A stretch of 63,239 nucleotides of DNA, filler included, from Basidiobolus ranarum (lineage: Eukaryota): assembly GCA_040143965.1 (NCBI GenBank). It is 3 parts of 3 records of this genome, joined end to end, with 100 filler letters (N's around TTAATTAATTAA, not from the genome) between each part and the next. Parts side by side here need not be neighbours in the genome. Positions count along the whole stretch, not along the records: positions 42,303 to 63,239 come from JASJQH010007092.1; 2 more parts are not named here. One strand, given 5' to 3'. Positions 1 to 63,239 of the stretch are shown here, piece by piece. The stretch's first letter is position 1; the number at the start of each line of letters is the position of its first letter. The notes beneath the pieces are model-generated. The model was given only the letters and a program-made list of their open reading frames with translations, was not told the origin of the DNA and ran no database searches. The position numbers and the translations under genes were made by a program.

Positions 1-2
1 CA

Positions 3-71
3 ATGCAAATTGATGGAACTCGCTTTAGAAAGCTTAGCCCTGAGGAGAAATATCGACGCCAACCTACCTGA
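3..71 (+). mobile_element. Ty3/gypsy-type retrotransposon gag remnant
   Basis: Translates as MQIDGTRFRKLSPEEKYRRQPT*, resembling the (P)M(E/Q)ID...KLTPEEKxRR segment that precedes the zinc knuckle in gypsy/PEG10-like Gag. No knuckle or pol follows; it sits at the window edge. Confidence 0.5.
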
Positions 72-982
72 TTTGGCAGCAGGTCTTGGGGTTTGATATA
101 TGTACATACCATTGATGCGTGTAAACTCTATTCTATATACCTTCTAACGGTTGTAAAGCCCAATCACGTTTGTCTTGCATGTGTCATTGATGTTGTTCTT
201 CACATTGCTTCGCTTGTTAAGAAGAGTGCTGAGTGGGGCTCTTCATACATTGAATTCTCTCGTATTTGCCTATGTGGCGTAAGAGCATTTGTAAAGTTCA
301 CATATCACACTCGAAATAGTTAGTCTCATGCAATTTACTTTAGATATATGCTCTATTCGGCAATTGTAGTGCTGGAATAAGTATATACACAGATGTCTTT
401 GAGCCTCGAACTTTTGTAGCACCCTTAGCTCTCTCGTTAAGAAGATATTGCCTCATGCTAGTGGAGATGGTATTGAATCAACCTAATCTGGTGATTAGCA
501 GTCACGTTTCTCATCCAAGTTAAATGATTATGAAACCAAGTATGCGAAACATGATCTGGCTTGACATTTCATCATGGAGCTTGATTGGTCCGTGGCGCAC
601 ATATATTAACTGCCGTATACGAAAGATTCACCAGTACAGTTATGGAGATATCCTCAATTATCGTAGTGTATTAAATAAGCGCTAAATAACGATAATATGA
701 GACCAATGACCTTTTGCTAATTTGTATATTACTCGTGGAAATTTGGAATTGCACTAATATAAGAAATTGTAGGCAACAAATTGGGACTTTCATTTCTACT
801 TATACAAGGAGCAACCTGAGCTTTTTAGGCTGGACGGAGTTTCTTCGGAGTATATTTACTTGTCAGGGAATTTTCCCACTACATTGACTTTGTAGAAATT
901 ATAGCTTCTTTTCAGTTTTAAACTTTGCAACTCATATCTGAGCTGTTCTAATTTCTTGAGTGGTTTTATTATTTGGACTATA

Positions 983-3900
983 ATGAGGTCTCCTCAAAAC
1001 TTGCTAGCAACCTTGATTTATAGGACCAAGCGACTTTCTTTTCGTAGTTTTCCTGCTTGGCCCAAGAGACCTCGTAATGAAAACCCAAACGCACCAAGAA
1101 TGGTTTTCTCTAACAATCATATTGCAAACTCAAACTTTCCCTGTAACAAAATTACCAACACAAAGTATACAGCCCTTAGTTTTCTTCCTAAGAATTTGTT
1201 AGAGCAATTTAGGTAATGACCAATCTAGATTTTTTCACTTTTTGCCCGAATTCCTATGGGGTAGGTGCTAACGAAACACTCACTTACATATAGCCGCTTT
1301 ATGAATCTTTACTTTTTGTTGATTGCTTGTCTTCAGTTAAATCCTTCTCTGGTCTGTTTGATATTCTCTTGGTAAATTTTCGAACTTAAGACTGACCTTT
1401 CTTTATAGACACCGGTCAATCCTATGACTACTTGGACTCCATTGATTATGATCTTTTCGATTTCGGCCTTAAAGGAGGGGTTAGATGACTATCGACGATA
1501 CAAATCAGATAAAGAGTTTAATGAGCGTCTGTATACAGTGTACAGAAATGGACACGGATTAAAAATCAAGTGTCAAGATATCCGAGTAGGCGATATTGTT
1601 CGGGTACTTATGGTTTTACCAAGACACATAAATATGAGGAAGAAAGTTTGACCATTGCTTGATATTTTAGGTGGAGCAAGGAACGGAGATACCTTGTGAT
1701 ATGGTTTTACTGCGTTCATCCGACCTAGATGGTACATGCTACATTCAAACCGCTAACTTAGATGGCGAGACGGATCTCAAAACTCGAACTGCTCCTAATT
1801 TTACCGCTAGCCTTTCTGATACAGAGGTTATAGCATTTGACGGTGTTGGTAAATATTTTCATGAAGTTTCTGGCAATCAAATTGTGAAAGCATTGCTAAT
1901 ACAGCATAGTTCATTGTCCACAACCTAATGGCCAGATATACAGATTTGATGCAAGACTCGAGTTATCGCCAGACTCTGATGAGTTCTCTGCGCTGACATC
2001 GAAACAGTTGCTTCTTCAAGGGACATTTCTCAAAAATACTGATTTTGCTTACGGGTTATCGGTATATACCGGGAACGAGACCAAGATAGGAATGAACAAA
2101 AAAGTACCTCCCATCAAACTCACCAAGATAGATCGACAGATTGAAAGAGCTAGTATGATTATTTTCGTACTTCAAATTTGTCTGGTGTTTTTGAACGGAT
2201 TCATTGGAGATATAGAGCAGGAAAGTTATTTCAAAGGGCAACATACCTACTTGAGTACTGAGAATCTCTTCCAATGGTACCATTATCTTATTATTCCATT
2301 AAGAATGCTTTTGCTCATGTCCTTGATGATTCCCATCTCTCTCAAAGTCACACTGGTAAGTACTTCACTATGTGCCATACTATGCAATCGATACAAACGC
2401 CGATATTTCTACATTCTTTGATAGGATATTTGTAAATACATGTACGCTATGTTCATCAACTGGGTAAGCATTCCGTAATGCCTATCGATGCTTTCATGTA
2501 TTTACTTGGATGCTCTTTCAGGATCTAAAGATGTACAATGAGAAGACTGGAGGTGCTTTTGCTGCCAACACTGCTATATCAGAGGATTTGGGACAAATCG
2601 ACTATATCTTTACGGACAAGACTGGTTGAGAATGATTTAAATTCTTTGTCGAGGCCTCTCTTTGTTAACGCTTATTTTAATTGATCATTAGGGACACTGA
2701 CTGAGAATATTATGGTGTTGAAAAAATGCTCCATTAGTGGTATAATATTTGGACATACCGAAGATTGTGATGACCTTAGAGGGGACGATATACTTTTAAA
2801 TCTTCTTCAAAGTGGCAACTCCTCGATTACCGATACCAGACATACACACAAGAGTGAGGAGGTTCTGGATTTCTTTCGATGCTTGGCTATTTGTAACACG
2901 ATCATTCCTTCTGAGGAGTGTGAGAACGGTCGTCCTATTTATAGAGGTTCTTCTCCTGACGATGAGGCCTTGGTCAAGGGAGCGGCAGACGTTGGAGTTG
3001 TATTTTCCGGTAAAAGTAACGATGTTGTTCAAATTGATATAGGAGACATCAGAGAGACCTATCAGGTATTAAATATACTGGAGTTCTCATCAGATAGAAA
3101 GCGTATGTCGGTTATTATTCGTGATTATAGTAGTAATCCCGATGAAGCCCAAGTGCCTTCTCGGATAAGACTGATATCGAAGGGTGCGGATGATTCAATG
3201 CTGCATCATTGTAATGGGCAAGAGGAGATACTTCAAGCTACTACCAAACATCTCAACGAATTTGCTCAACTAGGCCTTCGTACATTGGCTGTTGGTTACA
3301 AAGATCTAACCTCAAAAGAGTACAAAGTCTGGTCTGAAAAATATCATGAGGCCAATACTTCATTGGAAAACCGCGAGGCTAAATTGGAAGAGTGCTTCAA
3401 TTCTATAGAGAATAACTTCACCTTGTTAGGATGTACTGCTATTGAAGACAAATTACAAGAAGCTGTACCTGAGACCATCGCATTGTTTAGAGAGGCCGGA
3501 GTTAAGTTATGGATGCTCACAGGTTAGCACTTGAATTACACTTGATGATCCTCGCAACAATTAACTCCTAGAAACCATGTGTAGGTGATAAATTGACAAC
3601 AGCCATTCAAGTAAGTAGTGAATATGCATCGCTCCGATCTGGTCGGTATATGTCTAACCAACTTCCCATCACAACTATAGATTGCTACTAGGTATGTGCG
3701 CTGGATATCTCTATATTCACAGATTTATAGTGGCTAATGATATTTCTAGCTGTAACCTTCTATCTTCCTCGGAGCATGCAACTTTGGTTCGTCTAGAGGG
3801 GAATCTGAAACCAGTTCGAGAGCTGCAAAGTGACATTGAACAAGCAATATACCACCACCGTACCCATATGGGTTCTGATCAATTGATGGAATCATTACAT

Positions 3901-5391
3901 ATCGATTCTGTTCATGGCCCATCGCTTTCCGTGGTCATCGATGGGAGTGCTCTCGCAGCTATCACCGAAGATGTACACTGCCACGAGCAATTCATAAAAC
4001 TATGCATGCTTGCTCATACCGTGGTCTGCTGTCGAGTTACACCCAACCAAAAATGCCAAGTTGTTACTACAATCAAGGATAAAGGATTCGTGACGTTGTC
4101 AGTAGGAGATGGCGGAAATGATGTTTTAATGATCCAACAGGTAAATCTAAATATTGAATCATCATACATACACTTTGTTAATGATGGCTTACCAGGCTAA
4201 TGTCGGCGTCGGAATTAGAGGAAGAGAAGGCTTACAAGCAGCTCGTGCGGCTGATTACAATATTACCAAATTTTCACATTTACAACGGCTGATTTTAGGT
4301 GATTTTCCAACTGGATTTCCATTTTGCCAACTATACTAAAGATCCATTCATTTCTAGTTCACGGGAGATATTCGCTTCACAGAACATCTATGGTTGCTTT
4401 ATATTGTTTCTACAAAAGGTTCGTAGGTTCATAGGAAAGGTGAAATATGTCATGAATATTAATGGCGTTTGTTGAAATTCTAGCATTTACGTTTGTATGA
4501 TTCAGGTAGGTGTTTCTCTAACTGGATCTTGCATCTTACTTACAAGTACTGACTCTTAATCTTCCAGATATTATACCAAGTTGTTTGCGGTTTCTCTGGT
4601 ACTTCGTTGTTGAACACATTTAGTCTGACCACATACAACACTCTGTTCACGGAGCTACCGATTCTATTTTACATCTTGGACAAGGATGTCGAAGAGTCGG
4701 CTATTTTTGAGTATCCTCCCACCTATCAGTCAAACTTAGGCCGTTCTACGAGTTCCCTCTTGAATAATTTTTCTCCCTGGATTGGAAAAGCCGTTTTTCA
4801 GGCGGTGATCACACTTCTGACCTGCTTATTTACCTTTTGGGACTGGGAGTCTGCAGATGGCCTTGGAAGTAGTGGCCGAGAGACCATGTCAGCGGTGGTA
4901 TTTACGATAGTCATGCTGGTAAGACAATGATATTTTGGCTATCTTCTTTGTAAAGTTTGACTGAATTCCGATTCTTTTTCCACACCTACACAATATAGGT
5001 AGTTCAATTTACCTTGGCTTTAGAGACGAACTATTTCACCCACTTGAACCATTTAGCAGTTTGGGGAACTGTTGGCTTCTACTTTGCTATATCTTATGTG
5101 ATTTCAATGGTGCCTGCTCTTGGGATGTATCATGTTATACACAAGGTGTATGGTGAATGGGTCTTTTGGTTTGTTATTACTATTGCCACGATAGTATGCC
5201 TAATTCCGCTTTATATCCAAAAATATGCACAAACCCAGTATTTCCCGAAGATCAATGAATTGCTAAGGGAGCAATCATTATATTCTACCAATCAAACTGG
5301 GGATTTATGGTTTCCACTTTCCAAATTGTACTGCTTTTTTAGACCTAATCGAACTCAAAATACCTCCAGAATTTATCAACCATTACCTTAA
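983..5391 (+). CDS. P4-type ATPase (phospholipid flippase), ALA2-like; multi-exon
   Basis: Spliced reading gives [64 protein letters not shown] (DKTG|T split by intron 2625-2691), SPDDEALV, FSSDRKRMSV, WMLTGDK, CCRVTPNQK, VGDGGNDV and GREGLQAARAADY. Stop at 5389-5391. Confidence 0.95.
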
Positions 5392-5778
5392 GTTAGAGAC
5401 TAGAGTTGTTATATATTGAAATTCAATTATTTATATTCGTTCAACTTTCTCCAATATCTCATAGGTTTATTCGATTCATTCTCACATTCATTAAACTCTC
5501 CTCCCCCTCAATGACAGTTGAAATGGTGACTTTACTAACAGATATGAATTGGTATACCTAAGACGCAGAAACGATTACTTCTTGCTTGCAACTCAATCAT
5601 AATTAAATAAAGAACTGCTAAACAGAAGGTCAGGGCACATCATTCATAAGAGAAGAAAAGTGGACTCCTTGTAATAAGGGTGTAGGACATGCTAGAAAAT
5701 ATGGAAGAAATCTGGTTCAAAGGGTAAACGAAGCTAAGAGATAACTTGGTAATAGTAATGATGAAGATATGGATCACT

Positions 5779-8433
5779 TTACTCTATAGAGGAATTCTGT
5801 AATTTTTGAATTCTATCTAGAAGTATAGTAGCGTTAGACCGCATCTCTGCTGGATAATCTCCTCCAATGTTTTGAGTCATATTCTCTAGGGCTTCAATTA
5901 ATGGAAGAATCTCTTTCTCAGATGAGGTAGCTGGTTCTTCGGTTTCCTCGTCCACGTCCGCTTGAGTGGCATCTTGTGAGAGAAGTTCCAGAACGATCTT
6001 GCCTGTTTGTAGAGATTGATTAATAAAATCCCTGATATTGGATTAGTATTGAGAATAGTGAGTCAATCTCTACCGTCGTGTTCTGAGTCTAGGGTTAATA
6101 AAGTTAGCGCGATGATTCCTTCATTCTGTAAGAGCGGGAACTTGGGCTTTTTAATCATATTTCCGATTAATGTGATCACCCGTATGTTACTTAGGTGTTT
6201 GCGTAGGGTGGCTTTGAAATGAACATGTTAATTAACAAAATTCCACTGCTAGTTAGTTTCATTGAAATTACCCAAGTCGGTTTCCCTATCCAGGTTGTCT
6301 GCTCCCCAACCTAATCGAACAAGGTTGATTAAGATACGAGATCCCTCACTGCATATTCCTGGGTTATCGGTGCGCTCGATGACATGGAGAATTTGATCTA
6401 GAATTGGTGCTTTCTCATTAGTGGGTTGGATCAGATCAAGTCCATTGTCAACTATATCGTATAAAGGTTGAAATCAGTGACGGACCAAATGGTGAGGAGT
6501 ACGAGATTCAAATTACGATTTCCAGCACAAAGGTGCTTTATAGCCACAATAGTGGAAAACTGGATAGGCTTGGATTCCGATTCAATGAGAGGTGCAATGA
6601 CTTGAATTGCCCCCAACGATCCAATGATTGACTTGTTGGAATCTGTAAAGATGGGTGTAAGTTGAGTTTAATAAGTATGATCCGTTCAGGGTTCTGTAGA
6701 GAGATTTGTATACTTGGAAGACAAAGGTTCTTAATTATCCCGATGATGGCATGTTGAACTTTAACGTCAACATGGGACTTGAGCAGCTCGAGGAGTATAG
6801 GAGTGATCTTGTATTCCTGTACCAACTGGATACAATGAGAATCTACATTAAGAGAGTATCCGTGAATTAGTAAAGTCACTACGTAAGCAGATAAGAGTGG
6901 ATCTGGTACCAGTTCTGGCTAAGTTGGCAAGGCATAGGCCACCACACATTTGAAGCTGTTCGCTAGGATTATGTAGCCATTCAATGAACTTGCTAATGTA
7001 TCGCTTCTCGAAAAGTTTTTCAAGATTCACATCTAGTAAATAGAGTTAAAATTCGTACGGGCAGGAGTTAGAGTGAATCTAGCCTGTAGTGTAGAAGTGT
7101 ATGGCCTACTAACCACTCATTCCCACTTCGATAATTATATTTGTTACAGCAGATTGGATCTCTTTAAGTGTATTGTGATCATCAGCATCAACGTCGGAGG
7201 GTGATATTTCAAGTATAGACAACAAGGGCTCAAACAACGATTCTTGAACCACTGTGTTTTGCAAAGTTTCTAGATATTAGAAAAGAAAGTTTGAGGCCAA
7301 GTTAATATCGTGCCATCTTCGAATCCCAAAATCAAAACCTAACCATTGTCAACAATAACTGCGGACAAAATTTCAACTGTAGGTTCCATTACTTCAAAGA
7401 ATCTGTCATCCGTGCGAACTGACAGGTACTTCAGCAGGCGAAGCAGGGAAAGTCCTCCATTTTCTTGTTCAAAGGCTTTCACACCCTCATCTATAACTGG
7501 ATTAGCTTACGGTACTATAGACCAGATCTCTAGATACAAATGAGCCAACCTTCCTCAAGTAGATTCGACAGCACCTTCACTCCGATCATGACGGTCATTG
7601 AATTGCCCATTTCCAACAAACCAGGATGTAACAAGGAAAGTATACCCTTCAACCCATCTTGCGCGATAATTTCTTTGATCACGGGCGCTATTTGTGAAAG
7701 TATTAGACGACGAAGTTGAAGATGAGTAAAAGCTAGAAGTTTACCATATCGCATACTAATATTCAGCAAAGCTCCAGCACAAGTCATTGCAATTGGTTGG
7801 TTTTTGTCGTTGGTACTGAAACACTCTAGAATTGCTGTTATCCCTTGGTTGTCTAAGGTCCGTTGACGATTCTCATCTAAAACAGGCAGGTAAGGGTTAG
7901 AGTTGAATGTCCCGGAAGGAGCTTTCTATGCCTCGGATGAGGCAATAGAAAGCTGGATTGAGAGTAAACGAAAATAAATTTACCGTGGTCAATGCAGGTA
8001 TTTGCTATGGCTCTTAAACATTGAATGCGAACTTCATTGTTCTCTTTGGCAGTATTCAACCAATAAATAGAGATCTCAATAACACCTGCTTGGCTTAATG
8101 TTGGTCGATTGGTCGCTAAAATAACAAAAAAATTCCCGTATTCGTTTTAGTTGAACTATTAATATTTAGATGCTAAGAGATACCACCAACGTTGCTTGGC
8201 CCAGTCTGCCAAAATCTCTTCGGCTGCTTTGATGACTTTCCAGTTTATTTTGGTGTGATCTTTTTCTTTTAATTCTTGTAAATCATTAATAATTAATGGG
8301 GTCAACTCGCTACAAGAGGTCGAGCTTTGAGTATCTGCAGGTATTCAAATGTTAAACAACAGCAGCACGTCAGTTTAATATAATCATAAGTACCTGCTTT
8401 TTTTAAAAGCTCTTTTAGATGAGAAGTAACCAT
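5779..8433 (-). CDS. SmgGDS/RAP1GDS1-like armadillo-repeat GTPase regulator; multi-exon
   Basis: Exons encode QCLRAIANTCIDHDENR, GALLNISM, LCLANLARTDSHCIQLV, DVKVQHAIIGIIKNLCLP and EMRSNATILL, which match SmgGDS ARM motifs. ATG at 8433, TAA at 5779-5781. Confidence 0.75.
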
Positions 8434-8810
8434 TATTTTTAATAGCTTTAGTAGAGGTTAAGATAAAAATGTGAGAAGGCAAGCGACCAAGTAGTGGCAA
8501 TTTTAGCGAAAAATCAGGCATAATATTTACACTCAGAATACTTGTAATATTAAGACTTATCAGGAACTTTTGATTAGAATTAATAGTCTCTAAACAGTGA
8601 TGGGTAAATATTTAATCAGATGTTGATTTACAAGGATTCATTGGATGTGGCTCTCTATAGTATAGCTTTACTAACAAACTGCAGCACCACGAACTCTGGC
8701 AATTCTTTCCAACACACTAGGAATGAAAGGCCTTTGAAAATAGTGTTGATATATGTTCAGTGAATTTCAAAGTTTTATTATGAGTATTGGGAAGTTTCGA
8801 ACCGTAGTAC

Positions 8811-9160
8811 TTAGTTTTTGGCTTTGAGAGATTCAACAAGAGCAATATACTCAGCTTGAGCTTTCTCCTTGCTCAAGCCCTTCTTGCCATTCCAAGCTTC
8901 CCACTTGGCCTTGCCTTGGATATCAAACATACCAGGTTTTTCACTGGTGTTATCGCCAAAGATACCCTGCTTGAAAAGAGCATAGAGTTCGAGAAGCTCA
9001 GTATTGGAGGGCTTAGTAGCCAATGTCTTTACTTCGTCGGCGGCTTTAGCAAAAGCAGTCTGAGAAGGAAAATAAAAGGCTCACTTTAGCACATTAACTC
9101 TCACACAATATGTGGTATAGCAAGATAACTTACATTTCCGGTGGAGGCAGCGTCAGCCAT
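8811..9160 (-). CDS. ACB1: Acyl-CoA-binding protein (ACBP)
   Basis: Exon 1 is 9160-9134 (MADAASTGN), intron 9133-9060, exon 2 carries LLELYALFKQG...KPGMFDIQGKAKWEAW...YIALVESL. Confidence 0.95.
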
Positions 9161-11758
9161 GTTGAGTTATTGGTAAGTGGCATTGCGTAGAGGTCAGTAT
9201 TTATGGGTTACGGCTGAACTCTGGGGTAAAGCCTATCAAACAGGACTGCACCATTAAAGGAACTTGATTGGTCCATCACATCATTATCCAGGTTTGATGA
9301 GGTGATTCTATACTGGAGTAATAAAGAATGGTTTGGTTGAGCATTCTATGGTGTCATGTGAATAGGTGAGAGGACATTATAGAGCCCCGTGGATTCAATC
9401 ACCATGACATTGAGCAGTGCCAATCATATATACTGCAGAGCATAGCTTGATATAGCTATTCATCAATGGCCATCTACGCTCACTCGATAGTGGCTGAAGA
9501 AGGGTAATTGTGATTTAATGATAGTCGGCGGTTCGAGGTGGATGCAATTCTCACCCCTATTGCCCAAACCTTAGGATTTTGCCTGGCTCCCAGTGATTAC
9601 ATGTAGAGTGGCAGCTGATACTGACCCTGATATTACAAATGTCATGTAGAAACTGCTATGGGGATGGGCATTAAATGATGTCATCCTTAGATGTGTTCAA
9701 TATCGGCTTTATTCTATCGATGGGCGCATCAACATGGTCAATGATTTAGAACAGTACCTGGATGTAGTTGATTAGAATGTACGTTAGGGAGCATGGATTA
9801 CACCTGTGTACATATCTCTACTCGACAAAGAGGATCGCAAAGAGACATTTGTGACCGCTCGAACCTGGTTTTCGTTGCAGGGTATTCTTGCAGACTCGGG
9901 CTTCGAAGTAACAATCGGACTTGTACCCAAGTAGCAAGCGTAATACTGGGGATATCTGTCTGGTTCCAATAGAACAATCTGCCTTAAATTACACAAGGGG
10001 GTCACGACTGCTACACTTGCATCCACTACGAATGTGCGCCGCCATGTCTAATCTGATCTGGTGAAAGATGGCTCGCCAGTCACCGTTGATCCAACAGATC
10101 AATGAAATTCAGCAAGATTAAATGAAATCTCATAAACTCACGTATTGACAATCAGTAAATATCTAAGATTTGGATTCGATGACCGGGTACTTGGAGCACA
10201 TATGGGTGCTGATATCGTAGGTTCTCTTCTGCTCAAGATCGTTGCTGATGCTTGTGACCAGCAATGCAGTCACCATACCAGGAGCATCGTGCCATTTTAT
10301 GTGATGCTGTGATGGTTTGATTTCCACCACTAAGAGTATCGATCTTTCTCCCGTCCATAAGGGCCCATAGCTTGAGTCTGGATATTAATGGTTTAGAATA
10401 GGTTAGAGGTACAACCTTTATCAACAGTGGTTATGCATTTTAAAGCTAGAGCAGGCTTAATCAACGGCATTGCACTGCACAACAATCCCCAGTTGGAGTG
10501 TGCAGGCTTGCGCTCGAGGCAGATTCTCAAGAGACTTGGGTTGCAATCCCTCCAGTAGCTATTGTTCACTTGATTACGCACGATGGATGCAATATAGTTT
10601 CAGTGCGCCACATGAAAGGGAAAAGCCATCGATCATTTTGAGCGCTCTTAAAAGTACGCAGCTTGCACTTCTTGTTGGTGCACTATTACTGCACCTGTGC
10701 ATATCCCAATAAGCGATTGAGACCAACATTCAATTCTGTCTGGCATTCTGCTTCATATTAAGTGGCCTCTTTCCATTTGTATTCTGGAATGGCTTCCATT
10801 GATTCGTACTCATACTTAAATCAAAGATTCCGAAGATATTGTTCAGTGGCCAAACAACGAATATGACCTTCAAAAACTGTGGGAGTAATGCACACTCCCT
10901 AATCTACTTGCCGAAATCCACTAGCCTAAAATAGGGCGCTTACCAATCTCATTTTAAGTCAAAGCAGTAGTTGGCTTTAACTGTTTTTTATTAACTGCAG
11001 GGATAGCAGACAACTAAAGTCCATACACTATATCTCCATTAATATTACTGCAGCTCATCTCACATCTAAAATGCAAACAATGCTAAGACGTAGTAGGATG
11101 CTCAATTTCCTTTTCTCGTTAAAGTAGGTGGAAGCCATGGGGGATTTTATTGATTGGTGTAAAGTAAACACAAATAGTAGTCAGACCATTACGTTTGCCA
11201 GATTGGTCTCGTCTTGATGTTATTGATTACCTAAGTATGCACCTATGAATGGGTGTGAAACCGGAAGCAACAGCCAGGGCTGGTGAGAAAGATCTATCCT
11301 GAGGGCTAGTATTGACTCCTACTTTGTGCAAAGATCAAGCTAGCGTAAATAACTCGGACTTTTTAATACATTGCCAGTATTTGTTATAGTTATTCGGGAT
11401 CATAAATCTTCTCGACTAACTCTCCAATATATTGTGGAGTATCCATACATTAACTTCAATTCTCCATACTGTCCACCTCGATGAGACTTCGCGGTTTCTA
11501 AAGATCATGATCATTAGACTATCAGCCTATGACTTTTCAATTGGATGCATTCTTTTGAATTGCTTAGGGAACATAGACACCAACTGTGCGTTTATACCTC
11601 CCATTGAGTTGAACAGGGTTTTCATTATATAAAGGCTGATCTCCCCTTCTGTAAAACGCAATATCTCACTTCTGGAGTGACTGACAACATCGGTTGATTT
11701 TCGTTGACTCTATTCTGATAAACCAGCCAAATCCAACCCATTGGCACCTTACAAAAGT

Positions 11759-12388
11759 ATGTTTCTCCTTCCAATCAGTAGTATCGTTGCGTCCCAAAGT
11801 TCGGTAAAGGATGACGAGCGAAACTATAAGCTCCCTCCTTTACGCCCCTATAGGTGTCTCCTCTGCCATAAAGCTTTTCTTCGTCACGACCATTTAAAAA
11901 GACATATTCGTACTCATGACGAGGAATCTGCTAGCCACAACCCGAACAAGGGTACTCGAGGTGGCAAGCATCTCCGTACTCGTTCAGCAAGCTCGTTGAA
12001 AGGACCTAGGACAAATCAGAATCCTCCGTCTTTAGTGGAACACCATGAAAATCGTTCGACCACTTACAATTCATATTCATCTTCCGTTCCCTATATCAAA
12101 CCCTTGGAGCCACAGTATACTTCAAGTAGACCGTCCCAGCTTTTCAGAGCACAGCGTCATCTCAAAGATAGCACGTCTAAGGTTACATATACCACAGACT
12201 TTAATTTCAACATCACTTATTCGGCCTTCTCAGCTCCTTCTTCACCTCCACTCGGAAGTATTTCCCAGGCTCAAGTGGACAACATCCAAGATCCCCTTTC
12301 TCAAAACAAGCTAAAAGATATCTTTGAATCGAAAGATCCTCAGCAGCGGAAACTTCCACTGCCGCTCCCCTCCACTCCTCGATTTTAA
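11759..12388 (+). CDS. C2H2 zinc-finger protein, CreA/Mig1-like with one finger
   Basis: RPYRCLLCHKAFLRHDHLKRHIRTH followed by an S/P-rich tail (SAPSSPP, RKLPLPLP). Intronless; TATA-like TATATAAA near 11626. Confidence 0.8.
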   Translation: MFLLPISSIVASQSSVKDDERNYKLPPLRPYRCLLCHKAFLRHDHLKRHIRTHDEESASHNPNKGTRGGKHLRTRSASSLKGPRTNQNPPSLVEHHENRSTTYNSYSSSVPYIKPLEPQYTSSRPSQLFRAQRHLKDSTSKVTYTTDFNFNITYSAFSAPSSPPLGSISQAQVDNIQDPLSQNKLKDIFESKDPQQRKLPLPLPSTPRF

Positions 12389-13335
12389 TGACCATCTGAT
12401 GTATATAATTTATGTTGTTTGATTCGTTGATCTAGTAAAAAGCACATGCACATATAATGTACTCATATTAAGTCAAGCCTGAATATAGAGTTTTCTTATG
12501 ACCAACAGTTGGATTCCAGTGTGTATGTTTATTGAATTACTTGCGTAGGGACCCCCTGGTAAACAACTATAGTAATCATACAGTACAACCCAACCAATTA
12601 TGATTAAGAAAACACCTCATCTTACAAGTGGTAACTAGCAACAGTCAATTCAGCACAAGATGCTCTAATTTCCAGAACGCTTTCAAGCACTGCCTCAACT
12701 AATCAATGCAATAAGTAAGTTACTGTTCAGTGATGTAGTAACGGCCAATTGTATCAACGATCTCCTTAAAATCCAGAAATTCCAAAGGAATATTCTTAAA
12801 TGCAATCTCATTTCAGTATGCATAGATAAAATTGAATTGCAATTCTTCGGATTCATTAAACTCGTAGCTCTAGCTGCAGAATGGAAATTATTTTTATAAT
12901 CCGTTGGAAATTACTTGCAACCTTTATATGATACTGCCTTCAACTGACTTCTTCATTAGGCGTCACACTGATTGTAATCAGGTAAGATTTACTAGACTCT
13001 ATTAGTTTCCTGCAGAAGGTATGCTACTCAGTTGATCGACATGATCGAACTAACATCTAATGTCAAGGTCAGAATGCTCTCCAACTCCTAGCATACTCCA
13101 GGCTGATGCAAAAGAGGGTGTTCGTTTGTCTACAATATGATTTACAGAAGTCAGATGGATACAGAAGAGGCGTTTCATTTCTGTAAATATGGAAGTGCTT
13201 TAACTTTATTTGAAAATTATACAGAGTATACCGACATAGGGAAGTATTCATCTTTGATTTCACTATCTTTACAGGTATAATGACAAGAAGCAGGAACGGA
13301 TTCCAACGAACCCTATTGCATACTTCGTATAGTGA

Positions 13336-16300
13336 CTACTGAGGAGAGAAAACATTCAGATTGTTCATGATTTTCTCCATAAAGCTACCAACTAGGCCGG
13401 GAATGGACGTGAGCTTAGGATATGGTACCTTAGGTTCAGTAATCTTCTTGTTAGATTTCTCCAAATTCAGGAATCCTGGTGCACCACTTGCTGACTTATT
13501 TCCTTCCTCTTCGGTATCCGAATCGGATTCAGTTGCCTGCATTTCTAACATATCATCTATTGACACTTGAATTCCAGAAGAAGCAAGTAAATCTTGGAAT
13601 TGTCGTGGATTTTGAGCATACCCAGAGTAATTTGCTGAATGGGGCATGGCACTTGCTGAAACTCGAAGTTTATTGAGAAGTGTATCCGGTAAAGTCTCCA
13701 AGCCAGCCTCTTTCATGTACTTGCACAATATGTTCGAGGGAATCGTAAGTTGATTGGTAGTCGATTCCTCCATATTCAAGTTTTTGGCTCCCATGTTAGC
13801 CATCATGCGCTTACGAAGACGCTTATAACGACGAAGCTTAGTTTCAAATGTGTAGATCTTCAATGCTTGCAAATCATCCTTGAATTGTGCTTGCTGGCTG
13901 CTACTGACACACTCAGCAATAACCTGGCTAAGATCTACAGGTTGCGGATTCAGACCCACACGTAAAGCCGTGAATAGACGCTCAAACCAAGAAATAAGCT
14001 GCTGGAATAGTCCATCAGTACGTTGGCGGTACAGCGAATGCACAAAACGATAGAATGTGCCCTCATATGCTTGAACTAACTCGGTAAATTGACGGAGTGT
14101 TTCCATAGGGGTTGTATCTGTTTGTAGAAATTGAATTTAGTAGGTTGAAAATTACTTCCATAGCATATGTGATCCTCTTACTTTGCTTTTGATCGTTACC
14201 CTCAACCACCTTAATTAGCTGATCAACAAATCCACTGATTTCCATTACGAAATCACTGATGTTCGCATCTTTGTAAACCTGGGCAAGAGGCTGATAGAAC
14301 ATAGTCAATATCTCTTTTAAAATATCCCCTGTAACCCCCTCAAATACGAGTTCAATGGTTAACTCAGTATTGCGAACTTGCGTATAGAGAATGAGCAAAC
14401 GATAAAGGCGGCGAAGTTGAAGGTCAGAGGAATTGAAGTTAGACTGAATTGTTTCGTGCTCTACACCTTCGGATGAAGTAAGACTTTCAATATTCCAATC
14501 GGTATCAAGAAGTTCTTGTGCAGTGCCAGTCATCTCCAAATTTTCTTTAGCGCTGTCCAATAGAGCGATAGTTTCATGGTCAATACGTGGTTCTATGGTA
14601 CCATCTTTGATCACATTAACAAGGCGATCAAGATCAGAGGCATCTGAGATTGATAAAGTGTAAGTAAACAGCAGTACGAACTAAAGCTACTGATATGAAT
14701 GATAATACATACTATTGTCATTGTCATATGGACGATCCTCTGAAGAGTTAACATAGTTGGAAAGTTTGTCACAAAGGCTATCATTGTTGATGGCAGCTCT
14801 TAATACTTCAATATCCTCTTTCTTTTGCTTTACAGAATCACTAAGATTAGCGCTCGCCACTCTATCGTAATGTTAATTAGATCAAAGAGAACTTTTCTTC
14901 TGATTGAATATAAAATGAATTACCTTTGAACTATACTTGCATGCCCAAATGGTTGAGCTAAAAATAGGTCGAGTATGCCCTTCATCATCGCAGTAGGATT
15001 GGAGATCTTGAGGATTCCTTTAAGGGTGCGGTAAGGAATCAAACCATGGGTCTGTTGAAGTTGGTGGAAGTTGATAGAAGCATTTTCATCAGCACAAAAC
15101 ACACGGTAAAGCGTAGCGGCAAGACTTTGAAATTGAAGAAAATATTCGATTGGGGCGTTAGCATACGAGATATAAAAGCCAGTAATTGGTGGAACCTTAC
15201 TTGACTCTAGCTAACTCAATCATTTTCCGATAGTTAACAGGAAGTTGTGATATCTCAGGGACATCATGAAGAATTTGGGAAACCTTACTGAAACCCCCTT
15301 TGAAATAGAATTGCGTTAGATACTAGCTGCTGATAACAATACAAGTGATATATCTACATACCAGGTTCTAAAATTTCTCTAGTGAATTGCTCTATCGATT
15401 CACGAAGCTCGGTTGATTTATCTTCAGCTACTTTCAAGATCTTTTGATACTCCTCTGCACGATGTTTACTAAATGCCTCACGTTGCTGCTTGTCAGCTAT
15501 ATCCACCGGTAACAGTTCGATAGGAGAATCACTAAGGAATCCTTTAGTTAAGCGACTACGAGCCACTAGTGGGCTTGAAACTAAAATACGTAGATGATTC
15601 TGGAGTGCAACCCGATCCTTCTCGTAATAAAGTTGGCTGTCATGTGGGTCTTTAAATCTAGGAGGAGGTGATGGAATCTCTAGAGTGGGGAACAAACGAT
15701 GAACCTGTAAGAAATATTGTTGTTAATACAGAGATATCAATAAAGAAAAATGTTCTTAAATCCGACCTTGGTAATATATTTCTGAATTTGGACATCAGTG
15801 CGACCTACAAAATAGCTTGTGTTCAGCTCAGTATTTGACTGAAGAATAAACAACTGTATACAAGATAATATTGTGAGTGCCAGAATAAACTGTGAGGAAA
15901 AAATATACAATACTTACAGGCTTTTCTTTCTCCCTTATCAAACCCTTCTCTGATACACGTCTAACAGATACAATAGATACGGGATACTTGGTTTGTTCGC
16001 TAGAAGTTTCGCCTAAGTTCACATCAGTTTCTGATTTTTCAGGCTCGGGAATCTTCGGCTCCTCATCGTTCAGTTTATTATCCTTTACCGTCGATATTCC
16101 AGTGTTGAATAGTAAAGTTAAACCATGTTCCACTTTTTTCGATAAACGTTCACGTTTACTAGCCTCTTCTTTACCGACAGCGTATGTACCGAATCTTAAT
16201 TTTCCGTAAGCATCCAAAAACTGTTGAATCTTATGCCAGAGTCCCGGATCTGCATATCTGAGGAAAGGAAATTCGAGGACAAAGCTGTTGAAAGCATATC

Positions 16301-16635
16301 TAAGAAGTGGAGTTTCTGTGGCTTCTGCTATTGCCAGTTGCGAAGTAGATTCCTCAAGAGATTCTTTATCAGAAGAACGGAAGTATGAAGTAATATTCGA
16401 CAAGCGAGATTGACGGGGTCTAGGTGCTTGAAGGACCGATGCATCATGAAACAAATCTTGTAAAGAGAGTGAATCACGCAAGAGGCGAAATTCTTTTGAA
16501 ATTTCACGAGTGATCAAATCACGTTTCAGGATTTCATCTTCAGTCTTAGTGATCTGAATAGAGGCTACAGAGATGAGGAGGTTTTAATCAAGTGTGAGTA
16601 TATAAGTGTCAAGATGAAGACTTACCGGAAGTCAT
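13336..16635 (-). CDS. PX-domain protein of the Lec1/YPR097W (PXB/DUF3818) family; multi-exon
   Basis: A 10-nt first coding exon ATGACTTCCG|GTAAG at 16635. Contains PLLRYAFNSFVLEFPFL, YYEKDRVALQNHLR, THGLIPYRTLKGILKISNPTAMMKGILDLFLAQPFG, FYQPLAQVYK and FYRFVHSL. Confidence 0.85.
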
Positions 16636-16790
16636 CTTGATAGAGCTGTGTGTTGGCTATCTCGCTGACCTGAGTTTATAGAAATAAGAAAAGTTATCGA
16701 TATCCCGATAAGACTGTTAAAACCCATGGCCAAACAAATCGTTCCATATTAGTACGTCGGATATTCTTAATTAATGCTATACATGATGAA

Positions 16791-17144
16791 GGATCTAGAA
16801 AATTTGAATGTACTCGCCATTATGACACACCATTTTCTGAACAGGAAATAGACAATATATTGACCCATCTCTAACAACTATACAATGCACGACAATCACT
16901 ACTGGAAGTGAGCGGTTCCTTGAAAATCACTTTCGTGATGATGTCACTACTCTCACAAGAGATCAGAATGGAAATCTATTTATAGGTGAGTGACACATCC
17001 TTGTCATATCACCAAGCCACCAGTCTATCTGGGTCACACTAAACCTTTCCTTGTCAACAGAACAATCAATGACGTTTGACCGGGGATCGTATTTGAGACA
17101 CAACAAGCTTTGTGTCAGGAACTCGATATGGAAATAGGGCTATG
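16791..17144 (+). pseudogene. Decayed BTB/POZ (KCTD/T1-type) domain gene
   Basis: Collinear fragments GSRKFECTRH, FLENHFRDDVTTLTRDQNGNLFI, then intron 16986-17060 (GTGAGT...CAG), FDRGSYLRHNKL and ELDMEIGL resemble the KCTD consensus GGxxFxT / xxDxxGxxFIDR / FxxILxYLR. Frames are broken and no start is evident. Confidence 0.4.
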
Positions 17145-18305
17145 GTATATGTGTCTAGTGCTGACTTTTACAGGTTAGAGTTTGGAATATGGTTAGGAAG
17201 GGATTTTACGAGAAGTGCTTTGCAATGTTGATCATTCCTTTACTTGCTTAATTCTTTCTCGGATGGTTTGCGAATGTCATTCGTTTCTGAATTTGAGGTG
17301 ATCTCATTTCCATTTTACCTCATGCGCTTTGTTATAAGCATACATACACTACAGTTTATCTTTGATTGGCTCGATGGGAATATTTGTCATCTGTTCAAAT
17401 TCCTAATTCAGTCGCAACATGATTTCCTGCTTCCATCAACAATCCATAGCTGCCAATTAGATTGCCTTCTCCGAAGAGTGGTTTTCATCGCTCAGTGTCG
17501 ATTCATGAGACTGAATCAATTTCGGAACGGATTGCTAAATGGTGGATATTGCGACTGGTGCATTGCAAGTTAGCTGTATCTTAGATGACTTACATGCCCA
17601 CTTGTTACTATTCTGCTACATATTGGGGCCACTACAAGAGTAGTACAATGGCTTACTGCTGATGGCATGTGTCTTCAATACTGCTTTGGTGTGCATTCGA
17701 GTCTGATTTCGCCGGGTAATGGCAGATTGGAGTGGGTTTCGCTGCTGATTTCCAAGAAATCACTGCAAATACTGAGGATTAATTAGATTTCCTCTTAATG
17801 TATGACACTTGGCATTATCGAGCTCTATTTCCATCGATTATTTGTAAGACTTCAATTCCGGAAAATCCATGATTAAGCCTGAAAACATGTTAGGAGTCGT
17901 CTAGGCTGAAACCTCATTGTTCTGTGCATCTACGACTTCACCTGGACAGAGTAGCAAACAATGTTGAAATTACAGTCACAGATGAAGAACAAGACTTATG
18001 AATAGGAATTTGGCTTTGCTAGTTTGTATAGCGACATGCCTTCAGGACTCTTATTACACTCAACTTAATTTATAAATATGCGTGGTCTCATGAAATAAGC
18101 AAGTCTTGTAGCCAACCGGAGTTTTGCAAAGTTCAGATATTTTCAACGTACCTGTGTAAAAATATATGGAGCTGTGATGATAATTATTGATTGGAGCCTA
18201 CCACATGATAAGTAGTACAATTCGTTGGCAGTTCAGGTTTTCGTCAGTCTTAAACACGTGTAGATGTAAAAGGTAGCCCACCAGATCCGTCCAGCTCATT
18301 CAAGT

Positions 18306-18953
18306 ATGCGCTTTCCTATTCTTCTTACCATATATATTGCTCTGTTTATTGGCAAGGGAGAGGCTAAAAAAGAACTCCCGAATCCATCAGGAAGAACTTA
18401 TACTTTGGAGCGTAAAGCTCTTGACGGGCGTGACCTCCAATTTGCTCCTCATGTTGGGAATGACCCTTTCACAAACTGGCTGGGGATGAATTTGAATTTC
18501 TCTTTATTCGAACCTTTGTTCGACACACTAAATGCCAGTCTCAAAACGCCTTTACAAAATCGTAATGAAGCACACATTACCGTTATCACTCCCCCTGAAT
18601 TCGATAATGTGCTGTCCAAGGTGGGCATTACAATGGAGGATATAAATTGGATTGCTCTAGAAAACAACATCCAGGAAGCCAAAATTAACGCCTTGTGCCT
18701 TGGTCGTGTAGCCACCAAATTGGAGAATTTAGAGCAAGAAGCATACCAAGTAATCATAAAGAGTAAGCAACTTTTACAAATTAGACAAGAGATTTTCAAT
18801 TTGTATGTTTGTAGCGGCGGAGAGCCAAGTCAATTTGATCCCAACAATTATTATTCTCATATCACTTTGGGGTATTTGCATAGAGACTTATTTGAACAGG
18901 ATGGAATTTATAAGGGCTTGAACGCTTGCTGGGCTAATTTGAAGCTTTTGTAG
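18306..18953 (+). CDS. Secreted 2H-phosphoesterase superfamily protein
   Basis: Signal-peptide-like N-terminus (MRFPILLTIYIALFIGKGEA). Two HxT-hydrophobic motifs: AHITV (His codon at 18573) and SHITL (His codon at 18858). Intronless, 215 aa. Confidence 0.8.
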   Translation: MRFPILLTIYIALFIGKGEAKKELPNPSGRTYTLERKALDGRDLQFAPHVGNDPFTNWLGMNLNFSLFEPLFDTLNASLKTPLQNRNEAHITVITPPEFDNVLSKVGITMEDINWIALENNIQEAKINALCLGRVATKLENLEQEAYQVIIKSKQLLQIRQEIFNLYVCSGGEPSQFDPNNYYSHITLGYLHRDLFEQDGIYKGLNACWANLKLL

Positions 18954-20493
18954 CATCCAGATACACTCTGGTCTTTGCACTGCAGGATGTTTACACTTTT
19001 GACTCACCCTCCCCTCACTCAATTAACAGTGACAAAGAGTCACTCTATACTAGTGCTTCATCTCATAATATGCAGAGTGCTCCTAAGTGATAGGCTGCTG
19101 CATTTATTCAATAAATCTCCATGTCTATGGTTGAGCTAGTATTGGCCCCATAGATGGCTTCAAAAGAAAGGTGTTATTCGTATTATCGTATATTGCACAT
19201 GTATGAAGCTCCAATCACGAATTCTAGGTCTAGGCCGTGCCTAAGGTATAATGCAGTACTGGCACGAGTTCCTATTTTCATAGCTCCCTACATACTATTA
19301 ACGAAGTAAAACTTGAGCATCAGATTTTGAGCTATTCAAAACCACGGACAGTATGTAGCAGCGTTCCCGTTAAATCTAGCATATATGTACATGTAATATA
19401 GTGCTGTGAAACTCTCCTTTAAACCCTCAATTCACTATATTTGTTTTATTTGTTAGCCGTCCAATGCTGCCTCTCATTAGATTAAAGCACCAAAACATAT
19501 AGGATGCTGGGAAAGAACTGACGTTGTTCGTAATTTGTACAGCGTATTCGTGAATGCTGCTGGTTTCATACTATTATGTGTGCATCTACCTGTCTTGTTT
19601 GACAGGTACTAGTCAATTGTTTCTATGCCAAGCCAATAAATAGAAGATGCCAAATCTGCTTTTTCTGGGGATTATCCACAGAACCATGGTACATTGGTTT
19701 AGTCTGAAGATGTGTGATTGAGATTAAGATTGTGTTTTACAGCAGGCGAAACTAATGATTACTGATCAAACCTCAGATACAAAACAGCGTTTAAGATGTG
19801 AACCCCATACCATGGTGGTTACTACGATCGGGAAAGCTCGTTTGATCGTTTTATCGACGCATCTGGGTAAATCTGACGGAAGTAAGGTTATATTTGCTTT
19901 ACAGTGATGCTCGTAACTGAGATAAGCCAATGAATTTAGCCTAGACTAGTTTCATTGCTCTGTTATCGGAATACCTCAGCTACCACAACTAGAGTAGCTG
20001 TGAATCTTCCTGGGTTGATTTATCCAAAGCGCCTGATCATACATAGGAAAGATTCCCTAATTTATTTGGATTCAGGTGTAAAGTGTAGTGAACTACTATC
20101 TCATTGGACTGAGTAAGATTGCAGTTTTACTCAGGCTCTCGTTGAAATATAAGCGCACTGCCGGTCCATTCACCTATATTTAACGCTATTGGACTTTTGC
20201 ACCCTTTCAGAGTTTAAGCCAGCCTTGACTTCCATTGAATTCAACCACTTGATTTGTACTGGATAACCTCATATACGGCCCAATACCCATTTCATTTGGG
20301 TTAAATGACAGCAGCAGTTATCTCTACCTCGAACTAACAAAATTAGGGGAAATCCTCAGGGCAAATCTGATCAGTACTAGGGATACTACTTTACTATCCG
20401 TACCTAACGATTCTTTTACTGTGCTGTAAATACGCTTTACGCTATTCAGAAGGCTTCAGAGAAGGGCACTCTTCTTGTTCTTTTAACTAAACT

Positions 20494-21161
20494 ATGGGTA
20501 TTGAAGCCCCAACAACCCAGTTGATCATATCATCTTTTGTATGTTGCTTTGTGGTTGGAACGTACAATATATACTATAGCTTAGGAGGGTTAGACGACGA
20601 TAACTCCTCTGTTCCAATTTGGAATAATATAGCACTCTATGCCTCTTTTTCCTTGTGCTCTATCGTCTCTGGAACTGTGCATAATTTTCTAGGGCCTCGA
20701 ATTAGCATAATGTTCGGAAGTATACCCTATATTCTATACGTATGCTTTCTTTGGCTCTATAGGGAAACCCGAATTGCATTTCTTACAGTGATAGGTGCAG
20801 TCATTCTTGGAGCAGGCGCTTCGCTTTTGTGGACAGCAGCTGGGACTGTTATAATGTCATATCCAATGGAAAATCAAAAAGGTCGCTTCTTTGGCATTTT
20901 TTGGATTCTATTTAATCTCGGCTCTCTGATCGGCGGGTTTCTACCGTTCTTTTCTCCACAACTAAACTACGTAACCATCTGGTTTTTATGCTTAATGGCT
21001 TTTGGTCTATGTCTTTCTTACTTCATGGTGTCCCCCGCAAGAGTGATTCGGGAAGATGGATCTCGAGTAACGAGTAAAACCGGCTTTAATATCAGTCATG
21101 AGCTTCATCAAATCCCAAGAACCCTCTTCAAAAAGAATATCCTCCTACTTATTCCAATCTA
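20494..21161 (+). CDS. UNC-93-like MFS membrane protein, 3' truncated by assembly gap
   Basis: Multiple TM segments with NFLGPR, GAGASLLWTAAG..MSYP.ENQKGRFFGIFWILFNLGSLIGG and RVIREDGSRV, typical of fungal UNC-93/DUF895 proteins. The frame is open into the N run. Confidence 0.85.
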
Positions 21162-21261
21162 NNNNNNNNNNNNNNNNNNNNNNNNNNNNNNNNNNNNNNN
21201 NNNNNTTAATTAATTAANNNNNNNNNNNNNNNNNNNNNNNNNNNNNNNNNNNNNNNNNNNN
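21162..21261. other. Artificial contig-join linker / gap
   Basis: 44 N + TTAATTAATTAA (stops in all six frames) + 44 N. Confidence 0.98.
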
Positions 21262-22300
21262 ATGGCTTCTTTGTTTTGTTTGAAATAAAGATTTCACCTT
21301 TGGGTGACTGTCTCCCCCCCTAACCCTTACTTTATTTGCTCATGATATCAGAGTTTTTTCTTCTCAGCCTCAGTGGGATAATGATACTATTCATAGGTAT
21401 CTATCAGAAAATAACTTAGAGCTATCCATTGCCAAAACTATTCCACTTGTTTGTACTATTTCCTTGTGTGAAACTGAGCTTCTTCAAACAAACCATGCAA
21501 CCTATCTTGGCTTCCCATTTACTCCCACTGGTATTGATGTGAGGAAACACCTGTCAATCAGAATTGCCTGGGCTAAACAGGCTGCTCACAAGTTACTTGC
21601 AGTTACACCTCCCAATACATCTTATCATGGATGCCAAAGACTTCTCAAGCAGTTGTGATACCAGCTCTAGAATATGGAGTACATCTACTCCCACTCAACC
21701 AGAGAGACTATTCCAAACTTGATAGATTCATCAGCTATTGCCTCAGGCTGCTGATGCCTGACTTGCCTGAGACTCCCTATGATCATGCTCTAAATGGAAC
21801 ATTCAGATTCATCCCATATCATATGAGAGTAGTGCTACTGAGTGCTAGATTTTTACCCAACCTCAATGACTGCAGAAATCCACTGGGCAAGAAGTGGCTA
21901 GCCACACCATCTTCAAATTCACTATCATGCTGGAAACTGATATAAGATGACCCTCTTATTTCTGAACTAGCTCTGCATCTGAATCAAACAAAACAGCCCA
22001 AAATTGTTGCTATAGACTTTCAGCTGGATCTTTGGAGGCAATACCTTTCCTCCAAGACACCTTTTTTGATCCCCATTATACCAGGCTTTTGTCCTATTGT
22101 CCATTTAGTTTGTACTGAATATCTTCCTTTCTGCTTACCACCTTTACCCCTTAACACTGTATTTATATCCTCAGAACTGGATTATGTTGGGCATCAACTT
22201 AAGTGTGGCAATGATCCAGTTTTGTCACAATATCTTAAAAGATTGATGTCAAGATTGTCACTTTGTTTAGATTAGTATATAAACTAAATAAAGTCCACAC
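21262..22300 (+). mobile_element. Degenerate non-LTR retrotransposon (LINE) reverse-transcriptase 3' remnant
   Basis: LFAHDIRV at 21332 (degenerate F/YADD), YLSENNLELSIAKT, TYLGFPF and VIPALEYG occur in RT order, with frameshifts and stops. No CpG found by eye from 21262 to about 22375. Confidence 0.8.
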
Positions 22301-22935
22301 CACCTGGTGCTTTTCATCCCCCTAAGAGCTTATCCAGTATGATGCTTAAAGATATAGTCAAAATTTGTCATTTGTCGCAAACAACATATTGAACTTAAAA
22401 ACAACTCACTACAATCAGCAAAAATGTAGATAACATCACCAAACGCAGTGGAATCACCTTCATAATATCGAAGACTGTTATTTGGGCTCCAGTCCCAAAG
22501 ATTACACAGCTAATGAACACATATAACCGCTATTAGTACCCCCTATATCTCTGAATACTATTCACCAAGCCGAATTAATTGACCATATTGCAAACACCGA
22601 TACAGGAGTATGTTAGTTAGCAAGTTCAACTTGCTAGAGGAGCGTTACTTAAGTTTTACTTTAATTTTATGATATTGCACATAACGGCTACAGCTGCTGG
22701 CATTTTTAGTCTGCCTAATTAACGTTTAATAGTGTCTTCACCTGCCTTGCCTGTAGCTCGAGAAATCATTTTAAGCAATTGAGTTGGTGACGTTCGTTGT
22801 TTTCAGCATGCAACTTTGGAATTATTGAATGGTTTAATTTGTTTTAATATAGCAAGAAATTTACATTGTGAGGACATAGCTAATACTGTTATACATAGTT
22901 AGATGAGGCATGAAATTCGGTATATTCAGGGCTAA

Positions 22936-23889
22936 TTAACAATGGCCATATGATGGAGGTGGAGAAACCTGTGATACTTCTGCAGCTGTAAGGCGGCCAG
23001 AAGCATTATATGAAGGAGGAAACTCAACTACGCTGTAGGGAGGCAGTTGATTTAACTCCAGTGCGCTGCATGCCGCGACTATAACAATAGGAATATATAT
23101 AGTACAAATATCCTTGTCGCCATTATCTTTCTGCAAGTCAACATAGACTACCAATTTATGAGTAACTTCAACCATGGAGTTCATTTGGTTTAAGTCGGTG
23201 TACTCTGGTATATTCATAAGCAGTATCTGGGAAAGTGTAGCAGCAGTGAATGGAGTGGAAGAAGTGCTGAGAGGTTTCGAAAATTCGGCTACTGACAAGC
23301 GGGTTGGATCACTCTTGGATGGGATACGAAAGTATGTATATTCTTTGAGGCTACAGGTCACTTTTGTTACGTTTACTGTCTTTTCAAGTGGAATTACTGA
23401 TACTTCAATGTCAAACTTCTCACCAGGCGTGTATACATCTGTAGGTAGAATGATTTTACAAGTAACTGACTCGAGAAGGGTCTGCTCGAGCTTGTATGCC
23501 TCCGATAGCTCCTCCAGCCCGTCGGGGCTGTGATGGATGTACACTGGCACTTTACATTTCAAATTCGTAAGTGGGAATGTAGTTTCGGCTATAGCCTTTA
23601 TGATATATTTGATGTGGCCAAAGTCACTATGGAATGATTCAGGTAGATCATGTGGAATCAAGATTTCAAAAGGGAAAACCTGTTGGCCAGAGGCTGAAGT
23701 GGTTTTTAGGGGCTCAGAAAGTGTGCATGTCAGGTCAATAATATTTCGAGTAGTTCTCATGATTGCAGCAGGGAAGAGCACAGACAACTCACCACTAAAG
23801 TTGAGATGGACCTTTTTGATCATTAGTGATGTGCTCGAGTCAAATGCAACAACCCCTCTCAAGGTCATATACTGAGTGTCCAAGGCCAT
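22936..23889 (-). CDS. Alpha-arrestin (ART/Rsp5-adaptor-like)
   Basis: ATG at 23889. Contains LRGVV, FPFEILIPHDLPESFHSDFGHIKYIIKA and VEVTHKLVV, plus C-terminal LPPY, PPSY and PPPSY motifs. Intronless. Confidence 0.88.
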   Translation of the reverse strand: MALDTQYMTLRGVVAFDSSTSLMIKKVHLNFSGELSVLFPAAIMRTTRNIIDLTCTLSEPLKTTSASGQQVFPFEILIPHDLPESFHSDFGHIKYIIKAIAETTFPLTNLKCKVPVYIHHSPDGLEELSEAYKLEQTLLESVTCKIILPTDVYTPGEKFDIEVSVIPLEKTVNVTKVTCSLKEYTYFRIPSKSDPTRLSVAEFSKPLSTSSTPFTAATLSQILLMNIPEYTDLNQMNSMVEVTHKLVVYVDLQKDNGDKDICTIYIPIVIVAACSALELNQLPPYSVVEFPPSYNASGRLTAAEVSQVSPPPSYGHC

Positions 23890-26882
23890 GGAAGGGCTCG
23901 TGTAGAGTGAGTTATTTTGAAGAATAATGTTTAGGGAATAGGGCATAAACATCTTAATGCTGAGCTTGTGAATTGGATATGAAGAGGTGTGCAACACTGC
24001 GTGCAACTTTTATAATGTAAAAGTGATGGATTAATATGACACAATCCCAATATCCCTATGTCTATCCCTTTCTCAATTAGAGTTTGCCATATGCTGATTT
24101 GGCAAAATCAATTTAGTCGAGTTCTTTTACTCCATCACGACTACAGTATGGGAATGAATTTGGCCCATACAAATTGCTTAACGTTTGGAGGATTTGCATC
24201 AGGCGCCAAATCTATAAATATCGCAGTATATTGAGCGTACCAACTAGTTAAATGGATCCACATTCGGTAGCTATGGCAATGATACAAGTTTAGAATAAGG
24301 TTTATGATGCGCTCTAGTACTCACTCCATACCCACTCCTTATCATGTGGTAAACAAATGAATATCAACTCCAACATAATCGTATGGGCCAACTGGCCAAT
24401 CAAGATGGCCACTGGAGCCGGATCATTCGTATTCTTCCGGTGGTGCTATGGATCTCATGATCAGGTTCCATAAATAACATATCATTAAGGTCGATGATCA
24501 TTTCTATTTTTAACAACAATACAAATATACAGGAATTTAGACAACACAGGATTCTATATTCTGTCATCATTATATTATCGCAAAGCTATTTTTGTACGAT
24601 CCCAGGCTGGAGTTGAAAAATTTGCCTCGAAATTTTGCTATAATAAGGGCCAAATTTTATGCAACCAGTATACAAAGAACAGCATTCCTTCCGTTTGGTC
24701 TTTCGGTCTAACTTCATTACGCATCTACAGAAAGTGAGACTTTACTTTTATCGATGGCTTTTCTAACTCTTTTACGAACAACCCTACTTTACTCGAATAC
24801 TGGTGATTCTCAATGTTGAAGGGGAAAGGGCATATTCATGCTATAACATCACAAAGGTACTAAACTTATAGTGCAACCACATTCTTTCCGCAGATCTCGA
24901 AATTTCTGCTTGTCCAAGCAAGTAGTTTTGCTGAGTATTCACAAGACACAAGAATACTCACGTAATATCTCTCTGTACCCCAAGCTGGTCGAACTCTTAT
25001 ATCTATATGGCTGAGTGACTAATAGAGTTAGAACTGATGTTTACTGGACAAACCTTGGAATGCCCATACTAATTGAACTTTGAGAAAAGATTGTCTGCCG
25101 CCAGGATTAATTTGGCAAGCTTCGGCTCATAAGATAAATGTTCTAAATAGGCTAAAACAATTAGTAATTTCTTAATAAGGAGATTGTCCTAAATTTGTTT
25201 CTATTCACTTGACTGATGGTTTTCATTTGGCAAGGTGATATAAATCCATTTGGTTCATGTCCAAATTTGTTAATTTTAGAGCGCCTAGCAGTTTCCAATA
25301 TCTTGCTGATGTCTGTCAATATACACTACAGTCGTTGTCAAATACAGAATCAGCTAGTGACCTGAAGAGTTAGGGTTAAGTAACAGTTTAACTCAGTGTC
25401 ATTAAAGCCTTTTTGGGCCAGTGTGAAAGTACTTAGGTAGCTATCTGAATCACTGTATGAGCAAGAATCTTCATATTCGCCCCGCCTGCTCAATTAGTCA
25501 TCAATAAATATTTAATAATCAATCATTACAAGAATCCATACTCACAAGGAAGTGGCTATTTTCTTGTTTTCGGTGTTGTAATCAGCGTACTTTGAGTTAT
25601 TAAAGGCACAGTTAAAATATCTAGTATTTACATTTGGGCAATTAAAGATCCATCAATTTATCTGACATCTATATTGATCTGATTTTCAATCAAATGGATG
25701 CCATAATTCCGATGTTCCTTTACCACTAGTATTTTCCTAGGTCAACTCAAAATGAGGATAGCAAATAATATGTTTCTGCGTAAAACTAGCCTTTAATAAT
25801 CAAGACTAGAAGATCTTTGTAGGTGCAACCCCAACTACCTTTAAATAGTCGTAAAAAGCATAAGGTAAATAGCATCCGTAATCTACACAAGACTACTGTG
25901 TAAGTCTACACATCGTCTACGCTAGATAACAACGCAGTTAATACCAGAGGAATTGCTAGATTATTTTACTTTTCATTCTCCGCTTCATTGTGAGGGACAA
26001 GGGCTATATATGATCAAGCAACTGGAAAGTCGAAGGAGAGTACCAAAATGCCTTCTCCGATTCAATCCAGTCTGATAACTCGGTTCATCGATTAGGCGAA
26101 GCATGGTACTCAGTTAGGGATGACCTTTGGTCAACTCTATAGAAGAAACGCTGCTCAAACTCTACTATTTCAGCTATGGTGGCATTTTACTTTTGGTCAG
26201 GTTTGGTTGCTTCATGGGCAATGCTACGAGTAAATAGTTGAAAGCAAATAAGTACATATGTATGCGCACCTGCTGAAGTAGACGTATCTGTTAGACGCTC
26301 TTATTCGCCACTTTGACTTCAACTCATTGGAATTTTAGTAATCCGTATAGTCTAGCCACTGTTAAACTTTAGCTCACTATCTCATAAGAATACTGATAAT
26401 CTAATTCTTCCTTAATAATGTAAGCAAAAATAATCTCCGATTGGGAGATAGAAGATGACACGGAAGCATCATTCGTTCAGATCTTGACAACCGGACCTAT
26501 TGTTTAGATGCTATATCGGGATCTGAACTAGCTGATGAAATTCAAATCCCAAGTGTTTAATTGGATAGAAAATGGAATTTTTCAGCTGTTCCGGTACATA
26601 ACCCATTAGCCCTTCTAAATGAGGGAGATTTGGTATAACACGTTTTCGAATGACATGTGGCTGTTGATGTAGTTATCTTTGAAAGAGAAATTCCATCTGG
26701 AGTATTCTATCCAAACCCAATCGGAATATCCAACTGTAACCTCTTTAGTTACTATTATACATCCCATACAGTATTGACAGAATTCCATATGTTTTGGTTT
26801 AGCCAGCCACGGATAGTGTAAATTCCCCATCCAGAGAAATAATTTGTCAACCTTTTGCCTGAGCTTAATAAAATCAACCAAT

Positions 26883-26966
26883 CAATTTCTCCCACCTAAT
26901 AATCATCCAATTTCTCCCACCTAATAATCATCCAATTTCACCCTCCTAATAATCATTCAATTTCAC
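26883..26966. repeat. 25-bp minisatellite, about 3.4 copies
   Basis: Unit CAATTTCTCCCACCTAATAATCATC starts at 26883, 26908, 26933 and 26958. The first two copies are identical; later ones diverge. Confidence 0.9.
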
Positions 26967-27459
26967 GTGTCTTATACTTGATCAAGATACGCCAGCATTA
27001 GTCACCAATCCTATCCCGTTTTCAACCTTACTGATGGGCACATTGTGATTGAGATGACCTGATCACCATACAATGTTTATGGATATCCTGTCAATTATTC
27101 TATGAGAATTGGATGAGGATAATCTCATTGTCCTTTTTGTGGATTTGCTGTTTATATAGGACACTTGCACAGTTCTGCTCTCAGATCCTTTGCAGGTGTT
27201 ATATTAGAGCCAGAGCGTTTTGAATAAATATTCAAGATAATTGTTTAGTTCTGAGGGTGTCAACGAATGTCATTTTGTTGTTACATTCAAATATACCTCT
27301 GCAGCACAGGTATCTATCAATGATGAGAAAAATACATATCTGGCTGCATTAGGGAGCCTATTTTATATTGGCACCTAAGGAAAATTAACAAAATAAATTA
27401 TCTGGGTGAGAGATTGAGAACTAAGTCATAAAGTTTTTACTGTGTTGTTCCTTTACCTC

Positions 27460-27476
27460 TTAGGGTTAGGGTTAGG
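27460..27476 (+). repeat. Short interstitial telomere-like repeat
   Basis: TTAGGGTTAGGGTTAGG. Confidence 0.6.
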
Positions 27477-30400
27477 TGCCAAACAGCCAGGTTTAACCAA
27501 ACAACAAATGGCACTTGAACATTTTGATAGATGCAGCATTAACATACAATCTGTGCTACCTATTTTCATCACTTAGTATGAAAGGCAAAAGAATGAGGGC
27601 TCTAACTGGTGAATTCTAAAGGCTACTTTAAATCATTGATTGAGTAACAAGAAGAATTTGTGTTGGCAGATCGTGACATAATGGGTATGGACTTTGTATA
27701 TTAAAGGCAACTTATGATAGTGTTTTAGTTACTTTATTCTTAAAAGAATATGGTGACTTATATAGCAGAAAAGTCAATCACTAGCTCAAGATATTCAGGA
27801 ATTTGCGTAATAAGATATAATAGATAAGTGAGGGTAACAAGATATTCTGGTTACATAGATATAGAGATTAAAATATAGTGGCCATAGATATGTTGCTTCT
27901 GCTTCTGATATATTTATCATAGCTAAGGTTAACCAAGGAGTTGAATAAAGATTAACCATCCAACAATTGCTCATCTAGAAATGGGACCATCCCCCAATTG
28001 AATTTTTGCCATAATGCATTGTAACCAAGTATTATAATCAGCTCTTTGAATGGGAAACTGTGAGATAATTTGTTGCAGAGTACTGCTACTAGGAAGAGTG
28101 GGGATGCTCTGCACTGTCTAATAGTCATGGCATCACCATCCTTCAGCGACCACTGAAATATTGATACGCCATGCTCTGCCCTAATTGAAATTTGGAGATA
28201 AATTGTACAAACCATCATGAGTATAACCATATTTTAGTTCACAGTCTTTATTCTGACATAAGATTTGAAAGATAGATTGAAGTCTATTCACCTTTTCAGT
28301 CTGAGGATTGGATTCCCCAGAGTGGCCAAATAGCTACTCATTATTGGCAACAATAACCAATAATGCAGGTTAAGTAACATTTGAGAAAAACAACTTAATT
28401 TAAACCTATCTAATAACTTGTAGACTAGTGTCCAGCCCTCAAACGGGAATTGTTGTTCGCAATAAACATAAGCTTAGATAGTCATTAATGGCTTGGCCCC
28501 AAGATAATGATAAGTTATATTTAAATTAAACCAAAACACAATATTGACTATCAAGACACTTAACATTAATATACAAGGTTTAGTATTGTAATCAGCAGTT
28601 ATAGAATGCATACATATTGTTGCAACGCTCTATCTTATGGCAATACCATTAAAATATTTGATCATCGACTACTGGATGATGGACGATCTGTGCTTTAAGT
28701 TATCAGCACATATGAGACGAAAAAAAATATCAGAACAGAAGGTCTACTTGGACTCGAACTTCAAATGTGATTTCAGGAAATCTACTGTCTGATCGTTGCA
28801 ACATTGGGTTATTAGTGCGACAAAATATACGTTAAATACAGGCAGAGATGTAAGTACGCTTTATCACCAATGATCCAAGTCTATTGATAGTTCCAATTGA
28901 TCATCGAGCCTGAGTTTGAGCATTTTGCAGTGTATTATTTAGTAAAGTTGGTCCATATATCGACCAGCAAGCGCAGGCATGTATGATTCAATAGAATAGT
29001 ACTCAGTATGCTTCTGAAAATTTGAATCATTGAGGTGCAAATCCGGGATGTATGGGTCTTTCGATTTAATATTAGCGGTCCCAACTTTGAGCTTTGCTGT
29101 TACATCCGGTAAGGATAGTTTGAAGCAAGAGTAATTTGGAGGATATAGAAGTGATGGAAACAGTAAGATACGCCGCCTCTGTGAGATATATTTGTTGAGA
29201 TGTTGTGATATTCTTGAATCAATGTATGTACCTAAGAGAAGACAGATATCTTGGCAGCTGTTCCTCTTACACTCTGATAGCTAAAAGTAAGGATGGTTGT
29301 ATAAGAATGGAATATACCCGACGTTTTTCTACAAATAAGCTGGATCTTGATTGCAAAGCTATGCTATAAAAATATTATGTGAATAGAAGTGCATAGCGTA
29401 TAATCACAAATATTCCACTTTTAGCCGCTCTAAAGAATACTTGAGGGAGTAATATACATAAGATGCATTTACCATATGCATTTACTAAAAACGTATCTGT
29501 ACTATTTGAGCAATAGAGTCAATAATTGTATTTGTCATCATTCTTACCGTAACATCGGCTTTGATTCGCTTTTTCTCGCAAAGAAAGCAGTGTTGAACTC
29601 TCTTCAGTAGCCACAAAGGCATGTCCAGCTCACCAAGTCTCTGTCATTTGAAATTCCAATTGATTTGTGTTCATGGTCAGTTGCATCTCTGGTGAGTAGT
29701 TACGTCTCAGACGTAAACTAGTTGGATATAGTTGGTGGGAATAAATCGCAACTGTGGCACTTATTCAGTAGCACCAATGGCAAGTGTAACCGTACCCGTA
29801 TATTAGCATAGCCACGAGTATAGTATAAGTCGGATATTACTTATTTAGCTGTCATTCATTGTTACCAGTCAACCTACCATCTAATTAATAAGTAACAAGA
29901 TTCCAACAAACGGAATATCAAGATCGGTATCAGGATAGAGATCTGCTTTCATGACTTTTAAAAATCCCTCTCACAAGAATTCGGTGGCGATCAAATGTTA
30001 TCGTTTCTTTTTAAATTCCTTAGCAATAATGTTCCCCACATGCGTATTTCCAGCAAGTATACAAGAATATCTTGAGTACTATCTGTTTTTCTCATGAAGT
30101 AATCTATCTTTGGCTAAAAGAAGAAAAAACGATCCAGTTTTTATTACTTCAGGTAAAGGACAACCATTGTAAGTTACGTTCATTATATATGTATACAACA
30201 TTCAAGACCTGGCCACTGTAGTCTAGAACAGTTCCTTAAGATCTTCATCTCCATACTTTGCACTTAGATTATCGGGACACAATCAGCAGTAGATTGGCGC
30301 GATGAATGTTTTATAAAAAATCCGGGTAGAGATGTGAGCTACTATAAGCCTTCCTCATAGTCGCTATTGTTGAAGCAAGCGTACACAAACAGAATATAAT

Positions 30401-31531
30401 TTAGTATATCTGAAAGGGGTCAAAATTATTCAAATAAGCACGACATATAATTTTCCAATTAAAGTATAGATTTACCTTTGAAAATCAATATTTTTATCAA
30501 TGCACCTCCAACTTGACCCAAATACTGACAGTAATTAGCTGAGTATACATATAAATAGAAATAAGAATAAGAATATATAGATAGTTTGAGCTATATAGTA
30601 CAGGTGCAAATTCGGGTAAAGTTGGTATTTGAAATCTACTAATGAAACTTCCTATTAGTGCCCCAAGATGCTCGTAATTAACTTCTTCAGCAAGATTATG
30701 AAGCACGTAAGATTATTGGTACCGATAAGGACTAAATGTAACCACATTACAAGCAGTCAACCCCTCTCCGAAGCTAAACTGGTAATACTTCAGTATAAAC
30801 TCTACAGTGACAGATGATGTAACTGCTATTTTCTAAGCACGATTGTTTCATGCATACCTAGCAAGAAATTAAGGTGCTATTGACTTTACTCCAAATTAGG
30901 AATAGATATACAAGATGCATCGGGGTTCATAATGCTAGATATTATATATATATAGGATCATATAATGCCTCTGTATAAATTCAGAGATTCCAACCAACCC
31001 AACCGCTTAATACTCTATAGACTCGTAATACATGGCAGAATCCTCATAGTTAATATCTGTGATATTCCTTTTGTATTACTTTTCTAATTGCAAGCCGATG
31101 TTTGTTATCGGTCAAATTCCATCGAGTTGTGTACAAAATCATAAATGAAAATGGACTTGTACCATAGACAATATATGGGGATACAGCAATCCAATATATG
31201 GTGCGTATGACAAGGTTGTTTGTTTTGGATTTGGTAGTACATGTTGAAACCTCCTCTTTAAAAATTTCAAAAACAATGCGCACCGCACTGTACGCAACCT
31301 ACGCCTACTGGTACTATAGGTACGTATGAAGCGGATCCACCAGAGATAGTATGCAAGTGAGGCTTTGATGTACTACACTTGTATGAGTTTTTACCTGCGC
31401 TAATACTTCTAAAATAGTAATGATTTACCAAGTTGAAGCTACGCATGCTGATTTTAGAAATAGAAGCACTTTCTTAAATAGCCTTATAAGCATGGGATAT
31501 CCACACTATTGAAGAAAACCATACCTCTACA

Positions 31532-34500
31532 ATGAGTGCATTGAACATTAGCCTGTGCCAATTTCCGCGGCTCCATAGCAATGAAGTTTCGAACTCAAGT
31601 GAAACTTTCCAAATTGCCCATTCAGATGTTGTAGATGAACTACCAGGACTCGAGAAAGCATTGATACATGCCGCATGGATAGTGTTACTTAACCTCTACA
31701 CCAGAAATTCTGATATCACTTATGCCTACGACGATGATCATGAGCCCTTATTGACTTTTTCCACTGTCTTCAACGAGGACACTGAGGATATTCCTGTGAT
31801 ACATTGGATTGGTCAATTGAATAAGGATCTGCAAGTAAATACACCAGAGACTTCCAGGTTATTTACTGAAGACACTACCAATGCATTCAACACCTATGTC
31901 TCCTTTCGCCGTCAAGAGAAAACAATAGAATTCCCACCGAATTCAGAGGTAACATCATATGTGATATTTAGATGAACTTAAGACTAAAGCTTACATTATA
32001 ATTTCATCTATATAGCTCGCAATTAGTCTGCTGGGCTGGCTTGAAGACGGCAACCTAACCGTTAAACTGACATTTTCAAAGAACCATTTTCAACTAGAAC
32101 AAGGTCAATTATTTGCTGAACAATTTGTTTACATTACAAATACCTTGCTCCAAAATTTGAACACTTCCATTAAGTCATTGAATTGGACCCCTGCCAATGA
32201 GAAATCCCTATTTCTGAATGAATGGCAAGCAGGAAAATCAGACTACTGTAAAGAACTAGACGATACCTGTATACACCACCTCATTGAACATCAGGTAGAA
32301 AAAACCCCCAAAAATATTGCTCTACAGTTTGAAGATAAGGAGCTAGTCACCTACGCCGAACTAAATAAGCGAGCTAATAAATTCGCTCACTTTCTTATTG
32401 CAACTGGTGTTGGACCTGAAGATATAGTGGCAATATGTCTGGAAAAATCAATCAATATGATTATTACAATCATGGCCGTGCTCAAAGCAGGAGCTTCTTA
32501 TGTACCTCTGGACCCAGAATTTCCGAAGGAACGTGTATCATTTATTGTCGAAGACACTAATGCTAAAATCATCATTACCACTACCGATTTAGAAATCGTA
32601 TTCAACCAATGCTCCGCTGTACAATTGTTATCATTAGATAGAGAGGATGTTGAGTTTAGCCAACAACCAGATACAAATCCCGAGATAGCAAATCTGAAAT
32701 CGTCCAACCTCTGTTATCTAATTTTCACTTCTGGTTCTACAGGAACTCCCAAAGGTGTGATGTTGGAGCATCGTGGAGTAGTCAATTATGTTGTTGCGCA
32801 TCAGAAGATCCTTAACCTCAGCCAAAACGATCGCTTTCTGCAATTTTCTAATTACACATTTGACGCATCCATACTTGATATCTTCGTTACTCTTACTACT
32901 GGATCTCGCATATGTCTAGCCTCCAAAAATAATCTGCTTACAAATTTGTCAGAGATGGCAAGTATGATGAAAGTGACCGCAGCTCAATTGACTACCACTG
33001 TTGCTGGTTTATTGAATCCTAACGAGGTGCCTACCCTTAAGCTTCTACAGCAAGGTGGTGAGATGTTAACAAAGCCGGTTCGTGATACTTGGGTCGAAGG
33101 AGTAACACTTCACAACGGTTATGGCCCAACTGAAACAACCGTATATACTATCATTAGAACATCTTTGAGTAAATTCACACCCTGCACCAACATTGGGTGG
33201 CCTATCGGTCGTAACAAAGTGTTCATCCTAAACGACAGGTTGGAAACCATTCCACTTGGTGCTATTGGTGAATTATGCTTTGGTGGGCCACAACTTGCTC
33301 GTGGTTATTTAAACAAGCCAGATCTCACTGAGAAAGTGTTTGTAAGTTCACCATTCACCAAGGGAGAACGTCTATATAAATCAGGTGATTTAGCTCGATT
33401 CAATCCAGATGGATCCATCACTATTCTAGGTCGTAAAGATAATCAAATCAAGCTTAACGGGCTACGAATCGAACTGGATGAAGTGGAGCACGCATTACAT
33501 CAGTATCCTGAACTATTAAGAGCATCGGTAAGACTATTAAATGTCAAAAAAAACAACAAAAATCGTGCTCTGGTGGCATTTCTGACTATGAAGAACATGA
33601 CTAAAGAGGACGGACCCGTAGTAACCATTGACAACCTTGAGTACCCCGAAGTTACCGCGCGCATATCAAAACTTCAAGACCATATGAGAACCAAGCTTCC
33701 ACCATACATGGTACCAACTATATGGGTACCCTTGACACGCTTTCCCATAACTACAAGCGGTAAAGTCGATTTAAGAGCTTTAGAAGCAATTTATAATATT
33801 AGTCCTCCAGATCACCTCCGAAGCTTCACCCAAGATCCCAAGGATATCAAAAGGAAGCCCAGCTCTCCACTTGAAGAGATATTGCTGAGTGTCTGGGCAG
33901 ATGTACTCAACATCGATATTTCTCTTATAGGTACGGATGACTCGTTTTATCACTTGGGAGGTGATTCTATTTCTGCAATTCAAATATCTTCTCAGTGTCG
34001 TCAAAAAGGTGTCAATGTCTCTGTCCAGAGTATACTGCTACATCCAACTATTCACCAACTTAACAACTACGCTGAATTTGCCACAGAAAAACATATATAT
34101 ACCACCGAAGACGAAGAGGAGGGACATGGCTTAGTTCCATTAACTCCAATTCAGCATCAATTCTTCGGTATCAACCAAACAGATGTAAACCATTTCCATC
34201 TTTCATGGCTGGTAAAAGTTAGAGAGCCGATTAGCGTCTCTGTGCTGCAGAAGGCAATAGATGATCTCGTCTCCCACCACTCGATGCTTCGAGTTCGATT
34301 CAAACATATAAATGGACATTGGGAGCAACGAATTCTACCAGAGAATGAGAATAATATCAATGTTCTGGAGTATCAAGTTTCCAATGTAAAGCAACTGAGA
34401 GCGAATATCTATCAGATTCAACGTAGGCTCTCGATTGAAAAAGGGCCTGTTAGTTCCTTCGTACTCTATAAACTTCCGGATGGTGAACAGCTAATGTTCA

Positions 34501-37500
34501 TGACCATACATCATTATCTTATAGATTTGGTTTCTTGGCGCATTATATGGGAAGACCTTGAAAATATACTTAGCGGGCAGCCTCTATCATATAAATCTTT
34601 GTCCTTCAAAGCTTGGAGTAAGCTACTAGGAATGCATGCCAGATCACTGAGCCTTGAAGATTATCCCAGTCAAGCACCGATAAAGCCATTAGATATTGAT
34701 GTAACAAAACTTCCACTAAACACAATGGAAACAGTAAATACCTTATCGTTTACCCTGGAAACCGAGCATACTAACCTGCTATTTGGTGCAAGTAACGACG
34801 TTTACAGAACAGAGGCTGTAGATTTCATGCTCTCTACTCTTGCAGCATCTTATTGTACTACTTTCAACTCCCAATCTCTGACTATTGCAACTGAAGGCCA
34901 TGGTCGAGAACCATGGAATGATTCCATTGATGTATCACGAACCGTTGGGTGGTTTACTTCAATCTATCCGGTAACTATTGAAAGACAGCCCGGAGATACT
35001 CTGATCGATGTACTAAAGCGAACTAAAGATGTTCGTAAGGGCATTCCACAACATGGATTCACGTATGGGCTGCTTCGATACTTGAATGAAGAGGCATCGA
35101 AAGTTCTTCGAAATGATCAGACACAAGTTGGCTTTAATTATCTGGGACGTTTCCAACATTTGGAGAAGACAGGGGCTCTCTTACAAGATGTCGATGATAA
35201 GTACAAATTTGACTTGAATCTTATTGGACCAAAATGGAGAAGAATGAATGCTATCGAAACCGAAGTAACAATACAGCACAATAACCTTACTTGCTCTATC
35301 TCTTACAGCAATGTCCTTCACAAGGAAGCAGATGTAAATCAATGGTTGCAATCATGGCGCCAATCATTAGTGGAGTTGGTTCATGTATGCGCGAATAAAG
35401 AGAAAGGAGAGCTAACTGTCTCTGACCTCCCACTTCTTGCGTTGCATGAAGACGAACTGAATCGATTGATCAATCAAATCTTACCTCAATATAGCCCAAA
35501 TCTTGGCTATAATGCGGAAGACATTTATCCTTGCTCGCCTATCCAGGAAGGGTTGATTATTGGAAATATGAGATCGCCTGAGCTCTATCATGTACAAGAT
35601 GTATACAAACTAGTTGGCGATCTGGATGTTGACCGACTGATTTCTTCTTGGAAAACAATAATACATGATCTCCCGATTTTGAGGACGGTATTTATCAACA
35701 ACCCATTTAGCCCAAGAACCTCCGGAGCGTACCTTCAGATTGTCCTGAAAGGATTAGAATTGAAATTCCAGCAATTTGCAGTAGAAAAGGATGAAATCAA
35801 TTCAGCTGTCAAGAATTATCTTGAAGGCGATTTAATCAAAGGATTCCCTCTCGGAGAGTCAAATATACGTTTATGCGTATTCCACGTTCGAAACGGCGAA
35901 AACAGGATGGTAATAAGTCGTCATCATTCCATTAACGATGGCTGGTCAGATAAAATTATTATGAATGATTTATCCGCTGTTTACAATGACACTAGGAGGC
36001 CTTCAGTTATTCCATATAAGGAGTACATTGCTCATCGCATGACCGAGAATAACGGTTTAGGCAATGATACAGGAGCAGATTATTGGGTAAGGTACTTATC
36101 CGGAACAGAGCCCTGTTCTTTTCCAAGGCTAGGGGGCCTAAGCGTCACCAAATCTGAGTGCTTACAACTAACCTCAAATGCTAAAATTGTAACTAAAGAT
36201 TTACGGAATTTTGCTAAGTCGGTGGGTGTCACACTTGCTACGTTGGTACAGGCAGCCTGGGGCCTAGTGCTACAGCCATATTATGCACAAGAAGATTTTA
36301 TATATGGAGTCATCACCAATGGTCGAAACATGGCCATGAAAAATATCGATAAGGTTATTGGACCTTGTATCAACACGTTGCCATTGAGAATTCAATACGA
36401 CAAAGAAATGCGCGTAGTAGATTTGTTGCGTAGAATTCATCTACACTTACTCACCAGTATTCCATTCCAAAATTGTGGTTTACAGAAAATCAACCAATGG
36501 TGTAAATCTAATGGAAACCCCATTAAATTTGACTCCATTCTTAATTTCCAATCTCTAGAAGACGATACCCAGGGGGACGATCAGTGTCAACTGAGATTTG
36601 AATTAGAGAGCATTTCGGAGCCAACAGAATACAAACTAACTCTAAATTCTTGGACTCAAAACGGATCAATTACCTTCCGATTGGATTTTAATAGCCATTC
36701 GGTAACTCGTACTCTGGCCCGCCACATATTGGGTAGATTGGAGGTAATTCTAGAAGCTATCATCAAGTCCAATAACGACACACAAATTCAAGTAATTCCC
36801 AAGATGACGGAATCAGAAAGAAATTTGATTAATGACTTCAACAAATCCAATTCCGAGGCCGTAGTGCAAGCACCAACCTATACGAACGAGGTTTTTGTTC
36901 ATGCATTGTTTGAAGATCAGGTTAGGATTAATCCGGACCGTGTGGCTGCTCAATACGAATCTTCTGAATTCACTACCTACAATGAGCTCAATAAGAGAGC
37001 AAATCGCCTAGCCCATCATCTCATAGAGAATGGTATTGGACCTGATATGATTGTTCCACTCTGTATGAACAAGTCGGTTTCTATGCTAGTAGCAATGCTA
37101 GCTGTTATGAAGGCAGGTGGTGCTTATACTCCTCTGGATCCTAAGAACCCAGTTGAACGAAATTTGTTTGTCATCAATGAAACTAAATCGAAAATCGTAA
37201 TCACGATGGATTGTTACAAACAATTCTTCCCGGATCAGAAGATTATTTCACTCGAGTCAGAAGTAGCTTTTGGCCACCACTCTGCCGAGAACCCAGAGGT
37301 TGAAAAACTGACACCATCCAACTTGTGCTATGTTTTGTTTACATCTGGCTCTACTGGCACACCTAAAGGAGTCATGTTGGAACACGCCGCAGTATGTAGT
37401 TCTATATGGGCCCAGAAAGCTATTTGGAATTTGAATGCAAATGATTCCGTGTTGCAATTTGCGTCATATACCTTCGACGCATCAGTCGTAGAGATATTTG

Positions 37501-40500
37501 TTACACTTGCATTCGGAGCTCGGGTATCAATGGCACCAAAAGAACGTTTACTCACAGATATTGAAGATGTTATTAACTCAATGCAGATTACTACAGCGTT
37601 GTTAACGACAACAATAGCGAGCTACATCCATCCCGCTAAGGTTAAATCGTTGAAAACGTTATTGGTAGGAGGTGAAATGATGACTGTAGCCGTTCGTAAT
37701 TCTTGGGCATCGATACTTGATTTAAGCAATATGTATGGACCTACCGAAGCGGCTGTGGCATTCTTGGTCAATCACAAGATAAATGAAAAGTCGTCATGCA
37801 GTAATGTTGGTAAGCCCATGGAAAGTAATGTAATCTATATTTTGGACTTGGATTTAAATCCTGTTCCTCTGGGAGTTGTTGGAGAGCTTTGCGTGTCAGG
37901 GCCACAACTAGCCCGAGGTTATTTAAATCGTCCTGATCTTACTGAAATTGCTTTCATACCTAATCCATTCACTTCTGGAGAACGCTTATATCGTACTGGT
38001 GATTTAGCACGTTATAATGTAGATGGCTCCGTAGAATTACTAAGACGAAAAGACAACCAAGTAAAATTACACGGGTTGCGTATTGAGCTAGATGAGATTG
38101 AGCATGCTATGTATGAGTATTCCAAAATTGGAAGAGCCTGTGTACTGCCTATAGTAACTGACTCTACTACAGACCATAAATCTCTAGTGGCCTTCTTAAC
38201 TTTCAATGGTCTAGTTGACAAATCTTCCCCAGTTGCTTTACTCAATGCTATTGATACTCCAGAGGCTGTGACACACACCGGTGAGGTTAGGGAACTTTTA
38301 AAGAAAACTTTACCGCCATACATGGTTCCAACTGTGTGGGTACCGCTCAGCGCGATACCTACCAATTCAAGCGGGAAGATCGATCGAAAGTTTGTCACTA
38401 CCATATATGAGTCGATTAGCAGAGATGATCTATTGTCATTCAGCGCATCCAACAATACCGACTATGTCGGGGCTGTTACACGAGTGGAACAAGATTGGAT
38501 TCAATTATGGGCTAAGGTGCTCCACATATCCGAGAAACTCATTGGTATTCACGACTCATTCTTTAATCTTGGTGGCGATTCAATCGTTGCTGTTAGATTG
38601 GTGGGTGCAGCTCGTCAATTTGGCTATGAGTTGAGTGTTCAACAGCTTTATGAGAATTTGACTATCGCAGAACTTGCTGCCAATACAGTGTTACTAAAAA
38701 GTGAAGACAAAGAGACAAAACCGATTGACAAGTATGAGCTTCTTAATCTTAAATCGGATGAGCTTGAGCACTTGTTGGATGTCGATATCAAACAGAATGG
38801 GATACTGCTCAGTAATGTAGAAGATGTATATCCATGCTCTCCTCTCCAAGAAGGTCTTATGGCCTTGGGCTTGCAAGATAACGTAAGTTACTTGAATCAG
38901 CAATTATATCGCTGTGAATCTGACATTGATATGGATCACTTCAAACATGCATGGAAATCAGTGATTGAAGCAAACCCTATTCTCCGCTCTACTATAATAT
39001 TTTCGGACAGCGGCTACTCTCATCTGAGTGGCCTCCAAGTTGTACTTGGAAGCGAGAGCATTGATTGGAATGTTTTAGATATTGAAAGGAGCGCTTTCTC
39101 TGAGAATTACTTGGCAGAAATATTAGATATGGATGTTAAGAAAGGAATACACGTTGGTCATCCACTAACCCGATTTACTGTTATCCGTATCGAGAATTCC
39201 ATGGCGTACTTCATATGGACCATTCATCATTCTTTGTATGACGGATGGTCCATGAGTTTGATGATTGAAGATTTAATCAATGCTTACCACTTGAAGGCAC
39301 TCTCAGCTAGACCTTCGTACAATAACTTCATCAAATATATCAGTGATAGGAAGAAGGAAGAATCACTAGCATATTGGAGAAAGGTGCTTGCGGATGCTGA
39401 GGTGACATATATAGCAAAACAATCTTCATCGGCATACAAAGACAAGTCATCATCGCAGCTTATTGAGAATATCAATGTGAACTTTACTTCGATAACAACC
39501 AAGCACAATGTGACAATAGCGACAATCGTCAATTTGGCGTGGTCTTTGGTTATGAAATTGCACACTGGCAGCTCTGATGTTATCTTCGGCGTGGTAAACT
39601 CTGGAAGAAATCTTCCGGTTAATGGTATACAAGAGATTCGCGGGCCATGCTTTAATACCCTTCCAGTTCGTGTAAATCTCGACAGTGAACTTACACTTCT
39701 GGATATCATGCTTCGTATTCATGGTTCTCAAACTGAACAACAACGTTACCAATCAATCGGACTGCAAGATCTTCTCAGGAGTTGTGTCGACATAAAAACT
39801 CCCTCTTTATTTGATTCTTTACTTGTCATTCAGAATCTTCCAACTGAAAGTATTGCTTCTAGTGTAGCTTCCATTGGACTAAAAGAGCTGAGTACTTCAA
39901 TGCCAGCAAATTACCCAGTTGTAGTCGAGCTGATAGCAGTTTCTGGGAAGCGTACACTTGCACTTACTTACGACAGTAATGTGCTCTCCGAGGGTGAAGC
40001 TCAATGGATATTTAGTCACATGAAGACAGCGTTGTCGGAGATCGTCAAGAATGTAAATATGCGAGTGAATGATCTCAGTGTTATATCTACAGAAGAGTCC
40101 GTTCTATTGAGTAGCTGGAGTAGTAATGCTACTATGCAAGACTGCAATTCACTCATTCATGAGTTGTTTGAAAAGCAAGCGCATCTTAATCCAGACCACA
40201 TAGCTCTCCAATTCGAAACATCCGAGTTCTTCACATACGCTGAACTCAATGCCAGAGTTAACCAATTAGCACATCATCTCATTGAATTAGGTGTTGTTCC
40301 CGATTCTACGGTGCCCCTTTGCGTTGACAAATCCGTTGACATGATAGTAGCCATGTTAGCTATTCTCAAATCGGGCGGTGCTTATGTGCCACTTGATCCG
40401 AATAATCCAGTTGAACGTAATAGATTCATCATTAGTGAGGTCAAAGCTACGGTAGTTGTCACATTCGATCGTTACAAGTGTTATTTCAGAGGAACAAGGA

Positions 40501-42202
40501 TATTCCTGCTTGACAATGAAGCAGAACTCCTTAGTCATCAATCAATTAAGAATCCTGTAGTTGAAAACCTTTCACCCTCCAATCTGTGCTATATCCTCTT
40601 CACCTCTGGCTCCACTGGTACACCCAAAGGAGTTATGATGGAGCATTCAGCTGTGGTTAACTTCCTCCAAGCATCGAACAGTATTTGGAATCTCACCGCT
40701 GATGATTCAGTTTTGCAATTTGCTAACTACACTTTCGACGCTTCAGTGAATGAAATCTTTTTCCCTCTTGCGTCTGGAGCTCGTATAGCTATGGCTCCAA
40801 AGGAAATCTTACTATCAAATATGGAGGAGACTATTGACAAAATGAATGTGACATCACTAGTGCTAACACCAACCATAGCTTCATGTATTGATCCCGCCAA
40901 GATTCCATCCGTAAAAAGGCTGATTCTTGGAGGTGAAATGATCACAACCACAGTTCGAAACTCATGGCTTCCTTATGTTGAGATAGCCAACGCTTATGGA
41001 CCAACTGAGGCCGCAGTGGCAATTTTAACTTACCTGAGCATCGACGAAAAAACCTCATGCAGTAACGTCGGAAAACCGATGGATGGTAACACCATTCGTA
41101 TCTTAGGGTTGGATATGCTTCCAGTTCCGATTGGAGTAGTTGGAGAACTGTGCGTAAGCGGTCCTCAACTTGCACGTGGCTATCTCAATCGTCCAGACTT
41201 GACAAAGAAAGCCTTCATAATGAACCCATTAGCAACTGATGAGCGCTTATACTGCACCGGTGACTTGGCTCGGTTCAACTCTGATGGATCTGTCGAATTG
41301 ATCGGAAGAAAAGATAACCAGATCAAGCTTCACGGCTTGCGAATCGAACTGGATGAGATAGAGCATGCTCTTTATGGCCACTCAAAGGTCAAGAGAGCTT
41401 GTGTACTTCCTTTGGTTACTGATCAATCCACAAATCGCAAGTCAATAGTTGCATTTTTGGCCTTTGGTGATATCACAGATGACAAACTCCCTCTAGAAAT
41501 ATTAACTGGTTCACTCGCATCAATCGCCGAAAGTCATATTGAAGAGTTGAAGAGTCAGGTGAGAGAACATCTCCCACCATATATGGTACCAAACATATGG
41601 ATTCCACTTAGTGCAATCCCAACCAACACAAGTGGAAAGATTGACCGTAACAAGCTTTCTACTTTCTTCAATACGTTGAGTCTCGAGGCCGTCGTTGGCT
41701 TATCAGGCTCTTCCAAAGAAAAGGACACCACTGCTTTGACTTCAATGGAGATAACCATACAAAGAATCTGGTCTGAAATTTTGAACATCCCCGCTTCCAG
41801 TTTCAGCATCGACGACTCATTCTATCAACTAGGTGGTGATTCCATTTCAGCCATTCGAGTATCATCCTCCAGTCGCCAAAATGGACTTTCCCTCTCTGTC
41901 AAGCAAATCATGCAGAATCCAACTATTCGTACTCAGGCCTCAGTTGCCACTTCAGTGGTTGAGAATTTAGTTGAAGTCAAACAGGTTTACAGGGATGAGG
42001 CTTTGCTCACTCCTATTCTGCAGCATTTCATGGAGACTCCTCAGGAAAACATACATCACTTCAATCAATCGTGGCTGCTTAAGCTGAGAGCCTCTATCAC
42101 CGTTGAAAGCTTGAATTTGGCCATTTCTTCTCTGATTCACCACCATGAGTTACTACGCAGTCGCTTTTCCTGTTCAGAAGGAAAGTGGAAAATCCAAATT
42201 CT
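31532..42202 (+). CDS. Multimodular non-ribosomal peptide synthetase: partial C0-A1-T1-E1-C2-A2-T2-C3-A3-T3-E3, 3' truncated by gap
   Basis: Exon 1 is 31532-31948, intron 31949-32015, then one open exon of more than 10 kb. Three A domains (FTSGSTGTPKGV, YGPTE, GDLAR). Three T domains (GGDSI near 33957, 38571, 41832). E1: LTPIQ, HHYLIDLVSW (34509), EGHGRE, RTVGWFT, FNYLGRF. C domains: HHSINDGWS (35922) and HHSLYDGWS (39225). A second E domain starts near 42000 (LLTPILQHF...HHFNQSWLL). Confidence 0.97.
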
Positions 42203-42302
42203 NNNNNNNNNNNNNNNNNNNNNNNNNNNNNNNNNNNNNNNNNNNNTTAATTAATTAANNNNNNNNNNNNNNNNNNNNNNNNNNNNNNNNNNNNNNNNNN
42301 NN
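42203..42302. other. Artificial contig-join linker / gap
   Basis: 44 N + TTAATTAATTAA + 44 N, identical to the first linker. Confidence 0.98.
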
Positions 42303-42338
42303 GAGTTAACTGCCGAAGGAGCGGCCTCGGGTTCGGGG

Positions 42339-42494
42339 CTAGCTAAAGAGCAATCGGGCAGCTTTCTTTACTGTACTATTATAGGGTACATTATGTCGGG
42401 ATAATATTCGTCTCAAGTCGATCACTCTTAAACTATTTGGTTCAAAACCTGGGTTCAAATATTCAAGGTTTTCATGGGAAGAAGTTAACGACAT
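42339..42494 (-). CDS. HeH/LEM-domain N-terminus of a Src1/Heh1/Man1-type inner nuclear membrane protein (fragment or frameshifted at contig edge)
   Basis: Not in the ORF track. Reads MSLTSSHENLEYLNPGFEPNSLRVIDLRRILSRHNVPYNSTVKKAARLLFS*, matching the HeH pattern EYLxPxFDPxSLxVxxLRxILxxHxVxYxSxAKKA. Confidence 0.7.
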   Translation of the reverse strand: MSLTSSHENLEYLNPGFEPNSLRVIDLRRILSRHNVPYNSTVKKAARLLFS

Positions 42495-42962
42495 ACTTCT
42501 TTATCGTGTTTAGTACCGCTGACTCTGATAACGAATTTTTCGTGGTATTAGTAAGAGAAAGGGGTAAACGGGTGACTATGCACTGCACGAGCTGTCTATA
42601 CACTATACTTGCTTCGAAAATTATTCCCAGTTGAATCTGAAATCTTGAACCCTAAATTCCACTGACTAAACTAGATTCATAAAACGCCACCTAGGATGCC
42701 GCCATTTATCTTAACTTCAAACTTATCTTACGTCACTTCATATTCAATTAATTTCCAAATTGGTTTATAGATGGCAATGATTGCACATCACACTTCATTC
42801 ATCAATGAGATTTGACAAAGCTTGTATTGTTATTAAAAAGTCCGGAATGTAGAGCAAAATGGAGGGAAAAGAGAATGTAAGCAAAATGCAGGGGAAAGAG
42901 GATATGAATATGAATGGTAGATGTGACGATGACAGACGTGTAAATGAGATTAAGTTCACTAT

Positions 42963-44298
42963 TTAGACTTTATAGTAGTTAGAGGGGACAAAAGGCATCT
43001 TGGTGACCAGGGCCTTTTGCATTCTATTTCTGACCTTGACTACTAACTCGGTGTTAGATTTATGGAAGCCAGACTTGACATAGGCCATGGCCACATTCTT
43101 TTTGAGCGAAGGTGAGGGAACACCACTAGTAGTGGTACCAATCTTCTCCCCATCCACTGTGTAAACATCACAATTTTCTCTTGCAGGTGCCCCTTCAACA
43201 ATCAAACCAACTCGTCTCTTCTCAACTCCACCCTTAATTTGGGGTAAAATAAATTCAGCACCCAAGAAACCACCTTCAGCCCTTCTACGTTTTCCAATAG
43301 TCCAAGTAAGACCAGCTTCCACTGGGGTAATATCTTCGTTCAAGTCATTACCGTAGAGGCACAAACCAGCCTCCAAACGAAGGGAATCCCTGGCACCTAG
43401 ACCAGCCATTTCAACACTAGGATTACTTAAGAGTAATTCAGCAATACGTGTAACCTCTGGGGTAGGAATAGAGATTTCAAATCCATCTTCACCGGTGTAT
43501 CCAGAACGAGCAATATGACAGTCAACACCTTTAATGCTAACCATCTTTCCGGTCATAAAGCTCATACCACTAAGGTCGGTATCCACAATTTCCTGTAAAG
43601 CAGCAACAGCCTTGGGTCCCTGAATAGCGAGTAAAGAATGATCATCGATGATGTTAAGTTCAGCATCACCACCTTGGTTTTGGAAAGCTTCAAGGTGCTG
43701 ACGAAGATGCTTCAAATCTTTATCAGCGCAACCAGCATTAGATACGATATAAAGTGAACCATCGTGTTGGCAGATGATAGTGTCATCAATGATACCACCT
43801 CTTTCGTTAGTGAATACTGACAAGGTGGAGTGGCCAAGAGGTAAGCTTTTGATATCACCTACGACCAAATTCTCAATGAATTGAACGCGGTCTTTTCCAG
43901 TTAATCTAATCGATATCAAGATAATGGTAACGGTAACGGTAATGGTAAATAAGCATCCTATCACTTTTCAATCAACCAATCAAACATACCTGGTCTGTAA
44001 CATGTGTGAGACGTCAAAAATGGAAGCGTTCTCGCGAGTATGGAGATGAGACTGTAAAACACCCAAAGAAGCGTACTTTACTGGCATAGACCAACCGGCG
44101 TAAGGGACCATCTGGGCACCTTGACTCAAGTGAAAATCATAAAGAGCGGTCTTTTTGAGTTCTAAAATAACCCCATTGTAAGGAAAAAAGCAAAAAGGAC
44201 TTCATATGTTATAGAAAAGTGAACTTACCTTGAGAAGAGGTGGTATAACCACGTGTGGCGAACTTTCCGAAAGAACGTTGAGCAAAGTTTCTGAGCAT
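42963..44298 (-). CDS. GCV1: Glycine cleavage system T protein (aminomethyltransferase), mitochondrial; 3 exons
   Basis: Presequence [18 protein letters not shown], then [64 protein letters not shown] and VTKMPFVP. Confidence 0.97.
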
Positions 44299-44757
44299 CA
44301 CTAGCAGAGGAAAGGGCGGGGCTGGTTGAGTGTAGGTTAAAGAAGTTCCTCGTTAGACTTTACTATTTTAACTCTCATGTCAAAAAATGAGGAACTTAAC
44401 TCGGTGGAATGTACACACCTATCAACATATTGGTCCACTTCTATAACTGGATGTTCCCACGGGAGGCATACTCCAACGCTACGTGGATTATCCATTTCAG
44501 ATAATCTGACACAAATTCAGGATAATATCCGGACAAAATTAACGTCAATTTCTGATGATGTACAATTAACGATGATTAATTGGTTTGGTTGGATTCCAAC
44601 ATGCAGCGCAACTTAAGCAACTTGCTTAGGGTTGAAGTGCAAACGAGAGCACAAATCAAGCCTTTTAGATATATAGTGTAACGACTGATAAGAGTGACTT
44701 GTGGCATTGCCAATTTACCCCAAATCCGGTCTATCCAGCTTGTATCATAGGTGAACC

Positions 44758-44769
44758 CACGTGACTCAT
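44758..44769. promoter_or_regulatory. Overlapping bHLH E-box (Cbf1-type) and Gcn4/CpcA site in the GCV1-TRP1 divergent promoter
   Basis: CACGTGACTCAT contains CACGTGAC and a perfect TGACTCA, and lies between two amino-acid metabolism genes. Confidence 0.55.
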
Positions 44770-45013
44770 CATTAATCACTTGTAGTCAGCGACGAGAGTG
44801 GTCAAGCGCTACGGCCAACATCGATTTGTAGTTAACATTTGGGATTGGGGGTTCCTCGGGGTTTCATAAAATAGGTGGTTGACAAGTAATTTGGAAGACT
44901 TAAAATTATTATTCTTTTAACTTCATTTATTCCAGTATTTACTCTGCTATACTTTAGGTTTTCTTGAATAGTTCTCTTACTAATTTTCTTATAACTGAAG
45001 CATTAAGCTAGAA

Positions 45014-47239
45014 ATGACTACCGTTTTAATCGATAACTACGATAGTTTCACCTGGAACGTGTATCAATATTTATGTGAAGCTGGGGCTAACGTTATTGTA
45101 TTCCGTAATGATAAAACTACCGTCGAACATATAGCATCTTTAAAGCCAAAGAATTTGGTTATTTCACCTGGACCTGGACATCCTTCAGAGGATGTTGGCA
45201 TTTCAAAAGACGCAATTCGTCATTTTGCTGGAAAGATACCTATTTTAGGTGTATGTCTTGGTGAACAATGTATGTTTGAAATATTCGGTGGACAGGTCAC
45301 TTTCGCAGGGGAGATTGTACACGGGAAGGTATCCAAGGTCAAGCATGATGGTAAAGGGCTATATCATGGGGTTCCTCAAGATATAGCAGTCACTCGGTAT
45401 CATTCACTTGCTGGAGATCCCACCTTTATACCAAAGGAACTCATTGTAACCAGTCGTACTGATAATGGGATTATCATGGGAGTCAGACATAACAAGTATT
45501 GCATTGAAGGGGTTCAATATCATCCAGAAAGTATTCTTAGCGAACATGGCTCGATTTTAATTAAGAATTTCCTGAATTGTCGAGGTGGAACCTGGGAAGA
45601 AAACCCTGAATTAGAAGTGACTTCAACCACTGAACCTACTCCATTGGTAGATGACAAGAAATCTCAAACTATCCTTGAAAAGATTCATATACAACGACTT
45701 GCAGATATCGCTGAAGCTAAAGCCACCCCTGGACGTTCAGAAGCCCAACTCCAAAGACTTCTCGAATTAGGGATTGCCCCGCCACAAATTGACTTTGTAG
45801 CTAGACTGCGTCAAGGGCCTAGGAAGCCTGCGGTTATGGCAGAGATCAAGCGTGCATCACCCAGTAAAGGGGATATCAATGTTGATGCGATTGCAGCCGA
45901 ACAAGCTTTGATTTACGCTGAGGCAGGTGCTTCAGTTATTTCAGTATTAACCGAACCCAAATGGTTCAAAGGATCACTACAAGATTTGCGTCAAGCCCGA
46001 GAAAGTGTATCTAAACTTCCCAATCGACCAGCAATTCTTCGAAAAGATTTCATCCTCGATTCGTATCAAATTATGGAAGCACGTCTAGAAGGAGCTGATA
46101 CAGTGTTACTCATCGTGGCTATGTTGAAAGATGATGAAATTCAAAATCTCATGAAATACTCTAGATCCTTAGGTATGGAGCCTTTGGTGGAAGTAAATAA
46201 CGCTGCGGAAATGAAAAAAGCCCTGGCATTTGGTGCCAAAGTAATCGGCGTAAACAATCGAAATCTGCATACTTTTGATGTTGATATGGAAAACACTAGT
46301 AGATTGGCAGAGATGGTGCCAGAAGACGTTATTCTTGCCGCACTTAGTGGCATTACCGGGCCACAAGATGTGAGCAAATATATGGAACAAGGAGTTGGTG
46401 CAGTCTTAATCGGTGAAGCTCTAATGAGATCTCATGATAAAAAACAATTCATTCACAGTTTGATCCAGTCAGAGGCAACCGCGCCAACTACTCAACAATC
46501 CACTCCTTTGGTCAAGATTTGTGGTGTACGTACAGTTGAGGCGGCTGTAGAAGCGACTAAAGCAGGTGCCGACTTCATTGGGATGATTTTTGCACAATCT
46601 AAGCGTCAGGTGAACCTTGATGAGGCTTGCAAGATTGTCACTGCAGTTCGTGAGGCTTCGTCTGAGAAATCCGCTTCCGAAGTGCTAGAGCCATCAGTAG
46701 AGAGCAAAGAATGGTTCCGTTTTCACGCGGATAATGTTACCTACGGACAGAAGCCATTGATAGTAGGAGTGTTCCAGAATCAGAGTGTTGAGTATATCAC
46801 TTCTATTGTTCAACGGGTAAAACTTGATCTGGTACAACTTCATGGAGAAGAATCAGTGGAGACAGCCAAATTCTTACCAGTACGTGTTATCAAGGCTTTC
46901 CACATCGACGGCTCTTTCGATAACTTTAGCGAACTACGTAGACCAGGCTATAACGCATTCACTTTACTCGATGCCAAAGTGGAGACAAAACAACAGGGTG
47001 GAAGTGGAGTGACATTTGATTGGAATATAGCACAAAGATTCCTGAAAGATTCTATAAATTTGGAAGGAGATCAGTTCCCTATACTCTTGGCTGGTGGATT
47101 AACCCCAGAAAATGTACAGCTGGCAGTAAACCAGGTTCACCCTTGGGCAGTTGATGTATCAAGTGGAGTAGAAACCGACGGAGTAAAAGATTTACAAAAG
47201 ATCCGGGAATTTGTCAAGCGTGTAAAGAACAACCAGTAG
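45014..47239 (+). CDS. TRP1: Trifunctional tryptophan biosynthesis protein (anthranilate synthase component II / IGPS / PRAI; TrpG-C-F)
   Basis: IDNYDSFT, SPGPG, GVCLG and QYHPES (GATase); AEIKRASPSKG, SVLTEP and LRKDF (IGPS); VKICG, QLHG, LAGGL and VDVSSGVE (PRAI). Intronless, 741 aa. Confidence 0.98.
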   Translation: MTTVLIDNYDSFTWNVYQYLCEAGANVIVFRNDKTTVEHIASLKPKNLVISPGPGHPSEDVGISKDAIRHFAGKIPILGVCLGEQCMFEIFGGQVTFAGEIVHGKVSKVKHDGKGLYHGVPQDIAVTRYHSLAGDPTFIPKELIVTSRTDNGIIMGVRHNKYCIEGVQYHPESILSEHGSILIKNFLNCRGGTWEENPELEVTSTTEPTPLVDDKKSQTILEKIHIQRLADIAEAKATPGRSEAQLQRLLELGIAPPQIDFVARLRQGPRKPAVMAEIKRASPSKGDINVDAIAAEQALIYAEAGASVISVLTEPKWFKGSLQDLRQARESVSKLPNRPAILRKDFILDSYQIMEARLEGADTVLLIVAMLKDDEIQNLMKYSRSLGMEPLVEVNNAAEMKKALAFGAKVIGVNNRNLHTFDVDMENTSRLAEMVPEDVILAALSGITGPQDVSKYMEQGVGAVLIGEALMRSHDKKQFIHSLIQSEATAPTTQQSTPLVKICGVRTVEAAVEATKAGADFIGMIFAQSKRQVNLDEACKIVTAVREASSEKSASEVLEPSVESKEWFRFHADNVTYGQKPLIVGVFQNQSVEYITSIVQRVKLDLVQLHGEESVETAKFLPVRVIKAFHIDGSFDNFSELRRPGYNAFTLLDAKVETKQQGGSGVTFDWNIAQRFLKDSINLEGDQFPILLAGGLTPENVQLAVNQVHPWAVDVSSGVETDGVKDLQKIREFVKRVKNNQ

Positions 47240-47600
47240 AACACTCTTCTCCATTACAAATGTTTGATGGCAATCTTCGCTATTGAGTTCGCATGTATAA
47301 TCCGTAATAAAAAGAAGCACTACCCTGTATAATTGGGGTATATCGATCAACTCACTATCCATCATTTGCTCACAAACATCCGTGTATATATATCCTAACC
47401 CTAAATCCGAAAAAGACAAACTAGTGTGCATTCTGACATCAAATAAGCCAAAATTTATATGTGAAATATACATTAATCAGTTAAATTAAGATTCTTAACC
47501 AATTGAACATCATAAACAGACAGTAAGTGGAAAGGAAAAGATTGAAGTGCTATCTGAGGGTTAAGGCCAAACAAAGAGAATGATGAAAATGGCCTGAAAT

Positions 47601-49156
47601 TTAAAGAGAATCGTTTACAATTGGTTTGGCAAATTTGAACATATAGATTCTTCCATCTGTGCAACCAGCAATGATCATCTCCCTATTCAACTGTGTTGAG
47701 CAAATAGGCAAAGCTAACTTAGCATCAACATTAGTTAGCTTCTCTTCGTCACGATTCCAGAGCGTGATAGAGTCTCCAGATCTGCTATATTGACATCCTA
47801 TTACAATTCGCTTTTCGTGTATTCCAACACAAGAAACATAGCCGTGTGATACTCTAGAAGCTTTATATTCGATATGCTCATCTTCCCCACTCTCCCATGT
47901 CAATAAATAAATAGTCGCCGACGTAGTACAGACCACGTTGTTCTCAAAGACATCTAGTACACTGAATACTCCACATGGCTGCTGCAAATCAAACGTATAT
48001 ATACACATTCTTTTGTCAATGTCGTGAACCTTCAACTGGCCATTCTTAGAGCTCGAGAGGATTTTGTTGCCTTTCAAGTGAACACCAACGATCTGAATTA
48101 TGAAATTCAGTATAAGAAATGGTATGGTAGTAAGTAATTTTACTTACCGCTTGTTCATGGTCACAAAAAGTCTGTACTTTTTCTCCTGTATCCCACTTCC
48201 ACACTATGATAAACCGATCATGTCCAGCGGTTACCAGGTAATCTTGATTGATGGATAAGCAGGATATGGCAGCTACGTGACCACTTAAAGTATGTAGCAG
48301 TTGTCCAGAATTCATATCCCATACTGTACAGTCTCTGGAAAGCTTTGGCGATTAAAATGGAGTCGTCACTACCAAAGAGAAAATGAAGAATTTTACCTGG
48401 TATAAGACCCAGCTGCCAAGATTCCCAGTTCTGGGATAAAATCCAGACAACTTACAGTATTCGCTTCAAAAATATTTAAGCATTGTCCAAAGGTTACGTT
48501 CCAAACGCGCACAGTACGATCATAACTCCCACTCACTAGAATATCTCCCTTCATCTTTAGTGCGTATACTCTATCGCGATGACCTTTCAACAAACTTGTG
48601 TACATAGGTGTACCCCTTGACCAGTTGCGCTCTCTGCAGTAAAGATGTTGATATAGCTTTACCCAGTCCACTTTTCCAGTTGAAGGGACTTCCGAGTGGC
48701 TTAACTTCAAACACAACTTTTTCCACAATTCACCATTACTCACAAGCTTACACCAGCCAGTACTTACCTATCAAAGAAGAGCTTTAGCTGATTCTGTGTG
48801 ACTCATAAAATGAATTGTTTCATGGTAGCAGAGTTACCTCACGACAAGAGCATAAATCACGGCTGTCAAGGGTACTAAGTATCTTCACACCAATTTCTTG
48901 AGGCAATGAAGACAGAAAATCAAATTTCCACTGACTCAAACCTAACAAACGTCCGTTCAAATAATGTAACTCGTAAGGAGAACAAACATCCACCAAATTT
49001 TCCAAACTAAAAAGGTTTCAATTGAGAAAAGAACGGATCAAAAAGAAGTTCCTTCTTCAAAAACCAAAAAAAAAAATTAAGACGAGGAGAAACTTACAAG
49101 GCTATTCTTTCTTTTTGAGAAAGTTGTTCAAAGACACCGAGTAATGTATCTGACAT
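47601..49156 (-). CDS. F-box/WD40-repeat protein; multi-exon
   Basis: F-box DFLSSLPQEIGVKILSTLDSRDLCSCREV...W...LWKKLC, followed by WD40 repeats (GHRDRV..LVSGSYDRTVRVWN, GHVAAIS..TAGHDRFIIVW). Probable ATG at 49156. Confidence 0.9.
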
Positions 49157-50488
49157 GTGTTCCTTCTGAAGAGGAATTTGCTTTTATACACTTGATACTC
49201 TCCTATCAAGACCAACTAAAATTCGACAGAAAAGTCACCTCGCGTTTTCTTAGTGAAAAGAATCGAGGCCTGTTGTGATAGCTTAGCCGTTGGAACAGCT
49301 TTTGATAATACGCCAGCATCAATGGGTGGCCAAAGGTACAGATGATGTAAATAAAAAGAAGGTATTTTAAAAATTAGGGGGTGAAATTCATTTTGGCGAT
49401 GAATGACTAGGGCCAGTGATATCAGTATGGACCTAGGGTTAGGGTTACCCAAGTTCTTATAGTTGTACTGAGTGTACACTGATCTGGAATACTGATCTGG
49501 AATAGATATTAAGTCAGGATGGAGAGATTAGATGAGCAATCCAAACATCAGTCGAAATATAGTCGGGCCGATGAGAACTAGTTGTTGCCAATCTGGTCTT
49601 GATCTTCCCTATTGTGAACCGAATCACATGAAAATTAGGCCATCCTTGAGTGTATCGATAATAGAGCCCGAAGAGTGATGCAGAGGATCAAATTACACGT
49701 GTAGGAAGTGTTTCATGGGCCAACGAAGCCGACAATAGACCCTGAAGCACAATGATCGTTTCTGCGGAGGCGGATTCTACCGAAACAGCCCGTGGATTTT
49801 AAGCCCAACCCCTTACCGCTACAGAAATTTCGTGAACATTTCATTAATGCTGTATCTATTGAGTGCTTAAATGGTTGGCTTGCAATGCGGAAATCTTCAC
49901 GTGAAAGTCAGCCAAGTAGTTACCGTATTTATTAGTTACCGTACTCCGTAAATGTGCTGATTTCAGCTTAGCTTTGGATGGCTTTACAGTAATCCGAACC
50001 GGGGTAATTTAGAAAGATGTTTGGTAATCAATCGATAGCCAACCATTTAGACTTCGGTCAGATTGGTCAATCTACTGTTTACTTCCTATAAGGAAATCTA
50101 TTTTCAGAAAGAAATAGAATAGTCTGGTTTGCCTAAGGATGATTGGTTCCCACGACGTGCTTTCCTCGACTCTATAAATATAAGGTATCTGTTGTCAATT
50201 TTTTTATCTGCCTTTTTATCTGTCCTGTTTGCTCATTTTGTAAGATTACATTGTATTTTTCTACCCTGACCATTCCTGCGAGTAGAAGTTCATCACAAAC
50301 AATCCATCACTGCCAGTGTTGAAGTGTTATTTCTCCTACTGCAACGTGCATATACGCATCAAACTAGCTTGATAATCACTGATTGTCCGAACCTTCCCAT
50401 TGTTTGTCGCTCAACCAAACCATATAATATCTCCAATATTGTGTTTCTCACTTGTCTACTCTAATCCCTTAACCGTTCATTCGTAACT

Positions 50489-52114
50489 ATGCTACCCGAC
50501 TCCCTTTTCATGCGGTCGCTAGTCCGACTTTCAGTAATAGCGTTATCTAGTGTTACGATAGCTTCTTTTATTTACTTTGGGTACTGTTTACATGTAGTTG
50601 GTAATATCAGCCCACCCCTAGAGCTACCATTCCTACCTGGTGTACAAGGTTATGTTGTAGATTTGATACACTGGTGGTTCGCCTTTGAAATATTATTCTA
50701 TATCTGGTTTCTTTCCACGCGCAATAGACTTCAAAAGCCTAGACCACCGGCTAGGTTGCCTAAAGGTGAACGCATCGAATTGTTGAAAAATTGCTTAAAG
50801 CAAGTCGATGATATGAATACGTTTTTGGAGGGTTGGTTTGATGTAGGTCATCATCAAACCAAAGTAGCCGATATCTACAGAGGGAACTTAATATCATGGT
50901 AGGTATTTTTGTGAACCTTGGTACTTACAGAGGAGTTGGGATACTTATCATTTTCTTTGTAAAGGTTGAGCTGGGTTTGCTTTGGCGCTACACATGAAGT
51001 CCTAGCTGAGGATCCCGAGATAGTAGAAGAGCTCAATGAGATGGTAGCCATGGTGGAGACTCGTGGAGGAATTAAGTTCCCTGAAGGGTTCAACCCCGAT
51101 GCCAAATGTATTCGACTGAACATCGATCCGGTCAACGCTATTCATCGTCCCCTGATTTTTTACGCTGTAAGTACAACATAGAAACGACGATCATCACTCC
51201 TGATCATTCAGCTAATAATTGTTATTCAGGTAATTCTTGGCTTGGATTTCGCTGCGAAGCTTTTATTGACTTGTCTTGGATTCCGTAACTACACTAAAGA
51301 CCAAACTAAGAAAGCTAGCTTTTGGTCAGAATCTATGGAATTCGATTTAAAGGAAGAATTTGGGGCCAAAAAATACGCTCTACCTTATTGGTACTACGAC
51401 CCTACAAAGTCTTGGTTCGGTTCAGGCTCTAAACGACGAAGCTCCAAAATGAAGCCTATTGTATTTGTACACGGAATTGGGCCAGGATTAGGGTGCTACC
51501 TAATGTTCATATGGAAGTTGCTTAAATTAGGACAGCCCATATTTCTAGTTGAGCTTCCGTATGTCAGTATGAGATTTGTTGAGGAGTCTCCGTCTATGGA
51601 GGAACTGGGCAAAGAGATTGAGAATATGCTGGAATCTCATGGGTTCAGAAGTGCATGCTTCATTGGACATTCACTTGGCTCAATGGTGGTATCATGGATG
51701 GTAAATAATCATCTCAAACGAGTGAAGAGTGCGTTCTTCATCGATCCAATTTGCTTCCTGCTATTCCATCCCTCAGTAGCGTATAATTTTGTGTATCGAG
51801 TGCCAAAAACGGCCAGGGAATACTTCTTGCATTACTATGCATCCAAAGAATTGTTCATTAGTAATTTTATCAGCAGATACTTTGTCTGGTTCAATTCCAT
51901 TCTCTTGACCGATGGTGCCAATTTACCCAAGAAGATGTTCGTCTACTTGGCGGAGAACGATCTTCTGGTGCCCTCGAGAGATGTAGAAAAGTATTTAATT
52001 GGCACAAATGTACATTGCAGAGTGTTCACCGGCTTAGATCATGCTTCGTTTTTGTTCAATCCCAAGGAAGAGAATGAAATTCTAGAGAATGTCAAGCGAT
52101 GCGTAACTGCTTGA
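50489..52114 (+). CDS. Membrane-anchored alpha/beta-hydrolase fold protein; 3 exons
   Basis: N-terminal TM segments, RLNIDPVNAIHRPL, PIVFVHGIG, nucleophile elbow GHSLGS, IDPICF, ENDLLVP and LDHA. Confidence 0.88.
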
Positions 52115-52472
52115 TCTCAACACCTTATATCGCCCGACTACATATCAATCCATATTATCCCTAATAATATTTACTTACCTTTAATGCCGATTTTAATGTA
52201 GAGATTTCATATATATATAGAAATAAACGACCCTGATTATAATTCAATTCATCCAAAATAGCCACCTCGGATAATCGGTAGTAACTGAATTCCCTATTCT
52301 TGGTGGATCTCCGACTTCCACTTGATTTGTTAACGTAAATGCTGAATTTCATTGGTGAAATGAACAGAAATCAATATCTCGAGAAATACTGGTTGAAGAT
52401 GTATTATTATGATTAAATAGATGAAACTAGTATATGTAGATGCGGTAGATAGGTTTAATTACATCATTAAGA

Positions 52473-53492
52473 CTACTCTAGTTTAATTCCGTTACTTTGA
52501 AGGGAGATTTTTACTCCTTCTTCAAAGGTGTAGATAGGCTCGTAACCAAGCAAGGTTCTAGCCTTGGTTATATCGTAGAATCGATGAATACATGTGAAAT
52601 TGACACGGAATCGATCCAAGATCATATTGACCTTTACAAAAGGCTTAAGGGCTAAAGTAACAGCCTCACAGAACAAACCTACTGACCAACCCAAGCTTTT
52701 TGGCAACATGATACATTTATCGGTAGGCTCTCCCATCAAGGAGGCAATATAGAATGGGAAGGTCCAGAAAGGAATTGGGTTTCCATCGGTGATGGTAAAG
52801 GCTTGTCCAGCTACAGGACTATCTTTCTCCAACTTGTCAGCGGCAAGGATAAGTGAATGGGATATGTTGCCAACGTAAGTGTAGTCAGCGATGTTGGAGT
52901 TATCTCCAATAATAACCTTGACCTTCTTTCTAGCGTATGCAATATAAGAAGGAATCATAAGTTTATCACCTGGACCGTAGACACCTGAAGGTCTAATGGC
53001 GACAGTTAAAAGTCCATCTTGACCGTTACTAGCCAAAATCATCTTTTCAGCCTTTGCTTTAGTCACCATATATGGGTCAAAGGCAGCTTCAACGGAAGGA
53101 ACCGTCTCATCGGCGTTTACTATTTCACCGCCATCGAAAATAACACTAGCAGTACTGGTATAGATGAGTTTCTCGATTTTTAGTTTTTTACACACCTTGA
53201 GTACGTTTGCAGTACCATGAACGTTCACTTTTTCCGAAAGCTCAACTGAACCACCGATGGGAGGTGTAGCAGTATGGAATACGACCGAGCAGCCCTCACA
53301 GGCTTTGGTCACGTCATCTTCTTTACACAAGTCACCAATAAAGTATTCAACATCCTTGCGGTCGGTATTTTTAACGATATCAAAGACCTTAACTGTCCAT
53401 TGGCGCTCAATCAACAAGTTGACCAAGTCTTTCCCGACGAAACCCTCACCGCCGATGACCAAACATACTTTCTTATTGACACTTTCAGACAT
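52473..53492 (-). CDS. ERG26: 3-beta-hydroxysteroid dehydrogenase / sterol-4-alpha-carboxylate 3-dehydrogenase-like SDR
   Basis: GGEGFVG, VFHTA, VNVHGT, YTSTASV, catalytic YMVTK, RPSGVYGPGD, GQAFTITD and KARTLLGYEP. Intronless; could be a paralog of ERG26 rather than the ortholog. Confidence 0.75.
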   Translation of the reverse strand: MSESVNKKVCLVIGGEGFVGKDLVNLLIERQWTVKVFDIVKNTDRKDVEYFIGDLCKEDDVTKACEGCSVVFHTATPPIGGSVELSEKVNVHGTANVLKVCKKLKIEKLIYTSTASVIFDGGEIVNADETVPSVEAAFDPYMVTKAKAEKMILASNGQDGLLTVAIRPSGVYGPGDKLMIPSYIAYARKKVKVIIGDNSNIADYTYVGNISHSLILAADKLEKDSPVAGQAFTITDGNPIPFWTFPFYIASLMGEPTDKCIMLPKSLGWSVGLFCEAVTLALKPFVKVNMILDRFRVNFTCIHRFYDITKARTLLGYEPIYTFEEGVKISLQSNGIKLE

Positions 53493-54158
53493 AACAGAAC
53501 GAGTGGAAATACTAGAGGAAAAGTTTTGTAATTTGGAATAAAAGAAGAGGGAAGAAACAGGTTAGTTCTGGAATGATATCCAAACGATGCTCTAAATGGT
53601 TGAGGCAAGCCCCAGTAATGTGTCGAATCAATGAAGTGGGTTGAATATATATGCATGTTGGGTTGATTCAGATAAATTAAGACTACATGCTATTCGTGAT
53701 AGCACAGATGTTCAAATTGGGTGTACCAATGGTCAAATTTCTCTTAAAACAAGATAAGAAATTAGCAATGGTTTAGGCACCAAATTGCTCATAATAATTT
53801 GTTCAACCATGCTACATATCGTGATATTGGGTGGAAATCGAGACACTTTTATAGAGACACTTTTACTTGGCTATATATTTTCACGGTCCAGAGAAGTAGG
53901 GTGAAAGGAAGTGAGGGGAGGGGAGGGGAGGCAAAAGGACAATAAAAGAAATACAGTTGAAACAAAAACTAAAGGCGTAGAGATGTGGTGGTATGACTGA
54001 CTTCGTAGCATGAAGAGTTGATCAAGTGTTGACTCCATGAATAACAATAGCTTTTGGTTGAGCTCTCTGAAATTAGTACTGACTACTGGTTGTTTGGTGG
54101 ATTTATTATGGAACCATTCGAAGGTCAACAACTCTAAGAAAATCTTTCCCCAAAGCGT

Positions 54159-55277
54159 TTACATTCTAACGCTGAAAGATGGCTGACGTCCTCCCTTCTT
54201 ACCACCGCCATTGTTGGATTTACCTGGTAAGCGATCGGAATACAACTTGCCAGAGCTATTCGATCAGATATGGTTTAGACATTAGGTGAGTGAAATTTAC
54301 GATGGTTCCCAGATGTAGCCTTACCCTGATGATCCCGGCTCTTGCTTCTGCTTAGAAAGACGGTAGTTGGCAGCACCCTTTGAAGCTGTATCCTTCAAGA
54401 TAATACTCAGTGTACGACCTATATGGATGAAGTACTTAGCATTTACTAAAGTCAACAATGCTTCTTTATCAAACGTACCATCAGCAACAACGTTGTTAAG
54501 CTTGTTGATTGCTTTGTGTGCGGATGCTTTAAGATTATATATAATCTCAGCATTTCCAGTTGGCCGAGTATTTTGATCATACAACAGAGTGCATTTTCTA
54601 ATTTCACCGAATTGAGAGAAGATAGCCTATATGGACACGTAAAGTGTCAAATTGGTGTTTAGTAAATGCGACAAAGTAGACGACAGCTTTACTGTGGGAA
54701 ATTATCTTACTTGAATATCTTGTGCAGAAGCTCCTCTGTCCAAGTTGCTAATGAGTATGGTAGCAGGACCCGCCTCGCCTCTAATGGAGATTTGCTGAGG
54801 TGTGTTGGTAATTCCCTTAATCTTGATCGATTTGTCTTCCTTTCCACTCTTTCCACCCAGTTGCACCGAGCGAACAGCGGCGCTAGTAGCGAGAGCAACG
54901 CTTCGGTTGACGTTTGAGTTGCGGCTTACTACGGTCTTATTTTTAGTATCAGGGTTAGCTTTGGTGAAAAGATCGTGTTTCCAGGGCACGTTTGTATCGC
55001 TTCTAGATTTCTTCTGGAGGAGAAAATACGTGAAATAGGGAAAGTGTCAGTCTTTTGCTTTTGTTTTCTTCCAATTAGTTCGAATAAAACTCTGTCTCTT
55101 TACCGTGTAAGGTTTGGTAGATGCTTTGGTAGCCTGTCTGCCAACTTGGTGGCTTCTGATTGCGCCACCACCTCTACTACTTTTTGGGTTGTTTGACCTG
55201 TTGTTAGGATTATTTGGTTTCTTGGGACCTTTGTCTTGTTTAATAATGTCATCTAAACTCATGTCGATTCTGTCCAT
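54159..55277 (-). CDS. RRM protein of ALYREF/Yra1-POLDIP3 type; multi-exon
   Basis: N-terminal MDRIDMSLDDIIK (UAP56-binding-like motif), WKHDLF, and an RRM (ILISNLD...FSQFGEI...TGNAEIIY...AINKLNNVVADGRTL). C-terminus SGKLYSDRL...FSVRM*. Confidence 0.8.
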
Positions 55278-55771
55278 CTTGACGCGTATCTCTCCCAAAG
55301 GTAAAAGTGGGAGGTGAAGTAGTGGTTTTTAGTCAAAGTTAATTCCTAGGGAATACCAACCATATGGGCCAATATGATCTTTTTCAAAAAGAAAATAATC
55401 CATTAAATTGTTCTGGTAATTTCCTATAGATAATATCCCATAAGAAGATCTATGATATTTGATTGACCAAAATTCTGGGTAAAATCTCTCTTATTGGTTT
55501 GAAATAGCTACTTTTCAATAAATTCAAGTGTTTTAATGGTGGTTTCTGAGACCCTCGATTGCTCAATGCACCGGACAAGATGTGCGAGATGTTGAAAGGC
55601 AAACAGTGAAAGAAAGATCCTGAAAAAGTACACGCGCTATATCAATTATGGATTTATTCTTCTTTTTTATGTAAAAACCTTCATTTGATGTGTGCAGCGA
55701 ACGAAATAGTTTAGGTTAGGGAAGGGAAGAGAAGAGAAGGAAAGGGAATATTTTCAACGTCAAAGTTGCCC

Positions 55772-57764
55772 TTAATTTCCATTCATTTCAACTTCGAGTG
55801 GAGTGGAGGCGCCAGAAGTAGGAGCCGAATTATTTTGACTAGTGTATTGGGCAAGTTGAGTTTCTAGCTGACGAATTTTGATATCCTTTTGAGCAATTTG
55901 ATTCTTGAAGTTTTCGTTCTCTTGACGGAGCTTGTGATAAGCGTCTTGGTACTGAATTGCAAGTAGAATAGAGGCATTAGTTTTCATTAGGTTAACAATT
56001 GCTCATTGACTTGGATATACCTCTTTCTCATTGGTGGGATGGATAACTTCTTCGGGTGCTTGTTGAGGAGCTGAAGAGACAAATGCCTTCTTCGACTTCG
56101 CCACGAAACCAGTCTCGAGACTGACAAGCTTGGGGCTAGCACTTTTACCTTCAAAGAACTCATCTGCAGTCAAAGCAGGCTCATCACTACGTGTTGGTGG
56201 GAAAACGTCCTCTTGGAATCCTTCAGCCTATTGTGTATTGATAAGTGAACGCCATGTCTTTAGTACATTGATAGACAGTCATGCAATTCTCTAAGCAAAA
56301 TACCTTTCTAGGCACAACAAATGAGACTGGCTCAATCGAATCACGGCACACTTTGTAAGCACGGGCGACTTCACAATCGCTAACATTTAACGCACGCTTG
56401 GGCATGTAAGCAATACCACGTTGTGGATCAGTTGATTTGAATTCTGCGAGGTATTTGAGGCTATCGTTCGCAAACTCATAATAGCGAATGTTACCGTCAC
56501 TGTAATATTTTCCAATAAACAAAACTGGTTAGAAGATGATGGCATGATGTTACCACAACAAACGTTAGTTTACCCCTGATAGGTGGAAGGGGTTAGTTGG
56601 CATCCATATGGGTTTCTTTGCAAAGTATACACATACCTTGCCTGCGAGATACAGCATATGAGTGTCAGCATCGTAGTATGGCATAAGCACACCAGAGGAA
56701 AAGTCAATAGACTCTTGGTTGAGTGGAGCGTTGAGGTTGTTGGAGTCCCAAATGAAAATCTGACGATCACTGGTCCTCGAGAAACCAGTGGTGGCTATTC
56801 TATCTTCATCACCGAGCCATACTACGCGAGAGCCCTTAATACCTTGGTGACCGTTGCCTTCCTATAAAAACACTCAATACATGTCTCATTGGGCGCAATA
56901 CTAATTTGGTATTACCTGGACAATTTGATTCGCTCTGACGTCGAAGACACGGATTTTCTTATCTTTGCAGCTGGTAACAAGGAGATTTCCGTTCCAGTTC
57001 CAGTCCATAGATTGAATGGCTTCCATATGACCAGTAAGTTGCTGCTTTTCAATTCCTTTTTCAATGTCCCAAAGTCTAATGGTCAAATCAGCACTAGAAC
57101 TGGCCAATACATTGTCTGCAGTAGGATGGAAGAGAACTTGACCAACTTTTCTGTTAATTTACAAGAAATCTCGTTAAAGGGCCTACTTCATATAAGACAG
57201 CTATTATTATCGAGCTATACCTTCCGTGGCCATTGAGAGTAAGTGCGGGAACAGTAACGTTATCTTCAAGAGGTTCCTCAGCAATATTCCAAATCATAAC
57301 TTTACAATCTTCACCAGCAGAGGCGATGACATAGTCATTAAAGTTGGAAAAGTCTGTATCGAGAACTGGACCAGCGTGACCACAATAGAGGAATGGGTTG
57401 GAGCTCATTTTACCTAATATTACAAAAGCAATTAGCTTTACCAAGCAAGGTGATTTTTTGTACGTTTCATAACAACTTACCAATAGACTCCAAAGGGATG
57501 ATGGCGAAAGCACCACCACCACCAGCATTCCAGTTGACGGAAAGGAAGCGCTACGAGAAGTATGTGGTTATTTTATTTGTTCGAAAATAATATGGTCTTA
57601 AAGTAATAATATTGTGAGAAACAAGATATACTTACAGGATTAACCTTGACAATATTGGTATCCCAAGCACTTGTAGAGATTCTCAAGTTATCGTAACAAT
57701 CATCGCGCTTCGCGGAAGATCCGTAAACGTGACGGAATTTCGAGGCTCGGATGAAGCGAGACAT
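55772..57764 (-). CDS. CRN1: Coronin (actin-binding WD40 protein); multi-exon, including a 2-nt microexon at 56574-56575
   Basis: MSRFIRASKFRHVYG, GGGGAF, GHAGPVLD, LVTSCKDKKIRVFD, TTGFSR, LYLAGKGDGNIRYYE, PQRG, EPVSFVVPRK, FQEDVFPPT and a C-terminal coiled coil. Confidence 0.96.
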
Positions 57765-58251
57765 GGTACTAACACAAGTGCTATTGAAATCAAGACAGGT
57801 TAGTCAAGGTCAAAAGGATTAGAGTACCTGTGAACTTCACCTGTAGAGGTAGGTAGTGAAGTGTTAAGAGTGAGAGAGGACAAGTTGAGTAAGACTTTCC
57901 GAGAATCTTAAAGCAAATATTTGTGAACCGAACCTCCGAGTTCGCCGTACAATAAAATAAATTGACGTGTTTCTACTGGAATCGTGAGTACCAACTTGTG
58001 GGTTTAATTTTATCAAGGAAGAATATTAATTGATCCAATTTAGATTCATTAATAAATGTACCACAAAAAACCAAATATTGACATTTTAATCACAATATGC
58101 ATTTATGTAAAATCCTATGTAAAGTTCTTCAGATTGATCAAGTGTGTCACTAATAAACAAGAGCGCTTAGGGCTAGCTAAACAAAACAACTCTTTGGTCA
58201 ACAGCATAATTTACAAGGGTTTGAGGAGAGGGCAATGAAGAGTTAAATATG

Positions 58252-59122
58252 CTATTCTTCAAGCCCAAAGAACTCCAGAGAGTTCTTGAAGGTGATCTCG
58301 GCTACCTCCGTGTTTTCACAGCCCCAGATCTCACCCAGAGCAATACAAATATCTTCCATTACTTGGTCTACCATCTCTAGTGTATTTGCGTCTGACTCTA
58401 TAAGTATCCTATTCTTAGGAATCATCAAGATATTGTCGGTGAGTTTCTTGGTCCTTAAGTTGACAAGTTTCGAAAAACTGAAATAGAACCGGGACCCCAC
58501 TTTCTTGGGCAATTTGAGAACAGCCTTAATTATTTCATGTGAACCAGAGTAAGAATGAAGCATAATCTTGGGTGGAAATTGGTCTGGTTTTAGTTGACGA
58601 AGATATTCAAGTAAATAACCGTGAGCTTGTACGCAGTGAACTGATACCACACGGTTTAAGCTGGCTGCTAAAGAAAACTGATATTTGAATATTTCCAGCT
58701 GTGTTGGAAGATCGTAACGTTCTTTGCTTACTGGATTCGTGGCAATTTTATCGAGACCTGAAGACAGTAACAAAATACTGAGTTTCAACAAAAATATTCG
58801 AACAATTGGCTAAGAAAGTAAAAGGAATACCGATCTCTCCAAGTACCGCTTTCTCATGCTTTTCAAGATACTCTTTCAATGTATCTTTCCATTGGTCGTT
58901 TTCTGCCACTTCGTGCGCATACCAAGGATGAACACCAAAGCCTGGAATGACTCTGTTGGGATTCTTCATTGCTGCTTCGTGAACCAGCTCCCAATCAGAA
59001 GGTCTCGTGCCCATTGGACAGTTCCATTTGGTTTTCATATTAAATACTTCGAGGTGCTCGGGATGGTCATGTATATGAGAATGTACATCGAAAAACTGGT
59101 TGAAAATATCGGGAGTAGACAT
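58252..59122 (-). CDS. TatD-related metallo-hydrolase (Scn1/YMR262W-like); 2 exons
   Basis: DVHSH, GFGVHPW, GEIG|LDK (intron 58830-58758), SVHCVQAHG, LHSYSGS and ILIESD. Confidence 0.9.
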
Positions 59123-59362
59123 GCTTTCTAGAAAAGGTATGGACAGTGAAGAACACACGATGCTACGAAATAATGTATTTAGGTGAACTAAATTCATCAG
59201 TTAGGTCAATCAATTATGATTAACTAGTGTTTATTTGGGAACAATGATCAATTGAAATGAAACGATGAAGTGATCATAATTAACCAAATTAGTCACTGCT
59301 GAGAAAACGGTGTGTGAACGAGAAATGTACAGAGGAAATGAGTATAGTATTCAGTGGGCTAT

Positions 59363-59699
59363 TTAGTGTTGATGAATGCTCGCAAATAGTTCAGCGTCAA
59401 CCGTGCTTATCTTACTATCTGCAGATGCCCGCCTTTTGGTCGGATAGTTGTCAAACTCTTCCCATGCGTTTGCATCAATATCTGTATCTCCGATGACTTC
59501 AAACTCATCAGTCGAACGACCCCAGTTGAAAACGCCAGCGCCTTCTTTCTTGGGGAGTCCTCGAGGGTCCTGGTGTCCGGTTCTAAGGGGAATGAGTATC
59601 AATGAATTTGAGAAGTACCAATATTCATGGTACATACCTGTTGAAGTGGCGCTCTCCTTGGAGAGCGGCGGCCGAGCTGTGGTGTCTGGAACGGGTCAT
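59363..59699 (-). CDS. STF2/TMA10-like small protein (HABP4/PAI-RBP1 motif); 2 exons
   Basis: MTRSRHHS...RHFNR|TGHQDPRGLPKKEGAGVFNWG; intron 59637-59583. Confidence 0.75.
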
Positions 59700-60679
59700 G
59701 ACAGAAGAGAGTAGGATTGAAATAGAACTAGTATGCGATGGTCTGAGGAAGTTGAGAAGAAAAACACAGCTTTTATAACACTCCCTCACCACAGTAGCTT
59801 CGAAGACCGAAGAAAGTAGAAGGTATCAACATGGAACAGCTGATCTCAAATTGAACCAATCGCCATGGAAAGATTCATGGAAACTTGTCCAGGTCTCGGA
59901 TATACCACTAAGTGGCAACTTCACCATTTCTAGATCTGTCAATCTTCTACTCACTAGGGTGAATTTTGAGGATTTATTATGTGTGTTCATATTAATTAGT
60001 GTGACGTGCTTTTCCCGAATGAAACTGAGCATACCTAGAGCAACGTACCAAGAGAAATGAGGGAAGTTTCACAATACTTCACAGTATATGTATATATGGA
60101 TGGAATAGAAATCCTTTCAAACAAGAATATCTCGCAGAAACGAAACAGTGAGAGTCTGGCGAAGCTGCTAACCCCGAGTCACTACGTGGCTTCTTTAGAC
60201 AAGAAAATCAGAGACGTGTTAATCGGCTTCAGCTTCACACAACACAGAATGCTCGATTTCAAATCCATTACGCAGTTTGCGTATGCTACTGGATTTAATT
60301 TCTAAATAGAGGGAATGTGGCTACTTGCTCTAAACTCAAATCCGTGCCCATTATTGGCCTGGATTTAGTTTGGCCTTGCTTTGTGGCTTCACTACTGAAG
60401 ATCAATTGGTAAATCTACGCTAAATATTAGCTTTGCCCAAGTTGTACAACATTCGATTAATCGATCCTCAGGATCCCGAATTCTCTTTTAGATTAATCAA
60501 GCCTTATGTCGAATCAACTAATATATCCATTATTTGGCATCTTTCAGACAGTCTATTGATAGACCGTAAAGACTACTACTTTTTAATATTACCTTTTCTC
60601 TTATTAACACAGTTTATTTCGTGTCTTATACTTTCACCTTTTTAGTTAGTAGTTTCTTATATGTATACGTATTAGTCTA

Positions 60680-62034
60680 ATGTCAAGCAGATTATGTGTC
60701 AATGTTCAGGAGTTCATTGATATTTCGTGTCATGTCAATGGTAGGTATTATTCATATGATAACACCTGTATTTGCCATACTTACTCTTTTCCGGGCTAGT
60801 ATTGCTCCACAAAACCTCCGACGAAATGATTCGTAAACGTTCAATTGAACATATTTCCAAATCTCGTAGTGGGGAAGGCTGTGATTCAGATACACTTATA
60901 AATGCCGATATAAGTAATCTATCCTACTGTCTTCAAGGTAACGTCCGTATTGTAAGCAAAGATAACAATATCCTTTTCTTACAAGTTATTTGGGATTTAG
61001 TCTTAGAGCTACGAAAGCAAGTGTGTGAAGATATCAAAACCTTGAAACAAATGTATTCCAAATTAGATGGCCAAGAATATACTGCACAATATGCAGCTGA
61101 AGTGGAGATAACAATTCAAGGGTTAGAGCTAACTTTGAACAAGGCTATTGAAGGTAGCGTTTATTATTAATCCAACGTATATGATATAGACCTGATTTTT
61201 AATGAACTATCCTTCACTCTCTCCTTTTACATGCAGTCATTAAAAGCCAAATAGCCAACCTTTCCTCCAGCATCACCGACTGTCTAGCTGACTGTGATTT
61301 TTTTCAAAAATCCAATACCTCTAGCGAAACAGAGGAAGATTTTCCAGACCCACTGACTACAGATATCTCACCTATACACAAAACGAACATAGCGCTAGGC
61401 CATAAACTACGAGAATTACTGTCAGCTTCCCAATGTAGAGGAAGCGATGACGAAAGAAATCTATCATTTTACCAAGCAGAGGGTGAGGACAACCACTCCA
61501 ACTTATCGATAACCTCCTATAACAATCAACGATTAGACGACAACGCAGTAAATCTACTCATCTCATTGATCACCAGCACCAGAATATCTTACTCATCTAT
61601 GTATCTTGACAATTTAGAGCGAATGTTCAGCCTCAGGTCTATCTCCAACTGAGTCCAACTTTGAATATGAGGACTATCATCAATCTGAAGTGTTTGCTGA
61701 AGATGTGGTTGTCACCAATCCAGTGAAGATAGGAAAGGGAGTTGGGTCCTATACTGTGTACACATGTACAATCAAAACTCCGCAAGGCACTAGCATTACA
61801 GTTCAAAAGAGGTATTCCGAGTTTGTGTTGTTACGAAGGCTGGTGATGAAATACTTCAAGCCATTTAAGAAAGGAATCCCAGCGTTGCCGGAGAAGAAGA
61901 GAGTAGGGAGGTTCAAGCCAGATTTTATCGAAGGACGCAGAAAGGGGCTAGAGTACTTCATGGCTTACATTTTACTCCATCCCATCATTGGGGGAAGTAC
62001 TATTGTTCGCAAATGGTTCATGGGTCAGATTTGA
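60680..62034 (+). CDS. PX-domain protein, Ypt35-like C-terminal PX; multi-exon, 5' structure uncertain
   Basis: C-terminal PX reads GSYTVYTCTIKT...VQKRYSEFVLLR...IPALPEK...FIEGRRKGLEYFMAYILLHP. Upstream helical and acidic exons are linked by GT-AG introns. Confidence 0.7.
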
Positions 62035-62227
62035 GAGATCACAATTAAAGTTACTGCTTTGATCATTCATGCTACAGATTCCATTTTTAATTTTGTAATT
62101 CATTATTAGTCATTGTATTCATCATCACCCTGGGAGACGGGCAGTAGAATAATAAGATGGCATAGTATATTTATGTGGTGAAGTAAATGAATTTTTATTA
62201 ATAAAAACCATAATTGTGGTCCAATAT

Positions 62228-63239
62228 TTAGGCGGAAAGATCCTTCTTGAGAGTACCCATGAAAGCCTTCTTCTCTTCGGCAGTTTGGAAACGACCGTGT
62301 CCGAACTTGGAAGAAGTATCGATGAATTTGAGGGAAACCTTTTCGAGAGCAGATCTCTTGGTGTGGACCAAGAGGGACTTACGAAGAGTCAAGACTCTCT
62401 TCTTAACACCAATACAACAACCCTTGATCATGATGAAGTCCTCCTTTACGTTACCGTAATGGGGGAATCCACCCATGGGGGTGATGGACTTGGCAGTAAG
62501 ATCGTACTCGGTGGAGGCAGAGCTGGCATCGACACCGTTGGCAATACGGTAGATCTTCTTGTTAACCTCGGTACGGTGATGGAAACCATTTTGACCGGCA
62601 CGAGGAACGGAGTACATGACACGGGATGGATGCCAGGCACCAATACAAGCGACCTTACGAAGACCCTTGTGAGTCTTACGAGGAAGCTTCTTGGTTCCCC
62701 AACGGTGGGTAACACCTTCGAAACCCTTACCCTTGGTAACACCAATAACATCGATCATCTCATCTTGTTCGAAAACGGACTTGACATCGACGGTCTTCTC
62801 GAAGTGCTCTCTAGCCCAGTCAACCTTTTGGGCAACTGAACCACCGTTAAGTTGGATTTCAGCGATGTGAGCCTTCTTTTGACCAATGTTGACCTTACGG
62901 ACTTGAGTATGGGCAATGACGCGAACAACGGAACAGTACTTCTTGATACGTTCCAATTCACGGAGGATGGGCTTGGCACCATCAGCATGCTTCTTGGCAT
63001 ACTTGGTGAAAGCCTTCTTCTTGGAGCGATACCAGTTCTTGTAGAATCTACGCTTAACTTCATCAGATAAATGTTCGGCCCAGACGGTAGTCAAGGAACG
63101 AAGACCACGAGGGGTCTCAACATAACCAACAACACCAACGATGACCATAGCGGGAACTTCGATGATGGTAACGGGTTCGACGATTTCCTTCTTGTGGTTC
63201 TTGGATCCAGGACGATCCAAATCACGAACGATATGAGTC
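62228..63239 (-). CDS. RPL3: 60S ribosomal protein L3 (5' part outside window)
   Basis: [50 protein letters not shown] and [13 protein letters not shown]; strong codon bias. Confidence 0.99.

Follow-up and report, generated by a model that had tools for sequence, protein, structure and literature searches.

The window considered here (the whole analysed stretch of 63,239 nucleotides, filler included) carries at 31532–42202, on the plus strand, a gene for a nonribosomal peptide synthetase (NRPS), which the homology search identified as K7432_005451 of Basidiobolus ranarum (100% protein match). An earlier note, made from the sequence alone, had ascribed the synthetase to an early-diverging fungus, and this attribution was correct. 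On translation, the gene gave two exons with 3,534 open codons and zero in-frame stops, and the public model of K7432_005451 (P0003) corresponds to exon 1 plus 3309 of the 3310 residues of exon 2. Exon 1 alone had no Pfam match; the splice junction (...PPNSE/LAISLL...) is present in P0003, and the alignment to the condensation (C) domain profile crosses the junction of the two exons unbroken. The stop-to-stop frame of exon 2 spans 32016–42251 and enters the run of N that starts at 42203.

The block that follows the gene had been taken in the earlier note for a gap that could be closed. It is instead an artificial linker joining contigs, and a second construct of the same N44-TTAATTAATTAA-N44 type lies at 21162–21261. 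The contig carrying the gene extends over 21262–42202 (20,941 bases, as for the contig of P0003), and what lies 3′ of the linker is housekeeping DNA unrelated to the gene. Because the block at 42203 is a join of separate contigs, nothing past 42202 belongs to the NRPS locus, and arguments from neighborhood across either block are invalid; the 3′ part of the gene, and with it any release domain, is missing from this contig. No direct DNA repeats of at least 40 bases were found within this contig, so intragenic repeats do not explain its break. A search for an overlapping continuation, with the last 70 residues as query against proteins of 124–2000 residues, scored none among 33 candidates. Four B. 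ranarum fragments that start inside an epimerization (E) domain (P0126, K7432_016567; P0127, K7432_018452; P0129, K7432_018450; and P0130) were found with the first E domain as query, but they show no overlap with the last residues of the gene and therefore none can be assigned to K7432_005451. Runs of shared 6-residue words that would signal a contig overlap were absent from all collected proteins, the maximum being 13 shared words, with the paralogue P0009.

Table 1. Features of the NRPS gene K7432_005451 and the adjoining linker, in coordinates of the window.
Feature	Position	Strand	Description and evidence
Exon 1	31532..31948	+	139 codons; equals the first 139 residues of P0003; ATG at 31532
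Intron	31949..32015	+	67 nt, phase-0, spliceosomal, GT..AG (GTAACA...ATATAG)
Exon 2	32016..42202	+	ORF without stop, running off the contig end; 3395 residues translated
C-domain remnant	31544..32201	+	C-terminal half, without the HHxxxDG half, spans the intron; hhalign
A1	32262..33815	+	Code DALQQGGVYK; Pfam AMP-binding; 413.7 bits with TIGR01733 (cut-off 317.4); core motifs
T1	33858..34085	+	Pfam PP-binding; GGDSI
E1, complete	34113..35450	+	HHYLID, EGHGRE, RTVGWFT, FNYLG; TIGR01720 above cut-off; PDB
C2, post-E type	35493..36818	+	HHSINDG; Pfam Condensation; C tree
A2	36888..38429	+	Code DAVLLGMVAK; Pfam, TIGR01733, core motifs
T2	38472..38705	+	Pfam PP-binding; GGDSI
C3, post-T type	38799..40130	+	HHSLYDG; Pfam Condensation; C tree
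A3	40149..41690	+	Code DANVIGAVAK; Pfam, TIGR01733, core motifs
T3	41733..41960	+	Pfam PP-binding; GGDSI
E3 start, about 70 residues	41991..42202	+	Cut by the contig end; E HMM 38, PDB, PRK05691 alignment
Linker	42203..42302	.	Artificial, N44-TTAATTAATTAA-N44, joins contigs; no within-scaffold sequencing gap

Pfam searches on 11 overlapping pieces, together with our own domain HMMs, gave the order C remnant, A1-T1-E1, C2-A2-T2, C3-A3-T3, and the start of E3 (Table 1), in agreement with the earlier reading of an NRPS of at least three modules. All three A domains pass TIGR01733, with 399–414 bits, and the core motifs checked in them (A3 SGSTGxPKG, A4 FDxS, A5 NxYGPTE, A8, and the lysine of A10) were all present; in the motif A7, the third A domain has YCTGD instead of Y[RK][ST]GD. 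In the three PP-binding matches, GGDSI, the form taken here by the GGxS motif of the phosphopantetheine serine, lies at residues 648, 2186, and 3273 of P0001. Altogether, the core or catalytic motifs checked are present in three A, three T, and two C domains and in the complete E domain. In an hhalign comparison of seven paralogue N-termini with 12 Basidiobolus C domains, query residues 5–201 aligned to C positions 204–442 (probability 98.2, E 5.4e-14), whereas the same N-termini had no match to E domains. By this profile comparison, the N-terminal stretch of about 200 residues is a vestigial, presumably dead, remnant of a C domain.

Upstream of the gene, 13 ORFs of at least 70 residues were found in 21262–31600, and only one of them, an arrestin-domain ORF, had a Pfam match; it is followed by 7.5 kb of AT-rich DNA without a Pfam-bearing ORF of that length. 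This lack of partner genes within 10 kb upstream, as well as the many paralogues of K7432_005451, would be expected of a silent or decaying copy. Such a state is very unlikely for a gene that runs for 10.6 kb without a stop and has every checked motif intact. As judged from its sequence, the region 31532–42202 is the 5′ 10.6 kb of a native, multimodular, and probably functional B. ranarum NRPS gene.

The specificity codes given in the earlier note for the three A domains were reproduced exactly. They were read at the presumed GrsA code positions, anchored on the core motifs A4, A5, and A10. A search of the available literature with four code strings found no paper containing any of them. In the representative-library search, in which giant proteins are ordered by their summed score, the matches of A1 outside the family were at most 42% identical.

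The separate E domains proposed earlier after modules 1 and 3 were also recovered, E1 as a complete domain and E3 from its beginning. E1 carries the E-domain motifs HHxxxD (as HHYLID), EGHGRE, RTVGWFT, and FNYLG. E1 scores 105.9 against TIGR01720 (cut-off 74.2), and its 10 PDB matches at E ≤ 1e-5 are without exception chains carrying E domains; in the alignment with bacitracin synthase 3, the E part gives 186 bits, as against 3 bits for the C part next to it. The identity of E3 rests on about 70 N-terminal residues, its catalytic motif region lying beyond the contig end. This stretch scores 38 with a single-sequence E HMM and has no hit at a domain E ≤ 1e-5 with a C HMM built from C2 and C3. 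Its PDB matches (best E 7.9e-07) are only the N-termini of PvdL, GrsA, bacitracin synthase 3, and TycB chains that are also matched by E1. It aligns to positions 2789–2857 of PRK05691, as E1 does, whereas C2 and C3 align to 3252–3705.

Each C-family domain has a single HHxxxD; at the N-terminus, C2 shows SPIQEG and C3 SPLQEG, with no HH in either. The signature of the bacterial dual E/C domains (a second N-terminal HH motif, HH[I/L]xxxxGD, and no separate E domain) is therefore absent from C2 and C3, which are ordinary C domains, unlike the dual ones of Mortierella, as had been suggested. The motif definition, placed near the N-terminus of the C domain, follows the available text of bioRxiv 10.1101/2020.08.21.262279. 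With an E domain of its own following each of modules 1 and 3 and no dual E/C domain, the previously predicted D-L-D pattern is a sound expectation for the start of the product.

K7432_005451 is not alone in its genome. The homology searches with residues 690–1600 (the E-C region) and with E1 as queries returned a family of 18 B. ranarum protein records and one B. meristosporus record. The starter module is carried by eight of them, at least seven from B. ranarum (including K7432_005451) and one from B. meristosporus, whose starter A domains form one clade (support 100); the code is DALQQGGVYK in seven of the eight and DALQQGGVCK in one. Furthermore, all 29 Basidiobolus A domains used form a single clade (99). 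As far as can be judged from these sequences, K7432_005451 is one member of a Basidiobolus-specific radiation sharing one starter module.

The nearest relative, K7432_005516 (P0006), has an identical starter code, with identities of 82% for A1, 82% for E1, and 73% for C2, and is likewise interrupted within an E domain, where its contig stops. It is nevertheless a distinct gene, with an E domain in the second module and the second-module code DIMIQGCVVK. The only complete paralogue seen, K7432_001523 (P0005, 5180 aa, B. ranarum), is 54% identical over the E-C region and begins with the same succession of C remnant, A (DALQQGGVYK), T, E, C, A, T, C, A, T. It differs in the codes of modules 2 and 3 and in an extra C-A-T before the last E domain, so that it has four modules, and it ends in A-T-E followed by a hit to the thioesterase family PF00975.

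The structure of this complete paralogue bears on the number of modules. It demonstrates that in this family an E domain can immediately precede the release domain, and P0013 likewise ends in an E domain near its contig end. By analogy, K7432_005451 could be trimodular, with E3 as its last modifying domain, a thioesterase directly after it, and a D-L-D tripeptide as product. We consider this unlikely, because the start of E3 resembles the E domains of internal modules, with identities of 61–70% to P0035_E1112 and 52–56% to P0047_E1229 (52–70% overall), compared with 32–46% to three terminal E domains (32–39%, or at most 46%, for those of P0005 and P0013). In the internal E subclade, C-A follows in all four full-length members, and in the A tree A3 clusters with A domains from internal A-T-E-C modules. 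Since the start of E3 falls in a subgroup always followed by C-A, the synthetase likely has at least four modules.

Domain order and the standard thiotemplate logic of NRPSs suggest the following course of synthesis. A1 would activate an amino acid X1 and load it onto T1, where E1 would racemize the tethered residue. C2, which belongs to a clade of C domains always found after E and is by analogy expected to be selective for a D-residue donor, would join D-X1 to L-X2 on T2; C3, an ordinary post-T condensation domain, would add X3 held on T3, and E3 would epimerize the residue at the C-terminus of the tripeptidyl thioester. The growing peptide would thus start with D-X1, L-X2, D-X3. Judging by the homology of module 3 and the start of E3, a further C-A-T most likely follows, and release may occur via a thioesterase, as in K7432_001523.

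Where the family came from was addressed by trees of its domains, made with FastTree or quick IQ-TREE from a hand-picked, named subset of matches in which many rows had an odd composition. In the E tree (93 rows), support was 100 for Basidiobolus, 99 for Basidiobolus plus Dikarya, and 92 for all fungi. The C tree (110 rows), one of the two phylogenies proposed in the earlier note, placed the family with Dikarya and apart from bacteria (99 for bacteria versus fungi): C2 lies in a clade of Basidiobolus post-E C domains, sister to the Dikarya post-E C domains, and C3 in a clade of Basidiobolus post-T C domains, sister to those of Dikarya. The A tree, the other one, established the single Basidiobolus clade described above and was uninformative on origin, since Dikarya, Basidiobolus, and bacteria with other early-diverging fungi meet at effectively one unrooted node. 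An IQ-TREE analysis of the E-C didomain (54 rows) separated fungi from bacteria (100) and grouped Basidiobolus with Dikarya (98), and the AU test against a Basidiobolus-plus-bacteria grouping gave only p=0.032, the group having been named after the tree was seen. The best phmmer scores were slightly higher to Dikarya than to bacteria in all seven domains tested. A mosaic, in which the A domains would be bacterial-like and the C and E domains fungal-like, was considered and rejected, because phmmer scored slightly higher to Dikarya for the A domains too. In our trees, the E and C domains appear to belong to the fungal, Dikarya-like type and not to be a recent acquisition from bacteria.

These results must be weighed against the alternative that the gene is bacterial-like and arrived by horizontal transfer, an origin that has been proposed for many Basidiobolus NRPSs and for Mortierella MpcA/MpbA. 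In the available text of PMC7466969, a major bacterial clade takes in 115 A domains of early-diverging fungi; of these, 104 fall in a surfactin-like clade, to which eight gene models of B. meristosporus contribute 32. In our data, the single intron in 10.6 kb and the PDB matches of A1 point the same way: the bacterial GrsA (1amu; rank 7 and the best single-A-domain match) at 6e-100, against 5e-52 for the fungal SidN. However, there are few fungal A domains in the PDB, so this ranking is no fair test of origin. The E, C, and E-C trees, within their limited sampling, the slight preference of the phmmer scores, and the lack of a dual E/C domain in K7432_005451 argue against such an acquisition, as does the GC content of the gene (0.41–0.43), which lies slightly above the value for the 10 kb of AT-rich DNA on its 5′ side (0.36) and agrees with the remainder of the window. 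We therefore regard a transfer from bacteria as quite improbable and retain the Dikarya-like reading of the E and C domains.

The initiation modules GrsA and TycA of gramicidin S and tyrocidine synthesis (PDB 1amu, 2xhg, 5isw, and 9bfd) likewise consist of an A-T-E starter that passes a D-residue to the next C domain, and in the PDB search E1 matched the E domains of TycA and GrsA with E-values of about 1e-50. They are, however, stand-alone bacterial proteins, whereas the Basidiobolus module is fused into one polypeptide behind a C remnant, and the trees place its E and C domains in a fungal clade. Among Dikarya, NRPSs such as the Pes1-named protein of Aspergillus lucknowensis (P0024) have the A-T-E-C unit as in Basidiobolus, and in our trees their E, post-E C, and post-T C domains each form a sister group to the Basidiobolus counterparts, but identity to K7432_005451 over the E-C region is only 27–30%, and several of the sampled Dikarya NRPSs end in C-T-C-T or C, with no thioesterase. 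MpcA and MpbA of Mortierella alpina (malpicyclin and malpibaldin synthetases) also come from an early-diverging fungus and make peptides with D and L residues. According to the available text of bioRxiv 10.1101/2020.08.21.262279, their N-terminal C domain is truncated to about 250 aa and has no HH motif, which is comparable to the C remnant described here. Unlike them, K7432_005451 has separate E domains followed by C domains.

Taken together, we consider it highly probable that K7432_005451 is a truncated multimodular NRPS with a D-L-D product start, belonging to a Basidiobolus-specific radiation and possessing Dikarya-like E and C domains. The background given in the earlier note (the rarity of such NRPSs, Basidiobolus as an exception with its peptides, and the dual E/C domains of Mortierella) agrees with PMC7466969, PMC10964425, and bioRxiv 10.1101/2020.08.21.262279, as far as the available parts of these sources go.

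As to the product, the available part of PMC10964425 describes the basidiosins and meristosporins of B. meristosporus as cyclic pentapeptides that resemble one another in structure and contain both D and L residues. K7432_005451 or its family might represent the B. ranarum counterpart of their synthetases, considering the separate E domains, the common starter module, the thioesterase in the complete member, and the presence of at least five modules in the B. meristosporus member P0007. This assignment is doubtful, though, and a cyclic product, as suggested in the earlier note, is conjectural, since any release domain would be encoded past the contig end. The complete paralogue K7432_001523 has four modules and not five, and among B. 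meristosporus proteins the closest one found shares just 55% identity with K7432_005451 over the E-C region. Moreover, Luo et al. (2020), as reported in the available text of PMC7466969, proposed a different NRPS for these peptides, tetramodular and N-methylating, a linkage that, per the same text, still needs genetic confirmation.

In conclusion, K7432_005451 is a new, uncharacterized member of an already known expansion of NRPSs in Basidiobolus. A broader picture can be put forward only tentatively, as a possibility that is far from favored: at least seven to eight synthetases would keep a near-invariant starter (a dead C remnant, A with DALQQGGVYK, T, and E) while their downstream modules are shuffled and duplicated, forming a natural combinatorial library of peptides with the same first D-residue, possibly of the basidiosin/meristosporin class; the machinery would have an old fungal ancestry, as sister to the E/C type of Dikarya, and would not be imported from bacteria. 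The natural products known from Zoopagomycota are few, 15 compounds in total in the accessible part of PMC10478498, and no peptide of Basidiobolus is known to be linked genetically to its synthetase; PMC7466969 asks for genetic confirmation of the proposed linkage. As the starter module is common to eight paralogues, the substrate of A1 would name the first residue of the whole peptide family. The E and C trees qualify the view that NRPS diversity in Basidiobolus is mainly of bacterial origin, and if the old fungal descent is true, NRPS chemistry with separate E domains and alternating D and L residues would predate Dikarya.

According to our analysis, the target gene, the NRPS K7432_005451 of Basidiobolus ranarum, is an open frame with the domain order A-T-E-C-A-T-C-A-T-E(start) and no in-frame stops over 3,534 codons, which confirms the observation made in the earlier note. 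On this domain order it is predicted to be a D-L-D-starting NRPS with separate E domains; this part of the earlier interpretation stands, whereas the "gap" placed at 42203 is really a contig end, where the linker construct is the same as at 21162–21261. Both constructs (44 N + TTAATTAATTAA + 44 N, at 21162–21261 and 42203–42302) are linkers of the six-frame-stop type that serves to string contigs. The window consists of three contigs (1–21161; 21262–42202, the NRPS-bearing piece; 42303 to the end) and is not one stretch of the genome; at 20,941 bases, the NRPS-bearing piece has exactly the length on record for the contig of the public protein that matches the gene at 100%. Since the contigs are joined in this way, the gene neighborhood is not readable across the linkers. 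The DNA after 42302 is not known to be linked to the NRPS.

Features of the NRPS gene and of the three contigs
Feature	Position	Strand	Remarks
Exon 1	31532–31948	+	ATG at 31532, 139 codons
Intron	31949–32015	+	67 nt, GT..AG
Exon 2	32016 to last contig base (42202)	+	Open frame
A1	32262–33815	+	Pfam + own HMMs
T1	33858–34085	+	Pfam + own HMMs
E1	34113–35450	+	Pfam + own HMMs
C2	35493–36818	+	Pfam + own HMMs
A2	36888–38429	+	Pfam + own HMMs
T2	38472–38705	+	Pfam + own HMMs
C3	38799–40130	+	Pfam + own HMMs
A3	40149–41690	+	Pfam + own HMMs
T3	41733–41960	+	Pfam + own HMMs
E3 (second E domain), start	41991–42202	+	Pfam + own HMMs
Arrestin-domain ORF	22939–24009	-	Sole gene seen on NRPS contig besides NRPS, upstream
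Glycine-cleavage T protein, GATase-IGPS-PRAI tryptophan-pathway gene, 3-beta-HSD family gene, TatD, ribosomal protein L3	after 42302		
GATase + IGPS + PRAI ORF	44999–47236	+	Different contig; single ORF of 746 codons
P4-type phospholipid-translocating ATPase	2685–5388	+	Different contig; exon-like ORF
PX/PXB/DUF3818 protein	13339–16583	-	Different contig; exon-like ORF

In the public model of the gene (P0003, 3449 aa), exon 1 is joined to a stretch that agrees with exon 2 at 3309 of 3310 residues. The model stops 86 codons short of the contig end (window 41943–42202) on an odd, non-matching residue, and therefore misses the beginning of the second E domain, which the open frame encodes. Upstream of the NRPS lie about 7.5 kb of AT-rich DNA (24000–31500, GC about 0.36), in which no Pfam-bearing ORFs of at least 70 residues were found; nor does this contig show a transporter, tailoring enzyme or regulator upstream. 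On the other contigs, the fused tryptophan-pathway enzyme looks ordinary, and the ATPase and the PX protein are ordinary housekeeping genes.

The domains were called with Pfam on 11 overlapping 600-residue pieces and with HMMs built from the gene's own domains, and both agree. Core motifs A3, A4, A5, A8 and A10 occur in all three A domains, all of which pass NCBIfam TIGR01733; motif A7 has the usual pattern in the first two and reads YCTGD in the third. GGDSI is present in every T domain (3/3), and HHxxxD in E1, C2 and C3. Three independent tests (motifs, TIGR01720 and PDB matches) identify E1 as an epimerisation domain. It carries HHYLID, EGHGRE, RTVGWFT and FNYLG, which we take to be the named E-domain motifs; TIGR01720 gives 105.9 bits (cut-off 74.2), with no match in C2 or C3; and each of the 10 PDB matches with E<=1e-5 is an E-bearing chain (bacitracin synthase 3, PvdL, TycA, TycB, GrsA). 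For bacitracin synthase 3, the one alignment displayed, the E part scored 186 bits and the adjoining C part 3 bits.

Of E3, the contig contains only about 70 residues and not the catalytic motifs, which lie past its end; this fragment appears to behave like E1. It scored 38 with the first (single-sequence) E HMM and had no match at domain E<=1e-5 with the first C HMM (from C2 and C3). In PDB it matches the N-termini of chains that E1 matched as well (best E 7.9e-07; PvdL C part 3.5 bits), and on the PRK05691 profile it occupies positions 2789–2857, with E1 at 2790–3239 and C2 and C3 at 3252–3705. At the other end of the protein, the first ~200 residues, across the intron, are by profile comparison what is left of a condensation domain's C-terminal half, with the HHxxxDG-bearing half missing: hhalign of the N-termini of seven paralogues against 12 C domains from Basidiobolus placed query residues 5–201 on C positions 204–442 (probability 98.2, E 5.4e-14) and found no match to E domains. 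A similarly truncated N-terminal C domain is described for Mortierella MpcA and MpbA in bioRxiv 10.1101/2020.08.21.262279, which also bears out the earlier statement on dual E/C domains in Mortierella.

From this family, the homology searches returned 18 B. ranarum protein records and one of B. meristosporus, most of them cut by contig ends. The starter module (C remnant plus A1-T1-E1) was found in eight records (seven B. ranarum, one B. meristosporus), seven of which open with a ~230-residue N-terminal region followed by A-T-E-C; the eighth, P0004, has its 5' end cut and begins at the A domain. The A1 domains of these records form one clade (100*). The target's closest paralogue is K7432_005516 (P0006), with 82% identity in both A1 and E1 and 73% in C2. 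The only complete member seen is K7432_001523 (P0005; 5180 aa), with remnant-A-T-E-C-A-T-C-A-T-C-A-T-E and a thioesterase family match. The 29 Basidiobolus A domains included all fall in a single clade (99*), and therefore the family expanded through duplication inside the lineage.

Specificity codes were taken at what we assume to be the GrsA positions (235, 236, 239, 278, 299, 301, 322, 330, 331 and 517), anchored on motifs A4, A5 and A10 and not on a residue alignment to 1AMU. The three strings of the earlier note were reproduced exactly: DALQQGGVYK (A1), DAVLLGMVAK (A2) and DANVIGAVAK (A3). The starter code is identical in seven of the eight records and DALQQGGVCK in the other. The last modules of the B. 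ranarum paralogues P0005 and P0013 share DALNQGGVAK, close to the starter code, and thus the first and last residues of their peptides may be similar. Four code strings were looked for in literature text, and no paper containing any was found.

Since the gene is cut by the contig end, its module number is inferred and not read in the window. Three subclades can be distinguished among the Basidiobolus E domains: module-1, "internal" (P0013_E1501, P0004_E2226, P0035_E1112, P0047_E1229, each followed by C-A) and "terminal" (P0005_E4551, ahead of the thioesterase, P0013_E3022, P0125_E448). Identity of the E3 start is 61–70% to P0035_E1112, 52–56% to P0047_E1229 and 32–46% to the terminal group, and the third A domain clusters with those of A-T-E-C modules. 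It is quite probable, on these resemblances, that the target has four or more modules. Four short B. ranarum fragments start inside internal-type E domains (P0126, P0127 and P0129 at position 130, P0130 at 175), two continuing into a C domain; each of these is a possible continuation of the target or of the two further paralogues that break off at this point. In three B. ranarum NRPS contigs (target, P0006, P0009) the sequence stops ~70–80 residues into an E domain, where the assembly seems to break repeatedly.

NRPS enrichment in Basidiobolus is documented, and much of it ascribed to transfer from bacteria, in PMC7466969. Our trees included only organism-named homologues and left out unnamed metagenome proteins; they were quick runs on a biased sample, with compositional warnings. 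The E tree (FastTree; 18 rows from Basidiobolus, 30 from bacteria, 27 from Dikarya, 14 from other early-diverging fungi and four C-domain outgroup rows) recovered Basidiobolus (100*), Basidiobolus with Dikarya (99*) and all fungi (92), with bacteria apart. The C tree (110 rows) separated bacteria from fungi (99*), placing C2 within a Basidiobolus post-E clade sister to that of Dikarya (93) and C3 within a Basidiobolus post-T clade sister to its Dikarya counterpart (87). Post-E and post-T domains split within bacteria and independently within fungi, kingdom first and type second; this order could reflect separate origins of D-donor C domains or a tree artefact. The E-C didomain tree (IQ-TREE LG+G4 quick, 54 rows x 939 columns) separated fungi from bacteria (100*) and grouped Basidiobolus with Dikarya (98*). 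An AU test of Basidiobolus with bacteria gave p=0.032, a weak result for a group named post hoc, after the tree was seen. For each of the seven domains tested, the best phmmer score to Dikarya slightly exceeded that to bacteria, and the A-domain tree, a three-way junction, decides nothing on origin. Together, the trees argue against a recent bacterial origin of the target's NRPS family, without settling the matter.

According to PMC10964425, the basidiosins A–L and meristosporins A–C of B. meristosporus are cyclic pentapeptides that resemble one another in structure and contain D and L residues. The portions available of PMC10478498 and PMC11376311 add nothing on biosynthesis. bioRxiv 10.1101/2020.08.21.262279 confirms that dual E/C domains occur in Mortierella. 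A literature search on Basidiobolus NRPS, basidiosin and meristosporin returned no paper characterising any B. ranarum synthetase, the target included.

In conclusion, the target NRPS is new and uncharacterised, while Basidiobolus NRPS genes as such are already known; what is worth keeping is the starter module conserved across eight paralogues and the fungal, Dikarya-like affinity of the E and C domains.

Follow-up and report, generated by a model that had tools for sequence, protein, structure and literature searches.

A two-nucleotide exon predicted between two old introns of the coronin gene in Basidiobolus ranarum

Internal exons of 1–3 nt are already documented in fungi and plants, and the GG exon of coronin described herein is not a new kind of splicing. 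The 1-nt microexons of the plant genes APC11 and VPS55 are, in the cited passages, internal exons shorter than a codon that are deeply conserved, missing from reference annotations, and absorbed into a larger exon where the flanking introns have been lost (Yu et al. 2022, PMC8831610), and the coronin exon is similar in all these respects. The two systems differ, however, in that the plant exons are 1 nt long and were confirmed by RNA-seq and RT-PCR, whereas the coronin exon is fungal, 2 nt long, and predicted from sequence, and in that each of the introns flanking the coronin exon survives alone in a different large clade. Two-nucleotide internal exons of fungi are known from Coprinopsis cinerea, in which a total of 57 such exons were found in 50 genes, their omission usually leading to a premature stop; this is a catalogue of a single genome, and the cited passages address neither conservation across phyla nor coronin (PMC12230235). 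The exons treated in the passages of another study go down to 6 bp only (PMC1184071), and those on the short coronins, the same family as the gene under study, make no mention of a microexon (Eckert et al. 2011, PMC3203266). With respect to intron position, near intron pairs are two positions that lie within less than 32 nt of each other in orthologous genes, the coexistence of both introns being assumed to be very unlikely in that insect-based analysis (Lehmann et al. 2010, PMC2891723). A literature search, with most subscription journals outside its coverage, gave no report of a GG exon in coronin. The stwintrons of filamentous ascomycetes, proposed as routes to small intron shifts, also consist of two short introns that are excised in succession from a small region, the inner intron interrupting the donor, branch site, or acceptor of the outer one, with no bases kept between them. 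A stwintron was rejected for the present locus, where the signals of both introns are complete and the mRNA requires GG.

The window, that is, the whole stretch of 63,239 nucleotides of Basidiobolus ranarum DNA that was analyzed, is composed of several contigs joined, as seen from four 44-base runs of N arranged in two pairs at 21162–21261 and 42203–42302. The coronin gene sits entirely inside the last joined part. With GG included, the nine-exon model (Table 1) forms a single open frame of 478 amino acids, identical at 478/478 residues to KAK9718480.1, the public protein labelled as coronin of Basidiobolus ranarum; the comparison was made at the protein level only, and the glycine encoded across GG is already present in the public protein. 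The orthologue of B. meristosporus, ORX97330.1, also carries GKGDG. The predicted product includes DUF1899, a WD40 propeller, and WD40_4 in one coronin domain, aligns with the solved structures of Coronin-1A, 1B, 1C, and 6 with E values of 1e-112 or better, and matches the tail of Coronin-1C at its C-terminus. By these features it is an ordinary short coronin. Upstream of coronin, on the same minus strand, the 3' end of a TatD-related DNase gene (PF01026) lies at 58500–58255, and a probable coronin 5' UTR intron at 57840–57781, for which there are two candidate donors, GTGAAG at 57840 and GTACTC at 57828, a branch motif (GACTAAC), and an acceptor (TAG) located 16 nt upstream of the ATG. The downstream gene on the minus strand at 55269–54501 begins MDRIDMSLDDIIK and has an RRM (PF00076); we take it to resemble the Yra1/ALYREF mRNA export adaptors.

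Table 1. Positions of the coronin exons, of the two introns flanking GG, and of the predicted branch motifs, counted along the window
Feature	Position	Strand	Remarks
Coding exon 1	57636..57764	-	ATG at 57764; model protein identical to P0002
Coding exon 2	57481..57550	-	Splice model and public protein identity
Coding exon 3	57221..57413	-	Splice model and public protein identity
Coding exon 4	56916..57150	-	Splice model and public protein identity
Coding exon 5, 225 nt	56637..56861	-	Ends GGC AAG at K284, phase 0; splice model and protein identity
Intron A, 61 nt, phase 0	56576..56636	-	GTATGT...CAG; position common to vertebrate coronins and L026
Intron A branch motif CTAAC	56592..56596	-	Predicted from consensus; branch A at 56593 (-18), followed by a pyrimidine-rich stretch
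Microexon GG, 2 nt	56574..56575	-	Bases 1 and 2 of the G285 codon; kept in L026 at 1374-1375
Intron B, 74 nt, phase 2	56500..56573	-	GTAAAC...CAG; common to L026 and loci with B only
Second CTAAC, just behind donor B	56564..56568	-	At -66 in intron B
Likely intron B branch motif CTAAC	56528..56532	-	Predicted from consensus; branch A at 56529 (-30)
Coding exon 7	56304..56499	-	Begins with T (completes G285), then D286; reads T GAC GGT AAC
Coding exon 8	56021..56227	-	Splice model and public protein identity
Coding exon 9, with stop codon	55772..55951	-	Splice model and public protein identity

The end of exon 5, intron A, GG, and intron B all lie on the minus strand exactly where a preliminary description of this DNA had placed them. 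GG is an ultra-short internal exon (at most 15 nt), flanked on either side by a canonical GT-AG intron, and both introns are ordinary in length when compared with the other six coronin introns (54–85 nt). As to donor strength, GTATGT of intron A matches the consensus CAG|GTAAGT at 7/9 positions and GTAAAC of intron B at 5/9. Donor A might use the second CTAAC as a decoy branch point; the AG that follows this motif (56525) would lead to an out-of-frame product. Splice models that keep the frame were enumerated within 56700–56440, giving eight one-intron models of GY-AG type, 15 of AT-AC type, and five two-intron models. Only one of these 28, with two introns flanking GG, restores the conserved motif LAGKGDGNIRY, as the preliminary description had claimed; the one-intron GY-AG and AT-AC-type models were rejected, as none of them gives this motif. 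The arrangement of splice signals was further compared with 20,000 dinucleotide shuffles of the interior of the 137-nt gap, using criteria picked after the site had been seen: AG-GG-GT with 40 nt or more to either side was present in 256 of the 20,000 shuffles, in 146 after YAG was added, in 18 with a branch motif as well, and in 10 when a purine at +3 was also included.

A comparison of intron positions in related fungi, as the preliminary description had proposed, led to the same intron–GG–intron layout in a second lineage. By metagenome scan, a total of 267 coronin stretches were confirmed and the best 80 were examined at the junction. Among these 80 loci, intron B alone was found in 40 (34 distinct), no intron at the site in 39 (cDNA-derived and genomic contigs being pooled), both introns in a single locus, L026, and intron A alone in none. 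L026, from a Glomeromycotina-like metagenome, is closest to Funneliformis proteins, and carries an intron A of 87 nt (1287–1373) beginning GTATGT, the GG exon, and an intron B of 85 nt (1376–1460). The intron interiors of L026 are unrelated to those of A and B in the window, and by eye three further intron positions are common to both genes. Also by eye, L026 has an extra intron (113–255) after the first 11 codons and is devoid of introns 3 and 4 of the window gene. The GG exon restores a conserved frame and motif and is conserved in another lineage, directly in L026 and indirectly in others.

Intron B alone is present in ascomycete-like and Mortierella-like loci, and open reading frames that read through it were found in Mucorales-like and basidiomycete-like sequences. 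One curated ascomycete-type model in the PMC3605371 archive also has a phase-2 intron B, and the same archive includes a coronin model of Anopheles without an intron at the junction. In supplement 1 of PMC3605371, a total of 17 exon records begin with GDGNIRY or GDSSIRY, all at phase 0, which corresponds to intron A alone; one of these is zebrafish Coro2C, and the remaining ones look vertebrate by sequence and by position in the file. Intron A alone is probably present also in chytrids, judging from protein read-throughs (P0057 and P0218). Three basidiomycete-like coronin loci without A or B have other introns close by, located after NIR (L075), before AGK (L089), or on both sides of the motif (L101), and the GKGD motif region is flanked by several lineage-specific intron positions.

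Indirect indications for the GG exon in related lineages came from public gene models, for which the evidence outside L026 consists of proteins and not DNA. Intact G[KR]GD was counted in named gene-model proteins grouped by species label, leaving aside unnamed ORFs, Dikarya, insect records, and three fragments short of the site; the Rhizophagus cluster entered the count with 15 of its 20 members, those among the matches listed. The motif was intact in 0 of 32 models of Glomeromycotina (21 named species, among the matches listed) and in one of seven models of Entomophthorales and Zoopagales, the intact one being P0046 of Zoopagales, as against 66/66 in Mucoromycotina and Mortierellomycotina and 36/37 in zoosporic fungi as controls, 9/9 in Kickxellomycotina, and 2/2 in Basidiobolus, all these counts being non-independent with species repeated (many Glomeromycotina records) and annotation pipelines differing by group. 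Since the records are non-independent, a Fisher test on the counts (p = 1.5e-26) was not taken as evidence.

The errors of the faulty models are located at the GK-G-DG junction, and several of them can be decoded. GK-V... corresponds to read-through of donor A, GK-GSVK... to GG followed by the start of intron B, and GK-S-DG fits a junction of donor A to a site two bases short of acceptor B, while GK-RWKYKILR of Entomophthora muscae is DGNIRYYE in the frame left by GG skipping. In L026, a cryptic route consisting of 4 nt of A, GG, and B read-through is translated into VWVSKYIF, the same eight residues that are inserted in GBC48763.2 of Rhizophagus irregularis. The Logan protein P0275 differs from the model KAF0392119.1 of G. 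margarita solely by YVAGKG, six residues that the model is without. The uninterrupted frame of P0275 suggests that it is transcript-derived, an indirect sign that the mRNA of a relative carries the glycine. From such models we infer that the pair of A and B is present also in other Glomeromycotina, Entomophthorales, and Zoopagales, and the missed GG exon appears to have corrupted the public coronin gene models of arbuscular mycorrhizal fungi. The preliminary description had regarded the exon as obligatory, and this view gained support from the identical public protein, the same layout in L026, and the annotation errors in related lineages.

Taken together, we estimate at roughly 0.9 the probability that GG is a real, constitutively included exon between two independent old introns that are removed sequentially. 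The exon would exist because two old spliceosomal introns adjoin at a distance of two bases, of which intron A follows the Lys codon of GK at phase 0 and is found also in vertebrate coronins, and intron B interrupts the codon of the following Gly at phase 2 and is widespread across fungi. Each of them would be recognized as its own short intron, with its own full set of signals and a length typical of this gene (54–85 nt), and since the footprint of a spliceosome on acceptor A would overlap that on donor B, the two would be removed one after the other. For microexons in general, simultaneous assembly of the splicing machinery on the two sides of so small an exon is difficult (PMC8831610). For GG to be skipped, donor A would have to pair over 137 nt, bypassing the good branch point and acceptor in between. 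The preliminary description had taken the separate branch points to imply ordered splicing; each intron is indeed autonomous, but the branch points give no indication of which one goes first. Removal of A before B is rather likely in our analysis because A has the better donor (7 vs 5 of 9), a branch point closer to its acceptor (-18 vs -30), and the shorter length. In animals and plants, such properties have been associated with removal of the upstream intron first (PMC10250204), rules that may not hold for fungi, and SRRM4-dependent microexons are mostly processed downstream-first. The near-equal lengths of A and B in L026 (87 vs 85 nt) count against an order based on length. As the context upstream of donor B, AG-GG|GT, is identical before and after removal of A, the sequence is compatible with either order.

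As the preliminary description had pointed out, joining donor A to acceptor B without GG connects AAG with TGA, and model translation stops immediately after K284; GG skipping in L026 likewise gives TGA at once. On this basis the exon had been proposed to double as an on/off switch, in which inclusion versus skipping, followed by NMD of the skipped form, sets the level of coronin. The weak donor B and the awkward layout, apparently kept across several lineages, are in line with such a regulated switch, which we nevertheless regard as improbable. Any 2-nt skip shifts the frame and the premature stop is therefore trivial, as also seen in Coprinopsis, where leaving out an exon of at most 3 nt introduces a stop in 63 of the 89 genes that have such exons (PMC12230235). 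The T with which the stop begins occupies the wobble position of the Gly codon, and it is present after intron B in 27 of the 34 distinct genes with B only, which are unable to skip. In Entomophthora muscae the skipped frame meets no immediate stop and reads on for 11 residues as RWKYKILRICQ. The donor of coronin intron 3 is as weak as donor B, the predicted RNA secondary structure around GG is no better than that of shuffles (z = 0.02), and many fungi have a coronin with one or neither of the introns. Within the T of B-only genes, the E. muscae frame, and RNA folding, no sequence sign was found of selection for the unproductive form. A further regulatory role of the GG exon, through skipping or intron detention, is about equally doubtful.

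The mature mRNA can also be aligned as a single non-canonical intron of 135 nt with TA...CA ends (56635–56501), since the first base of donor A and the final base of acceptor B are both G and together imitate the exon; on this reading, the AG-GG-GT inside would be there by chance. The two readings give identical mRNA, so cDNA and the public protein fit both, and a mature junction read alone cannot prove the microexon. To our knowledge, TA...CA is not among the known spliceosomal termini, which counts against the single intron. Moreover, the internal signals that it leaves to chance arise in 10–256 of the 20,000 shuffles and recur in L026, and the positions of A and B each occur alone, with canonical ends, in other species; we consider this reading very unlikely. 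Equally unlikely is an improperly spliced locus, either a pseudogene or a gene using a one-intron route that keeps the frame at the cost of the motif, for although in-frame routes of this kind are possible on paper, all of them delete or disrupt a motif that is intact in 66/66 and 36/37 of the control models and aligns with the solved coronins, the remaining frame is intact, and no second coronin was found in the genome, the other matches being WD-repeat proteins of 25–41% identity (in an assembly that may be incomplete).

Two canonical introns around a GG exon also bear on the origin of small intron shifts. Introns A and B, each found alone in orthologous genes and separated by far less than the 32-nt limit, make up a near intron pair, and vertebrates (A) and ascomycetes (B), when compared alone, would resemble a shift of 2 nt. 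In contrast to the mutual exclusion assumed for such pairs, A and B coexist in the window and in L026, that is, in at least two distant fungal lineages. On the commonly accepted species tree, the simplest reading is that B was gained beside an older A, that the two then coexisted for a long time, and that A was lost repeatedly; a second, independent gain of A is possible but needs more events. We find it fairly probable that the GG exon represents a surviving intermediate stage of what looks like a 2-nt intron shift, in which A, ancestral to animals and fungi, gained its neighbor B early in fungi, both having been present together at least since the ancestor shared by Basidiobolus, Entomophthorales, Zoopagales, and Glomeromycotina, and A having been lost in Dikarya, Mucoromycotina, and Mortierellomycotina. 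What appears as sliding would here consist of gain, coexistence, and reciprocal loss, without any phase-shifting step. An origin of B within the terrestrial fungi is not secure because two ORFs closest to zoosporic-type proteins (P0153 and P0176) read S-D into exon 7, as if the acceptor of B were present; intron B may be older than the terrestrial fungi.

What is new in the coronin GG exon is its conservation across phyla, its systematic misannotation, and its probable standing as an extant intermediate in what looks like a 2-nt shift of an intron. The junction is apparently mis-modelled in every coronin model of arbuscular mycorrhizal fungi examined, including that of Rhizophagus irregularis, and in most of those examined from Entomophthorales and Zoopagales, and the same blind spot probably affects other genes of these genomes. 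The arrangement of A, GG, and B is a specific case that contradicts the view that two introns separated by only a few bases cannot occur together, and indicates that a small intron shift is possible without sliding. As a conserved housekeeping gene with two introns of about 60–90 nt around 2 nt, coronin offers a compact natural reporter of how a spliceosome working on short introns avoids skipping a near-minimal exon.
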